DNA of 32,000 bases from Methylophaga frappieri. GTDB lineage: Bacteria > Pseudomonadota > Gammaproteobacteria > Nitrosococcales > Methylophagaceae. The notes beneath the pieces are model-generated. The model worked only from the letters and a program-made list of their open reading frames with translations, was not told the origin of the DNA and made no database searches. The translations under genes and the position numbers were made by a program. This document shows, in pieces, positions 1-32,000 of the stretch. The DNA is taken from assembly GCF_000260965.1 (NCBI RefSeq), contig NC_017856.1, positions 540,001 to 572,000 on the forward strand. Direction: 5' to 3'. How positions within the stretch are numbered: the first letter of the stretch is position 1; every line of letters begins with the position of its first letter.

Positions 1-1049
1 TGCTTATCTTCGTCGGTGGGAGCCTCACAGATTCGACGAATATCCTGATACATGGCAAACCCCAGCGTATAGGGGTTGATACCGCTATACCAAGGGCTAT
101 CAAACGGAGGTTGGTAGGTAACAGCAGTATGAGATTGTAGAAACTCAATCATAAACCCATCGGTCACTAACCCTTTATCATAAAGTCGATTAAGAATGGT
201 GTAGTGCCAGAATGTCGCCCAGCCCTCGTTCATCACTTGTGTTTGTCTTTGGGGGTAAAAGTACTGCGCTATTTTACGCACTATTCTGACAATTTCTCGT
301 TGCCAAGGCTCCAGTAACGGTGCGTTTTTCTCAATAAAGTAGAGCAAGTTTTCTTGCGGCTCTTTGGGGAACCTGTTCTGCTCACCGGGTTTCTCTTTCC
401 CTTTTTTTGTCGGGAGAGTAAGCCAAAGCTCGTTGACTTGCTGTTGCAGGTATTCCTCTCGTTCTTGCTGACGGTTTTTTTCTTCTGCTGCAGAGATGGG
501 GGGTGGGCGTTTATAGCGGTCTACCCCGTGGTTCATAATCGCATGGCAAGAGTCCAGAAACTTCTCAACGGTTTCAACTCCGTGGCGCTGTTCGCATTTA
601 GAAATATAGTTACGAGCAAACAACAAGTAATCGATGATCGCACTCGCATCTGTCCAAGTTTTGAATAGGTAATTCCCTTTAAAAAACGAATTGTGACCAT
701 AGGCCGCATGGGCAATCACCAGCGCCTGCATGGTGATAGTGTTTTCTTCCATTAAGTAGGCAATACAAGGGTCAGAGTTAATAACAATTTCATACGCCAG
801 CCCCATCTGACCACGCTGATAGCGCTTAGACGTGTTTAAAAACTGTTTGCCGAAAGACCAGTGATGATAACCCACAGGCATACCGACAGAAGAGTAGGCA
901 TCCATCATTTGCTCAGCGCTAATCACCTCGATCTGATTTGGGTAGGTATCGAGCTTGAATTCCTTGGCGATTTTGGCAATCTCTTTATCGTATTGCTCTA
1001 TAAGCTCAAAGGTCCATTCTGACCCTGATGAAATAGGCTGTTGGTTCAT
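1..1049 (-). CDS. ycgB: SpoVR family protein (YcgB-like), N-terminal ~349 aa; C-terminus lies beyond the window start
   Basis: Not in the ORF track because it is open at the window edge. I translated the minus strand by hand from ATG at 1049..1047: MNQQPISSGSEWTFELIEQYDKEIAKIAKEFKLDTYPNQIEVISAEQMMDAYSSVGMPVGYHHWSFGKQF...QVMNEGWATFWHYTILNRLY. It stays open to base 1. YPNQIEVI..AEQMMDAY and MNEGWATFWHY are SpoVR/YcgB hallmarks. Confidence 0.85.
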   Translation of the reverse strand, partial: MNQQPISSGSEWTFELIEQYDKEIAKIAKEFKLDTYPNQIEVISAEQMMDAYSSVGMPVGYHHWSFGKQFLNTSKRYQRGQMGLAYEIVINSDPCIAYLMEENTITMQALVIAHAAYGHNSFFKGNYLFKTWTDASAIIDYLLFARNYISKCEQRHGVETVEKFLDSCHAIMNHGVDRYKRPPPISAAEEKNRQQEREEYLQQQVNELWLTLPTKKGKEKPGEQNRFPKEPQENLLYFIEKNAPLLEPWQREIVRIVRKIAQYFYPQRQTQVMNEGWATFWHYTILNRLYDKGLVTDGFMIEFLQSHTAVTYQPPFDSPWYSGINPYTLGFAMYQDIRRICEAPTDEDK

Positions 1050-1316
1050 GTTCAACCCCATCTTTTGAACAATTATTCATAAAGTATAGCTCATGGGAAT
1101 AGTCATACTCTCAATTTATTGCAGAGTTAGGATATAGCAACTATTCTTAATGCTATGGATAGAAACCACAGGGAGCTAGTGTTCGTTGTGTAGCGGCTGA
1201 AAGGTTTAGCATCGTATCGAAAAAGTACTATTAGTTAATGATAACGTTGATGGGTGCAGCGACACCGTTGAGTATTTTGAATTGATTTTTCATGCTAAAT
1301 TTTTTGGTAATAGTTT

Positions 1317-2807
1317 ATGAATAAGATTTTTCGCGTTTTTTGGAATTCAAGTTTACAGGTGTGGCAGGCAGTCGGTGAAAATAGTAAAGGTCGTAAAAAG
1401 TGTAAGGTTGGCGCCTCTAAGGCCTCAGGTCGGCTTATTGCTTCTGGTGCTCTGACGCTGTTGAGCGCTAATGTTTTTGCTGCTGACTTACCTACCAATG
1501 GAGTGGTTGTCTCTGGCCAAGTGGCGATCGAACAACAAGCCAACGTGATGAATGTCACCCAGTCTAGCAACAAAGCTGCGGTTAACTGGCAGTCCTTTGA
1601 TGTGGGCAAGAATAATACGGTTAACTTTGTTCAGCCCAGCGCCACCTCAGCCATTCTTAATCGCGTCATTGGCAGCGATGTGTCTAGCATCCAAGGGGCT
1701 ATTAATGCCAATGGTCAAGTCTTTTTAATCAACCCAAACGGCATTTTATTTACTCCTAGCGCACAAGTTAACGTAGGTGCGCTGGTTGCCTCTACGCTTA
1801 ATATTAGCAACGAAGATTTTAACTCCGGCAACTATGTCTTTGCAGGCGATAGTAGCAGCGCCATTATCAACCAAGGCAACATTCAAACCGCTGATGGTGG
1901 TTATGTTGCATTTATTGCCGCCAAAATCGAAAACATCGGCAATATCACGGCCAACAATGGCGAAGTATTGATGGGTGCTGGTGCAAAAGTGACCCTAGAT
2001 ATGGGCGGCCCAGTGAAGCTTGAAGTTGAGCAAGGCGCTATAGATTCACTGATTGCCAACGGCGGCGCGATTCAAGCCGATGGCGGCATGGTGTATTTGT
2101 CAGCAAAAGCCGCTGGCGACTTAGCCTCCAGTGTGATTAACCACACAGGCATTGTTGAGGCGAGCAGTTTAAGCAGTGTGGGCGGTGAAATTATTCTGGA
2201 AGGCGATAACATCAGCTTAGCCGCAGGCAGCGAACTCAATGCCACCGGTGCAACAGGGGGTGGAGACATATTAGTAGGCGGCGATTGGCAAGGCACAGGC
2301 GACATGCGCCAAGCGGTATCCGTTGATATGGCAGCAACGGCCAGCATTGATGCCAGCGCCACGCAATATGGCGACGGCGGTAAAGTGGTATTGTGGTCTG
2401 ATGTTGCTAACGCTGAATCTGTAACCAGCGTTAGTGGCGACATCACAGCCAGTGCAGGTGCAGAAGGTGGTAATGGAGGCAAGGTTGAAACCTCTGGATA
2501 TCTTCTAAAAACAAGTGGAGTAAGCCTTGATTTAACCGCCGAAAAAGGTAGCGGTGGTTTATGGTTATTAGACCCTACTAATATCACTATTTCTGGTTCG
2601 GCTACAACAGCAGGAGCAACACCCTTACCTAATTATGAATCAAATGTTGATAGTTCTAATGTTTTAAATTCTGACATCGTAAACCAGTTAAACTCAGGTA
2701 CGAGTGTAACAATTCAAACAGGAAGTGGAGGCGCTCAAGCGGGAGATATTACCCTCGCTAGCGATATTGTTACCGGTAATATGGCCGGTGATGCAACGCT
2801 TACGTAG
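1317..2807 (+). pseudogene. 5' fragment (496 aa) of a two-partner-secretion exoprotein (filamentous hemagglutinin / CdiA / HecA family)
   Basis: It has an extended signal peptide region MNKIFRVFWNSSLQVWQAVGE. This is followed by a TPS (haemagglutination activity) domain: NGVVVSGQVAIEQ..VTQSSNKAAVNWQSFDVGKNNTVNFVQPSATSAILNRVIG...INANGQVFLINPNGILF. Gly-rich beta-helix repeats come next. Such proteins normally run to thousands of aa; this one stops inside the repeat region at the 2800-2807 junction. No TpsB partner is adjacent. Confidence 0.8.
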
Positions 2808-3654
2808 GCGCGGCTAGGACATAGTTTCTTCCAATAGCCCTAAAGTACTCTGTTAGGCCTTTAGTTATAAATGTCTTACCTGTTCCGGCGTAACCTTTTA
2901 ATAGGAATACGCTTTCTTCCTTATTGCTGAGAAACGAATCGAGCTTATCAACCAATAAACTTTGTCCATCAGTTAAATTGTATTCAGAGAAAGCGTCGTG
3001 AAGTTTAATTAGCTCTCGAGTGTTTTCGGGTGCCAGGTCGAATGTTGATACAGCCCTTGATGATGCTTCCTTGAAATCGGCTAGTTTAACTTGGTCTAGT
3101 TCTTTTTTGAGTTCGAGTGCCTGGTTTTGAGCGATTTGTTCTGATTCTTCAAGTTTCAAGAGCTCTTCTTTTACTTTTTCTAATTGCTCTTCAAGCTCTT
3201 TGTTACTCTGGCTTAGCGCGTTTAGCCCTATATCAGGGTGGCAGGGTTCTATATATGCTGGGTAACTTTCATATGTTGATCCGCTATATGTTTTGAACAT
3301 CCACTGACCGATCAAATATGCATCTCTCAGTAGTGCTAACGCATCATCTGAATGTACGCTTCGGCCATGTGCCGCTTTATTTCCTAACATCCGGATTGCG
3401 TGCAGCTTTTCCACAATATTTTCATCGATTACTTCGATGAAAATATTGGATTTTAGTTTTTCGAAGAACCCATCACTTCGCTCGCAAGGTAAATTTAGTT
3501 CTCTATAGAGGATCCCTACTAACTGTTCAGCAAAGCAACGTAATTTGATAATTGCAGTGTGAGGATCAGTATGTACATATTTCTCAGCGAAATTGGCATG
3601 TTCATATAGTTGAGGCCAGCGGTTTTTTAACAATTCAAAGTTCTTATTGGGCAT
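2800..3654 (-). pseudogene. DUF4145-like N-terminal domain, coiled coil, and the first ~50 aa of a RecD/Dda-type (AAA_30-like) helicase; 3'-truncated
   Basis: The N-terminus (AIIKLRCFAEQLV...LHAIRMLGNKAAHG) fits the DUF4145 pattern. A coiled coil follows (EEQLEKVKEELLKLEESEQ). Then comes LTDGQSLLVDKLDSFLSNKEESVFLLKGYAGTGKTF (Walker A) and VLAAPT, followed by a stop. Helicase motif Ia normally continues APTGxAA. SD AAGGA lies 8 nt before the ATG at 3654. Confidence 0.65.
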
Positions 3655-3715
3655 GCTTAATTCCTTTTATTTCAACCGCTTCTTATCTTCGTGATTCTTC
3701 ATATCAATTGGTTTT

Positions 3716-4123
3716 TTATTTTTTATTATCGCCGTTAAGCGTAAATTCAATAATGTCTTTATGTTTGATGCGACGATGGGTCCCAACTCGATGAAAGGGA
3801 ATTTGACCGCTTTCAAGGAGCTTAATTAGAAATGGGCGTGAGACGTTAAGAACATCTGCAGCTTCTTGGGTTGTCAGTTCAGGTTGCTGTGGTATGACCT
3901 TGACTGAACTTCCATTGCTAATTTCATTTAACGCGTCTGCTAGAAGGCTAATAGCAATTGCGGGCAGTTGAATAATCTTCGGCTCTTCATCATTTCTTAT
4001 AACCTTGATTGAGTAGCTGGATACATTGTCACTTATCAGCTTGCGCAATACCTGTTTCCCTTTGTGTGCTAATTCGATGTCGCTAGCAGAGGGAGGGGAA
4101 TTGACGTTTTTATGTGTTGACAT
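3716..4123 (-). CDS. DNA-binding protein with C-terminal excisionase/MerR-type helix-turn-helix (antitoxin- or regulator-like)
   Basis: The C-terminus LTTQEAADVLNVSRPFLIKLLESGQIPFHRVGTHRRIKHKDIIEF matches the excisionase-family HTH pattern. GGAG lies 6 nt upstream of the ATG. Confidence 0.6.
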   Translation of the reverse strand: MSTHKNVNSPPSASDIELAHKGKQVLRKLISDNVSSYSIKVIRNDEEPKIIQLPAIAISLLADALNEISNGSSVKVIPQQPELTTQEAADVLNVSRPFLIKLLESGQIPFHRVGTHRRIKHKDIIEFTLNGDNKK

Positions 4124-4163
4124 ACTGGCTCCAATGACAAGGCAGAACTTGAGTAATCAATTT

Positions 4164-4186
4164 AAACGAAATAAACGAAATAAACA
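4164..4186. repeat. Tandem direct repeat AAACGAAAT x2.5 in the 244-aa/HTH intergenic region
   Basis: aaacgaaat (4164-4172), aaacgaaat (4173-4181) and aaaca (4182-4186), read directly. It lies about 40-60 nt upstream of the HTH gene start. Confidence 0.6.
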
Positions 4187-4212
4187 ATATATTCGAATCG
4201 TACATTGATACT

Positions 4213-4947
4213 TTATAAACTAACTTGGTTCATTGTTATGCACTGATTAACAACAGAAACTAAAATCTTAGATGATCCACTTGTGGGTATCATAACAAAG
4301 TACATTTTGCTCCCCACATGCTGCCAGAACTCGGCCTCTTGGGCATATTTTTTTGCTTTTTGGATAGCGACGTTTTCTGGCAACTGAGTTTTAGTTAGCC
4401 CCGAACATAGCAGCTTTGAGCACAAAGCCTTCCAAGGATGCTTAGGTACACCGTCTGAAAGCCGTTCCACAAACCGTTCCAGTGCATGACGAGTCACCAC
4501 GACAGGTCCAATGTTCGGAACGTTGATTACCTCATCGATTTCTCTCACGGTAGCATTATCGACGATGTATTCTTCGAAGGAATGTGAGAGCCAATCGTCC
4601 CGCTTCTCTACCGAGATCTGTGCTTCCTGGTATCGAGTGAGCAAGAACCTAGTCAGGCTGTAAAGTGAATGCTGAGTTGAGCGTTGTTTCTGTAACTTTT
4701 TGATGGCTCCTTTACTGACTCGGATTTGAAGCCCATTGCCGCTTCGGTTACTCCCCATCACCTCTTTCACTGACAATAGGTGGTGAATCGCATAGAGCTC
4801 AGCTGCAATTGGCTTTTGCTGCTCAGGTAGCTTGTCGTATTGCTCACCTAAATCGACCTTTAGCTCACCACCTCTTCGAAGGCCGGTCTTCCAGTAAACC
4901 GTAAACTCACCATCAATCTGCTTTGTTAACAGGGTTAATACCATCAT
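4213..4947 (-). CDS. Hypothetical protein (244 aa), no recognisable family
   Basis: Long ORF with ATG start and SD AGGAGA about 7 nt upstream. It is the first gene after the operon terminator at 5011..5033. The segment VVVTRHALERFVERL is faintly reminiscent of DUF4258-type small toxin folds, but this is not supportable. Confidence 0.55.
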   Translation of the reverse strand: MMVLTLLTKQIDGEFTVYWKTGLRRGGELKVDLGEQYDKLPEQQKPIAAELYAIHHLLSVKEVMGSNRSGNGLQIRVSKGAIKKLQKQRSTQHSLYSLTRFLLTRYQEAQISVEKRDDWLSHSFEEYIVDNATVREIDEVINVPNIGPVVVTRHALERFVERLSDGVPKHPWKALCSKLLCSGLTKTQLPENVAIQKAKKYAQEAEFWQHVGSKMYFVMIPTSGSSKILVSVVNQCITMNQVSL

Positions 4948-5010
4948 GTTTGTTTCTCCTATTGGTTATCTTTTTTTCATTCTCCATGTTTTTTCAAATA
5001 TGCAAGGCGC

Positions 5011-5033
5011 AAAAAAAGGGGCCGAAGCCCCTT
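5011..5033 (-). terminator. Rho-independent terminator ending the long minus-strand operon
   Basis: The minus strand reads AAGGGGC-TTCG-GCCCCTT followed by TTTTTTT. It begins 3 nt after the TGA stop of the primase-like gene (5037..5039). Confidence 0.85.
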
Positions 5034-5036
5034 GGA

Positions 5037-6104
5037 TCAGATATGAACTTTCGGAAAGCCCATGGCTCCGTAAACATTCAGCACATCATTCCAATCCCAA
5101 CTTTTCACGCCGAGTGACGTTGGTATCGGGGGGATCAGGACTTGTGTCAGAATGCCTTTTTGCCAGGCTTTTTTCTTGAGTTCATTCGCTGCATTCAGGC
5201 CGGTCTCAGAGAGATCGTGATCTGCCCAGATGTACAGCATTTTCACATTACTTGGTGGTTCAAACCTAGCCAGTAGGGTTGCATTCACAACCGACCAACA
5301 TGTTTGTCCCGTTGCTCTGGTAACCGCTAAAGCTGTTTCGATGCCTTCAGAAACACCTAATACTTCACCAGGCTCACCAATCGGAATGGCACCGCCAGTG
5401 ATTGTTCTGTCACTTGGTATGGGCATCATCTTTTTAGGCTTTTCAACCGGCGCTTTGAATCCATCTTCACTTAGGTAGATCCGATGAAACGTGGCCGAAC
5501 GCCCTTGCTGAGTAACGATTTTACCTAGCAGCGCTGGGTAGCTATCGATAAACAGACCATCTTCATCATGGTAAGGCAAGTTTGGATGAAACCTCAGCAC
5601 CGAATCCCATTCAGGACGTACCCGCGTAACAATGCCACGACGATGCAAGTAGTTCCAAACCGGTTGCGCACGAGTACCTGCAAGGGATAACGTTTCTCCC
5701 CAGGTTTGATTCAAGCGATGGATAATCGCTTTGTCCTCTTCCTGCTTTTTAGTCTTCCAGTCAACAGCGTTACTCGGTATTACCCGAGTTGGTACTTGTC
5801 CGGGTTGAATGCCTAGAACTTGACCGATTGCTTCAATAGACTGAGCAAAGTTCCATCCATTAATCCAAGACAACAGTTCAAAACCATCATGAAAGATACC
5901 GCAGGTGTTACAAACGCCACCTCCGGTATATTCAGCATCTTTGAACAGCCTAAAGCCATCACGACCGCCATGAACAGGACAAGCCACATGACGGCCTTTT
6001 CGAGCAATAGCGGCATCAAGTTCTGGCACCAATGCCGCCAAGACTTGAAGCCATTGGCCATTAAGATATGGCCTTACTGTTTCAATCTGTAAAGGTAACG
6101 CCAT
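5037..6104 (-). CDS. Primase-like protein: P4-alpha-type zinc ribbon plus Toprim domain
   Basis: Zinc ribbon: HVACPVHGGRDGFRLF...GGGVCNTCG. Toprim motifs: LGVSEGIETALAV (conserved Glu) and IWADHDLSETGLNAA (DxD). SD AAGGAGG precedes the ATG at 6104. Confidence 0.7.
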   Translation of the reverse strand: MALPLQIETVRPYLNGQWLQVLAALVPELDAAIARKGRHVACPVHGGRDGFRLFKDAEYTGGGVCNTCGIFHDGFELLSWINGWNFAQSIEAIGQVLGIQPGQVPTRVIPSNAVDWKTKKQEEDKAIIHRLNQTWGETLSLAGTRAQPVWNYLHRRGIVTRVRPEWDSVLRFHPNLPYHDEDGLFIDSYPALLGKIVTQQGRSATFHRIYLSEDGFKAPVEKPKKMMPIPSDRTITGGAIPIGEPGEVLGVSEGIETALAVTRATGQTCWSVVNATLLARFEPPSNVKMLYIWADHDLSETGLNAANELKKKAWQKGILTQVLIPPIPTSLGVKSWDWNDVLNVYGAMGFPKVHI

Positions 6105-6150
6105 ATAACCTCCTTAAGTAAAATGCCAACTCCTACCACTGGTGGTAAAA
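6105..6150 (-). repeat. Partial copy of the intercistronic element (ACCACC palindrome only) upstream of the primase-like gene
   Basis: The mRNA strand reads TTTTACCACCAGTGGTAGGAG...TTAAGGAGGTTATATG. It shares the ACCACC box but lacks the CCC..GGG bipartite stem. Confidence 0.35.
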
Positions 6151-6194
6151 GTCAGCTTGGGTCCTGCATTAGCCGTTCGGTTAATACAGGATCG

Positions 6195-6536
6195 TTAGTC
6201 AAGCTGGATACCATGTCGTCTTAATAGCCACATGATGGAATCACGAAGCACATCAGGATCGACAACCGCAGCCATTGCGCAAACACGAAAGCAAAATGGC
6301 GCAATTTCGTCATTTTGAATCCACGACAACACATCCTTTCGCAATCGAGTACTGACACGACCGTCTAGCAATACACGGATCGCATCCAATAGAATGCCTT
6401 CGCGTAACTGCCAGATTTCCGCGTCAGACCAAGTGACTGGGGCATCATCAAACTCAAATAGAAATTCGAGCTGTGATGATGTGTGATGATGGGACTGCTT
6501 TTGTGATGTAGGAGAATGGGCAATACGCCCATTCAT
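6195..6536 (-). CDS. Hypothetical protein (113 aa), translationally coupled to radC
   Basis: Its ATG (6536..6534) overlaps the radC TAA stop by 1 nt (TAATG). No motif was recognised. Confidence 0.5.
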   Translation of the reverse strand: MNGRIAHSPTSQKQSHHHTSSQLEFLFEFDDAPVTWSDAEIWQLREGILLDAIRVLLDGRVSTRLRKDVLSWIQNDEIAPFCFRVCAMAAVVDPDVLRDSIMWLLRRHGIQLD

Positions 6537-7033
6537 TAAAGATAACCGCGTTCGGCAAGCGAAACGCAGCCCTCGGATGCGACCACGACATGGTCAAGCG
6601 TTCGAATATCAACAAGTGACAAGGCGTCACGGAGTCGATGAGTAATGCGTTTATCAGCTTCACTTGGCTCAGGATCACCCGATGGATGGTTATGAACCAG
6701 TATCACTGCTGCCGCATTAAATTCTAGCGCTCGCTTTGTTACTTCCCTTGGATACACGCTCGCTGCATCTAAAGTGCCTTTGAACAGCTCTTCAAATCGA
6801 ATAACGCGATGCTTTGTATCAAGAAACAGCACGCCAAAGACTTCGTGCTCATACTCGTGCATCAGTGTTTGCAGGTATGAGAACGCCGACGATGGCTGTT
6901 CAATTTTTCGACCTTTACTCAATCGACCACGGGCAAGCTTGAGCGCCATATCTAAGATATCCGCTTCAGTCACTTGCTCAGGAACGATATAAGTACCGGC
7001 TTCTTCGCCAGCTAAGAACTTTTTGTTTTTCAT
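6536..7033 (-). CDS. radC: RadC-like JAB/MPN domain protein
   Basis: JAMM motif VHNHPSGDPEPSEAD, plus typical RadC context (EHEVFGVLFLDTKHRVI...LFKGTLDAASVYPREV). Confidence 0.85.
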   Translation of the reverse strand: MKNKKFLAGEEAGTYIVPEQVTEADILDMALKLARGRLSKGRKIEQPSSAFSYLQTLMHEYEHEVFGVLFLDTKHRVIRFEELFKGTLDAASVYPREVTKRALEFNAAAVILVHNHPSGDPEPSEADKRITHRLRDALSLVDIRTLDHVVVASEGCVSLAERGYL

Positions 7034-7107
7034 AGGAGTCTCCCCAAAAAAAAAGCGGAGACGAACCCATGCCCTGAAGGGGACGGAATCGTCCCCGCAG
7101 GGTGGTA
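7034..7107 (-). repeat. Intercistronic two-hairpin element (copy I), upstream of radC
   Basis: mRNA strand: TTACCACCCTGCGGGGACG-attc-CGTCCCCTTCAGGG, then GTCTCC-GCTTTTTTTTTGG-GGAGAC-TCCTATG. The SD sits inside the second stem. Confidence 0.7.
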
Positions 7108-7119
7108 AAATTGATGCGG

Positions 7120-8775
7120 TTACTGAATTAACAGTTGTTGTGTTACTTCGAATAACTCACGCTTCAGATCTTTGACGTCATTAATCACAATGCTTTGAGG
7201 AAAGAATTTCTCAACACTGCGTGTTTGAATCCCGATCCCCAGCAGCTCAAAGCCACTGCGTCTGCACCGGTCAACAATGTCATGCGTGGCAGCCCAATCA
7301 TCTGGGTCACCATCCGTTAGCACTATCATTAGCTTTCGCTTCTGTTTTTGTGCTAACAAACTGTTTGCCGCAAACCACATCGCTTGTGCCATAGGCGTAC
7401 AACCTCGTGGTTTTTGGTCAAAACAGGCGGCCCGATGTCGAACCGATTGCTTGGGCAATAACGCGATAGAAACTTCCTGATGAATACCAGGAAAATAACT
7501 GACCGCAGGTACAACACCCGGTATACCTTCCAATGCCATGGCCAAAGCCAAAGCGGCTTCATTGGCAACATGAAAGTACTTGCGATTACCTTCGCCAATG
7601 GGCTTACCCATTGAGCCCGATATATCGACAAGCAAGTGCACAGCAGCATTGGGCGCAATGCGAGGTTGCCTTTGAATAAACAATCTCGATTCACCTGCTT
7701 GTGAGGCGGCAAGACGATGGGTTGCAACTCGAAGACCGTGCCGTTTAGCATGATTCCGATTGTCCTGACTGGACTGAACCATGCCCCTAAGTCGGGCTCG
7801 AATTTGAGCCGACTCTGACGCCGATAAGGTCAAGATGGCCTCATCACCCAACATAGCTTGCTCTGCTTGGGGCAAACTGAGAGGTGTGACGCCCTGATGT
7901 CCTTCAGCTTGTTCCGACAACACTTCTGCCACTTGGGCAAAGGTATCGGGTTCAAACTGAGCGGCACTGGCCTCTAAGGCTTGTCGCAAATTGTCAGCTT
8001 GATCAGAGTTATCAGAATCACCCGTTTCAGCAGCATCCCCTGTTGCAGACAAACCTGTTTCCGGGGTTTGACTGTCACTACTGTTATTGCTGTCATTACT
8101 CGCATCTTGTCCAATGTCATTACCGCTATCAGCATCCGACTCATCCTGTGGTGGACGAGATTCTTCTTCCAACATGGCAACGATGGCATCGACAAGTTTT
8201 AGCACTTCACCTGTAGACGCCAGGCTAGGCACTGCTGTCAGCATGGCGCTTAACCGGCTCATCGCTGCGGCAGGAAAGAGTTGTCTCACTCTTTCATCGA
8301 CTGCTTGATACAAAGGCGTCAGCGCTTTCTGGCCCAGAAAATGGCATCTCAAGCGAAACAACAACCAGGCTTGCAAGTTAGATGCAGGCTCAAGCTGTTC
8401 AGGTACACACATTTGCTGTGTGTCCACCATGTACTCAATCACTTGCGAAATACTGCGCCGGGTTCCGGGGTAGTCCTTTGCCAATTCGTTTTCAATGCGA
8501 ACATCCTCAATAATATTGAGAAGTGCCTTACGGATCGGCTTGGTCGACGCCTTCTGCACCATGTCAAAATTGGTATGCCGAATATGCGCCGCTTCATGAG
8601 CCAGATAACCCCAAGCTATCTGTTGATAGTGTGGGTCGTCTGGGTTTGCTGTTGGGATCACAATCCGCTCACCATCTGTAAACGCATCTTGTCCTTGAAT
8701 AAGCACCTTCAAACCAAACTTTTCGCCATAAGCGGCGGCAACGATTGGCAGTGCATTTTTTAATGGATGATTCAT
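7120..8775 (-). CDS. vWA-domain protein with N-terminal HExxH metallopeptidase-like domain (CobT-like partner of the CobS-like ATPase)
   Basis: HExxH motif at YLAHEAAHIRH. An acidic S/D/N-rich linker follows (DESDADSGNDIGQDASNDSNNSSDS...). The C-terminal vWA domain carries a MIDAS motif, LLVDISGSM, and later MIVLTDGDPDD. Confidence 0.75.
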   Translation of the reverse strand: MNHPLKNALPIVAAAYGEKFGLKVLIQGQDAFTDGERIVIPTANPDDPHYQQIAWGYLAHEAAHIRHTNFDMVQKASTKPIRKALLNIIEDVRIENELAKDYPGTRRSISQVIEYMVDTQQMCVPEQLEPASNLQAWLLFRLRCHFLGQKALTPLYQAVDERVRQLFPAAAMSRLSAMLTAVPSLASTGEVLKLVDAIVAMLEEESRPPQDESDADSGNDIGQDASNDSNNSSDSQTPETGLSATGDAAETGDSDNSDQADNLRQALEASAAQFEPDTFAQVAEVLSEQAEGHQGVTPLSLPQAEQAMLGDEAILTLSASESAQIRARLRGMVQSSQDNRNHAKRHGLRVATHRLAASQAGESRLFIQRQPRIAPNAAVHLLVDISGSMGKPIGEGNRKYFHVANEAALALAMALEGIPGVVPAVSYFPGIHQEVSIALLPKQSVRHRAACFDQKPRGCTPMAQAMWFAANSLLAQKQKRKLMIVLTDGDPDDWAATHDIVDRCRRSGFELLGIGIQTRSVEKFFPQSIVINDVKDLKRELFEVTQQLLIQ

Positions 8776-8836
8776 GGGAGTCTCCTAATCATTAGGGGGA
8801 ATACTCCCTCAGCGGGAGCGTTTCCCCGCTGGGAAT
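8776..8836 (-). repeat. Intercistronic two-hairpin element (copy H), upstream of the vWA gene
   Basis: mRNA strand: CCCAGCGGGGA-aacg-CTCCCGCTGAGGG, then GGGAGT-attccccctaatgattaggag-ACTCCC-ATG. Confidence 0.7.
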
Positions 8837-8844
8837 GTAAGTGT

Positions 8845-9285
8845 TTAAACCTGTGCTTTTAGCTTATCCAGGTCGTATTTTTGACCTAACCAAGACACCA
8901 ATTGAGCTGGACTCTCGTGCTGCTCAAATGACGTTTTAAGCTGGTCTAAACTCAGGATGTCATCCAATGTCAGACCGTACTGGTCTTGTAACTGAGTAGA
9001 CACCTCGTGTTGATATTGCAGCCAGGCCCGCTCAAAAGCGGTTTGCTGCAATGCCATGTTTGGAACAAACACCATGGCCGTTACCCAAACACCTTGCCCG
9101 TCCGCATCTGCGATCAGTACAGGGTTCTTGGGGATCACGACACTATGTGTTGAGTACGACCGTTGTACTAACGTTCGACAACACGCCACTTCTGGTATCG
9201 ATTCACTTTCAACAGCATCAGTCACACCACGAAAATGCGGCTCAAGCTGCTTCAGTTGGCTGGGTTTATGGATGATTGATTGCAT
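8845..9285 (-). CDS. Hypothetical protein (146 aa), SXT s072-position
   Basis: ORF with ATG start and SD AGAGGA. It is co-directional in the operon. No motif was recognised. Confidence 0.55.
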   Translation of the reverse strand: MQSIIHKPSQLKQLEPHFRGVTDAVESESIPEVACCRTLVQRSYSTHSVVIPKNPVLIADADGQGVWVTAMVFVPNMALQQTAFERAWLQYQHEVSTQLQDQYGLTLDDILSLDQLKTSFEQHESPAQLVSWLGQKYDLDKLKAQV

Positions 9286-9346
9286 AAATTCCTCTTACAT
9301 AGTTCAGAGGACATGCGCCCTTAAGGGCAACATGCCCTCAAGGACG
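9286..9346 (-). repeat. Intercistronic two-hairpin element (copy G)
   Basis: mRNA strand: CCTTGAGGGCA-tgt-TGCCCTTAAGG (10 of 11 bp), then CCTCT-gaactatgta-AGAGG-aatttATG. Confidence 0.6.
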
Positions 9347-10300
9347 TTAAAAATAAAATGAGTTTGGTACAGTCGAACCAAGGTTTGGTCTGACGGTTGG
9401 TTGGGGTATTGCACGCAAGTTATCTGCCTGAGCAGATACTGGCTGTGCAGGTTTAGGTTCAGGTTTGGGCATCAGTTGCCTGATATCCAATTGACCTTCC
9501 CCGTGCATTCTCATCTTGTCTGGATCAGACAAAATTAAAATGGTCGCCATCAGTTCGTGATAGAGATTGTCTGTCACAGGGCCGGTCTTCGGCAGACGAA
9601 CAAATAAATTGTTCATCGCTTCAACCATCGGCTGAACTCGATGATCCAGGAAGGACAAACCATCCAACTTGTCTCTTAACCGTTTGAGAGGGTTAAGGGC
9701 TCGCTGACTGATTTGATTCTTACCTGCAACGGAACGCTCAAACAGTTCGTTGGCATCACGAGCTACCTCCCTAAAGAGGGTGTGCCCCATACCATTGACC
9801 TTGTCATCTAAGCCTCCAGCTTGTTCAGCCGGTTGCATTCGATAGATGGCATAATCGAACTGAAGCCGTTGTTCCACGTCTTCGATGGGTGACAGCGCAC
9901 GCCGGATTGCATCTGCAAATTCCGGGTGTTTTGCAACCCAGTCAAAAGTCACCTGATCATAGTTGTCCAAGAACAACTGCTTGCACTGCGCAAACTCCTG
10001 ACCGATTCGGTCAAGCTCTGGAACAATCTGATCAATTCGGTCTTCAGGGACGGCATAGCCACCTAAAAACCGCACACCGACTTGCTCACACAAGCGCTGC
10101 GCTTCTTTCTTAAGCCTTTCAAAGTTCGCCAATGCCTCTGGGTCGCAAATTTTTTTACTCCCTAAGCTGGCAACATCCTTCGGTGGAAGTTGGCTGCCAT
10201 TGGCTAACCTGAAATCTTCAGGCCTTAGTTTTTTTCTACCGCTCCAGATGGAACAGTCGATGTGACAAATCAACAGTTTGTCGAGGGTTTGAATACTCAT
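9347..10300 (-). CDS. Hypothetical protein (317 aa), SXT s071-position (possibly DUF3150-like); ends in ...VPNSFYF
   Basis: Long ORF with ATG start in the conserved operon. The family call is positional and from memory only. Confidence 0.55.
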   Translation of the reverse strand: MSIQTLDKLLICHIDCSIWSGRKKLRPEDFRLANGSQLPPKDVASLGSKKICDPEALANFERLKKEAQRLCEQVGVRFLGGYAVPEDRIDQIVPELDRIGQEFAQCKQLFLDNYDQVTFDWVAKHPEFADAIRRALSPIEDVEQRLQFDYAIYRMQPAEQAGGLDDKVNGMGHTLFREVARDANELFERSVAGKNQISQRALNPLKRLRDKLDGLSFLDHRVQPMVEAMNNLFVRLPKTGPVTDNLYHELMATILILSDPDKMRMHGEGQLDIRQLMPKPEPKPAQPVSAQADNLRAIPQPTVRPNLGSTVPNSFYF

Positions 10301-10368
10301 AGTGCATCCTCATGCGAGATGGGGACGCACCACTCCCAACAGGAGCAATGGCCCCCATTTGGGTGGTA
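10301..10368 (-). repeat. Intercistronic two-hairpin element (copy F)
   Basis: mRNA strand: CTACCACCCAAATGGGGG-ccattg-CTCCTGTTGGG, then GTGCGTCC-ccatctcgcatga-GGATGCAC-tATG. Confidence 0.6.
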
Positions 10369-10398
10369 GTAGTTGACGCGCTAATGGCAACATCACTA

Positions 10399-11166
10399 TC
10401 AGAAATAGTAATTTTGCGAATCAGGCGACGATTGGTTGAGATCGATTTTCGCAGGCATTAAGTCCAGTGCTTCAGCTATCGGGCGAACCCGTTCTAAATC
10501 ACTGCCTAATAACCTCAATACATCTTTTTCCAACTTAAGTTGGTCGGATACTTCTATCCCTTCAGGACTCGCTACTGTGAGCGAACACAGTGGAGGTAAT
10601 TGACGCTTAAAGGCCAGTAACAGCAACAATGGCCACGGGCCATCATCAGTGTTAACAATGCCAGCGCCTTCACCTGACACCATGCTGATTTGATTGGTTC
10701 TAGGTAATCCGCTTTTGCAAAACCCTAATGACCATTCTCCAATCCTGACCTGGTTATCATCAATAACAGCCAAGCCATAGGCTTCAAGCAGCTTTGCCAT
10801 ATCGAACAACGCTTTTTGCGCCAGCGATATTTGGCCATTGACGTCCTTGCGAGTACGAAACTCCCAACTGACGTTATTGGCGCACGCGAGGCTATCAAGC
10901 GCATTTGAGAGTTCAAATGGCCGCCCTTGATGATCAATGCCGACTTGACCAACCAATCGATAACCCTTGTTGATTTTCTCATTGATTCGTCGGTCTGCTT
11001 CAGCGTTAGGATCAGTCGAATCAATCAATCGCTGCTGCGACAATTGACCAGCTTTTCCAAACCGAACTTCAATCTCCTGGGTATCCGATCCAACGTAAAT
11101 GGCCCATTCTTTGGCTGTCCCATCAGAATGACTGTAACGGTAAAGAGCAAAGCACTTTTCCATCAT
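10399..11166 (-). CDS. WGR-like domain protein (255 aa), SXT s070-position; ends in ...SQNYYF
   Basis: The N-terminus KEWAIYVGSDTQEIEVRFGKAGQLSQ....AEADRRINEKINKGYRLVG follows the WGR-domain pattern, with FGK in place of WGR. The likely start is ATG 11166, which overlaps the cobS-like TGA stop (TGATG). The track start at 11169 is TTG. Confidence 0.5.
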   Translation of the reverse strand: MMEKCFALYRYSHSDGTAKEWAIYVGSDTQEIEVRFGKAGQLSQQRLIDSTDPNAEADRRINEKINKGYRLVGQVGIDHQGRPFELSNALDSLACANNVSWEFRTRKDVNGQISLAQKALFDMAKLLEAYGLAVIDDNQVRIGEWSLGFCKSGLPRTNQISMVSGEGAGIVNTDDGPWPLLLLLAFKRQLPPLCSLTVASPEGIEVSDQLKLEKDVLRLLGSDLERVRPIAEALDLMPAKIDLNQSSPDSQNYYF

Positions 11167-12125
11167 CAATCCTCCCAGTGGTCACCGAAGACATCAGCGG
11201 CAATACGGTGAATGGCTTCTCGTTGCTCCAACTCAGCACGAGCCGTCAAAGACCGAGCCAGTGCATATTCCACTGCGTTAGGAGCGCCTTTAAAAGCAAG
11301 TGTTAGCTTTGCCCAGCGCACCAAGGTCCGAGTGGACATGGTGATACTAAGCTCAGCACCGCCATCCGCGCCCCCAATAAAAAGACGACGAATGTCACCA
11401 GCCACTTTCACCATTTTTTGGCGAAAGACTTCTGGTAAGCCCGGCGCAACGTTCTCCAGAATGGCTTCCTCTACAGAAGGCTCTGCATAGGTCGCTTCGA
11501 TGATTCTAAAGCGATCAAGAAAAGCCAAATTCTGTTGAAGCACACCTTGATATAAGCCCGTTTGATCACCGCTGCCCGCACTGTTGCCGGTTGCGATAAA
11601 ACGAAACTTGTTATGTGGCATGATGATCTCACCGCCATTTTGTGCGATGACCAACGGGGCACCTTCCAAAATGTCATTGAGCCCAGCCAGTTCAGCAGGC
11701 TCAGCAAGATCCATTTCATTAATGATCAGCAAATGGCCATGCTTTACAGCCAGTGCCAGCGGTCCAAACACAAAGGTCATGTTGCCATTAACCAGCGTGT
11801 GGTGACCGATAAGATCGGACAACTCCAATCGACCGTGCGCAGTAATTTGCTGAACAGGCCAATTCAATCGAGAAGCAACTTGGCAAATTAGCGAGGTCTT
11901 ACCGCATCCAGTGGGGCCTGTAATATACAAACCGTCACCGTCTGGGTTAGACAAAAACGCCAATACGTCACGTAAATCTTCTTTTCTAAAAACATACTCG
12001 TCCTTGCAAACGGGAATGTTTGGATGAGTAGTGTCGGCACTAAATCCTTCCAGAACGAAAGCATCAGGAGCCGGGACATTAAACGCTTGATTCACTTGAA
12101 CCAAAAATGGGGATTGTTCAGTCAT
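11166..12125 (-). CDS. cobS: CobS/MoxR-like AAA+ ATPase (319 aa from the proposed start)
   Basis: Walker A is GPTGCGKTS and Walker B is HLLIINEMDLAEP. I place the start at ATG 12125 (MTEQSPFLVQ...). The 39 codons upstream in the track ORF consist of the repeated intercistronic stem-loop element. Confidence 0.75.
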   Translation of the reverse strand: MTEQSPFLVQVNQAFNVPAPDAFVLEGFSADTTHPNIPVCKDEYVFRKEDLRDVLAFLSNPDGDGLYITGPTGCGKTSLICQVASRLNWPVQQITAHGRLELSDLIGHHTLVNGNMTFVFGPLALAVKHGHLLIINEMDLAEPAELAGLNDILEGAPLVIAQNGGEIIMPHNKFRFIATGNSAGSGDQTGLYQGVLQQNLAFLDRFRIIEATYAEPSVEEAILENVAPGLPEVFRQKMVKVAGDIRRLFIGGADGGAELSITMSTRTLVRWAKLTLAFKGAPNAVEYALARSLTARAELEQREAIHRIAADVFGDHWED

Positions 12126-12192
12126 GGTAAACCTCATCAGTTTTGACGAGGCCCCATGCCCCAACAGGGAATGAAGTCCCCGTCGGGTGGTG
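12126..12192 (-). repeat. Intercistronic two-hairpin element (copy E), upstream of cobS-like gene
   Basis: mRNA strand: CACCACCCGACGGGGA-cttcat-TCCCTGTTGGGG, then CCTCGTCA-aaac-TGATGAGG-tttaccATG. Confidence 0.7.
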
Positions 12193-12300
12193 TGTTGATT
12201 GTGGTATGGCTGTGTATGTAAGAGTTCAGCTCGCTCTATCATTCGTACCCAGCATTGGCTACGAGTGAAACTGCTTTCTGATGCACTCGATGTAAGTGCA

Positions 12301-12325
12301 TGAGAAAGGAGCCGAAATCGGCTCC
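12301..12325 (-). terminator. Terminator-like or attenuator hairpin inside the operon, just after exo
   Basis: The minus strand reads GGAGCCG-ATTT-CGGCTCC followed by TTTCTCA, which is a weak U-tract. It starts 10 nt after the exo stop. Confidence 0.35.
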
Positions 12326-12334
12326 AAGTGAACG

Positions 12335-13351
12335 TTAAAAGTAAAATGAGCTCGGCGAGTCACCTGGCAGAACCAAGATCTCTTGCTCAAGGCTGATTTT
12401 GATTGGTGTTTCAACGGGCTGCTCTGGCTTATTGGTGCTGATACGCAACCGCTCTTGTGGCGCTTTTCGGTAAGCAGCTAAAACCTGATCGTCCAGCTCG
12501 CCTAATTTATCGGTGGCCAATTGCTTATAGTCCACCGTACCCGCCATCATGTAGCGGCTGAGTTTGACCCCAGCATAATCGGCATGAGCGTAGTTACCCA
12601 TCATAGCGACCAATTTCGACTGAGCGTCTCGCATTTCTTCTTTCAAAGATTTGATGTGATTTTCCAGTCGGACCACTTCGGCATGTGCTGAGCAATACTG
12701 GCGAGACAACGATGTCCAGCGGTATTGAGCTTCACCCTTGGGAACAAAACAATCTTGCTCTGGGCATTTTGACGGTTCTTTTTTGGTCTGTACTAACTCC
12801 CAAAACTGAAGCGCTGTTTCTTGCAATTCAGTTAAGAACAATGCGTCTCGTTGTATTTCAAACTCAATCAGTTGATCCTCAAAATAGAAAACCAACCAAC
12901 CACGCGTGCTATTGGCGACCAGTATTTGATGCTGTACTTGCACCCAATACAACTGGTACGCCTCGCTTTGTTCTCGGTGAGCTTGCACATCCTCAAAAAC
13001 TGACTGGCAAGGACATTTCAGTTCAACGGGTTCGCCCGCATCGTTGATGCCATCAAAGCTGGCTCGAAAGATTGCGTTATGATCGGCTTCTGCACATAAC
13101 GGCAGAAGAAAGTCATTATGCGCATTCTCAAATGCTCGCCTTGCTTGAGGCTCCAACCTTATACCGCGAAGCACATTTGGATTATTCGACAGGTCTTCCG
13201 GTAATACGAATCCGGTTTTTTCTGCCCATAATCGCCAAGGTGTTTTGTAGGGTGAACGCCCCATAATAATTGGGGCTTCAGATGCCGTAACCCCTGCAAT
13301 GCGCCACTGGTGCCATGCAGGAGTACGCTGTGATAGGTCGATAACCTTCAT
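12335..13351 (-). CDS. exo: YqaJ/lambda-Exo-type alkaline exonuclease with ~140-aa C-terminal extension; ends in ...SPSSFYF
   Basis: The N-terminus QRTPAWHQWRIAGVTASEAPIIMGRSPYKTPWRLWAEKTG is the YqaJ signature. The gene follows bet, as in SXT and lambda Red. Confidence 0.8.
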   Translation of the reverse strand: MKVIDLSQRTPAWHQWRIAGVTASEAPIIMGRSPYKTPWRLWAEKTGFVLPEDLSNNPNVLRGIRLEPQARRAFENAHNDFLLPLCAEADHNAIFRASFDGINDAGEPVELKCPCQSVFEDVQAHREQSEAYQLYWVQVQHQILVANSTRGWLVFYFEDQLIEFEIQRDALFLTELQETALQFWELVQTKKEPSKCPEQDCFVPKGEAQYRWTSLSRQYCSAHAEVVRLENHIKSLKEEMRDAQSKLVAMMGNYAHADYAGVKLSRYMMAGTVDYKQLATDKLGELDDQVLAAYRKAPQERLRISTNKPEQPVETPIKISLEQEILVLPGDSPSSFYF

Positions 13352-13407
13352 ATTGCCTCCTTTGAGGGGAGACTCCCCCGAAGGAGAGAACTCCCCTTCA
13401 GGGTTAA
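13352..13407 (-). repeat. Intercistronic two-hairpin element (copy D), upstream of exo
   Basis: mRNA strand: AACCCTGAAGGGGA-gttc-TCTCCTTCGGGGG, then GGGGAGTCTCCCC, then AAAGGAGGcaatATG. Confidence 0.65.
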
Positions 13408-13411
13408 GTGG

Positions 13412-13555
13412 TTACTTTGCAGCTTGTGCTAACGCTGTTTGGTGCTGAACAACACTTACTTGAACCGAATCAATTGCCGCTTTACCGGCTTGAATCGAAC
13501 CTACGACAAGGGCAACAACCAATACCAAGCGAAAAAGTGAGGCTGATTTAGTCAT
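13412..13555 (-). CDS. Small (47 aa) predicted membrane/secreted peptide, absent from the ORF track (below its size cutoff)
   Basis: Hand translation gives MTKSASLFRLVLVVALVVGSIQAGKAAIDSVQVSVVQHQTALAQAAK. GGAG lies 7 nt before the ATG. Its own copy of the intercistronic element sits upstream, as for every other gene of the operon. Confidence 0.5.
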   Translation of the reverse strand: MTKSASLFRLVLVVALVVGSIQAGKAAIDSVQVSVVQHQTALAQAAK

Positions 13556-13620
13556 GGAAGATCTCCAAAAAAAAAGACGAGACCTTCCCCCTGACGGGAG
13601 AATAATCCCGCCAGGGTTCG
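13556..13620 (-). repeat. Intercistronic two-hairpin element (copy C)
   Basis: mRNA strand: AACCCTGGCGGGA-ttattc-TCCCGTCAGGG, then GGAAGGTCTC-gtcttttttttt-GGAGATCTTCC-ATG. Confidence 0.7.
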
Positions 13621-13638
13621 TAAAGTGAATGCGTGGCG

Positions 13639-14457
13639 CTAAGAAGCTAAAGGCTGTGTGAGCGCTTTGGCTGCTTGTTGCTGTGCATTAAATATTTCTT
13701 GTTTCGCAAACGTCAGTTCAACACCTTGAAAATGTTCATTGGCATATTCCAATGCACTATTCCAAGCGTTTGAAGCTTCCGCCCGCTCGATAAGCTTGTA
13801 AACAAGCCCTCGGGTTCGATCATCAACTTGCTCGGGTGGAATCACCGATGGCTCAACAACGTGTGTTGCTTGGCCTTCGATAATTCGCTCCGCTTCGTCT
13901 TGATCGAAAATTCCCACAAAGCCAAACGCAATGCGGGAACACTGGATCATGGATTTATGCCTTAGCATTCGCTTAGTGTGCGTCTGCCATGGACCATCCA
14001 CACGGTAAGGGCCATTTTTGCCGTTACCTTCAAAAGGCGGTCGATAGACTTCATCCAGGTACTCAGTGATTTTGACTGGGTGCGAACGGTCGCGCCGATA
14101 GATAATGCATTCCATCCATTCCGGGCATTCTTTCGCGCCATCCAGTGAGACTTTGGTTTCTGAAGTCTTGAACTCCATGCCATCAAACTGGTCGTGTTGA
14201 TTGATGATGCGAGACCATCCATCGACACCTACCACTGGAATAATTCCAGCTTGTTTATCAGGGAACGCAAAAATCTCTTTGGTGAAAGGGTTCAAGCCGT
14301 ACTGATCTGCAACCACCAAGAGCGCCATCATCTGCTCATTGGTCGGTGCACTACCGTCACGTTGCTTGAATGCTGTTGCTTTTAGGGTATCGAACAACTT
14401 GTTTGGATCGACACTAAAGCGCTCAGCAAAGCGTTGGATTAGCTTTGGTTTTTCCAT
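13639..14457 (-). CDS. bet: Lambda Bet-type single-strand annealing protein
   Basis: LLVVADQYGLNPFTKEIFAFPDKQAGIIPVVGVDGWSRIINQHDQFDGMEF and WQTHTKRMLRHKSMIQCSRIAFGF closely parallel lambda Bet as I remember it. The track start at 14472 is TTG. ATG 14457 (MEKPKLIQ) has GGAG 7 nt upstream. Confidence 0.85.
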   Translation of the reverse strand: MEKPKLIQRFAERFSVDPNKLFDTLKATAFKQRDGSAPTNEQMMALLVVADQYGLNPFTKEIFAFPDKQAGIIPVVGVDGWSRIINQHDQFDGMEFKTSETKVSLDGAKECPEWMECIIYRRDRSHPVKITEYLDEVYRPPFEGNGKNGPYRVDGPWQTHTKRMLRHKSMIQCSRIAFGFVGIFDQDEAERIIEGQATHVVEPSVIPPEQVDDRTRGLVYKLIERAEASNAWNSALEYANEHFQGVELTFAKQEIFNAQQQAAKALTQPLAS

Positions 14458-14520
14458 TGTGGACTCCGACAATCAAAGTGGGAGTCTGACCCTGACGGGA
14501 AAGTACTCCCGGCTGGGTTA
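14458..14520 (-). repeat. Intercistronic two-hairpin element (copy B), upstream of bet
   Basis: mRNA strand: AACCCAGCCGGGA-gtactt-TCCCGTCAGGG, then GACTCC-cactttgattgtc-GGAGTC-cacaATG. Confidence 0.7.
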
Positions 14521-14566
14521 AAGCGTTTTCGCTCGGTTAAAAATCTGGTTCAGGATAAGTTTGTGC

Positions 14567-14956
14567 TCAATTAGTTTGGGAGCCTGCATCATCCGCCGGT
14601 GATGGCTCAGATGCTCTGTTCACACTATCAAGAAGCAGAAACTCGTCCGCGTCCACTTCGGTCAATCGATGCTTAGTGCCATCTTTCTCCCATGATCGCG
14701 TGCGCTGAGGCCCTTGAACAAAAAGCTTCGCTCCTTTTTGGATCAAATCTTTTGCTCTTAGCCCTAACTTAAATCCACCACGATCTCGAAAAACAACCCG
14801 ATGCCATTCCGTATGCTCTTTGAGCTCATTGGATTGACGGTCGCGCCATTTCTCAGAAGTGGCCAGCGAAATGCTGGTCACCAAATCACCTGATGGATAG
14901 GCTCGCGTCTCTGGCTCAGCGCCAACGTAGCCTATGAGTGTTACTTGGTTTTTCAT
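14567..14956 (-). CDS. ssb: Single-stranded DNA-binding protein (129 aa) lacking the canonical acidic ...DDDIPF tip
   Basis: OB-fold signature: VTLIGYVGAEPETRAYPSGDLVTSISLATSEKWRDRQSNELKEHTEWHRVVF. SD GAGGAG precedes the start. The C-terminus is ...SPADDAGSQTN. Confidence 0.85.
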   Translation of the reverse strand: MKNQVTLIGYVGAEPETRAYPSGDLVTSISLATSEKWRDRQSNELKEHTEWHRVVFRDRGGFKLGLRAKDLIQKGAKLFVQGPQRTRSWEKDGTKHRLTEVDADEFLLLDSVNRASEPSPADDAGSQTN

Positions 14957-14971
14957 GATGTTCTCCTCGTC

Positions 14972-15298
14972 TTAGTTGAACTCTGTGCACACAGTCGCTT
15001 CTACCCGGCTGGGCAAAGAAGACTGACGACGCAGATAGGTTGGTATTTCGAGTAAAGCCATGTCGTACTGATGTGGCTCTTTGTAAAACGCAGATGTCAA
15101 ACGGGGCATACCAGGAGCTTTAGGCACTGCCATTGGACGACGTTTTGGTGTTGGTGTGAGCAATCGCTTGATTTGAGTAAGTACAAATCGAAACGGGCGC
15201 ACGCTTTGACGAGCAACCAATCGCAAAAGCGACCAGCTCAGTTTTGCAAGCAACATAATGCCTGCGACTTGGATAATAAATCCGAAGATATATTCCAT
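14972..15298 (-). CDS. Small membrane protein (108 aa), first gene of the operon (SXT s063-position)
   Basis: The N-terminal hydrophobic helix is IFGFIIQVAGIMLLAKLSW. The start is ATG. The SD AAGGAG is embedded in a perfect 11-bp hairpin. Confidence 0.55.
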   Translation of the reverse strand: MEYIFGFIIQVAGIMLLAKLSWSLLRLVARQSVRPFRFVLTQIKRLLTPTPKRRPMAVPKAPGMPRLTSAFYKEPHQYDMALLEIPTYLRRQSSLPSRVEATVCTEFN

Positions 15299-15367
15299 TG
15301 GTGACTCCTTAATTAGGTTGTGAAGGAGTCACCCCCAACTGGGGAAAACTCCCCCAGTTGGGTGGTG
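15299..15367 (-). repeat. Intercistronic/leader two-hairpin element (copy A, best-formed)
   Basis: mRNA strand: CACCACCCAACTGGGG-gagtttt-CCCCAGTTGGG (perfect 11 bp), then GGTGACTCCTT-cacaacctaatt-AAGGAGTCACC (perfect 11 bp), followed directly by AATG. Confidence 0.8.
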
Positions 15368-15665
15368 AAAAGGCGAACCGCAAGGAACGCATGGTTGCGC
15401 ATGTAAAAACATGCAGGCTATTTGTTTAAGGAGGCTAGCTACCTCTTAGTACCACTGAGAAAACTCAGCGGCGGGCTTCCTTTGAGCTCATGCTCTCAGG
15501 CGCAGATATCACTGAAACAGATCAGCAATATTTGATAGTCAGTGTAACCGTCTTATCCGGACAGGATAGTTAGAAAGATGCTCAATTCTTCCACCTAGCT
15601 GAAAGGCCATTACCTCACAGAGGATTAGGCTAGGGACTGATTATTGTCATATCAGGAGCAAACTT

Positions 15666-16268
15666 ATGGCCCAAGCAAAACCCAATTACTCAAAACCCAT
15701 CTTTGAACAATCATTCACAATTAATAGCTTACAGGCGCAACGTGTCGTTGACCGTGTTTTTAGACGGACGGTCAGTGCGCTTTACGGAATCGATGTCATC
15801 CTGCGCATCATTGGCGATGAGAACGAAATTGATGAAGTGGAACAGATCATTAGCCAGTTGATCGAGGATTGCGCTAAGGCGGTAGTCAACGAACAATCTC
15901 GTTTGGACAAATTGATGGAGTCCAACGGCATCGATGAAGTACCTGGCTACACCGACCCGATTACCTTCAACGCTAAAATCAGCTCGCCTCAGGTTGGCCA
16001 GTTTGTCGGCTTAGTGCGCAAACTCGATTCGTTGATGATCTCAATGGACACTCTCTGGTTGTCTAGCGTGCTTAGCAACAAGCAACGTGTTGATGGCAAC
16101 TACGCATGGCAACAGCGCATTATCAAACTTGCACGACGCATTATTGATATCGAAATTCGAGCACGAAAATCAGCCCAAGCTAAGGGTAAAGAAGCTGAAG
16201 TTGAGCAAGCGGTGCCTTCTACCGATGACGATATCACTGAAGAGGAAACAGATAACCCCGCCAACTAG
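15666..16268 (+). CDS. Hypothetical protein (200 aa) with acidic C-terminal tail, divergent from the s063-like operon; possible regulator
   Basis: SD AGGAG lies 7 nt before the ATG. The protein is predicted helical, and its tail is STDDDITEEETDNPAN. It vaguely resembles ICE/plasmid DUF1845/PFL_4669-type proteins, which I cannot verify. Confidence 0.55.
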   Translation: MAQAKPNYSKPIFEQSFTINSLQAQRVVDRVFRRTVSALYGIDVILRIIGDENEIDEVEQIISQLIEDCAKAVVNEQSRLDKLMESNGIDEVPGYTDPITFNAKISSPQVGQFVGLVRKLDSLMISMDTLWLSSVLSNKQRVDGNYAWQQRIIKLARRIIDIEIRARKSAQAKGKEAEVEQAVPSTDDDITEEETDNPAN

Positions 16269-16289
16269 CCAACTAGGCTCCCATCAACC

Positions 16290-16308
16290 AGCCCCTCTCG
16301 AAGGGGCT
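16290..16308 (+). terminator. Possible weak terminator hairpin after the 200-aa ORF
   Basis: AGCCCCT-ctcga-AGGGGCT lies 22 nt after the stop. The downstream T-tract is poor (CCTCAAAATTTGG). Confidence 0.3.
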
Positions 16309-16472
16309 CCTCAAAATTTGGTGTTGTGGGCTTTGAAACAATGGCTTCGTGTTTTATGCTCCTCATCACACTTATGGACAAAAGCTTCTTAGACTGGTCG
16401 CTCTATTTAGGCTAGTAAGCATTAGGAAAAGTAAGGGTAACGCCCGTATGAATCGACCGAGCTTTCCTAACC

Positions 16473-16495
16473 ACTTAATTGCTTAACAATTAAGT
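16473..16495. promoter_or_regulatory. Perfect 9-bp inverted repeat (ACTTAATTG-n5-CAATTAAGT), candidate operator upstream of the glycosyltransferase genes
   Basis: Read directly. It lies about 100 bp upstream of the GT2 start in an AT-rich 327-bp intergenic region. Confidence 0.35.
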
Positions 16496-16595
16496 ACAAA
16501 ACAGGCTTAAATACCCATTAATCCCAATGAGTTGCATCATATAGCCATCAAGTTGCTTATATTAATAAAGCCTATTAACCATCAATGACTCATTA

Positions 16596-17417
16596 ATGAA
16601 CAATATCATTGTATTAATTGCCACCACCCCTAGAGTGAACCTACTCACAGAGTTTGCTCTACCATCAATCCAGAGTCAGACACACCTACCAACTTCTGTC
16701 GTGCTTGTATCCGATAGCCGTGAGTTATACCAAAGTGAAATAGAACGTCTGCGTAAAAGGCTGCAAGGTATCCCCTTACATACATTAACCAATGCATTTT
16801 CACCAGGTGCTGCTGGTAGTTGGAATACTGGCATCAGCTATATCTCCAAGCATTTCCCTAGTAGCTACATTGCGATTATCGATGATGATGACACTTGGCA
16901 GCCTGAGCACCTACAAACTTGCTTGCGCCACAGCGATGCGAACAAAGCGGATGTCGTACTGTCCGGTATCAACGTCAACTTTGATCAAAGAACAGTGGCA
17001 ACTAACATACCCAACGAACTGACTGTTGATGACTTTCTAATTGGCAATCCGGGATGGCAAGGTTCAAACACCTTCATCAAGACCGAGTTGGCTTTCAAGG
17101 TAGGTGGGTTTACTGATGGCCTAGTGAGTAGCAACGACAAAGATTTTGCCATTCGGGTCTTAGAGTCCGGTTTAGCGACGATCCGTTATACCCATCTAGC
17201 GACAGTTAATTGGATGTGTAACCAGTCACCAGATGCACTTTCAGCACCGGGATCGAAGCAAAAGCTACAAGGATGTGCTCAATTTTTGCGATTACACGGA
17301 AACAAGATGTCTACTGGCACAATGGACCTTTATTTTCAGCGAGCTTTTGAGCTTTTTACTCTTACCAAGGAAGAGATCTTAAATGAACAAAAACGATTGG
17401 AGAGCATCAATGACTAG
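16596..17417 (+). CDS. Family 2 (GT-A fold) glycosyltransferase, 273 aa
   Basis: The N-terminus IIVLIATTPRVNLLTEFALPSIQSQTH...VVLVSDS fits GT2, as does the DxD-type motif AIIDDDDTW (16881..16892). Confidence 0.75.
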   Translation: MNNIIVLIATTPRVNLLTEFALPSIQSQTHLPTSVVLVSDSRELYQSEIERLRKRLQGIPLHTLTNAFSPGAAGSWNTGISYISKHFPSSYIAIIDDDDTWQPEHLQTCLRHSDANKADVVLSGINVNFDQRTVATNIPNELTVDDFLIGNPGWQGSNTFIKTELAFKVGGFTDGLVSSNDKDFAIRVLESGLATIRYTHLATVNWMCNQSPDALSAPGSKQKLQGCAQFLRLHGNKMSTGTMDLYFQRAFELFTLTKEEILNEQKRLESIND

Positions 17418-20400
17418 CTACAGTACCAGAGCTCCAAGCCAATATAGTGAGATTCTTTGCGACCGAAATGTAACGCTAGTTCACTCCTCTGCTGTTGAAT
17501 TTAAAAATGCCGAGGTGGTGATAGCAATTGCTCACAAAAACAAAGCACAAGCTTTATGTAATGCACTAAAAAGCTGCCTACAACAAAGTCTAGTGCAGCA
17601 GTGTATAGCACGCATCCTTGTACTAGATGATAGCTCTGATGCCGCTTGGTCTTCGGAAATAGAAGCGTTACTCCACCACCCAGCAGTAACGCTTTTAAAG
17701 GCAGAATGTGGCTATCCCGCAAGAGCTCGTAACCTTTTGCTCGATTGGGCAGACACGCAACCCAAACTACAATGGATTGCTCGACTCGATGCCGATGATG
17801 AATTATTCGCAACAAATAGCCTCGAAGGGCTCTGGCGTTCTGTTTGCGGTACACAGAAAAAAGCGGCAATCGGCAGCAATAAGTTACGAAAAGATGGACG
17901 AATTCTACCCAGCGACAATATTGCAAACGCCCAAGAGCTAACAGATCATTTCAATCTTGCTGGCTTTATCGAATATTTTGCCTCCGGTAAGCAACAACGA
18001 GAGCTCCCTTCATGTAATTTACTGTTGAGAACTCAGCTGGGCATTAGGTACCCCAATATCCGAAGTGCGGAAGATCACTGGTTAGTGACCAGACTTTTGA
18101 TGTTGCACCCCAATGACGTAGCGGTCTGTCCTTACCCTATCTATGCCATTTATTCGCTTGATGGTGACGATACCAAGCAAAACAAATCCAATCTGGCTTG
18201 GCGAGATCAGAGAAACCGATTGGCGTATGTCGCAAGAACTTGGAGCACACTACTTTCAACCAACCGATATATACTCGGAATTGGTATGGAAGGGGCTGTC
18301 TGGCTACAACACAACCAAGTTTATAAAGAGTTCTATCCCTGGGCGATCACCGACATCGAAGTGCAAGATCTGAGGTCTTTACTTGCTGATAAAGATGTTC
18401 CTATCCCAAAGTTAACATGGAGGAAGTGTGACGGGTTATGGCAATACAATACTGCCTACGAGAGCAGTACGCCGCCCGGATATAAAATCGATGAACAAGT
18501 GATTGTTAACTATCTAACAAAGCTATATCAAGCAGGTATAAGCACGCTTAACATCAAACGAGATAATCTTATCATCACTCCCAAGGGCGAGCTTCAGTAC
18601 ATTGATGTTGGCAAAGACATAAGGCCACTAACCTCGTCATACTTTCGTGACATGTGTGCACGTCTGTACTCGATTGGCATATTGGGCAACAGTGATGAGG
18701 AACTGGTCCGTAGAAAGAGTTGGCGCCGACAGGATGATGCATTAAAAGCCCTTCCGGGGTTTGAGCAATTCTACAACAAGCTAATAGTTCAACTTCATCC
18801 ACAATGTATCGAGCTTAGTAGTCCCCCTCTCCCTAAAGCATCTTTCAAAAGCAAAGCTGTGACCCTAATGATCAAGGCCTGTGGACAAGATGCCAAGGTA
18901 TTCACTGAGCAAGTAGCGCATATCGTTACGCAGCTTAGCTACCCAGTGACTTTTGCTAAAGTCATACTACTCATAGACCCGTATCAAGGGGAGTTTCTGC
19001 GCCAATATGCAAAGGCAAATCTAGCGTCAGTCATTGAGCAGGCTGAAACCCTAAAAGAGCAAGGGCTGATTGACACGATACTTATAGCCCCTTCAGAGCC
19101 AAGCATTATAATGGCGACATACGAAAAGTGGTTCGGTCATAAAGGATGTACAGAAACACATACTCCGAAAAATGCGCCTCTTTTCCCACAAGTTTGGGGA
19201 TTTGACCAAGTGGAAACCACTTACGTACTACAATGTGACTTGGATGTACTGGTTGGTCGCCGGAACTGGCAACATGATTATATCGCCGACATGATTTATG
19301 CCTGTGAGCCAAAAGATGTGTTGGCTGTTGGTTTCAATATCCCCAAAAGCAGTCCTTGCTTTAATCCTTACCATGGTTCCCCTGGTGAATTTGCACCAGA
19401 GGTTCGATTTGGCCTGCTAGATCTGCGCAGAATAAAGGATCAGCTACCGATAGATAATCCACCAGCAGGAAATAGACTCACCTTAACTTGGCACCGGGCA
19501 CTACAGGCCGCAATGAAACAGCGTGGTTTACGAGCGCTACGAGGTGGCGATCCTCAAAGTTACTATGTTCACCCTAGCAATGAGCACAAACATTTACTGG
19601 AGCTTTCGGTTGCACGAGATTTGATTGCACAGGGAGTCGAGCCAAGAGAGCAACACGAGCAGTTTGATTGGGTGCCAGGTACACACTGGAAATACCAACA
19701 GCGGCATGAACCGATTGTGTTTCTTCTAAAAGGCAAACTTACCGAGCACACCTTACTCAAGCGATGCCTAGATTCATTGCGAAGCCAAACTAATCAAAAC
19801 TTTGGCGTGATCCTTATTGATGATGCTAGTGGCGCAGTGCATAACTGGTGCTATCCAATGTTGTTGGATGAGCTCCAGAGCAAAACAACCTTGATAAGGC
19901 ACTGCGTAAACCAAGGCAGAATGCCCAACTTCCTGCTGGCCATCAATGAGATCTGCCAAGATCCCAACACCTTGGTAGCAGTGCTAGATCAAGACGACTG
20001 CTTAATGCAAACCTGTATTGTAGACGCTTTGCTTGCGGCCAAGCAGCAAGGCGCAGATCTCATTCAAATGCCGATGTTTCGCCCGAATAAGCCACTCAAC
20101 TTATATCGTCCTGATTACACTCACCCGAGGCTCGCTGGTGGCGCCAATGTATGGAGCCATCTCAGGGTATTTACCAAAGCGCTCTTTGAACAAGTTCCCG
20201 AAGATTACTTCAAGCGCGCAGACCACTCGGACTGGTTTAATATCGTCACCGACTACGTAACCATGTTACCCATGGCTGAACTGGCAAAGAAGTCTGTTTA
20301 CCTAGACTCCGGTTATGCATACTGGCACCTGCGCCAAAACTCTAGTCATGACAATAGACAGCAAGAAGACAAGTTGATAAGTGAACTACTTTCTAAGCCT

Positions 20401-20463
20401 TCTCTGTTAACGAAAGAAGATAGGTTTGCTGAACAGACGCCAGTATCTTCTGAAGGCGATTGA
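17383..20463 (+). CDS. 1026-aa multidomain protein: GT2, protein-kinase-like fold, GT-A-like domain, GT2
   Basis: Domain 1: VVIAIAHKN...ILVLDDSSD...RLDADDELF (DxD at 17788..17799), SAEDHW. Middle domain: catalytic-loop-like NIKRDNLII (18550..18576) and DFG-like YIDVGKD (18601..18618). Domain 3: LQCDLDVLV (19237..19245). Domain 4: IVFLLKGK...SLRSQTNQNFGVILIDDASG...VAVLDQDDCL (19987..19998). An alternative start is ATG 17410 (GGAGA SD), which overlaps the upstream stop. Confidence 0.7.
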   Translation: MNKNDWRASMTSYSTRAPSQYSEILCDRNVTLVHSSAVEFKNAEVVIAIAHKNKAQALCNALKSCLQQSLVQQCIARILVLDDSSDAAWSSEIEALLHHPAVTLLKAECGYPARARNLLLDWADTQPKLQWIARLDADDELFATNSLEGLWRSVCGTQKKAAIGSNKLRKDGRILPSDNIANAQELTDHFNLAGFIEYFASGKQQRELPSCNLLLRTQLGIRYPNIRSAEDHWLVTRLLMLHPNDVAVCPYPIYAIYSLDGDDTKQNKSNLAWRDQRNRLAYVARTWSTLLSTNRYILGIGMEGAVWLQHNQVYKEFYPWAITDIEVQDLRSLLADKDVPIPKLTWRKCDGLWQYNTAYESSTPPGYKIDEQVIVNYLTKLYQAGISTLNIKRDNLIITPKGELQYIDVGKDIRPLTSSYFRDMCARLYSIGILGNSDEELVRRKSWRRQDDALKALPGFEQFYNKLIVQLHPQCIELSSPPLPKASFKSKAVTLMIKACGQDAKVFTEQVAHIVTQLSYPVTFAKVILLIDPYQGEFLRQYAKANLASVIEQAETLKEQGLIDTILIAPSEPSIIMATYEKWFGHKGCTETHTPKNAPLFPQVWGFDQVETTYVLQCDLDVLVGRRNWQHDYIADMIYACEPKDVLAVGFNIPKSSPCFNPYHGSPGEFAPEVRFGLLDLRRIKDQLPIDNPPAGNRLTLTWHRALQAAMKQRGLRALRGGDPQSYYVHPSNEHKHLLELSVARDLIAQGVEPREQHEQFDWVPGTHWKYQQRHEPIVFLLKGKLTEHTLLKRCLDSLRSQTNQNFGVILIDDASGAVHNWCYPMLLDELQSKTTLIRHCVNQGRMPNFLLAINEICQDPNTLVAVLDQDDCLMQTCIVDALLAAKQQGADLIQMPMFRPNKPLNLYRPDYTHPRLAGGANVWSHLRVFTKALFEQVPEDYFKRADHSDWFNIVTDYVTMLPMAELAKKSVYLDSGYAYWHLRQNSSHDNRQQEDKLISELLSKPSLLTKEDRFAEQTPVSSEGD

Positions 20464-21160
20464 CGTAAAGTGACGCTTGGTTGTCATACATCCACCAATT
20501 TGGAGAAAACTGACTGTCCCTTGAGGCATAGAACAGTGGCTCAATTGCCTGTATATTCTCATAATTCGCTTGATCGAGCCACGTGTGATAACCAACCTTT
20601 GAAAGATCTTCCCACAAGTAGCTTGCTTCTTTACGAGATAAGCTTGGTAGTTGTTGCAAGAGATGAAAACAGTCTTGACTAGCCATTGCGCATGATTTGC
20701 TAGGGCGTTGAGACTGCAATAGCAATTCCGGCCAATCAACCTTATCTTTCCAAGATAGGGCTAAACGCCTCTCTCCCAACCAATTGTGATAGGCCGCTGG
20801 CAGTGCTTTCTTGTTAGAGTGGTCTGGTGTCCTTTCTAATGAAGGTAGCAAAGCCATACAGCTAACACGTACATCGACCTGGTATCCGAGCATCGTCTGA
20901 ATGGCTAGTAGCCCTAGCGAAGGCTTACATCCCAGCGCTTCTTCTAGTTTTCTACTGTTAGTGTCCAGTTTTTCAATGAACTGCTCAGGTACTTCGCCTT
21001 GGACAAGAAATCCTCTTTTAAGGCCTGCCTGTTTACTATTTGTAATTGTTACATCGGTACCAGGTTTGAACGATGCTGGTTGATTGAATCTGATGATTCT
21101 CTCGTTATCAACTATGATCAGTTTCCCCGGACCATTACCAACAATATGCCATATGCTCAA
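20393..21160 (-). CDS. Hypothetical protein (255 aa) with CstII/GT42-like (or DUF115/Maf-like) N-terminal nucleotide-sugar-binding motifs
   Basis: WHIVGNGPGK...IIRFNQP...PSLGLLAIQTMLGY parallels IIAGNGPSL...VFRCNQ...TSG..AVAIALGY of Campylobacter CstII as I remember it. The start is TTG, since an in-frame TAA lies immediately upstream. It sits 24 nt after the radical SAM gene stop. Confidence 0.4.
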   Translation of the reverse strand: MSIWHIVGNGPGKLIIVDNERIIRFNQPASFKPGTDVTITNSKQAGLKRGFLVQGEVPEQFIEKLDTNSRKLEEALGCKPSLGLLAIQTMLGYQVDVRVSCMALLPSLERTPDHSNKKALPAAYHNWLGERRLALSWKDKVDWPELLLQSQRPSKSCAMASQDCFHLLQQLPSLSRKEASYLWEDLSKVGYHTWLDQANYENIQAIEPLFYASRDSQFSPNWWMYDNQASLYVNRLQKILASVQQTYLLSLTEKA

Positions 21161-21184
21161 TTACTCACCCCTGCTCAAATAGCC

Positions 21185-22066
21185 TTATTGGTGCCTGTCA
21201 GACTTCCAATCTCGGTAAATCTTCTTCCAGGTCATTGAAGTCTGCTGTACCAATATTTTTGGACGGAGCTTCGGTGGCACATAGTGCCCGTCTCTGAACC
21301 GACCACACAATCCACAAGCACTCTTCATGAGATCACGCATTTCGTCATCACCTGATGGTAAACGCTGCCGTCCATTTTTTTGATTTAACACTCGATCAAT
21401 ACCACCACCAACAGCGCATGGATAATACCCTTGAGGTGTAAGACCCAATCCACAAGTGCGAGCAATATCGCAGCCGTTAGAATAGTCACTAAACTTGTGG
21501 TACCAACTATCAACAGGCGCCAGATTAAATGGGCCAAAATCGGGCTGAATGGAGTCTGTTTTTGCTGAGTTCTCGATAGACAACCAATCAGGAAGCTTAG
21601 AAATGACCGTATTCACACGGCGCCCATATCCATTTGTCACTAGTTGAATGCATAAGTCAGGCTGAGCTATTTTAAGGCGATGCAACTCTGATAGGATTTC
21701 ATTCAACTCAGGGTGTAGCGTTGGTTCTCCACCGAGAATACGAATTTTCCTCCAACTTCGATGCTGACATAGGCTATCCTCGACAAACTGAGATATTTCC
21801 TCTAATCCTATGTGTTTTTTATCCGGTGCTTGAGCGGATGAGCGATTGCAATTATTGCACTTCAAATTACATTGGTATGTGATATCTATTTCTAACAGAT
21901 CATCAGCCGCTTGATATTGGTACCCCATCAACCTAGTTACAGGCTTCTGCACGCGAAACCATCGCCACAGAGCCTTCAGTTGAAACCAAAACTTAGCGAA
22001 GCGAACCCATTTTTTGGGATAATCGTGTGAATAGATAAAGGGCTCCATGCTATTTCTTAACGCCAT
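21185..22066 (-). CDS. Radical SAM protein (293 aa) with Cys-rich C-terminal region (possible auxiliary Fe-S / SPASM-twitch-like)
   Basis: CX3CX2C motif in ITYQCNLKCNNCNR (21848..21871), plus ILGGEPTLHPEL. C-terminal cysteines occur at NGCDIARTCGLG...YYPCAVGG...KSACGLCGRF. The N-terminus has an aromatic/basic amphipathic stretch, WVRFAKFWFQLKALWRWFRV. Confidence 0.7.
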   Translation of the reverse strand: MALRNSMEPFIYSHDYPKKWVRFAKFWFQLKALWRWFRVQKPVTRLMGYQYQAADDLLEIDITYQCNLKCNNCNRSSAQAPDKKHIGLEEISQFVEDSLCQHRSWRKIRILGGEPTLHPELNEILSELHRLKIAQPDLCIQLVTNGYGRRVNTVISKLPDWLSIENSAKTDSIQPDFGPFNLAPVDSWYHKFSDYSNGCDIARTCGLGLTPQGYYPCAVGGGIDRVLNQKNGRQRLPSGDDEMRDLMKSACGLCGRFRDGHYVPPKLRPKILVQQTSMTWKKIYRDWKSDRHQ

Positions 22067-22387
22067 TAGTTGCTTTTCCTTGGCTCGTTACTAATTGAAG
22101 TTGGAATTCGATACTCGAACGCATAGTGTACCGATTTAGAAAAATAAGATCATAAAAGTAGTGTTATAGGGTGCTAGTGAAGCACTCCATGCCACCGATT
22201 AGATTGAGTAGGTCAAACTACAATGCTGTCATTTTTGAGGTAAAGCATCGCTGGCTCACAATGGGGCAAAAGCGCGTTAGCTGAAGTGCAATCACAAAGT
22301 GCCAAATTGGTTACCTTAAGGCAAATTATGCTCATTAAAGTAACCAAAATGAAACATTATTGGCTCAGCTATTTTAGAAGGATATGC

Positions 22388-25300
22388 TCAATTATTACCC
22401 GAAATTTCTTCCGTCGCCTCCTGACGCAGTTTCTGGGTATCCATTCCGTTTAGCCGGTCAATGGTTCTGTCTGCGGCACTTTGACGGTTTCCATCCACGT
22501 TTAGCGTACTTCCTGAGCCTGTGAGTCGTTCCAGATCCAGTGACGGTACTTCGGGTAGGTTGCCTGTTATCGATAAGATACCTATCCATTCATCCAGATT
22601 GACTTGGCTCCAATCCACCTGGTTTAACTGACTCGCGGTCAAACCTTCACAGTTTGGAGACTTCGCACTGCCCCAGCCAAGGCCCAATTGCGGACGTACT
22701 TGCTCCTGAATGATCCGTGAAAGCGGCGAAGTAAAGCAGCAATATGATTGCCGCTTCTCAACACAGGCTCCTAAGAACTTAGACTTGCAATAAGAGCCTA
22801 TATAGTGGCAACTCTTCAATACCCGCTTGGCGTTCATTTCAAACTCACTCTGCTCACATTTCCAGATAAGCTGAATGAGGATCATGGTGACTGAATAAAT
22901 CATGTAGGCCGTCATAACCGTACTCAGAACCGCGCCCGCAGCGCCCCCCAGCGCAAAGTTACCGCCCGAAACGACACCATCGGCTCCAACCGCGCCACCA
23001 ACGTTGCTAAACAGTGCCGATTGCGCCCCCGAACCAAAGGTCGTACCTACCCATTCAGCCGTTTTGTTGGTCAACACCTGCATGAAGCCAGTCGCAGCTT
23101 GCTCCGCTCCCGCGCCAGCAGCCGTTGATGGCCCAGCCCCCATGAGAGAGTCCCATGCAGACACAAAAGGCTCTTTGACCGCACTCCAAGTGCTCGTGAT
23201 TGGCTCCCTGAGCGTATTCCAGGAACCATAGATTGCCGAAGACGGATTCATGGCCATGACTGCCGTATCAAGCTTGTTGACCGCCACAATCATTGTGATG
23301 TAATCCGATAACGACACGCCACTTGGCTTTTCACAGCAATCCACTATGCCGCCAACGGCTTTTTTGCACTGGCCAGCATTACCTTTAAAGACCGTACACT
23401 CGACGTTGTCTTGGCCATCAGCGCCCGTGCATGACATATCATTGGTCATAAACTGCGCCGCATTAAGCATCGCAGCGGCCTCTGCAAAGTTAGCCTGCTT
23501 GATTGACTCTGGCTCTAAACAATCTGTGCCCATACAGCGAACTGGCCCCTCACAGTTGTATTGAGTTTCCATTCGTGCATTTTGCACTTCAACGCTTTGT
23601 CCGCAGTCATACACCAGACTTTGGATATAGCAGAAGCCTTCATGACCAGCCCCGCCTTCAGTGCATTCGGTTCTGACATACTGGCAGGCCGGGTTTTGCT
23701 CTAGCGCGGCACACGTATTGGTGGTCGTGTTTTGTCCGTTATTAACGATGGTTTGTGTATTACCATTGGCATCTACCCAGCTATCTGAGCTGCCCATGTT
23801 GAACTCTGGATGAGCAGTCGAAGCATTGTAGGTTGCTCTTGCCCTCCAGCATGAGAGTCCCAGTCCATCAGAGCTGCCGCGACTGGTTAAATGAGCAGGA
23901 GACGAAACAACCGCTGGATAAAGGCTCCCAAGATTGGCCAACTCGCCACTACCAACCGTTAACCCGTCGATTCGTTTTGTGCCCGTATCCAAACACTGCC
24001 ACTGCACCGCAGTAAACTGATCCGTTTGCATCAAGCATTGGTCTATGCTCGGATCACTTGATTGATGAACAATGTCTTGCTCTAAGAACTTGCCGGAGAA
24101 TGTCAAGGAAGCGCTCAGTTTCGCAGGAGCCAAACACTTCTGAACTTCTCGGCTGCAAGTATCGAAATCGACTTTGTTCCAGCCAGACTCACATCTGGAA
24201 CGAGTGACTTCCTGAGGTTCATGCCACGAAATAATAGACCCATTGACGACTTTACAGAATGAGCCAACCAAGGTTCCTTTTGGACAGGTCATTTCAGGGT
24301 ACTTAATGGACGGTTTCGTCTCAGTCACAGTTTCCTCATTGCCCGTCAGAGAGAGTGTCGTTTTCCAACCATTTACCTTGGATGGCGACTCGGTGATTTT
24401 TATCTCAGTATTTTGATTATCAAAAATCCTCAGCGTCGCGTATCCAGTTTGCATGGTACTGCTGTGCTGTGGAACAAAGCTGAGCGTTTCAGAGCTAAAG
24501 CAACCGCGCTCAATGAACCAGCTTTGTTGATGGGTTTCAGCGGATACACGTCGCTCTAACTGACACTCAGTAAGCGTGCTGATCTTCTCGCAAACTTGGT
24601 AATCCGGTACATGCTTGGTTTCAGTAAATGGCGTAATCGTCTGAGTAGGCTCACAGGCCTCAAAACTACTTGGTATAAGGTTGGATACCACACACTTTGG
24701 ATCGCTGGTTTGCAATCCACAGTCATAGGTATCGGTAAAACGAATGCATTCACCTTTATCATTGGTCTCGGCACATTCTGACGACATGAATCCACAGGAA
24801 GGATTCGCTTCAAGCACTTGGCAGGCCTGATTTTCAATCCCCTTATAGCTTTCATCATCCACACTCACTTGTACACGCCGACACAAAGGCGATATGCCAG
24901 CCACAGGGCTTGGGCCAAAATAGGATTCACAAACTGAAACACCATTGACCACCGTACATCCGTTGGTTGAAGACGTCTGATCCGTGCATTGAATGCTGTA
25001 GTCTGAAAACATCGTCGGGATATCCGCTGCTTGTTCAATACAGGATTGTGGCGACCAACTATCATTCATCACCACCTTGGTTGGATCAAAGCGCACCTTG
25101 ATGCGTGCATAACCCTCACCACTACCCGTAACCGATACGCGAATTTTGACTGGCACTTCTAAACCTGGCTCTACCGCTTTTAGCTTGGCGGTGAGGTCAG
25201 TATTAGGATTGCGTTCCCAACTGGTACTAAGCTCGCAGCGACCTGCCGTTTCTGGTGGAAAGTTATTGTTCGGCCCAGACCAGACTTTCTGATCGCCAAG

Positions 25301-26080
25301 CCACACCTGCATGTAGTCATCCCATTTGGCGTACTCAAGAACGGCTGAGGTAATCGCATCGGGGTTCACGACTTTGAGTGTGATGGCCTGTTCAAACACT
25401 TTACAACGGCCACTCCAGTAGTTGTCGCCTATTCGTCCAATCCAAACTTCAAGACATCCCTCACCACAAGAGCGAAGGTTCATTGGTCCTGAAACATGCT
25501 CAATAATGCCTGCCGTGTAATCGTGAGTAATAGTGCAGCTGTTAACCGCTGTATTGAGCCTGTCACATTGCTGGTAGTTTGGGCTGCCTTCACCTTGAGA
25601 CTCACAGCCTGGGAAGCTTTGCGTTAATAGATTTGGGTCAGTTTGAACCGCATCGGTTAATGCCCAAAGCGGATCATTGACCATATCTGGCCGAGACCTG
25701 TCTTTGATTTGCTGGAGCGAGCGAAACGCCTCACCCGTAGCGCCATTTTCGGATGCCATGCTCTCTTGGCGCTGCGTCCCCAATTGATTCATACTGGCAT
25801 CAGAGCCATAAACGCCCGTTAAGACATCCAATGAGCCCTGATCCATACCAGGGAAAAGCTCTTGCAAGTTAATCGTCTCATTACCACTGCCATTCGGCAC
25901 CGACAATGTATTGCCATTGAGTGCGGGCATCGCCCAGTTTTGCAGCAATTGCTTACCTTCTTGTTGTCCGCTTAAGCCGGATTGGCGCTGCACATCAGCG
26001 GCCACACCATGTAAGGGCAAGCACGCCATAGTGATTGATAAAACACCCGCTAAAACTCGGGTAAAAAGTGTTGGTTTCAT
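22388..26080 (-). CDS. traN: Conjugative mating-pair stabilisation protein TraN (1230 aa, Cys-rich)
   Basis: It has a signal peptide, many conserved Cys residues, and the C-terminal hallmark KKAVGGIVDCCEKPSG...CCFTSPLSRIIQEQ. SD GGGAGG precedes the ATG at 26080. It follows traU. Confidence 0.85.
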   Translation of the reverse strand: MKPTLFTRVLAGVLSITMACLPLHGVAADVQRQSGLSGQQEGKQLLQNWAMPALNGNTLSVPNGSGNETINLQELFPGMDQGSLDVLTGVYGSDASMNQLGTQRQESMASENGATGEAFRSLQQIKDRSRPDMVNDPLWALTDAVQTDPNLLTQSFPGCESQGEGSPNYQQCDRLNTAVNSCTITHDYTAGIIEHVSGPMNLRSCGEGCLEVWIGRIGDNYWSGRCKVFEQAITLKVVNPDAITSAVLEYAKWDDYMQVWLGDQKVWSGPNNNFPPETAGRCELSTSWERNPNTDLTAKLKAVEPGLEVPVKIRVSVTGSGEGYARIKVRFDPTKVVMNDSWSPQSCIEQAADIPTMFSDYSIQCTDQTSSTNGCTVVNGVSVCESYFGPSPVAGISPLCRRVQVSVDDESYKGIENQACQVLEANPSCGFMSSECAETNDKGECIRFTDTYDCGLQTSDPKCVVSNLIPSSFEACEPTQTITPFTETKHVPDYQVCEKISTLTECQLERRVSAETHQQSWFIERGCFSSETLSFVPQHSSTMQTGYATLRIFDNQNTEIKITESPSKVNGWKTTLSLTGNEETVTETKPSIKYPEMTCPKGTLVGSFCKVVNGSIISWHEPQEVTRSRCESGWNKVDFDTCSREVQKCLAPAKLSASLTFSGKFLEQDIVHQSSDPSIDQCLMQTDQFTAVQWQCLDTGTKRIDGLTVGSGELANLGSLYPAVVSSPAHLTSRGSSDGLGLSCWRARATYNASTAHPEFNMGSSDSWVDANGNTQTIVNNGQNTTTNTCAALEQNPACQYVRTECTEGGAGHEGFCYIQSLVYDCGQSVEVQNARMETQYNCEGPVRCMGTDCLEPESIKQANFAEAAAMLNAAQFMTNDMSCTGADGQDNVECTVFKGNAGQCKKAVGGIVDCCEKPSGVSLSDYITMIVAVNKLDTAVMAMNPSSAIYGSWNTLREPITSTWSAVKEPFVSAWDSLMGAGPSTAAGAGAEQAATGFMQVLTNKTAEWVGTTFGSGAQSALFSNVGGAVGADGVVSGGNFALGGAAGAVLSTVMTAYMIYSVTMILIQLIWKCEQSEFEMNAKRVLKSCHYIGSYCKSKFLGACVEKRQSYCCFTSPLSRIIQEQVRPQLGLGWGSAKSPNCEGLTASQLNQVDWSQVNLDEWIGILSITGNLPEVPSLDLERLTGSGSTLNVDGNRQSAADRTIDRLNGMDTQKLRQEATEEISGNN

Positions 26081-26082
26081 GG

Positions 26083-27111
26083 TTAACCTCCCGAGTTACA
26101 GCAGTCTTGCCAGCGCCACAAAATGTAGAGAGCATCTTCTCCGGCACCTGGGATTGTTCGCCACTCTCCCCATTTCATGGTGCTTTCACCGATGACATGC
26201 GCACTTTCAGTTTCTGGTACAGGGAAGAACATACTCATCTTGTATTGGGATTTCGGTAGCATGGGTTCGATAACAGGTCGACATAGCGCACTGTTCCCCA
26301 TTGTTCGCCTTGCAAGACCACGCCTGTGTTGAGCCGCGATTGCACGCGCCGCTAAAAGGCTGGTGTTTTCTGCTAATGAGCCAAAGGCTAAGGTGTGGCC
26401 AGATAACGGGTAGAGATGGCCCCAACTGCCAGCACACCAAAACAACTGGTCGATGGGTTTACCAAGCGTTGATGAAGCAGCGTCAGCGGTACAAGCCGAA
26501 ATAGCCAATGGATTGGCAACGGCAGCAGCTTCAGGCTGAGTAAAAAAGGCCAGTTCATCGTTCAGCCATGTTGGGTCCAATTCGGACAAATACATCAAGT
26601 CAAAGTCCATGTAACCATCTGCATTGCAATTGCCATCCATGAACAAATCGAGCATGACCAAAAGCGGAAAGGCGTAATAATGGTAATGGTAGAAAGCAAG
26701 ATCACCGGTGTCGTATTCACCCTCGCCATGACCACCTTGCAGTCGTCTATCACCTAACGGTAAACGAACCCCTCCCAGGGAAGGCGAACAACCCGGCGTT
26801 CTGACCAGTTCAATCAGACGCGCTGGCTCCCACATGCTGGTAACAATACCTGGCCTTGGCACACCTAAGTTGTCTTCACATAAGCAAAACGACTTGTTTG
26901 ATGCGCCGCTTGGGACATTGCCAGAGCCAAGAGGAAGACCGGCAACCCGGATAGGAAAAATGCATGACCAGCAAACATCCGTCAGCAACTTGCCGGACAA
27001 TAACCCCGCGTCTGGGCAAGTCAATTCGGCTTTTGCAGGAATAGATGCGCCCAGGACAAGCATGACAACGAGAGTCCGCATCAGACGATACGTATTATTG
27101 AGCTTTTTCAT
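26083..27111 (-). CDS. traU: Conjugative transfer protein TraU
   Basis: It has a signal peptide and the TraU hallmark DVCWSCIFPIRVAG. I place the start at ATG 27111 (MKKL, SD AAGGAG 8 nt upstream). The track start at 27117 is TTG. Confidence 0.85.
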   Translation of the reverse strand: MKKLNNTYRLMRTLVVMLVLGASIPAKAELTCPDAGLLSGKLLTDVCWSCIFPIRVAGLPLGSGNVPSGASNKSFCLCEDNLGVPRPGIVTSMWEPARLIELVRTPGCSPSLGGVRLPLGDRRLQGGHGEGEYDTGDLAFYHYHYYAFPLLVMLDLFMDGNCNADGYMDFDLMYLSELDPTWLNDELAFFTQPEAAAVANPLAISACTADAASSTLGKPIDQLFWCAGSWGHLYPLSGHTLAFGSLAENTSLLAARAIAAQHRRGLARRTMGNSALCRPVIEPMLPKSQYKMSMFFPVPETESAHVIGESTMKWGEWRTIPGAGEDALYILWRWQDCCNSGG

Positions 27112-28222
27112 GAACAAGCTCCTTTGCTGGAATTTCTTCTATTTCAAACGCGAGCCCCTTTGCTTGAACAAACGATGGGGTGACTTGCAAATCAAAGCGC
27201 TGCTTTAGCGAGGCATTGAGAAGGTAAACCGGACTATCCAATGTCTTTTCGAGCGCATTGAGGCTATTCCAACCTTGAGTACGGTCGAGCTGCGTGGTGA
27301 TAAGCGTAATGCGGCGCAGTGTCCTATCTTGCGTCTCAAGCCAATGCGCAACTGCGTCCACTTCTTCAGCGTTCGACGCATTAAACACCACAAGCTGCTG
27401 AGTAAACGGCAAGGCTTTTAGCGGGTTAATACGCGTTCCTGCTGGGATCAATGTTCGGCCATTGGCATCCAATAGTGGCCGCTGCATGACGATGGTTGGA
27501 TCAACCGTTCTTATCCGATACTGCGTGGCTTTGGGTAAGTCAGTGAAAGTTTGGCGAGACCAGAATCGCTCAATGGCTTTTTTCTTTAACGCGCCCAGGT
27601 CAAGCGACTGTAAACGCTGCATCGCCACTTGCATCAAATCCGGTTCTAAAATGGAATGAATAGGACCGCGTTGACCCAATGAACCGGTATTGCCTGTTTC
27701 AATTTGACGCTGCAACCAGTCCTTGCTGTAAACCCCTAGTGCACTTGCAGTCACCTTGTCATCTTCTATGCGGAAAATGGCAGGCACGCTAGTCACCCGC
27801 CAGTGCACAAAGGCTTTCGGATCGATTCGAACCTGAGGAACAGGATCAAGTCCCACCATCAGCGTATGCCAATCACGGATAGCCGCCCCCAAGGTCTTTC
27901 CTTCAGGAATTCCCCGAAACAACACAATAGCGCCGGTAGCACTGGCCTCTTTAAATAGCTGCTTCAGTGAGGAATCACCCAATGAGGACGACGCAAATAT
28001 CAACCATTCATCGCTGTGTTTGAGCGACACAGGTTGTTCAACCGGTGCAAAAGGCTCAATAAATTCAGATGAGCCATCCACAGCACTTTGTAAAATGCTG
28101 CGGCTCATTTCGACGATCTTTTTGTCCTCGTCAGACAACGGAAAAGGCTCTTGTGCCCAGGACACTTGAACCCAAGACAATTGAGCAACCAACAAGAATA
28201 AGAGACATAGTCTTGTCATCAT
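27095..28222 (-). CDS. traW: Conjugative transfer pilus assembly protein TraW
   Basis: The call rests on position between trhF and traU and on the signal peptide MMTRLCLLFLLVAQLSWVQVSWAQEP. I place the start at ATG 28222, preceded by AGGAGGTGG. The track start at 28315 is GTG and overlaps trhF. Confidence 0.7.
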   Translation of the reverse strand: MMTRLCLLFLLVAQLSWVQVSWAQEPFPLSDEDKKIVEMSRSILQSAVDGSSEFIEPFAPVEQPVSLKHSDEWLIFASSSLGDSSLKQLFKEASATGAIVLFRGIPEGKTLGAAIRDWHTLMVGLDPVPQVRIDPKAFVHWRVTSVPAIFRIEDDKVTASALGVYSKDWLQRQIETGNTGSLGQRGPIHSILEPDLMQVAMQRLQSLDLGALKKKAIERFWSRQTFTDLPKATQYRIRTVDPTIVMQRPLLDANGRTLIPAGTRINPLKALPFTQQLVVFNASNAEEVDAVAHWLETQDRTLRRITLITTQLDRTQGWNSLNALEKTLDSPVYLLNASLKQRFDLQVTPSFVQAKGLAFEIEEIPAKELVHEKAQ

Positions 28223-28229
28223 CCACCTC

Positions 28230-28742
28230 CTACAAAAGCGGCCAAGCGCGACCGACAATCTGCTCGCGCTTAACGGCATTCCAATAGCGGGAGTCGAAAC
28301 TCGTTTCGGCCTCACCGGAAAACCAATATTCGTTTTCTTGCAGCGTCAATGAGCGGCTAAATTGTGATTCCGCCACACCAAGACGCTGGGCTAATGCCAT
28401 GCCGGTAGAGACTTCAGCACCGTTCACCAGCACATGCTCAGGAGTCACCTTGACTTCATCCCCAGGCATCCCTGTTAGGCGTTTAAGCATCCGAGTACCG
28501 TCGTTATATAACGGAGCGAGTCCTTTTGAGTGGAAGGCATACAAACCATCCTTAACGGGCTCTTTATTCCATAGATCAATCAGATACACCGTGGTATCAG
28601 GCAGACAGCGCTCTTGCTGGGTATCAATACCTATTCGGTAGCGCATCATGGCGTAGGTGCCTACCATGGCCATGATTAACGCAAGAACGGTCAAACGGAT
28701 GAAATATGGCCGCCAAGGCATTCTTTTACGGAGTATCTGCAT
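28230..28742 (-). CDS. trhF: Conjugative signal-peptidase-like protein (S26 family) TrhF/TraF
   Basis: Signal peptidase boxes: KRLTGMPGDEVKV and YWFSGEAETSFDSRYW. There is an N-terminal TM segment. SD AAGGAGG lies 7 nt upstream. Confidence 0.8.
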   Translation of the reverse strand: MQILRKRMPWRPYFIRLTVLALIMAMVGTYAMMRYRIGIDTQQERCLPDTTVYLIDLWNKEPVKDGLYAFHSKGLAPLYNDGTRMLKRLTGMPGDEVKVTPEHVLVNGAEVSTGMALAQRLGVAESQFSRSLTLQENEYWFSGEAETSFDSRYWNAVKREQIVGRAWPLL

Positions 28743-29073
28743 GAGATACCTCCTTTGAGCCTACTGGCACAAATACGGAATCATCAGCACCCACCACCGC
28801 TTGGGCATCCAGCACGATAAAACCGGCTGCTTTTAGCTTTTCAATTTGTTGATTGGTCTGAAGCAACCTGGATTCGATGTCTTGTTCGCTGGCATTGAGG
28901 CCCAGTGACAACACCGCCTCCCCAAAATCCACGACTGCAATGGGCGTACTTAACGCCAACTGGCTGTGGATGGGTTCGAGTGTTTTCATTAAGAGCCAGC
29001 TGGTCATTAAACCGCTACCAGCAATAGACAAAGTAATAGAGGCCATAAATGGCCAAAGCGTGGTCTTATTCAT
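28726..29073 (-). CDS. Small N-terminally anchored protein, TrbI-like (type-F transfer system)
   Basis: It has an N-terminal TM helix, then IAVVDFGEAV...LLQTNQQIEKLKAAGFIVLDAQAVVGADD, which resembles F TrbI. It lies between traC and the peptidase gene and overlaps both neighbours. Confidence 0.45.
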   Translation of the reverse strand: MNKTTLWPFMASITLSIAGSGLMTSWLLMKTLEPIHSQLALSTPIAVVDFGEAVLSLGLNASEQDIESRLLQTNQQIEKLKAAGFIVLDAQAVVGADDSVFVPVGSKEVSHADTP

Positions 29074-31465
29074 AGCCTCGCTCCTTCAACAACTGAGAGA
29101 TGGCATCAGCAACAGAAAGGCCTTTGCGCGTTAACTGTTTAATCGCGTTTACATCTTCTGCACGGGACGAGTACAACAGCTTGTGAAACGGATCGACAAT
29201 GAGGCGGCCAATCCCGGTGCCCATTTCGGTAATAAAGAAAATTTCGGAATAGACACCCGTGACGGTATGAACCGTTTTTAGGTACTCATAACCGCCTTCA
29301 CCTAGTGGCAAGCGGCCTTCTTTTTTGAGCGCGTTGATGGTTTCAGCTTTTTGACCAAGCAGGTACATATTGGCCGAGTTTTCAGCGATGGCTTTACCTG
29401 TAGGGCTGTCATACAAATCGTTGACCGACTGCGTTACCGTTACAGCACTGCCGCCATATTTTCGAAATCGACGGTAACCCGTCTCGATGAACTTACCGAC
29501 ATCACCTTGAGTCAGCAGATCCCAGGCTTCGTCAATGAACACAATCTTGCGACGATCACGCTCACCTAAGTACATCTCTTGTTGGATTTGGTAGATAAGC
29601 TGAAGCAACACCACTTGTTGCAGGTGCTTGCGTCCCTTGAGCTCTTCTAACTCCAGAACGGTGAAACGGTTTTTGAAGCGAATATTGTTGTGGCCATTAA
29701 AGAAACGGCCATATTCGCCCTGTGTCGTAAACGGATAGAGCTGCTCACCCACGTCTTGCACACGTCGGTCTTCATGATTTTTTAAGGCCTCTGCCACATC
29801 ATCAACCAACATGGCACGACCTTTTTTCTCCCACAGTTCACGGGTCTGACGCTTTAGGTTGGCCATCTGAAAATCAGTTAATGACTGCGTAGGCGCGGCC
29901 ATTGCGGCCAATAATCCAACCAGTACATCCGCTTCTTCGTCATAGTCCTCAACGATTTCAAACGGGTTTAAGCAAATGCCACTATCCCGCCCGAACTGTA
30001 AGAACTCTCCGTCATAAACTTCACACAGCTTTTCATAAGAGCGGCCAACATCAATCACCCAGCATTGCCCGCCTTCTGATAAGTAGGAGGAGATGATTTC
30101 GTTCACCAGGAAAGACTTGCCCGACCCCGATTGCGCCGCGATGCAACAGTTGTAATTACTGCCCGAGTCATAAAGGGACACACTCATGATCTGACCATTA
30201 CGGGAAACAAAGTTAATCACCGGCGTGCCAGTGCCTTTCCAATCCGCAAACAAAGGCAACAGAGGGATGACATGCCGTGTCGCCATGGTCTTGAATCGAA
30301 ACAAGTCGTTCATCGCCTGGCGGTCAGCACCAAATGGCAAGGCATTCAGGAAAATGGGCAAACAGAAGTACTTGTCTTCCATCAGCTCAAATCCGAGCTC
30401 TTTGAAATAGGTTCGAGCATTTGAAACAGAGCTGATGGACGCCTCTTCCGTCGGGGAAAACAGCGTTAAGGTCATATTTGCCCGAATAGGACGATCACCT
30501 TCTTGCAAGGCTTCAAAAAGAACATCGAACCCCTTTTTCTTGGCTGCAAGCACCGGCACAAACTTGAGCATCGGGCCATAGGCCTGATTGACCGCCCATT
30601 GACGCTTCGTCTCTAAACGAGATCGCATCGCCTCAGCTGAGGGAAAGTGAATGGTGACATTTAGCAAAAAGCTGCCGCGTAAACCGCGACTGCCCGTCAT
30701 CATATCGCCCGCAAAACTTGCGGCATGACCAAACCAGATCCGCTCAGGCAAGCGCTTAAACGATAAGGTTTTAACTCGGTAATCACCCAGCATCAGACCT
30801 TGGCTATCCACCTTGATAGATCGGTCATAATCCAACACTTGCTCTCGAAGTGGTTTATCTGCCTCACTGCGGATTGGAGATGGATTACGCCAAGAAGCAT
30901 CTTTTCCCCAGTTAAGTTGCGCACTTAATGCCGCGAGCCAATTTCGGTCAGTCATCTCAGTGACGCGAAAACCAACCGTTGCCAACGCCTGCGAGAAAGA
31001 AGCCCGAAGCGCGGATGCTCGACTCAACTCACGCTCCGTCGGTATAGGACTTTCCAAAGGCAATTTGCAGGTGACGATCAGTTGAAAGTTGCGTACCTGA
31101 GTCTGGGTCGATTCTTCTATCGGTTGAACCGTGCCCCCATCGAGGAAATCCGCACGTTTGCGTATCGACGCCCTAAGCAATGGATCGGATTGACGATGCC
31201 GTAAGCCCATCATGCGCTGAAGGTCGGTTTGAATATCAGGCGAGGCGTACAGGCCAAATTGCAGCAAAGTGTCTTTTGGCCAGTCGTTGTTGAGTAGAAC
31301 ATTAACCCTGTCTGCAACAGACTCATCACCACCCGGCAATGGGTCACATAGAAAACCAAAGCCAACACTCTGGTCTTCCATGAAAAACAGTTGCTCATCG
31401 TCGGAATAGGCCAATACTGGCAACAGCTCTGAAGCGCGTTGCCCTGAATACAGAGAGGCTTTCAT
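29066..31465 (-). CDS. traC: Conjugative transfer ATPase TraC (VirB4 family)
   Basis: Walker A is AAQSGSGKSF and Walker B context is KIVFIDEAWDLL. The size is ~800 aa. I place the start at ATG 31465 (MKASLY), which overlaps the dsbC-like TAA stop (TAATG), with GGAGG 8 nt upstream. The track start at 31483 is TTG. Confidence 0.9.
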   Translation of the reverse strand: MKASLYSGQRASELLPVLAYSDDEQLFFMEDQSVGFGFLCDPLPGGDESVADRVNVLLNNDWPKDTLLQFGLYASPDIQTDLQRMMGLRHRQSDPLLRASIRKRADFLDGGTVQPIEESTQTQVRNFQLIVTCKLPLESPIPTERELSRASALRASFSQALATVGFRVTEMTDRNWLAALSAQLNWGKDASWRNPSPIRSEADKPLREQVLDYDRSIKVDSQGLMLGDYRVKTLSFKRLPERIWFGHAASFAGDMMTGSRGLRGSFLLNVTIHFPSAEAMRSRLETKRQWAVNQAYGPMLKFVPVLAAKKKGFDVLFEALQEGDRPIRANMTLTLFSPTEEASISSVSNARTYFKELGFELMEDKYFCLPIFLNALPFGADRQAMNDLFRFKTMATRHVIPLLPLFADWKGTGTPVINFVSRNGQIMSVSLYDSGSNYNCCIAAQSGSGKSFLVNEIISSYLSEGGQCWVIDVGRSYEKLCEVYDGEFLQFGRDSGICLNPFEIVEDYDEEADVLVGLLAAMAAPTQSLTDFQMANLKRQTRELWEKKGRAMLVDDVAEALKNHEDRRVQDVGEQLYPFTTQGEYGRFFNGHNNIRFKNRFTVLELEELKGRKHLQQVVLLQLIYQIQQEMYLGERDRRKIVFIDEAWDLLTQGDVGKFIETGYRRFRKYGGSAVTVTQSVNDLYDSPTGKAIAENSANMYLLGQKAETINALKKEGRLPLGEGGYEYLKTVHTVTGVYSEIFFITEMGTGIGRLIVDPFHKLLYSSRAEDVNAIKQLTRKGLSVADAISQLLKERGYE

Positions 31466-31998
31466 TACCGCCCCTCCAACCAAGCAGAAAGGTCATAAGG
31501 ACGGCCTCGGCTGATGCGACCATCATTGGCGACGATGAAAGGCACACCTTGAATGCCCAGGATTTGAGCTGTAACCAAGGTACGCTGCATTGGTTCTAGG
31601 TCGCAGGCATCATCCTGTTCTAGGTTACCAATCCGGCCATTCAGCAATGCATCGGTGGCCGCTTTCTTGTCACGCGCACAGCCAAGCTGGCGAACCTGAC
31701 GCTCTGAATCAGGACCAAGCACTGGCACAGGGAGAATTTGGAAGGTGTATTCTTTGGTTAACGGTAAGGCTTGTTTCAAAAGCTCATGGCAATGCGGGCA
31801 TCGTGGGTCAACAAAGACCACCACTTTCTTTTTGCCTTCACCCAGCGTCAGTGGATTCAAATCATCCATTTTTAAGCCAAGACGACTTAAGTCCAGCGTG
31901 TTTCCCGCTTCTCGAATTTCTTCAAGGCTAGTAAGCGGCTTTTTCGACCAGGCATCATAGAGCGTGCCATCAATGACGAACCGGCCACTGTCTGACAT
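31465..31998 (-). CDS. dsbC: DsbC-like thiol:disulfide interchange protein, probably N-terminally incomplete at the window edge
   Basis: Thioredoxin-fold active site VFVDPRCPHCHEL. No signal peptide follows the first in-window Met, and the frame is still open at base 32000. Confidence 0.75.
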   Translation of the reverse strand: MSDSGRFVIDGTLYDAWSKKPLTSLEEIREAGNTLDLSRLGLKMDDLNPLTLGEGKKKVVVFVDPRCPHCHELLKQALPLTKEYTFQILPVPVLGPDSERQVRQLGCARDKKAATDALLNGRIGNLEQDDACDLEPMQRTLVTAQILGIQGVPFIVANDGRISRGRPYDLSAWLEGR

Positions 31999-32000
31999 GA

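Follow-up and report, generated by a model that had tools for sequence, protein, structure and literature searches.

The locus studied here raises the question of why the same kind of RNA structure stands before most cistrons of one operon. The window (the whole 32-kb stretch of DNA that was analysed) represents an SXT/R391 integrative conjugative element (ICE), with 97% identity to SXT/R391 ICE copies. The operon of interest, s089-ssb-bet-exo...s073, lies on the minus strand, is activated by SetCD and contains 13 cistrons. Its genes are concerned with DNA repair and defence evasion, and its carrier is an SXT/R391 resistance element. According to the literature, s089...s073 is a single polycistronic SetCD-dependent unit, and the strongest SetCD peak is found at s089, the first gene of this recombination operon. 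At its other end, we found a terminator:

5016..5033, minus strand: canonical intrinsic terminator, AAGGGGCUUCGGCCCCUU followed by U7, which closes the operon after s073

Anatomy of the module

We found that 9 of the 13 cistrons are preceded by a module of about 62 nt, which consists of a G+C-rich hairpin (H1) and an abutting hairpin (H2). Fold z-scores were obtained for the sense strand against 200 dinucleotide-preserving shuffles, and R1 is a covariance model of H1 only; bits and E-values are from the R1 search of the window. The copies are lettered in mRNA order, from A (15299..15367) to I (7034..7107):

15300..15362, minus strand: copy A, before s089 in the operon 5′ UTR; H1 15334-15362 (13 bp, -22.8 kcal/mol), H2 15300-15333 (11 bp, AAGGAG in the 3′ arm); z = -6.4; R1 41.3 bits, seed of R1
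15296-15298, minus strand: ATG start codon that follows copy A
14462..14518, minus strand: copy B, before bet; H1 14489-14518, H2 14462-14486 (GGAG paired); z = -3.2; R1 31.2 bits
13556..13616, minus strand: copy C, before orfZ (47-aa ORF); H1 13589-13616 (11 bp), H2 13556-13588 (U9 in the loop, GGAGA paired); z = -7.0; R1 34.3 bits
13355..13403, minus strand: copy D, before exo (YqaJ-family); H1 13376-13403 (12 bp), H2 13355-13373 (GGAGG paired); z = -3.0; R1 32.6 bits
12123..12187, minus strand: copy E, before a CobS-like AAA ATPase gene, at the 3′ end of a 209-nt gap; H1 12160-12187 (11 bp including 2 G-U), H2 12123-12158 (SD and AUG paired); z = -5.8; R1 29.6 bits
10299..10363, minus strand: copy F, before a DUF3150 gene; H1 10335-10363 (bulged A), H2 10299-10333; z = -3.8; R1 19.1 bits, E = 0.007, non-seed
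9290..9346, minus strand: copy G, before a gene for a 146-aa hypothetical protein; H1 9316-9346 (variant outer stem CCU...AGG), H2 9290-9311 (AGAGGA paired); z = -6.0; R1 12.4 bits, E = 0.29, non-seed
8776..8833, minus strand: copy H, before a VWA (CobT-like) gene, the most degenerate copy; H1 core 8810-8831 (outer CC/GG bulged), H2 8776-8808 (AGGAG paired); z = -4.1
7031..7102, minus strand: copy I, before radC; H1 7072-7102 (5 + 7 bp around a 1x2 internal loop), H2 7031-7071 (U9 loop, SD and AUG paired); z = -5.5; R1 21.3 bits, E = 0.002, non-seed

H1 has the form R-CCC-N4-GGGG / loop / CCCC-N4-GGG(G), and its size is nearly constant (about 28-29 nt). In all nine window copies, the gap between H1 and H2 is 0-4 nt, and the 3′ arm of H2 holds GGAG, AGGAG or GAGG. 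H2 often pairs the AUG too; its 3′ border lies 0-4 nt before the ATG, or the ATG is inside H2.

The nine copies listed in the initial annotation all fold as two hairpins on the mRNA (minus) strand, with z from -3.0 to -7.0. The proposed sequestration of the Shine-Dalgarno sequence (SD) was also found in every copy, with a probability of SD pairing of 0.75-1.0. Meanwhile, 14 other genes of the window gave z from -2.3 to +1.0, with neither a strong fold nor SD pairing. In addition, the T9 loops described for C and I and the perfect 11-bp stems described for A agree with our results under the mRNA-order labels. However, not every copy is well formed: the VWA copy (8776..8836) folds but is degenerate, its stem is bulged, and R1 found no sense-strand match there at E <= 10.

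Two other details had to be changed. ACCACCC is not a separate box, since its CCC belongs to the outer 5′ arm of H1; in several copies the CCA or CAC before CCC lengthens H1 by pairing with a downstream TGG or GTGG. Furthermore, the sequence at 6105..6150, taken earlier for a partial copy, holds a different hairpin without the CCC/GGGG core and without an R1 match, and it was rejected as a module:

6125..6156, minus strand: unrelated 14-bp hairpin, then AUUUUACUU, U-rich tail; upstream of s073 (DUF7146/primase-like) and flagged as terminator-like

Selection on RNA structure

The copies are alike in structure, not in sequence. The longest exact match between the nine window copies has a median of 6 nt, which equals that of shuffled copies. 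In the H1 alignment, which was fitted by R1 (the model rewards CCC/GGG, and invariance there is overestimated), pairing cells amounted to 91.7% versus 74.6% in shuffles, and the covariation score was 0.41 versus 0.12, a value reached by 0 of 500 shuffles. Rungs 4-7 of H1 show all six pair types. When 28 copies were gathered by position, the outer CCC was present in 24 and an A at -1 in 20. It had been proposed that selection acts on RNA structure rather than on DNA sequence, and this is supported both by the covarying middle stem pairs and by the excess of G·U over A·C on the sense strand (84:38, p = 4e-5). Among 54 SXT/R391 orthologues, 29 changes led to G·U and 14 to A·C, and loops were more variable than stems; this signal is moderate (p = 0.03), with many pair-breaking singletons.

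The copies could also serve as DNA repeats, that is, as microhomologies or palindromes for single-strand annealing by the Bet/Exo of the element, or as pause sites for Exo. An annealing-repair role was proposed for the intergenic rpt repeats of IncC plasmids by Roy et al. 2020 (PMC7498323), who reported Bet/Exo repair between intergenic repeats down to 7 bp and noted palindromes within the repeats. The rptI-IV repeats contain palindromes and, like the module, lie in the intergenic gaps of this region; a module, in the form of H1 and half of H2, is part of the long repeat (> 100 nt) that precedes vcrx089 and vcrx094. However, what defines rpt repeats is identity at the DNA level and use in Bet/Exo annealing, whereas RNA structure defines the module, whose DNA identity in SXT is not above chance. 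Moreover, rptI and rptIII are missing from SXT/R391 (Roy et al., PMC7498323). The copies are oriented strictly with the mRNA and have a fixed place relative to start codons, SD and anti-SD form the arms of H2, and G·U is preferred to A·C. We therefore regard a role as DNA repeats as very unlikely.

Since G·T wobble is tolerated in DNA, strand asymmetry alone cannot separate RNA from sense-strand DNA. The element is transferred as single-stranded DNA, and the strand that is passed on in conjugation might fold into these hairpins, which would serve as priming or ssi-like sites or protect the strand as it enters. This seems scarcely plausible, because a DNA hairpin gives no reason for a 34-nt distance to the start codon, for the SD content or for the avoidance of coding sequence. 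In addition, the hairpins lack -35/-10-like features and are far shorter than Frpo/ssi elements.

Distribution of H1

R1 found no other match in the 32-kb window, and in 88 kb that comprise an E. coli ICE and its chromosomal flanks, all its matches fell within the operon. In a 161-kb IncC plasmid, the matches were confined to the gene array from vcrx087 to the toprim gene (27 kb). No Rfam family matches the module. To describe the spread of H1, we used the best 150 R1 matches from 22 loci of alpha-, beta- and gammaproteobacterial elements. Among these 150, 128 were sense-strand matches and only 2 were antisense matches independent of a sense match. For 116 of the 128, the stretch 16-52 nt downstream holds a start codon that has an SD and opens an ORF of at least 40 codons, and the median distance from H1 to the start codon was 34 nt. 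The spacer between H1 and H2 in the surveyed modules had a median of 2 nt.

In IncC, pS44-1 and some 20 other elements, with DNA that can no longer be aligned, the architecture is kept at orthologous as well as non-orthologous starts. For instance, both hairpins are kept at the starts of Bet, Exo and VWA orthologues of Azospirillum, Comamonas, Alcanivorax and others, and their sequences differ.

Probable translational attenuation

In the modules from the best 150 matches, H2 had a median MFE of -13 kcal/mol (about -8 to -18), and the SD was paired with P > 0.5 in 92%. We consider it likely that the module is a cis-acting part of the translation-initiation region of the downstream cistron, in which H2 attenuates and H1 may be a clamp or insulator. 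The upstream anti-SD arm of H2 would pair the SD, and often the AUG, and would keep the translation of each cistron low despite very strong transcription of the operon. H1 may be a fast-folding clamp that fixes the folding register of H2 and probably stacks on it. It could also keep upstream sequence and terminating ribosomes off H2 and block exonucleases, and it may be a common operator for a factor that unlocks all cistrons together. We infer attenuation by all copies, as well as every role of H1.

It had been stated that no description of this element was known, which is too strong. PMC4542580, citing Garriss et al. 2013, mentions that bet of SXT is preceded by a strong translational attenuator, which also exists in IncA/C plasmids, and Roy et al. 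2020 (PMC7498323) predicted an RBS-sequestering structure for IncC vcrx089. Judged by position, copy B (14462-14518) is probably the attenuator cited in PMC4542580; functional data are reported for the bet copy alone. The vcrx089 structure is, also by position, the IncC module copy before the ATPase gene (locus L002). Both resemble the module in that they are formed by the mRNA of a highly transcribed operon and impede its translation. However, the passages concerned treat them as single sites, with no repeated family before nearly every cistron, no conserved upstream H1 and no alpha- or betaproteobacterial spread.

The module might instead respond to ribosomes or to heat; the initial annotation had named heat control, processing and a binding protein as options, with no preference for one of them. 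Under translational coupling, ribosomes that terminate upstream would melt H1 and free the SD; among 109 modules, 31 have the upstream stop no more than 10 nt from H1, and in 14 it abuts H1 (e.g., TAA-CCC). However, the stop is more than 10 nt away in 78 of the 109 and more than 60 nt away in 32. The earlier suggestion of coupling does not fit a module that is tied to the downstream start, has its upstream stop anywhere from 0 to 274 nt away and also occurs in 5′ UTRs. Furthermore, when the 5′ arm of H1 was removed in silico, the probability of SD pairing stayed at 0.86 and only 1 of 116 modules opened. As a thermometer, H2 would be melted by heat. This appears unlikely from the predicted energies, because at its median MFE it exceeds known thermometers by far in stability, and the U-runs sit in loops and are not paired to the SD. 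Taken together, coupling or a thermometer is highly improbable.

One point counts against the attenuation reading. Bet, Exo and Vcrx089/090 act during transfer, so they must be made even if all cistrons are strongly attenuated, which hints at an unlocking step.

Possible roles of H1

H2 alone would suffice for attenuation, and attenuation does not explain the conserved H1 or the near-invariant unpaired purine before CCC. One possibility, which we think rather unlikely, is that H1 is the binding site of a dedicated trans factor (element-encoded, or a host protein or RNase) that opens or locks H2, and that all cistrons of the defence-evasion region are switched jointly. The sequence of H1 is kept beyond pairing (R-CCC, inner GGG/CCC and 3′ G), and H1 has a constant size and stands at a fixed distance from H2 and from the AUG. 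The identical element type stands ahead of unrelated genes (at least 48 downstream protein clusters at the 22 loci, among the best 150 matches) and is limited to one co-regulated region per element. In addition, the stability of H2 implies very low unassisted initiation. However, the loops, which would be the usual surface for protein recognition, vary in length and sequence, and a search of Pfam, NCBIfam and PDB sequences found no RNA-binding domain in the operon proteins. A need for stability alone may account for the conserved G+C tracts, and their conservation is inflated by R1's choice of matches. Moreover, the sole genes common to all surveyed loci are those for large enzymes.

A similar arrangement is found in phage Mu, in which the Com protein binds a hairpin beside the translation-inhibition structure of mom. 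There too, neighbouring hairpins lie in the initiation region, the 3′ one burying the SD and AUG and the 5′ one separate. Nevertheless, there is a single site in Mu, with a zinc-finger activator that is known, whereas each element studied here has 9-21 sites and a binder that is only hypothetical.

H1 could also act in mRNA processing and stability, which we regard as unlikely in its own right but which is compatible with the attenuation module and not exclusive of it. The polycistronic RNA would be cleaved either within the A/U-rich loop of H2 or in the A/U-rich segment directly 5′ of H1. H1 would then set segmental half-lives, by shielding the 5′ end of the downstream cistron as a stem-loop or by stopping 3′ exonucleases at the end of the upstream cistron. 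H1 is very stable (-13 to -23 kcal/mol) and is preceded by a G-poor, A/U-rich single-stranded consensus, WWYYAA. The H2 loops, with 6% G and rich in U and A, fit this reading, and neighbouring cistrons differ in RNA-seq read counts in the pVCR94 dataset. However, with 11-13 bp the stems would be short substrates for RNase III, and AACCC does not match the RNase E consensus (RN↓WUU). Since H1 keeps its position relative to the start codon that follows rather than to the stop codon before it, it is not primarily a 3′ stabiliser. It also lies well inside 5′ UTRs; vcrx087 has a leader of about 153 nt between its transcription start and the ATG, and published coordinates put the s089 UTR at about 420 nt.

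The RNase III sites of phage T7 resemble the modules as hairpins between most genes of a long mobile-element transcript, and both could define stable mRNA segments. However, each T7 site is one irregular hairpin, about 20 bp long or longer, that has an internal loop and is not tied to the SD, whereas the stems of the module are shorter and pinned to start codons. REP/BIME sequences are likewise short, G+C-rich imperfect palindromes in the intergenic gaps of operons, and REPs can stabilise upstream mRNA. REPs are spread over the whole host chromosome in either orientation, with a conserved sequence and a link to RAYT transposases. In contrast, the module is confined to a single operon of a mobile element and to one orientation; its sequence diverges but covaries, and its distance from the start codon is fixed.

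Structure of the module and its place in the operon

We found that an mRNA-sense RNA module buries the Shine-Dalgarno (SD) sequence before most cistrons of one operon in the window. Its conservation extends well past the range in which sequences are still similar, and it is confined to one co-regulated region. It is about 62 nt long and consists of a conserved G+C-rich hairpin (H1) followed by a hairpin with the SD in its 3′ arm (H2). The window shares ~97% identity with SXT/R391-family integrative conjugative elements (ICEs) of E. coli, Proteus, and Vibrio, and in the annotated E. coli ICE copy the genes of this region all lie on the minus strand. According to Poulin-Laprade et al., the operon is one SetCD-dependent transcript, driven by the strongest SetCD-bound promoter, which is divergent from s063. 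The operon is also described in the literature as highly transcribed.

Features of the operon in the window
Minus strand, gene order: small hypothetical (s089), ssb, bet, 47-aa ORF (orfZ), YqaJ-family exonuclease (exo), AAA ATPase, hypothetical, DUF3150, hypothetical, VWA, radC, hypothetical, DUF7146/primase-like (s073)
15299-15367, minus strand: module copy A, before s089, first of the nine copies lettered A to I in mRNA order
7034-7107, minus strand: module copy I, before radC, last of the nine copies
5016-5033, minus strand: canonical terminator closing the operon, from terminator scan and folding

The module precedes 9 of the 13 cistrons. Of the other four, ssb is separated from s089 by only 15 nt, two cistrons overlap their upstream neighbor, and s073 has an unrelated hairpin. 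The initial annotation had described two hairpins in nine gaps, and all nine indeed fold as two abutting hairpins on the mRNA strand. Its details of the single copies are also correct once the letters are taken in mRNA order. However, the copy before the VWA gene, which it had called well formed, has both hairpins but is degenerate. In addition, what it listed as a "partial copy" (6105-6150) proved to be a hairpin of 14 bp with a U-rich tail and no relation to the module, and its separate ACCACCC "box" turned out to be the outer arm of H1 with a stem extension, not a box of its own.

In the window copies, H1 starts with CCC, ends with GGG, contains an inner GGGG/CCCC block, and is 22-31 nt in total (usually 28-29). 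Between H1 and H2 there are 0-4 nt. H2 has GGAG, AGGAG, or GAGG in its 3′ arm; in three copies (radC, ATPase, and DUF3150) it pairs the start codon as well. Individual stems are 11-13 bp. With dinucleotide-preserving shuffles, the fold z of the nine copies ranged from -3.0 to -7.0 on the sense strand (mean -5.0) and averaged -3.5 on the antisense strand, and the sense strand folds better in seven of the nine. For comparison, the fold z of 14 other window genes was -2.3 to +1.0. The probability that the SD is paired was 0.75-1.0 in the nine copies. Meanwhile, the pairwise identity between copies was only 53-71%, and the longest exact match between copies had a median of 6 nt, equal to that of shuffled copies. 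The window copies have structure in common, not sequence.

Several known elements were compared with the module and rejected. REP/BIME elements occur in many copies across the host chromosome, in both orientations and with a conserved sequence, whereas the module matches only in the mobile-element operon or region (with no match in 13 kb of E. coli flank and 92 kb of the remaining IncC plasmid), in one orientation, and with inter-copy identity equal to that of shuffled copies. Integron attC sites are imperfect palindromes at the 3′ side of the cassettes and carry conserved core sites, R'' and R' (GTTRRRY). The copies compared by sequence contain no GTTRRRY cores, and the module is tied to the downstream start codon rather than to the upstream gene end. 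Intrinsic terminators, which are G+C-rich hairpins with a U tract directly behind them, were also rejected, because none of the H1 or H2 hairpins of the nine copies was picked in the terminator scan and no U tracts follow them; the scan picked 5016-5033, 12308-12325, and 6125-6156 instead. Furthermore, Rfam 15 gave no match at gathering score in the window and 8 related loci, and only chance-level matches in the operon at E ≤ 5.

Distribution of the module in related elements

A tblastn search with the ATPase as query led to an IncC plasmid of V. cholerae (NZ_CP007636; 59% protein identity), Aeromonas pS44-1, and a Methylomonas plasmid. None of these three loci aligned to the window at the DNA level. 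The homologous gene array of IncC and pS44-1 has both hairpins in nearly every gap, and their modules also occur before genes absent from SXT and in 5′ UTRs. In a set of 28 copies chosen by their position, CCC and ATG were 52-74 nt apart (mostly 58-64), H1 ended ~30-35 nt before the ATG, and a purine preceded CCC in 26. A DUF3150 profile scan added another 54 elements of the SXT/R391 type, together with 24 distant loci. The distant loci are from Azospirillum, Comamonas, Competibacter, Alcanivorax, Maricurvus, Marinobacterium, Salinisphaera, Azomonas, Edwardsiella, and others. At the starts of bet, exo, and VWA, both hairpins are kept in 10-14 elements from three proteobacterial classes despite differing sequence, and these orthologous starts are the clearest evidence of selection on structure.

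When 27 modules were aligned with MAFFT alone, the arms were displaced by 1-2 nt, and RNAalifold consequently recovered no more than 5 pairs. Thus, this alignment was replaced by a covariance model of H1 only (R1), built from a hand-registered seed. The seed held ten H1 copies of near-equal length with a hand-given 11-bp structure and one N pad in 28-nt loops, and matches were realigned to the model. A scan of the ICE, IncC, and related elements with a covariance model, which the initial annotation had proposed, was run with R1; in the window, the E. coli ICE, and the IncC plasmid, the matches were confined to the operon or array, and further matches came from a set of 22 loci.

Matches of R1
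Window, filters off: five copies of the seed, 29.6-41.3 bits; three copies outside it, 21.3, 19.1, and 12.4 bits
E. coli ICE with chromosome, 88 kb: every match inside the operon, none in the 13 kb E. coli flank
IncC plasmid, 161 kb: 25 of 25 matches between vcrx087 and the toprim gene, ~99.8-126.8 kb
22 non-redundant loci, 357 kb: 165 matches at E ≤ 0.3

In the window, R1 also gave weaker mirror images on the opposite strand. It had no match in the window tra genes (filters off) or in 92 kb of the remaining IncC plasmid, which hold tra, rep, par, and resistance genes. Among the best 150 of the 165 matches, 128 were sense and 22 antisense; 20 of the latter mirror a sense match and 2 are independent. 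An SD and a start codon with an ORF of at least 40 codons lie 16-52 nt downstream in 116 of the 128 sense matches, and several of the remaining 12 stand before a conserved unannotated small ORF. In these 116 modules, the H1-to-start distance had a median of 34 nt (interquartile range 31-38 nt), and H1 was separated from H2 by a median of 2 nt. The MFE of H2 had a median of -13 kcal/mol, with a mean of -12.8 vs -6.8 when the 5′ part was shuffled; H2 loops contain only 6% G. The probability of SD pairing had a median of 0.93 and exceeded 0.5 in 92%. In addition, H1 never overlaps the upstream ORF and lies 0-274 nt from the upstream stop codon. Thus, the module belongs to the downstream translation start and not to the upstream gene end. 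Furthermore, 48 different protein clusters were found downstream of modules, most of them unique to one locus, so any gene that occupies these arrays either brings the module along or acquires it.

The passage of Roy et al. 2020 (PMC7498323) on the rpt repeats of IncC proposes a role in Bet/Exo repair, and the modules could likewise be read as DNA-level repeats for such repair. This suits a long IncC repeat that holds a module. However, it does not account for the strict tie to strand and start codon, and it was rejected as an explanation for SXT, where exact matches between copies equal those of shuffled copies. We consider it very unlikely.

Selection on the RNA structure

In an alignment that is fitted to the structure, with a model that itself selects for CCC/GGG, 91.7% of the H1 paired cells were paired vs 74.6% in shuffles, and the covariation score was 0.41 vs 0.12, a value reached by 0 of 500 shuffles. 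The signal was lost when partner columns were slid. Three outer C-G and three inner G-C pairs are nearly invariant in this alignment, and all pair types are present at rungs 4-7 and rung 11. On the sense rows, G·U exceeded A·C by 84:38 (p = 4e-5; 77:36 in non-seed rows), which points to the sense strand as the folding strand. The 54 SXT/R391 orthologues gave moderate evidence of selection on structure: the fraction of variable columns was 0.22 in stems vs 0.36 in loops, and there were 29 changes to G·U vs 14 to A·C (p = 0.03), together with 34 other pair-breaking variants.

Taken alone, the wobble asymmetry is also compatible with single-stranded DNA hairpins on the transferred strand. Nevertheless, such hairpins would leave both the SD pairing and the fixed start-codon distance unexplained, and we regard them as very unlikely.

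Possible function of the two hairpins

The SD lies in a stable local hairpin on the sense strand of the reported transcript, and we rate the module among the SD-sequestering attenuators. In its passage on bet, a review (PMC4542580, citing Garriss et al. 2013) reports that hairpin disruption raised translation, for the bet copy only. Likewise, the passage of Roy et al. 2020 (PMC7498323) on vcrx089 gives a predicted structure that likely sequesters its ribosome-binding site. We infer that all copies attenuate translation via H2, which would pair the SD in each copy and lower the translation of the downstream cistron.

The initial annotation had also offered translational coupling and thermosensing, and both are disfavored. 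Coupling does not fit the stop-codon distance of 0-274 nt. In addition, when the 5′ arm of H1 was removed in silico, the probability of SD pairing was 0.86 vs 0.86 and only 1 of the 116 modules opened. The SD thus stays paired, and H1 is no anti-anti-SD switch or coupling device. In an RNA thermometer the SD is held in a weak and imperfect hairpin, which melts at 37-42 °C, and in the fourU type a U-run pairs with the SD. H2 is too stable for a thermometer of the ROSE or fourU type (MFE -7 to -18 kcal/mol), and its U9 runs are in the loop and not opposite the SD.

For H1, we favor a role as a clamp or insulator of H2, and it might act as a nuclease barrier as well. A function in mRNA processing or stability is less likely and would be compatible with attenuation. 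At T7-type sites, RNase III cleaves a helix that spans some two turns (20 bp or more) and has an internal loop, whereas the module stems are 11-13 bp; H1 and H2, if stacked, could attain such a length.

A more speculative reading, to which we give a rather low probability, is that H1 serves as the operator of a post-transcriptional regulon. The regulon would comprise the region for anti-restriction, anti-CRISPR, and recombination functions, in SXT/R391 and IncC/IncA as well as in many other mobile elements of proteobacteria, with H1 before 9-21 cistrons. A putative factor or cue, such as arrival in a new host, would then unlock all of the transcript, already made, in one step. The conserved R-CCC...GGG...CCC...GGG(G), constant size, and fixed spacing of H1 leave room for such an operator. 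However, the operon proteins include no candidate RNA-binding protein by Pfam, NCBIfam, and PDB sequence search or by inspection of the small proteins. The product of s089 resembles a membrane protein with a basic tail.

Novelty and significance

The initial annotation knew of no description of the element, but two single copies (bet and vcrx089) are already in the literature. In the literature covered, which does not extend to Garriss et al. 2013 itself, we found no description of the family, of the conserved H1, or of a module before almost every cistron, nor of its confinement to one region or its spread across many mobile elements. SXT/R391 and IncC elements are major carriers of multidrug resistance. 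The genes that follow the modules, including ssb, bet, exo, and the CobS/CobT-like pair, enable them to withstand restriction and CRISPR cutting when they enter a new host. A common RNA device before almost every such gene suggests that their output is set post-transcriptionally, as a second control layer. The SetCD and AcaCD regulon maps are centered on transcription and miss this layer. Furthermore, the RNA motif, which is supported by covariation and has more than 100 instances, is absent from Rfam, and it could be used as a marker for such regions in uncharacterized plasmids and ICEs. The question raised is what, if anything, opens the hairpins.

Additional observations

Between exo and the ATPase gene there is a gap of 209 nt (window 12126-12334, minus strand), which has a terminator-like hairpin at 12308-12325, GGAGCCGAUUUCGGCUCC then UUUCUC, directly 3′ of exo, followed by a second hairpin at ~12270-12295 and then the module. 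This gap may hold an internal terminator or promoter that divides the operon. The IncC ATPase gene likewise stands behind a long gap (219 nt), and in the pVCR94 operon table a unit begins at vcrx089.

In published SXT coordinates, the SetCD box of s089 is 462-481 nt upstream of its ATG, which gives s089 a 5′ UTR of ~420 nt (window ~15299-15780, minus strand). Both divergent SetCD boxes fall within the annotated s063 ORF (15666-16268, plus strand), so the start codon of s063 is probably annotated too far upstream. Meanwhile, the ssb ORF (window 14567-14956) encodes 129 aa here, whereas its counterpart in the E. coli ICE encodes 139 aa, as a result of an indel near the 3′ end, and the gap before the bet module is thereby lengthened to 109 nt.

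On the IncC plasmid NZ_CP007636 (locus L002), a full module at 8321-8400, between vcrx087 and vcrx088, precedes an unannotated small ORF, ATGGAAATCGCTATCATCGCT..., for a hydrophobic peptide of less than 40 codons. It is conserved in five elements (L002, and the compared loci L005 at 7547, L076 at 2482, L081 at 1799, and L074 at 1172). Upstream of vcrx089 and again upstream of vcrx094 (L002 8860-8990 and 13700-13830), more than 100 nt of sequence are nearly identical. This stretch, which probably corresponds to the rptI described by Roy et al. 2020, begins with neither gene but comprises H1 and the 5′ half of H2 together with a small hairpin and the motif CGATAGCTGGTCGCCAAAAACAAACAGCA, which is also present in other gaps.

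A pattern scan of IMG/VR gave single matches at about chance level, plus one IncC fragment, one contig with 4 matches, and one with 3; the module is not a general phage motif. In IMGVR_UViG_2744054769_000001 (L131), positions 11153-11671 hold ~11 model matches on both strands at some seven sites ~60-100 nt apart, which look like palindromic repeats without relation to gene starts. In IMGVR_UViG_2784132062_000007 (L114, 41.9 kb), a contig classed as viral, four same-strand H1 matches lie within 3 kb (497-3355). The contig may derive from a prophage that carries a related gene array, or from a mobile element that was mis-binned.

Follow-up and report, generated by a model that had tools for sequence, protein, structure and literature searches.

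The DNA analysed here (the window) is a 32,000-nucleotide stretch of the Methylophaga frappieri genome, and it includes DNA of an SXT/R391-type ICE, a conjugative element. Comparison with ICE R997, which carries unrelated cargo at the same junction, places the variable DNA of hotspot 4, from traN to the ssb side, at 16314-22389: backbone homology to R997 (L048) ends at 16313 (97.7% identity, 4,314 bases) and resumes at 22390. With traN on one side and ssb, bet and exo at 12335-14956 (-) on the other, the position between traN and the ssb side that a sequence-only reading had given the cargo is confirmed. The cargo consists of four genes, encoding a 273-aa family 2 glycosyltransferase (GT2), a 1017-aa protein, a 255-aa protein and a radical SAM enzyme; all reading frames are intact and the encoded proteins all lack transmembrane segments. 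The features are:

15666..16268 (+), backbone ORF of 200 aa bounding the hotspot, outside the cassette; conserved SXT/R391 DNA, same ORF in R997
16314..22389 (no strand), hotspot-4 variable segment between the backbone 200-aa ORF side and traN, from the R997 homology breakpoints
16377..22265 (no strand), mobile four-gene cassette, including ~220 bases upstream of the first gene and ~200 upstream of the radical SAM gene
16596..17417 (+), core gene 1, small GT2 of 273 aa; PF00535, E 7e-12
17410..20463 (+), core gene 2, large four-domain protein, 1017 aa from its probable start; the ORF opens at 17383
17410..18258 (+), domain 1, GT2, ~aa 1-283; PDB profile matches to GalT1, K4CP and SpsA over residues 35-250
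18259..18834 (+), domain 2, protein-kinase-like fold, ~aa 284-475; weak Ser/Thr kinase profile matches
18835..19713 (+), domain 3, beta-alpha-beta, putatively GT-A-like, ~aa 476-768; invariant QCDxD, secondary structure from the AlphaFold model
19714..20463 (+), domain 4, GT2, ~aa 769-1017; best PF00535 stretch at residues 791-923
20393..21160 (-), core gene 3, 255-aa protein, converging on the large gene with a 71-base overlap
21185..22066 (-), accessory gene, radical SAM enzyme of 293 aa; PF04055
22388..26080 (-), traN, backbone, the other hotspot border; NCBIfam PRK14876, E 1.5e-297, 989 bits

The 200-aa ORF had been counted among the cargo as a putative regulator. It was rejected as cargo: the DNA at 15300-16340 is 96-98% identical to other SXT/R391 elements, and in R997 the ORF is present beside different cargo. 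Nor did a role as regulator or system component hold up, as the ORF is conserved ICE backbone with no regulator domain and no match in Pfam, NCBIfam or PHROGs.

The four cargo genes form a self-contained cassette that moves horizontally. Positions 16377-22265 are 98.8% identical over 5,889 bases to a chromosomal, non-ICE Vibrio locus (L038, 8968-14848), and the cassette is also carried by Tn7 and found next to integrases and IS elements. Its core was found in ~45 loci of alpha-, beta- and gammaproteobacteria, all hosts found being Proteobacteria. The core trio (GT2, large protein and 255-aa protein) occurs together and in fixed order in 33-35 surveyed loci with otherwise unrelated flanks; across the 34 surveyed genome loci, the only recurring genes are the trio, the radical SAM gene and an integrase. 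Over this deep divergence the core proteins retain 57-65% mean column identity and invariant catalytic motifs; the small GT2 and three GT-A-type domains each keep an intact DxD motif. The source annotations, which read only "glycosyltransferase", "hypothetical protein" and "radical SAM protein", would suit hitch-hiking cargo, a polysaccharide-locus remnant without a function of its own. This explanation is very improbable, and the survey goes far towards refuting it: no reading frame is broken, gene order and catalytic motifs are invariant, sequence conservation persists over deep divergence, and the cassette sits in dozens of unrelated sites without polysaccharide genes.

No exporter, initiating transferase or sugar-nucleotide gene is found within the insert, and the 34 loci uphold the absence of the first two and show that the cluster is no piece of an ordinary capsule or O-antigen locus, the alternative named in the earlier reading: no surveyed locus contains export or linker genes, and proteins with at least four transmembrane segments occur within five genes in only six of them, none conserved. 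The stated lack of sugar-nucleotide genes is correct inside this window but not everywhere, as GalE-like epimerase genes adjoin the core in five surveyed loci and in a distant fused variant; UDP-glucose dehydrogenase-like genes are also among the neighbours. No relatives were detected in 50,697 phage genomes or in IMG/VR, which argues against a prophage-style seroconversion module. Prophage TarP and GtrABC seroconversion resemble the cassette in using glycosyltransferases of a mobile element, host sugar nucleotides and a pre-existing acceptor, but TarP is a single phage-borne enzyme and the phage-borne Gtr modules include polytopic membrane proteins, whereas the cassette encodes three or four soluble proteins, none of which occurs in phages.

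The GT2 gene recognised earlier was recovered with a DDDD (DxD-type) motif at residues 96-99 of its product, and lies immediately upstream of the large gene in 34 loci. The large gene had been read as a 1026-aa fusion; because its homologues (>200 full-length, 43-99% identity) are ~1017 aa long, translation probably starts at 17410 rather than 17383. The best PDB fold matches of its AlphaFold model (pLDDT 89.8) in Foldseek are K4CP (the E. coli K4 chondroitin polymerase, E 1.5e-14) and PmHS2 (the Pasteurella heparosan synthase), both two-domain GT-A polymerases (E 1e-14 to 1e-10), followed by RmlT, TarP and LARGE1. Like the large protein, K4CP and PmHS2 are single soluble polypeptides with at least two GT-A/GT2 domains carrying DxD; unlike them, it contains a kinase-like domain and a DxD domain of no family, and identity is 9-13%. 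K4CP and PmHS2 are encoded in group-2 capsule loci alongside genes for KpsMTED export and the Kdo linker, whereas the cassette loci have neither export nor linker genes.

The proposed order GT2, kinase-like, GT-A, GT2 is confirmed at its ends: PF00535 matches both ends of the ORF at 17383-20463 (+). The motifs LDADDE and SAEDHW are invariant in domain 1, and IDDAS and LDQDD in domain 4, which also has PDB profile matches to the TagF N-domain and others (residues 782-877). Domain 2 is kinase-like on weak evidence, its profile detecting Ser/Thr kinases almost exclusively (best E 0.014-0.058; MELK, E 0.058). In the alignment, HRDLKPEN corresponds to LNIKRDN and DFG to IDIG; the Gly-loop GxGxEG, Lys306, Lys383, Asn386 and Asp399 are invariant, and Asn381 occupies the position of the catalytic Asp, in an NxKxxN pattern shared by the distant homologue P0384. 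Because of this replacement domain 2 is probably a pseudokinase, and the active kinase envisaged earlier is not borne out. In keeping the Gly-rich loop, beta-3 Lys, catalytic-loop Lys and Asn and the DFG-type Asp, domain 2 can be likened to ErbB3-type pseudokinases (Asn for the HRD Asp) and to the RNase L pseudokinase switch, but it is short (~190 aa) and placed between glycosyltransferase domains, and the likeness comes from a weak profile alignment (E 0.058). Domain 3 is the most conserved region of the large protein (65% mean column identity) and belongs to no known family, with no Pfam or PDB sequence match at E up to 10; the AlphaFold secondary-structure pattern and the invariant QCDxD motif suggest that it is GT-A-like.

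The 255-aa protein forms only 116 clusters among 1.84 billion representatives and has no sequence match in Pfam, NCBIfam, PADLOC or PDB. Its model (pLDDT 90.3) predicts a nucleotide-sugar-transferase-like N-terminal half and a helical C-terminal half. CstII and CstI account for 10 of its 50 top PDB fold matches, including ranks 1, 3 and 4, at weak scores (E 0.6-3.6, TM 0.23-0.30), and the second-ranked BFVD match is a GT29 sialyltransferase (E 0.07, probability 0.91). The label "CstII/GT42-like" thus receives weak support from fold and none from sequence. GT42/GT29 enzymes are the only consistent fold matches of the N-terminal half, but at E 0.07-3.6 and TM ~0.3, with no sequence-profile match and no counterpart to the helical half; it may share the motif-like strings GNGPG and RFNQ with these sialyltransferases. 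Rare fusion proteins tie together all three core proteins: in P0374 the N-domain of the 255-aa protein is fused to GT2s, one a 34%-identical copy of the small GT2, and in P0384 to domains 2-4 of the large protein.

The radical SAM gene is present as described earlier, with a PF04055 match, but it is an accessory rather than a part of the core. It occurs in 14 of the 34 surveyed loci (~40%), always adjoining the core in varying position and orientation, and three of three homologues sampled independently lay within the same cassette. Its product, basic in all 14 copies (pI ~9.2), has invariant CxxxCxxC and GGEPTLHP motifs and further invariant cysteines (C199, C205, C217, C251 and C254). This auxiliary-cluster cysteine pattern resembles that of sugar- or nucleotide-tailoring enzymes, and together with weak viperin/MoaA-like matches and fold similarity to the nucleoside glycosyltransferase AvpGT it would fit production of a low-molecular-weight glycosylated compound, for instance a modified nucleoside, a glycolipid or a compatible solute, serving as chemical defence, signal or stress protectant. 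Such a product is improbable: the viperin match reaches 31.5 bits where the cut-off demands 180, the matches cover only the radical SAM core, the gene is dispensable, being absent from ~60% of loci, no scaffold-forming, export or self-resistance gene is present, and a defence-island context is atypical of metabolite clusters.

The basic radical SAM protein also bears on a further explanation, of equally low probability, in which sugars are attached to the DNA (or RNA) of the element or its host to serve as an anti-restriction or epigenetic mark. Nucleosides can be substrates of GT-A/GT2-fold enzymes, the fold matches include AvpGT, and the cassette is found inside restriction-modification operons; yet it has no DNA-binding, base-flipping, base-oxidising or hydroxymethylating partner, its core includes no cognate nuclease, and the flanking type I systems own a methylase. 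An analogy with phage thymidine hypermodification had been drawn earlier, and the broad enzyme classes (kinase, transferase and radical SAM) do agree with those of phage thymidine and cytosine pathways. It is not supported, in view of the lack of relatives in 50,697 phage genomes and IMG/VR, the missing hydroxymethylase or other base-modifying partner, the optional radical SAM gene and the kinase fold, which is protein-kinase-like and probably inactive, whereas phage hypermodification pathways use P-loop kinases.

In Marinobacter, Shewanella and Nitrincola the cassette is located between hsdR and hsdM/hsdS. These loci are spread over four or more separate branches in the tree of the large protein, with incomplete independence, since they may descend from few ancestral events, and in both loci checked hsdR ends at or just past the point where the GT2 gene begins. 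Other direct neighbours are a BrxR-type WYL regulator, SRA-HNH, CRISPR-Cas I-E, SIR2, SoFic and BrxL, further neighbours are Tn7 cargo and integrases, and a sister ICE carries a SIR2 and DUF87 pair in the same hotspot. Several loci, L038 for example, have no recognisable defence neighbours, and none of the core proteins is modelled in PADLOC v2. Genes lodged inside type I restriction operons have turned out to encode defence systems (PMC11411939; bioRxiv 10.1101/2024.01.29.577857). Like the cassette, PrrC and TgvAB of V. cholerae VPI-2 lie between hsd genes and are apparently co-transcribed with them (PMC11411939), but PrrC is an anticodon nuclease and TgvAB a GmrSD-like type IV enzyme, whereas the cassette encodes no nuclease, helicase or ATPase domain. 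This context backs the earlier suggestion that a defence role is worth considering and, because an export-free cassette recurs in defence islands and type I restriction operons, makes it a promising candidate for a glycosylation-based system against phages that has not been described before.

From genomic context we tentatively read the cassette as a soluble cytoplasmic glycosylation machine kept as a defence against phages and mobile elements, complementing restriction. The high-confidence models with GT-A polymerase folds and the lack of transmembrane segments and linked polytopic membrane proteins are consistent with this reading; five transferase modules, on the other hand, seem excessive for marking DNA or protein. 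Its closest structural relatives (K4CP, PmHS2, TarP and RmlT) all act on envelope glycopolymers, and these, with SpsA, are the matches that favour envelope glycan remodelling, which we consider rather unlikely. There, the soluble enzymes would work on the cytoplasmic side of the inner membrane, adding to a lipid-linked acceptor that the cell already has (candidates being lipid A-Kdo/core, an O-polysaccharide of the ABC-transporter type or a Kdo-lipid primer), and host MsbA/Lpt or polysaccharide exporters would carry the product outward, changing phage receptors or mating-pair contacts. In joining several glycosyltransferases to a kinase-like domain and a sialyl- or Kdo-transferase-like protein, the cassette resembles LPS-core (waa) gene sets, which require no dedicated exporter either. 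The GalE-like and UDP-glucose dehydrogenase-like neighbours and the adjoining traN, the product of which contacts the recipient surface, point the same way, and confinement to Proteobacteria would equally fit the need for a Gram-negative envelope acceptor or CMP-Kdo. Against envelope remodelling, the core is highly conserved though the outer cores and O-antigens of its hosts presumably differ, no locus links it to polysaccharide genes or membrane proteins, and it is absent from phages, the usual home of receptor-modifying modules; BrxR-type regulation and translational coupling to hsdR are usual for systems that work inside the cell, and LPS kinases retain the catalytic Asp that domain 2 lacks.

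Under the defence reading, the core trio would act as one complex, adding a short hetero-oligosaccharide or repeating chain from host nucleotide sugars to a target encoded outside the cassette. The likeliest target would be intracellular and modified in the course of infection, be it invading DNA, a phage protein or an essential protein of the host, with a surface polymer destined for export less probable. The kinase-like domain, which keeps its nucleotide- and metal-binding residues without the catalytic Asp, may be a nucleotide-binding switch or scaffold rather than a phosphotransferase, and the optional radical SAM enzyme could tailor the sugar or the acceptor. The sialyltransferase-like protein might use a CMP-activated sugar; UDP-hexoses are likely donors, given that a GalE-like epimerase is supplied by some of the loci themselves.

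Backbone genes of the SXT/R391-type element bound the insert on both sides (handles of the form L0xx denote the genome loci compared).

Backbone genes flanking the hotspot insert, window coordinates
22388-26080, minus strand: traN (NCBIfam PRK14876, 989 bits)
14567-14956, minus strand: ssb, backbone gene
13639-14472, minus strand: RecT/bet gene, backbone gene
12335-13351, minus strand: YqaJ/exo gene, backbone gene

To the left of exo the window continues with AAA_5 ATPase, DUF3150, VWA, RadC and primase-like genes. ICE R997 (L048) is 97.7% identical to the window as far as position 16313, and homology resumes at 22390, immediately beyond the traN stop codon (last base 22388 in gene orientation), which puts the limits of the variable insert at 16314 and 22389. 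R997 carries, at the junction beside traN, cargo unrelated to that of the window. The insert is thus hotspot 4 DNA as defined for SXT/R391 elements, i.e., variable DNA between traN and the ORF upstream of ssb-bet-exo, and the R997 comparison bears out the traN-side location that had been proposed in the sequence-only reading. The 200-aa ORF at 15666-16268, previously taken as cargo and as a putative regulator, belongs to the ICE backbone: its DNA is 96-98% identical in Proteus and Vibrio elements, and R997 also encodes it. None of the libraries scanned gave this ORF a domain assignment and, as a backbone gene lacking a DNA-binding domain, it is ruled out as the regulator of the cluster. The four insert genes are as first described, comprising a GT2, a large protein, a family-less 255-aa protein and a radical SAM enzyme. 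Scanned with PADLOC, NCBIfam and Pfam, these genes and the 200-aa ORF gave generic GT2 and radical SAM matches only. Promoter and terminator scans across the insert yielded hits below chance expectation.

The hotspot cargo of R997 (L048 10198-18003) includes cadR, a cation transporter, lspA, an ISL3 transposase and an endonuclease, and a DUF87 and SIR2 gene pair resembling a SIR2-HerA-type defence pair adjoins traN in that element. Another variable ICE region is probably represented by window positions 1-4950, where GC content falls to about 0.40. It encodes a 496-aa ORF with ESPR and TPS (two-partner secretion) domains (1317-2807, plus strand), a 284-aa ORF in which DUF4145 precedes a seemingly truncated PIF1/AAA_30 helicase, represented by its beginning only (2800-3654, minus strand), and a 135-aa HTH_17 protein (3716-4123, minus strand).

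The cassette proved to be a conserved and mobile unit. In a survey of 34 fetched genome loci, plus a dozen from exact-protein look-ups, the order of the small GT2 gene (273 aa; PF00535, E 7e-12, 46 bits), the large gene and the convergent 255-aa gene is kept in 33-35 loci. Over 200 full-length homologs of the large protein, 43-99% identical to it, come from Vibrio, Photobacterium, Shewanella, Marinobacter, Pseudoalteromonas, Thiomicrorhabdus, Zoogloea, Aquitalea and other hosts. All-against-all clustering of the 590 flanking ORFs found a tyrosine integrase (8 loci) to be the only recurrent family besides the cassette. Window positions 16377-22265 are 98.8% identical to a chromosomal, non-ICE Vibrio site (L038), indicating that the 5.9-kb cassette moves as a block. 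Judged by the length of its homologs, about 1017 aa, the large protein probably starts at 17410, which creates an 8-base overlap with the end of the small GT2 gene. The large gene shares its last 71 bases with the 3' end of the 255-aa gene that converges on it (window 20393-20463); a similar overlap of about 45-110 bases occurs in many gammaproteobacterial loci (L001, L003, L042, L044, L045, L046), and some other loci show little or no overlap. That this block is functionless cargo is very improbable. The cassette appears disrupted in a Zoogloea MAG (L030 4249-9939) and in Comamonas suwonensis (L031 2556-9866), where five to six ORFs separate the small GT2 gene from the large gene, and the latter is N-terminally truncated.

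The large protein contains four domains. PF00535 matches it with 76 bits in two stretches, one at each end, corresponding to domains 1 and 4, which are GT2 domains with invariant DxD motifs. With PF00535 above its gathering score and DxD present, the small GT2 and the large protein both belong to the GT2 (GT-A fold) enzymes. The AlphaFold model of the large protein is confident (pLDDT 89.8), and its top Foldseek matches are the two-domain GT-A polymerases K4CP (E 1.5e-14) and then PmHS2, followed by RmlT, TarP, AvpGT, LARGE1 and SpsA; the query was the whole protein and GT-A matches dominate with the aligned domain not reported, so that domains 2 and 3 are unconfirmed by this search. Nearly all PDB profile matches of domain 2 (about residues 284-475) are Ser/Thr kinases, at weak scores (MELK, E 0.058), and a Pfam scan of this domain gave nothing usable. 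In the alignment, the kinase HRDLKPEN motif corresponds to LNIKRDN and DFG to IDIG; the Gly-rich loop and the residues Lys306, Lys383, Asn386 and Asp399 do not vary, and the position of the catalytic Asp of HRD is occupied by the nearly invariant Asn381. The distantly related fusion protein P0384 has the same NxKxxN pattern and has lost the neighboring Asp. This substitution speaks against an active ePK-like kinase; the kinase fold assignment is itself weak. Because kinase motifs are kept but the catalytic Asp is Asn, domain 2 is probably a pseudokinase or an atypical domain that binds nucleotides, and neither a protein kinase nor a sugar kinase. Domain 3 (about residues 476-768) is the best-conserved part of the protein (65% mean column identity), and its beta-alpha-beta scaffold bears an invariant QCDxD motif. 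Pfam and PDB sequence searches returned no relatives of this domain, for which we infer a GT-A fold.

The 255-aa protein has a tiny family, 116 clusters in a set of 1.84 billion representatives, and has no sequence match in PADLOC, NCBIfam, Pfam or a PDB sequence search. Its model is confident (pLDDT 90.3). Sialyltransferases are its only consistent fold matches: CstII/CstI appear in the PDB Foldseek search, weakly (E 0.6-3.6, TM 0.23-0.30; ranks 1, 3 and 4 at E 0.6-0.8 and TM 0.26-0.30), and in BFVD the second-ranked match is a GT29 enzyme (E 0.07, probability 0.91). These matches lend weak support to a CMP-sugar-type transferase fold in the modeled N-terminal half; the helical C-terminal half has no fold match. 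Two rare fusion proteins place this domain among the other core modules. P0384 (1035 aa) is a large protein in which the first GT2 domain is swapped for the N-domain of the 255-aa protein, its remainder aligning with domains 2-4 at 100% hhalign probability, and in P0374 (954 aa) this N-domain (probability 98.7%) is fused to a small-GT2 copy (34% identity, E 3e-36). The fusions suggest that the N-domain is a transferase module able to replace a GT2 domain. Together with the invariant gene order, they are good evidence that the three core proteins form one functional unit.

The accessory gene encodes a member of the radical SAM superfamily (PF04055, 42 bits against a cut-off of 29.5). Across its homologs, C66/C70/C73 (CxxxCxxC) and GGEPTLHP are invariant, as are five further cysteines, and these extra cysteines suggest an auxiliary cluster. 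SPASM/twitch models gave no match at cut-off, and PDB matches span the core only. No radical SAM subfamily cut-off was reached: a MoaA-like identity was rejected with a score far under its cut-off, as was viperin (pVip; NF038283, 31.5 bits against a cut-off of 180), which matched the N-terminal cluster-binding part only; PADLOC pVip matches to the core are likewise weak (E 2.7e-10, residues 60-148). The gene is present in 14 of the 34 loci, always directly beside the core: it follows the 255-aa gene, with both orientations seen, or precedes the small GT2. All three homologs looked up independently lie in the same cassette. The protein is basic in the window and in 14 homologs (pI 8.9-10.0, median 9.2) and its partners are acidic or neutral; isoelectric points gave no clear hint otherwise.

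None of the insert proteins has a transmembrane segment or a hydrophobic stretch compatible with a membrane helix. The cassette contains no initiating phosphoglycosyl transferase, Wzx/Wzy, ABC transporter or membrane synthase, and so is not a self-contained capsule, O-antigen or EPS locus, as had been argued from the window alone. Adjacent exporter genes in other genomes would have refuted that reading, but of 34 loci only six have any protein with at least four predicted TM segments within five genes, and none of these proteins is conserved. No dedicated genes for sugar-nucleotide synthesis were found within the window. A GalE-like NAD-dependent epimerase adjoins the cassette in 5/34 loci (four Vibrionaceae and L026), which suggests the use of UDP-hexose donors that some hosts lack; the only other sugar-related neighbor is a UDP-glucose dehydrogenase-like ORF near the cassette at one locus. 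GtrABC seroconversion modules comprise a membrane-embedded GtrA flippase with GtrB and GtrC at a prophage site, whereas the cassette has neither TM segments nor phage relatives; tblastn against 50,697 phage records and IMG/VR viral contigs found no large-protein relative. Phage DNA hypermodification pathways differ in having phage homologs and a base-hydroxymethylating or activating partner, and no such partner recurs in any locus; modification of self DNA by the cassette is accordingly considered improbable. The enzyme superfamilies are ordinary, but the cassette as a system has no counterpart among known polysaccharide loci, seroconversion modules, DNA-modification pathways or catalogued defence systems, and two of its modules are without any family. 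Its role is read from context only.

That context suggests a defence role. The cassette lies between hsdR and hsdM/hsdS of type I restriction operons in Marinobacter (L008, L009), Shewanella (L011, a short contig in which only the hsdR side is visible, L013, L039/40 and L046) and Nitrincola (L044). These hsd-embedded loci fall on at least four separate branches of the large-protein neighbor-joining tree, interspersed with other contexts. The hsdR stop abuts the small GT2 start in L044 (9199), overlaps it in L046 (9187-9190), and abuts or overlaps it in L039 (3331-3338), suggesting that hsdR and the cassette are co-transcribed and translationally coupled. A SoFic-type Fic gene lies between the cassette and hsdM in L039. 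Other settings are as follows.

Further genomic settings of the cassette
Neptuniibacter (L042): integrase, cassette, hsdR/M/S, SIR2
Methylovulum (L041): cassette flanked by CRISPR-Cas I-E and UvrD helicase
Marinobacter (L003): Tn7-like cargo that includes KAP NTPase and DUF499
V. parahaemolyticus (L045): BrxR-type WYL regulator immediately upstream, in an island that also has SRA-HNH, NUDIX and integrases
Thiomicrorhabdus (L001): integrase island, with a type I restriction subunit in the same island
Salinivibrio (L043): IS elements

Aggregated over the two nearest neighbors on each side, PADLOC matches also include models for restriction of types I and IV, for BrxL and for WYL. Vibrionaceae chromosomal cassettes have a WYL/BrxR-type regulator a short way upstream (L004 6863-8844, L006, L035 and L045 7855-8715), with the GalE-like epimerase between regulator and cassette in L004, L006 and L035; the ICE copy in the window has neither gene. 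The cassette therefore recurs in or beside known defence systems in unrelated genomes, the pattern used in guilt-by-embedding and defence-island searches. TgvAB, whose genes lie within such an operon, has been shown to be a defence system (PMC11411939), and embedding has been a successful discovery criterion (bioRxiv 10.1101/2024.01.29.577857). The latter study and another paper on systematic defence discovery make no mention of glycosyltransferases. None of the three core proteins is matched in PADLOC-DB v2.0.0, and no description of the cassette was found in literature on SXT hotspot 4 or on defence-linked glycosyltransferases, radical SAM enzymes or type I restriction. To our knowledge, no known intracellular anti-phage system has a glycosyltransferase as its effector.

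The products form a soluble set of four to five predicted sugar-transferase modules with intact metal-binding motifs, lacking an acceptor, an exporter and a membrane anchor. These enzymes would build a short hetero-oligosaccharide or a repeating chain from host nucleotide sugars, on an acceptor that would be either universal in Proteobacteria or brought by the invader, and the kinase-like domain would act as a nucleotide-binding switch. A small-molecule product is a long shot. An intracellular target is favored, tentatively and at less than even confidence, because of the coupling to hsdR over deep divergence, the BrxR-type regulators and the fact that the cassette is never phage-borne. In the main alternative, the LPS core or another lipid-linked glycan would be decorated at the inner face of the inner membrane and exported by host machinery, as would fit both the fold relatives and the restriction of the cassette to Proteobacteria; this is possible, if rather unlikely, and would make the cassette the first portable, exporter-independent surface-remodelling kit across proteobacterial classes. 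The cassette might be a new kind of bacterial immune system, functionally coupled to type I restriction, with a pseudokinase-gated, multi-domain glycosyltransferase assembly line as its effector, acting within the cell on phage or host macromolecules or by draining nucleotide sugars needed by phages, a proposal that is rather unlikely. Such a system would spread on ICEs, Tn7-like transposons and integrase islands. If the cassette does defend, sugar transfer would join the known chemistries of bacterial immunity, the wiring of a glycosylation module into type I restriction operons would be explained, and two unannotated families, the 255-aa family and the central DxD domain, would gain a role. 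SXT/R391 elements spread drug resistance in Vibrio cholerae and Proteus; if the cassette defends, hotspot 4, like hotspot 5, would carry phage-resistance cargo able to shape phage-pathogen dynamics.

In Nitrincola (L044 14786-16404), hsdM is present as two overlapping ORFs, a 163-aa HsdM_N and a 397-aa N6_Mtase, which may be due to a frameshift or a sequencing error. The metagenome contig L047 (6075-17575) carries a distant variant of the cassette, consisting of the P0374 fusion, a 1129-aa protein combining methyltransferase, GT2 and SLOG (LDcluster4/DprA-like) domains, a GalE-like epimerase, and a protein of 1357 aa that matches nothing; the ORFs upstream of it look phage-like, on weak PHROG matches only.

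What the first reader, a model, noticed from the sequence alone, without database searches (positions are those of the whole stretch)
17383..20463. 1026-aa fusion of up to three glycosyltransferase domains with a protein-kinase-like core
Motifs read directly from the sequence. There is an N-terminal GT2 (LDDSSD, DADD, ED). The central region has an HRD-like catalytic loop, NIKRDNLII, followed 8 residues later by a DFG-like IDVGKD. This is the spacing seen in eukaryotic-like, Kdo/WaaP, RIO and APH kinases. A third domain carries CDLD in a GT-A-like context. The C-terminal GT2 has ILIDDASG and LDQDD. Fusions of two glycosyltransferases occur in capsule polymerases, and kinase modules occur in O-antigen chain terminators such as WbdD. 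I do not recall a GT2-kinase-GT-GT2 arrangement on a conjugative element. The order suggests an assembly-line that builds and phosphorylates, or caps, a short glycan.
Basis: seen in the sequence. Interest (0 to 1): 0.65.

Follow-up and report, generated by a model that had tools for sequence, protein, structure and literature searches.

The report
Mobile multi-glycosyltransferase with kinase-fold core
A roughly 1,020-residue protein really does join three sugar-transferase-type domains to a protein-kinase-fold domain that lacks the usual catalytic aspartate, and it is the centrepiece of an uncharacterised four-gene cassette that moves between distant bacteria and often sits among anti-phage genes.

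Summary
The ORF is real, although the true start is probably ATG 17410, giving 1017 aa. Its order is GT2 (d1), Hanks-type kinase fold (k), divergent GT-A-like domain (d3), GT2 (d4). Pfam supports both GT2 domains. AlphaFold plus Foldseek supports the kinase fold: all 50 top PDB hits are protein kinases.

D394 is variable. The HRD-Asp position is N390, which is Asn in 34 of 35 close relatives. Across 92 aligned kinase-like domains (91 from relatives plus the window's own) it is N68/D18/S5/C1. The nucleotide- and metal-binding residues K315, N395 and D408 are essentially invariant.

The protein is not ICE-specific. It belongs to a 6-kb cassette: small GT2, this protein, a 255-aa orphan and a radical SAM enzyme. 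Here the cassette is the whole cargo of SXT/R391 hotspot HS4. It recurs across several phyla:
- inserted between hsdR and hsdM/S in six loci;
- next to CRISPR-Cas;
- in Tn7 cargo or flanked by IS elements.

In other lineages the small GT2, d1, k, d3, d4 and the radical SAM domain are fused into one polypeptide.

Most likely this is a soluble glycan-assembly machine with a nucleotide-binding kinase-like module that lacks a general base. The acceptor and the biological role are unknown, and a defence role is plausible. It is uncharacterised. The closest published precedent is Klebsiella O7 ORF6.

The parts
15666..16268 (+). s063-like 200-aa ICE backbone ORF; left border of hotspot HS4
   Evidence: 98% identical DNA in ICE R997 and other SXT/R391 elements. 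Homology ends at window position about 16313-16340.
16314..22382 (.). About 6.05-kb cargo insertion in the ICE hotspot, holding exactly four genes (the cassette)
   Evidence: Backbone homology stops at 16313/16340 and resumes at 22383, at the end of traN. R997 carries different cargo at the same site.
16596..17417 (+). Small GT2 glycosyltransferase (273 aa), translationally coupled to the large gene
   Evidence: Pfam PF00535 E = 7e-12. Invariant D96-D97-D98-D99. tblastn match upstream of the large gene in about 48 of 53 loci: directly upstream in most, with the radical SAM gene between them in Planctomycetota/Myxococcota loci. Fused N-terminally to the large protein in other lineages.
17383..20463 (+). 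Large multidomain protein (1026-aa ORF; probable start 17410, giving 1017 aa)
   Evidence: AF2 model pLDDT 89.8, pTM 0.83.
17440..18192 (+). Domain d1: GT2 (residues about 20-270)
   Evidence: Pfam/NCBIfam GT2 hits. hhalign to d4 E = 1.5e-5 and to the small GT2 E = 6e-9. Invariant DxDD and ED motifs.
18259..18816 (+). Domain k: minimal Hanks-type protein-kinase fold (residues about 293-478) with Asn at the catalytic-base position
   Evidence: Foldseek: the top 50 hits are all protein kinases. Motif register. Weak in-register PDB kinase hits by profile, E 0.03-1.
18829..19698 (+). Domain d3: highly conserved, divergent GT-A-like domain (residues 483-772) with an invariant QCDxD; the hub domain of the wider family
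   Evidence: Beta-alpha-beta topology with DxD after beta4. 399 representatives at E <= 1e-3 in many architectures. Sub-threshold GT2-family Pfam hits on d3 of P0197 (E 5e-4), P0241 (E 9e-4) and P0242 (E 0.06). hhalign to GT2 is not significant.
19699..20412 (+). Domain d4: GT2 (residues 773-1010)
   Evidence: Pfam PF00535 best stretch 791-923. PF11316 hits here in 11 of 35 members. Invariant D814 and D869-x-D871-D872.
20393..21160 (-). 255-aa orphan protein (p255), convergent with the large gene and overlapping its 3' end by 70 nt
   Evidence: Conserved partner in about 31-33 loci, Proteobacteria only. 39 homologues, all 'hypothetical'. No Pfam, PDB, PADLOC or PHROG hit.
21185..22066 (-). Radical SAM enzyme (293 aa) with CX3CX2C and a probable auxiliary cluster
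   Evidence: Pfam PF04055. C66/C70/C73 and C199/C205/C217/C251/C254 conserved. Present in 26 of 53 loci by tblastn and 19 by ORF clustering. Fused to the d3-d4 module in other lineages.
22388..26080 (-). traN (ICE conjugation gene); right border of the hotspot
   Evidence: Annotated as traN in R997 under the matching DNA.

Best explanation
The ORF encodes the scaffold enzyme of a self-contained, horizontally mobile glycan-building cassette. Three nucleotide-sugar-transferase-type domains are strung on one soluble polypeptide around a minimal Hanks-type kinase fold. These are GT2 d1, the divergent GT-A-like d3, and GT2 d4.

The kinase-like domain keeps every residue needed to hold a nucleotide and Mg2+ (Gly-rich loop, K315, N395, D408). 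It has Asn where kinases have the catalytic base. It most likely acts as an ATP/NTP-binding module, either allosteric or scaffolding. Alternatively it is a phosphotransferase whose acceptor needs no deprotonation, such as a phosphate or carboxylate. It is unlikely to be a classical hydroxyl kinase.

The protein works with the translationally coupled upstream GT2 and with a radical SAM enzyme carrying an auxiliary Fe-S cluster, which probably modifies a sugar or nucleotide moiety. In Proteobacteria it also works with the 255-aa orphan protein. Together they would assemble a short, modified oligosaccharide from ubiquitous donors on an acceptor that many diderm bacteria share.

The cassette behaves as accessory cargo of mobile elements and defence islands. 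Its pay-off is probably in conflict with phages or other elements, for example receptor or envelope alteration, or modification of an intracellular target.

Shown: the domain folds and motifs, gene linkage, domain fusions and genomic contexts. Inferred: catalytic competence of each domain, the role of the kinase-like domain, the product, the acceptor and the biological role.
For: - Architecture.
- Kinase-like domain: nucleotide-binding residues are invariant while the base position toggles (N68/D18/S5/C1 across 92 aligned kinase-like domains: 91 from relatives plus the window's own). The family consensus N-[IV]-[KH]-P-x-N is one substitution from the Hanks motif VIb D-[IL]-K-P-x-N.
- All three GT-type domains keep invariant acidic motifs.
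- Functional linkage:
  - An 8-nt start/stop overlap with the small GT2.
  - The small GT2 lies upstream in about 48 of 53 loci, p255 downstream in 31-33, and radical SAM in 19-26 at 46-83% identity (one outlier at 36-37%) and at varying positions.
  - Rosetta-stone fusions occur: sGT2-d1-k-d3-d4-rSAM (about 1513 aa), d1-k-d3-d4-rSAM, k-d3-d4-rSAM and d3-rSAM.
- A histidine phosphatase domain is fused to d3 or d4 in some relatives (P0206, P0218, P0226). This hints at a phosphorylated intermediate.
- A UDP-sugar epimerase-like neighbour occurs in 7 loci across phyla.
- None of the four proteins has a TM segment.
- Mobility and conflict context:
  - It is the sole cargo of ICE hotspot HS4. R997 carries SIR2 plus HerA-like genes at the same site.
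  - It lies between hsdR and hsdM/S in six loci.
  - It sits beside an integrase and type I-F CRISPR-Cas.
  - It is Tn7-like cargo next to KAP NTPase and DUF499 genes.
  - It is flanked by IS elements on a chromid.
  - A 99% identical copy lies in a V. cholerae chromosome outside an ICE.
- Genes embedded in type I R-M operons are enriched for defence functions (PMC11411939; bioRxiv 10.1101/2024.01.29.577857).
Against: - No biochemical data exist for any member.
- d3 was not proven to be a glycosyltransferase. hhalign to GT2 gave E 0.02-0.4. It could be a nucleotidyltransferase or another GT-A-fold enzyme.
- 18 of 92 kinase-like domains have the canonical Asp, so some members may be genuine kinases. 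Asn variants can retain weak activity.
- No PADLOC model matches.
- Many loci, including V. cholerae, Planctomycetota and Myxococcota, have ordinary housekeeping or signalling neighbours. The defence association is suggestive rather than statistical.
- No exporter, flippase or lipid-carrier enzyme is linked, so an envelope product would depend on host machinery.
- The radical SAM gene and p255 are each absent from a large share of loci.
Confidence: 0.5

Rival explanations
1. The central domain is an active sugar kinase that phosphorylates or caps the glycan made by the flanking GT domains. This would resemble WbdD (E. coli O9a) or the methyltransferase-kinase of Klebsiella O7 ORF6, and would control priming or termination.
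For: - The domain has a kinase fold with an intact Gly-loop, Lys, Asn and DxG Asp.
- 18 of 92 family members carry the canonical Asp.
- The roughly 1720-aa relatives place a SAM methyltransferase next to the kinase-like domain, echoing the kinase plus methyltransferase pairing of WbdD and ORF6-O7 (PMC11231755).
- Histidine phosphatase fusions imply phospho-intermediates.
Against: - The catalytic-base position is Asn in this protein and in 34 of 35 close homologues. All 27 methyltransferase-containing sGT2-k-... relatives also have Asn.
- In ORF6-O7 the equivalent Asp (D441) is essential for activity (PMC11231755).
- There is no coiled-coil ruler. The longest linker helix is 22 residues.
- No ABC transporter or O-antigen locus context appears among the most frequent flank families.
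Confidence: 0.2
2. The cassette is an intracellular anti-phage or anti-MGE defence system. The GT/kinase-fold machine and the radical SAM enzyme would modify a nucleotide, nucleic acid or protein of the invader or the host, rather than an envelope glycan.
For: - The cassette is embedded between hsdR and hsdM/S in six loci.
- It lies adjacent to CRISPR-Cas and an nSTAND NTPase, and to KAP NTPase and DUF499 genes.
- It occupies ICE hotspot HS4, which in R997 holds SIR2 plus HerA-like genes.
- All four proteins are soluble.
- The radical SAM core resembles MoaA and viperin-type nucleotide-acting enzymes, but only over the generic core.
- The guilt-by-embedding principle applies (10.1101/2024.01.29.577857).
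Against: - No PADLOC hit.
- No nuclease, DNA-binding, sensor or effector-type domain was recognised.
- Many loci lack defence neighbours.
- Four GT active sites are hard to rationalise for a signalling or abortive-infection mechanism.
Confidence: 0.2
3. k plus d3 form a donor-activation module. This would be an anomeric kinase or small-molecule kinase plus a GT-A-fold nucleotidyltransferase, as in AmgK-MurU or LicA-LicC. It would make a private NDP- or CDP-activated donor that the GT2 domains then transfer. The comparison rests on my own knowledge of those families.
For: - k and d3 are always adjacent and in the same order in every architecture.
- d3 is not detectably GT2 by profile.
- The GT-A fold is shared with sugar-phosphate nucleotidyltransferases.
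- d3 is the most conserved domain.
Against: - AmgK, NahK and choline kinases all need the catalytic Asp, which is Asn here.
- d3 lacks the G-x-G-T-R nucleotidyltransferase signature and has a DxD at the GT-A position.
- Sub-threshold Pfam hits on d3 are to GT2 families, not NTP_transferase.
Confidence: 0.08
4. The cassette makes a glycosylated RiPP or small natural product, with the radical SAM enzyme as a peptide maturase and the GT2 domains acting like SunS S/O-glycosyltransferases.
For: Radical SAM enzymes with auxiliary clusters and GT2 enzymes co-occur in glycocin and sactipeptide clusters (general knowledge). The NCBIfam list shows weak hits to peptide-maturase radical SAM families.
Against: - No conserved precursor-peptide ORF, protease, exporter or immunity gene was found among clusters of flanking ORFs of at least 90 aa, so short precursor ORFs were not examined.
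- The NCBIfam hits cover only the generic radical SAM core.
- Fusion of the radical SAM domain to the GT domains is atypical for RiPP maturases.
Confidence: 0.03

Closest known systems
Klebsiella pneumoniae O7 ORF6 (methyltransferase-kinase-CBM-coiled coil-GT2-GT2; Kelly et al. 2024, PMC11231755)
   Same: One polypeptide combines a kinase-fold domain with two GT2 modules and works with a separate stand-alone GT. Its kinase domain was also invisible to domain databases and was recognised only from an AlphaFold model.
   Different: - The ORF6 kinase is APH/AmiN-like with an essential catalytic Asp (D441). It is N-terminal and separated from the GTs by a coiled-coil ruler.
- ORF6 lies in an ABC-transporter-dependent O-antigen locus and installs a methyl-phosphate cap.
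- Here the kinase fold is Hanks-type, has Asn at the base position and is sandwiched between GT domains.
- Here there is no coiled coil, no transporter and no O-antigen locus, and the partner is a radical SAM enzyme.
WbdD of E. coli O9a / K. pneumoniae O3 (kinase + methyltransferase chain terminator)
   Same: A eukaryotic-like kinase fold used in glycan assembly. The roughly 1720-aa relatives of this family also pair the kinase-like domain with a SAM methyltransferase.
   Different: WbdD has no GT domains. It has a coiled-coil ruler and a membrane-binding helix, and it recruits the WbdA polymerase (PMC11231755 introduction). It has a canonical catalytic Asp (my knowledge of the family).
Dual GT-A polymerases: K4CP chondroitin polymerase, PmHS2 heparosan synthase, LARGE1
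   Same: These are the best full-length Foldseek hits (2z86 E = 5e-15; 8viw E = 4e-11; 7zvj E = 1e-8). They have tandem GT-A domains on one chain, each adding one sugar type.
   Different: They have two GT-A domains and no kinase fold. They make long polymers that are exported. There is no radical SAM partner.
Pseudokinases with Asn at the HRD-Asp position (HER3 'HRN', JAK2 JH2 'HGN'), from my own knowledge
   Same: The kinase fold retains the Gly-loop, beta3 Lys, catalytic-loop Asn and DFG Asp but replaces the catalytic base with Asn. Such domains bind ATP and act mainly as allosteric or scaffold modules with weak or no phosphotransfer.
   Different: Those are eukaryotic signalling proteins. 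Here the domain is a truncated roughly 190-residue bacterial version embedded in an enzyme, and about 20% of family members keep Asp.
Haemophilus influenzae type b Bcs3 capsule polymerase (multi-enzyme machine), from my own knowledge
   Same: One polypeptide carries several catalytic modules (transferase, phosphatase, polymerase) that pass on a phosphorylated sugar intermediate. Relatives of this family carry a histidine phosphatase domain.
   Different: The folds differ (a PRPP-dependent ribofuranosyltransferase and a TagF-like domain). It has no kinase fold and no radical SAM partner, and it lies in a capsule locus with an ABC transporter.

Membership tests
Glycosyltransferase family 2 (Pfam PF00535, GT-A fold): domains d1 and d4 | Significant match to the family profile above the gathering threshold | tested here: met
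   PF00535 76.1 bits against a cut-off of 23.3, with two stretches. All 35 homologues match.
Glycosyltransferase family 2 (Pfam PF00535, GT-A fold): domains d1 and d4 | Conserved DxD (metal and nucleotide-sugar binding) and an upstream Asp after beta2 | tested here: met
   D83, D136-x-D138-D139 and E230-D231 in d1, and D814, D869-x-D871-D872 in d4, are invariant in 35 sequences.
Glycosyltransferase family 2 (Pfam PF00535, GT-A fold): domains d1 and d4 | GT-A three-dimensional fold | tested here: met
   The full-length AF2 model hits SpsA, TarP, TarS, RmlT, AvpGT and K4CP at E 1e-8 to 5e-15.
GT-A-fold glycosyltransferase: domain d3 (483-772) | Rossmann-like beta-alpha-beta core with DxD at the end of beta4 | tested here: met
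   DSSP of the AF2 model gives E488-500, H507-518, E522-532, H547-559, E565-568, H573-584 and E614-619, followed by D619-x-D621. Q617, D619 and D621 are invariant.
GT-A-fold glycosyltransferase: domain d3 (483-772) | Statistically significant sequence or structure similarity to a known GT family | tested here: inconclusive
   - hhalign to d1, d4 and the small GT2 gave E 0.02-0.4, although in the correct beta1-alpha1-beta2 register.
- Only sub-threshold Pfam GT2-family hits were found on d3 of P0197, P0241 and P0242.
- K4CP aligns over 576-596 columns at a better E-value than any single-domain hit. This fits d3 plus d4 both contributing, but query coordinates are not reported.
Protein-kinase-like superfamily (Hanks-type): domain k | Bilobal kinase fold | tested here: met
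   Foldseek of the isolated domain: the top 50 hits are all protein kinases at probability 1.00, and 1314 hits have E <= 1e-3.
Protein-kinase-like superfamily (Hanks-type): domain k | Gly-rich loop, beta3 Lys, catalytic-loop Asn and DFG Asp (nucleotide and Mg binding) | tested here: met
   G301 91/92, K315 91/92, N395 92/92, D408 92/92 across diverse family members. The spacing between N395 and D408 is 13, as in PKA.
Protein-kinase-like superfamily (Hanks-type): domain k | Catalytic Asp of the HRD/DxKxxN motif (general base) | tested here: not met
The position is N390 here. It is N34/D1 among close homologues and N68/D18/S5/C1 across the family.
Protein-kinase-like superfamily (Hanks-type): domain k | Significant match to a kinase sequence profile (Pfam Pkinase, APH, RIO or Kdo) | tested here: not met
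   No Pfam kinase family hit. ABC1 appears in only 2 of 35 members at E about 0.09. The PDB profile search gave in-register kinase hits only at E 0.03-1.
WbdD / ORF6-O7-type glycan chain terminators | Extended coiled-coil molecular ruler | tested here: not met
   The longest inter-domain helix in the AF2 model is 271-292, 22 residues.
WbdD / ORF6-O7-type glycan chain terminators | Location in an ABC-transporter-dependent O-antigen or capsule locus | tested here: not met
   Among 100 flanking ORFs from about 40 loci, no ABC transporter, Wzx or Wzy family is in the 25 most frequent Pfam families, which is all that call lists. The ICE insert contains only the four cassette genes.
WbdD / ORF6-O7-type glycan chain terminators | Kinase paired with a SAM methyltransferase | tested here: not met
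   There is no methyltransferase in this protein or cassette. One is present only in the roughly 1720-aa relatives.
Known anti-phage defence systems (PADLOC-DB v2) | Match of the component proteins to a defence-system model | tested here: not met
   There are no hits for the large protein, the small GT2 or p255. The radical SAM protein hits pVip models only over the generic core, residues 60-148.
SXT/R391 ICE hotspot HS4 cargo | Variable DNA between traN and the s063-like gene in a conserved ICE backbone | tested here: met
   The backbone on either side of the insert matches Proteus ICEs (R997 and two others): 98% identical on the left (97% to a V. alginolyticus element) and 94.7% on the right. 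R997 carries different cargo at the same junction. The traN annotation lies under the right flank. The HS4 name comes from the ICE literature (PMC4857294 uses HS1-HS5; the traN-s063 placement is from my own knowledge).
Radical SAM superfamily with auxiliary cluster (twitch/SPASM-like): partner gene | CX3CX2C motif and additional conserved Cys residues | tested here: met
   C66/C70/C73 are conserved in 21 of 21 sequences. C199, C205 and C217 are conserved in 20 of 21, and C251 and C254 in 21 of 21. Pfam PF04055 E = 1.5e-10. The type of auxiliary domain was not resolved.

The most novel reading that the evidence does not exclude
The four-gene cassette is a previously unrecognised conflict or defence system. 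A Hanks-type pseudokinase-glycosyltransferase machine and a radical SAM enzyme would glycosylate a universal target, such as an invader or host nucleic acid, nucleotide or protein, or a conserved envelope receptor. This would explain its repeated embedding inside type I R-M operons, its placement in ICE and Tn7 cargo hotspots, and its cross-phylum transfer.
Probability: 0.25. Interest if true: 0.85.

Novelty: new variant of a known kind. Interest (0 to 1): 0.62.

Why it matters
- Multidomain glycosyltransferase machines with built-in kinase modules have only just begun to be described, and only in O-antigen terminators.
- This family shows the same design principle in a different setting. It is soluble and has no transporter. 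It is mobile across phyla, is paired or fused with a radical SAM enzyme, and its kinase fold has systematically lost the catalytic base while keeping its nucleotide site.
- The kinase-like and d3 domains have no Pfam model, so public annotation shows only 'glycosyltransferase family 2 protein'.
- If the cassette alters phage receptors or acts as an intracellular defence, it would add glycosylation chemistry to the known repertoire of cargo functions of SXT/R391 ICEs in Vibrio and Proteus. It would also explain why it is embedded in R-M operons.
- It offers a natural series of N, D and S variants for asking what a base-less kinase fold does inside an enzyme.

Tried and rejected
1. **p255 as a GT29/GT42 sialyltransferase-like enzyme.** My own idea, from the VGNGPG...RFN, PSxG and HxxxxE motifs. 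hhalign against Cst-II (sequence recalled from memory) matched only the GNGP motif, probability 1%. No PDB hit by sequence or profile. No Pfam hit in any of 24 members. Not supported.
2. **Known defence system.** No PADLOC hits.
3. **Phage-borne DNA-modification module.** No homologue in 50,697 phage records or in IMG/VR (a pattern-based scan).
4. **Plasmid-borne trait.** Only one plasmid or chromid hit, in Salinivibrio.
5. **Standard O-antigen or capsule locus.** The frequent flank families do not support this.
6. **d3 as an ordinary GT2 by sequence.** hhalign was not significant even with 139 diverse d3 sequences.
7. **Whole-protein Foldseek to reveal the kinase.** GT-A hits swamped the list, so the domain had to be folded alone.
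8. **Literature.** Six searches found no description of this family or cassette. One search was a rejected query.
9. **Source names.** The radical SAM family (more than 1000 members) and the fusion proteins carry only generic names.
10. **Promoter and terminator scan of the insert.** Nothing above the shuffled expectation.

Full report
**Observation.**
The window holds an ORF at 17383-20463 (+) of 1026 aa. More than 230 full-length homologues of about 985-1043 aa exist. They begin at the equivalent of M10. ATG 17410 is preceded by GGAGAG and overlaps the stop codon of the upstream gene as ATGACTAG. The real product is therefore probably 1017 aa, translationally coupled to the upstream small GT2. 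Residues 1-13 are also disordered in the model.

**Terminal domains.**
- Pfam finds Glycos_transf_2 twice (E = 4e-21). NCBIfam places weak GT2-type hits at about 21-142 and 775-890.
- In a 35-sequence alignment (43-81% identity) the diagnostic acidic motifs of both domains are invariant.
- The two domains are related to each other (hhalign E = 1.5e-5).
- Each is related to the separately encoded small GT2 (E = 6e-9 and 7e-9).

**Kinase-like core.**
- The alignment shows a Gly-rich loop G299-x-G301-x-E303-G304-x-V306, an invariant K315, N390-I-K392-R393-x-N395, and D408-x-G410-x-D412.
- A profile search of the PDB gave only weak hits (E 0.03-1). They were consistently in register and were to MELK, MARK, AKT and Aurora kinases over positions about 313-403.
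- The full-length AlphaFold model is confident (pLDDT 89.8, pTM 0.83). It places these motifs on the canonical elements: the loop between beta1 and beta2, Lys on beta3, then alphaC, beta4-5, alphaD/E, the catalytic loop, and DxG after beta8.
- GT-A hits swamped the whole-protein Foldseek list. I therefore folded residues 288-482 alone (pLDDT 88.9).
- All 50 best PDB matches of that model are protein kinases (PknB, ROCK2, Lyn, Hck, Aurora A, Rio2 and others). Each has probability 1.00, and 1314 hits have E <= 1e-3. The kinase fold is established.

**Correction of the motif reading.**
That Asp (D394) is variable: D21/S6/E5/A2 of 35.
- The register that matches PKA D166-L-K168-P-E-N171...D184-F-G is N390-I-K392-R-D-N395...D408-V-G410. 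The spacings of 5 and 13 are identical.
- The general-base position is therefore Asn in 34 of 35 close relatives. One relative, P0069, reads D-L-K-R-A-N.
- I aligned 92 kinase-like domains: 91 from relatives of every architecture plus the window's own. K315 is present in 91 of 92, and N395 and D408 in all 92. The base position is N68/D18/S5/C1.
- The consensus N-[IV]-[KH]-P-x-N-[LF] is one substitution from Hanks motif VIb.
- This pattern, a preserved nucleotide and metal site with a dispensable base, is typical of ATP-binding pseudokinases (HER3 and JAK2 JH2, from my own knowledge). It also fits phosphotransfer to acceptors that need no deprotonation.

**Third domain (483-772).**
- It is the most conserved part of the protein (62% mean column identity).
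- It has beta-alpha-beta topology with the invariant Q617-C-D619-x-D621 at the end of the fourth strand, and an Asp (D532) after beta2.
- By sequence it is not significantly related to GT2 (hhalign E 0.02-0.4), although the best alignment is in the expected beta1-alpha1-beta2 register.
- Three independent d3 sequences give sub-threshold Pfam GT2-family hits over the DxD region: P0197 at 5e-4, P0241 at 9e-4 and P0242 at 0.06.
- The two-domain polymerase K4CP aligns over 576-596 columns with a better E-value (5e-15) than any single-domain GT. This fits d3 plus d4 both matching GT-A domains, but the tool does not report query coordinates.
- I rate d3 as probably GT-A-like. A nucleotidyltransferase-type function is not excluded.

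**The gene is part of a cassette.**
- ICE backbone homology to R997 and other SXT/R391 elements ends at about 16313-16340 and resumes at 22383, at the end of traN.
- The 6.05-kb insert holds exactly four genes:
  - small GT2, 16596-17417 (+);
  - the large gene;
  - a 255-aa orphan, 20393-21160 (-), whose 3' end overlaps the large gene by 70 nt;
  - a radical SAM gene, 21185-22066 (-).
- R997 carries unrelated cargo at the same junction: cadR with a cation transporter, an endonuclease, and DUF87 (HerA-like) plus SIR2 genes.
- Among 53 loci from Gamma-, Beta- and Alphaproteobacteria, Planctomycetota, Myxococcota, Verrucomicrobiota and Bacteroidota, neighbour conservation is as follows:
  - The small GT2 lies upstream in about 48. 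It is directly adjacent in most loci. In Planctomycetota and Myxococcota the radical SAM gene sits between it and the large gene.
  - p255 lies convergently downstream in 31-33, Proteobacteria only.
  - The radical SAM gene is present in 26 by tblastn (19 by ORF clustering), at 46-83% identity with one outlier at 36-37%, and at three different positions.

**Fusion evidence.**
- A profile of d3 finds 399 representatives among 1.84 billion proteins.
- I mapped my own domain HMMs on the best 150. The triad k-d3-d4 always occurs in that order, with these extensions:
  - d1-k-d3-d4: 16 representatives;
  - k-d3-d4-rSAM: 14;
  - d1-k-d3-d4-rSAM: 6;
  - sGT2-d1-k-d3-d4-rSAM: 6, about 1513 aa;
  - sGT2-...-k-methyltransferase-d3-d4: 42, about 1720 aa.
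- Some short classes may be contig-truncated fragments.
- Some relatives add a histidine phosphatase domain: P0206, P0218 and P0226.
- These Rosetta-stone fusions show that the small GT2, the large protein and the radical SAM enzyme act in one pathway.
- The radical SAM protein has CX3CX2C plus five conserved C-terminal cysteines, which suggests an auxiliary cluster.
- p255 is never fused and has no detectable relatives of known function.
- None of the four proteins has a transmembrane segment.

**Context.**
- The cassette lies between hsdR and hsdM/hsdS of type I R-M systems in six loci: two Marinobacter, three Shewanella and one Nitrincola.
- It lies between an integrase and a complete type I-F CRISPR-Cas locus in Thalassotalea.
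- It is in Tn7-like cargo beside KAP NTPase and DUF499 genes in Marinobacter.
- It is in an integrase island in Thiomicrorhabdus.
- It lies beside IS110 and ISAs1 transposases on a Salinivibrio chromid.
- A 99% identical copy sits in a V. cholerae chromosome among housekeeping genes.
- Seven loci across phyla add a UDP-sugar epimerase-like gene.
- No exporter or O-antigen machinery appears among the 25 most frequent flank families.
- No phage carries it, and PADLOC does not recognise it.
- Embedding in type I R-M operons is a recognised signature of defence genes (PMC11411939; bioRxiv 10.1101/2024.01.29.577857). Many loci here have ordinary neighbours, however, so the association is suggestive only.

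**Mechanism.**
- The best-supported reading is a soluble multi-enzyme glycan assembly line. It would have four GT-type active sites: the small GT2, d1, d3 and d4.
- These are organised around a nucleotide-binding kinase-like module that lacks a general base. A radical SAM enzyme probably tailors a sugar or nucleotide moiety.
- The acceptor must be something shared by very different diderm bacteria.
- Whether the product changes the envelope (for example a phage receptor), modifies an intracellular target, or is a soluble glycoconjugate cannot be decided from sequence.

**Comparison with known systems.**
- The closest published precedent is Klebsiella O7 ORF6 (PMC11231755). It is a single polypeptide with a methyltransferase-kinase terminator and two GT2 modules.
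- ORF6 differs in kinase subtype (APH-like, with an essential Asp), domain order, its coiled-coil ruler, its O-antigen/ABC-transporter locus, and the absence of a radical SAM partner.
- WbdD, the dual GT-A polymerases (K4CP, PmHS2, LARGE1) and Bcs3 are more distant functional analogues.
- The family itself is uncharacterised. Sources name it only 'glycosyltransferase family 2 protein' or 'hypothetical', and I found no paper on it.

**Verdict.**
- I class it as a new variant of a known kind, with a real chance of about one in four that the cassette is a new kind of conflict system.

Noticed in passing
window 1-4290: A second variable region not shared with R997 or the V. alginolyticus ICE; backbone homology starts at about 4289-4507. 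It holds a 496-aa ESPR plus TPS-domain protein that looks like a truncated two-partner-secretion exoprotein N-terminus (1317-2807, +). It also holds a DUF4145 plus truncated PIF1/AAA_30 helicase fragment (2800-3654, -) and an HTH_17 protein (3716-4123, -). GC dips to 0.395 at 3-4 kb.
   Followed up: partly
window 20393-20463: The large gene (+) and the p255 gene (-) overlap convergently by 70 nt at their 3' ends. The overlap is 46-67 nt in other Vibrionaceae loci and 1-25 nt in most other lineages. This could allow antisense or transcriptional-interference coupling.
   Followed up: partly
window 17383-17417: The mechanical ORF start (17383) is probably not the real start. ATG 17410 has a GGAGAG Shine-Dalgarno-like sequence and forms an ATGACTAG start/stop overlap with the small GT2 gene. 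The same 8-nt overlap is seen in Marinobacter and Thiomicrorhabdus loci.
   Followed up: yes
L056 (ICE R997, NZ_KY433363.1) 8498-15313: The same ICE hotspot in R997 carries cadR, a cation transporter, lspA, an ISL3 transposase, an endonuclease, a DUF87 (HerA-like) ATPase and a SIR2-family protein. The last two together look like a SIR2-HerA-type defence pair.
   Followed up: no
P0220, P0223, P0243 and about 40 other representatives: About 1700-1960-aa megaproteins combine a small-GT2-like domain, roughly 540 unassigned residues, the kinase-like domain, a SAM methyltransferase, d3 and d4. All have Asn at the kinase base position. One named example is from Salinisphaera dokdonensis.
   Followed up: partly
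P0206, P0218, P0226: A histidine phosphatase (His_Phos_1) domain is fused directly after d3 or d4, in one case followed by radical SAM. This hints at a phosphorylated intermediate in the pathway.
   Followed up: no
L004, L006, L008, L044, L046, L047, L051 (1.8-4.6 kb upstream of the large gene): A 325-aa NAD-dependent epimerase recurs next to the cassette in Vibrionaceae, Myxococcota, Flavobacteriaceae, an archaeal MAG and Thiohalomonadaceae. Its N-terminal motif ...GIDNLNDYYDV... looks to me like a UDP-glucuronate 4-epimerase (from my own knowledge).
   Followed up: partly
P0196 (Methanofollis), L047 (archaeal MAG): Domain d3 also occurs as a stand-alone roughly 290-aa protein in a methanogen and as d3-d4 in an archaeal MAG. 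The hub domain is therefore not restricted to bacteria.
   Followed up: no
window 21185-22066 (radical SAM protein, residues 17-41): The N-terminal segment KKWVRFAKFWFQLKALWRWFRVQK is rich in Trp, Phe, Lys and Arg and is moderately amphipathic (muH 0.57). It could be a peripheral membrane anchor. No transmembrane segment is present.
   Followed up: partly
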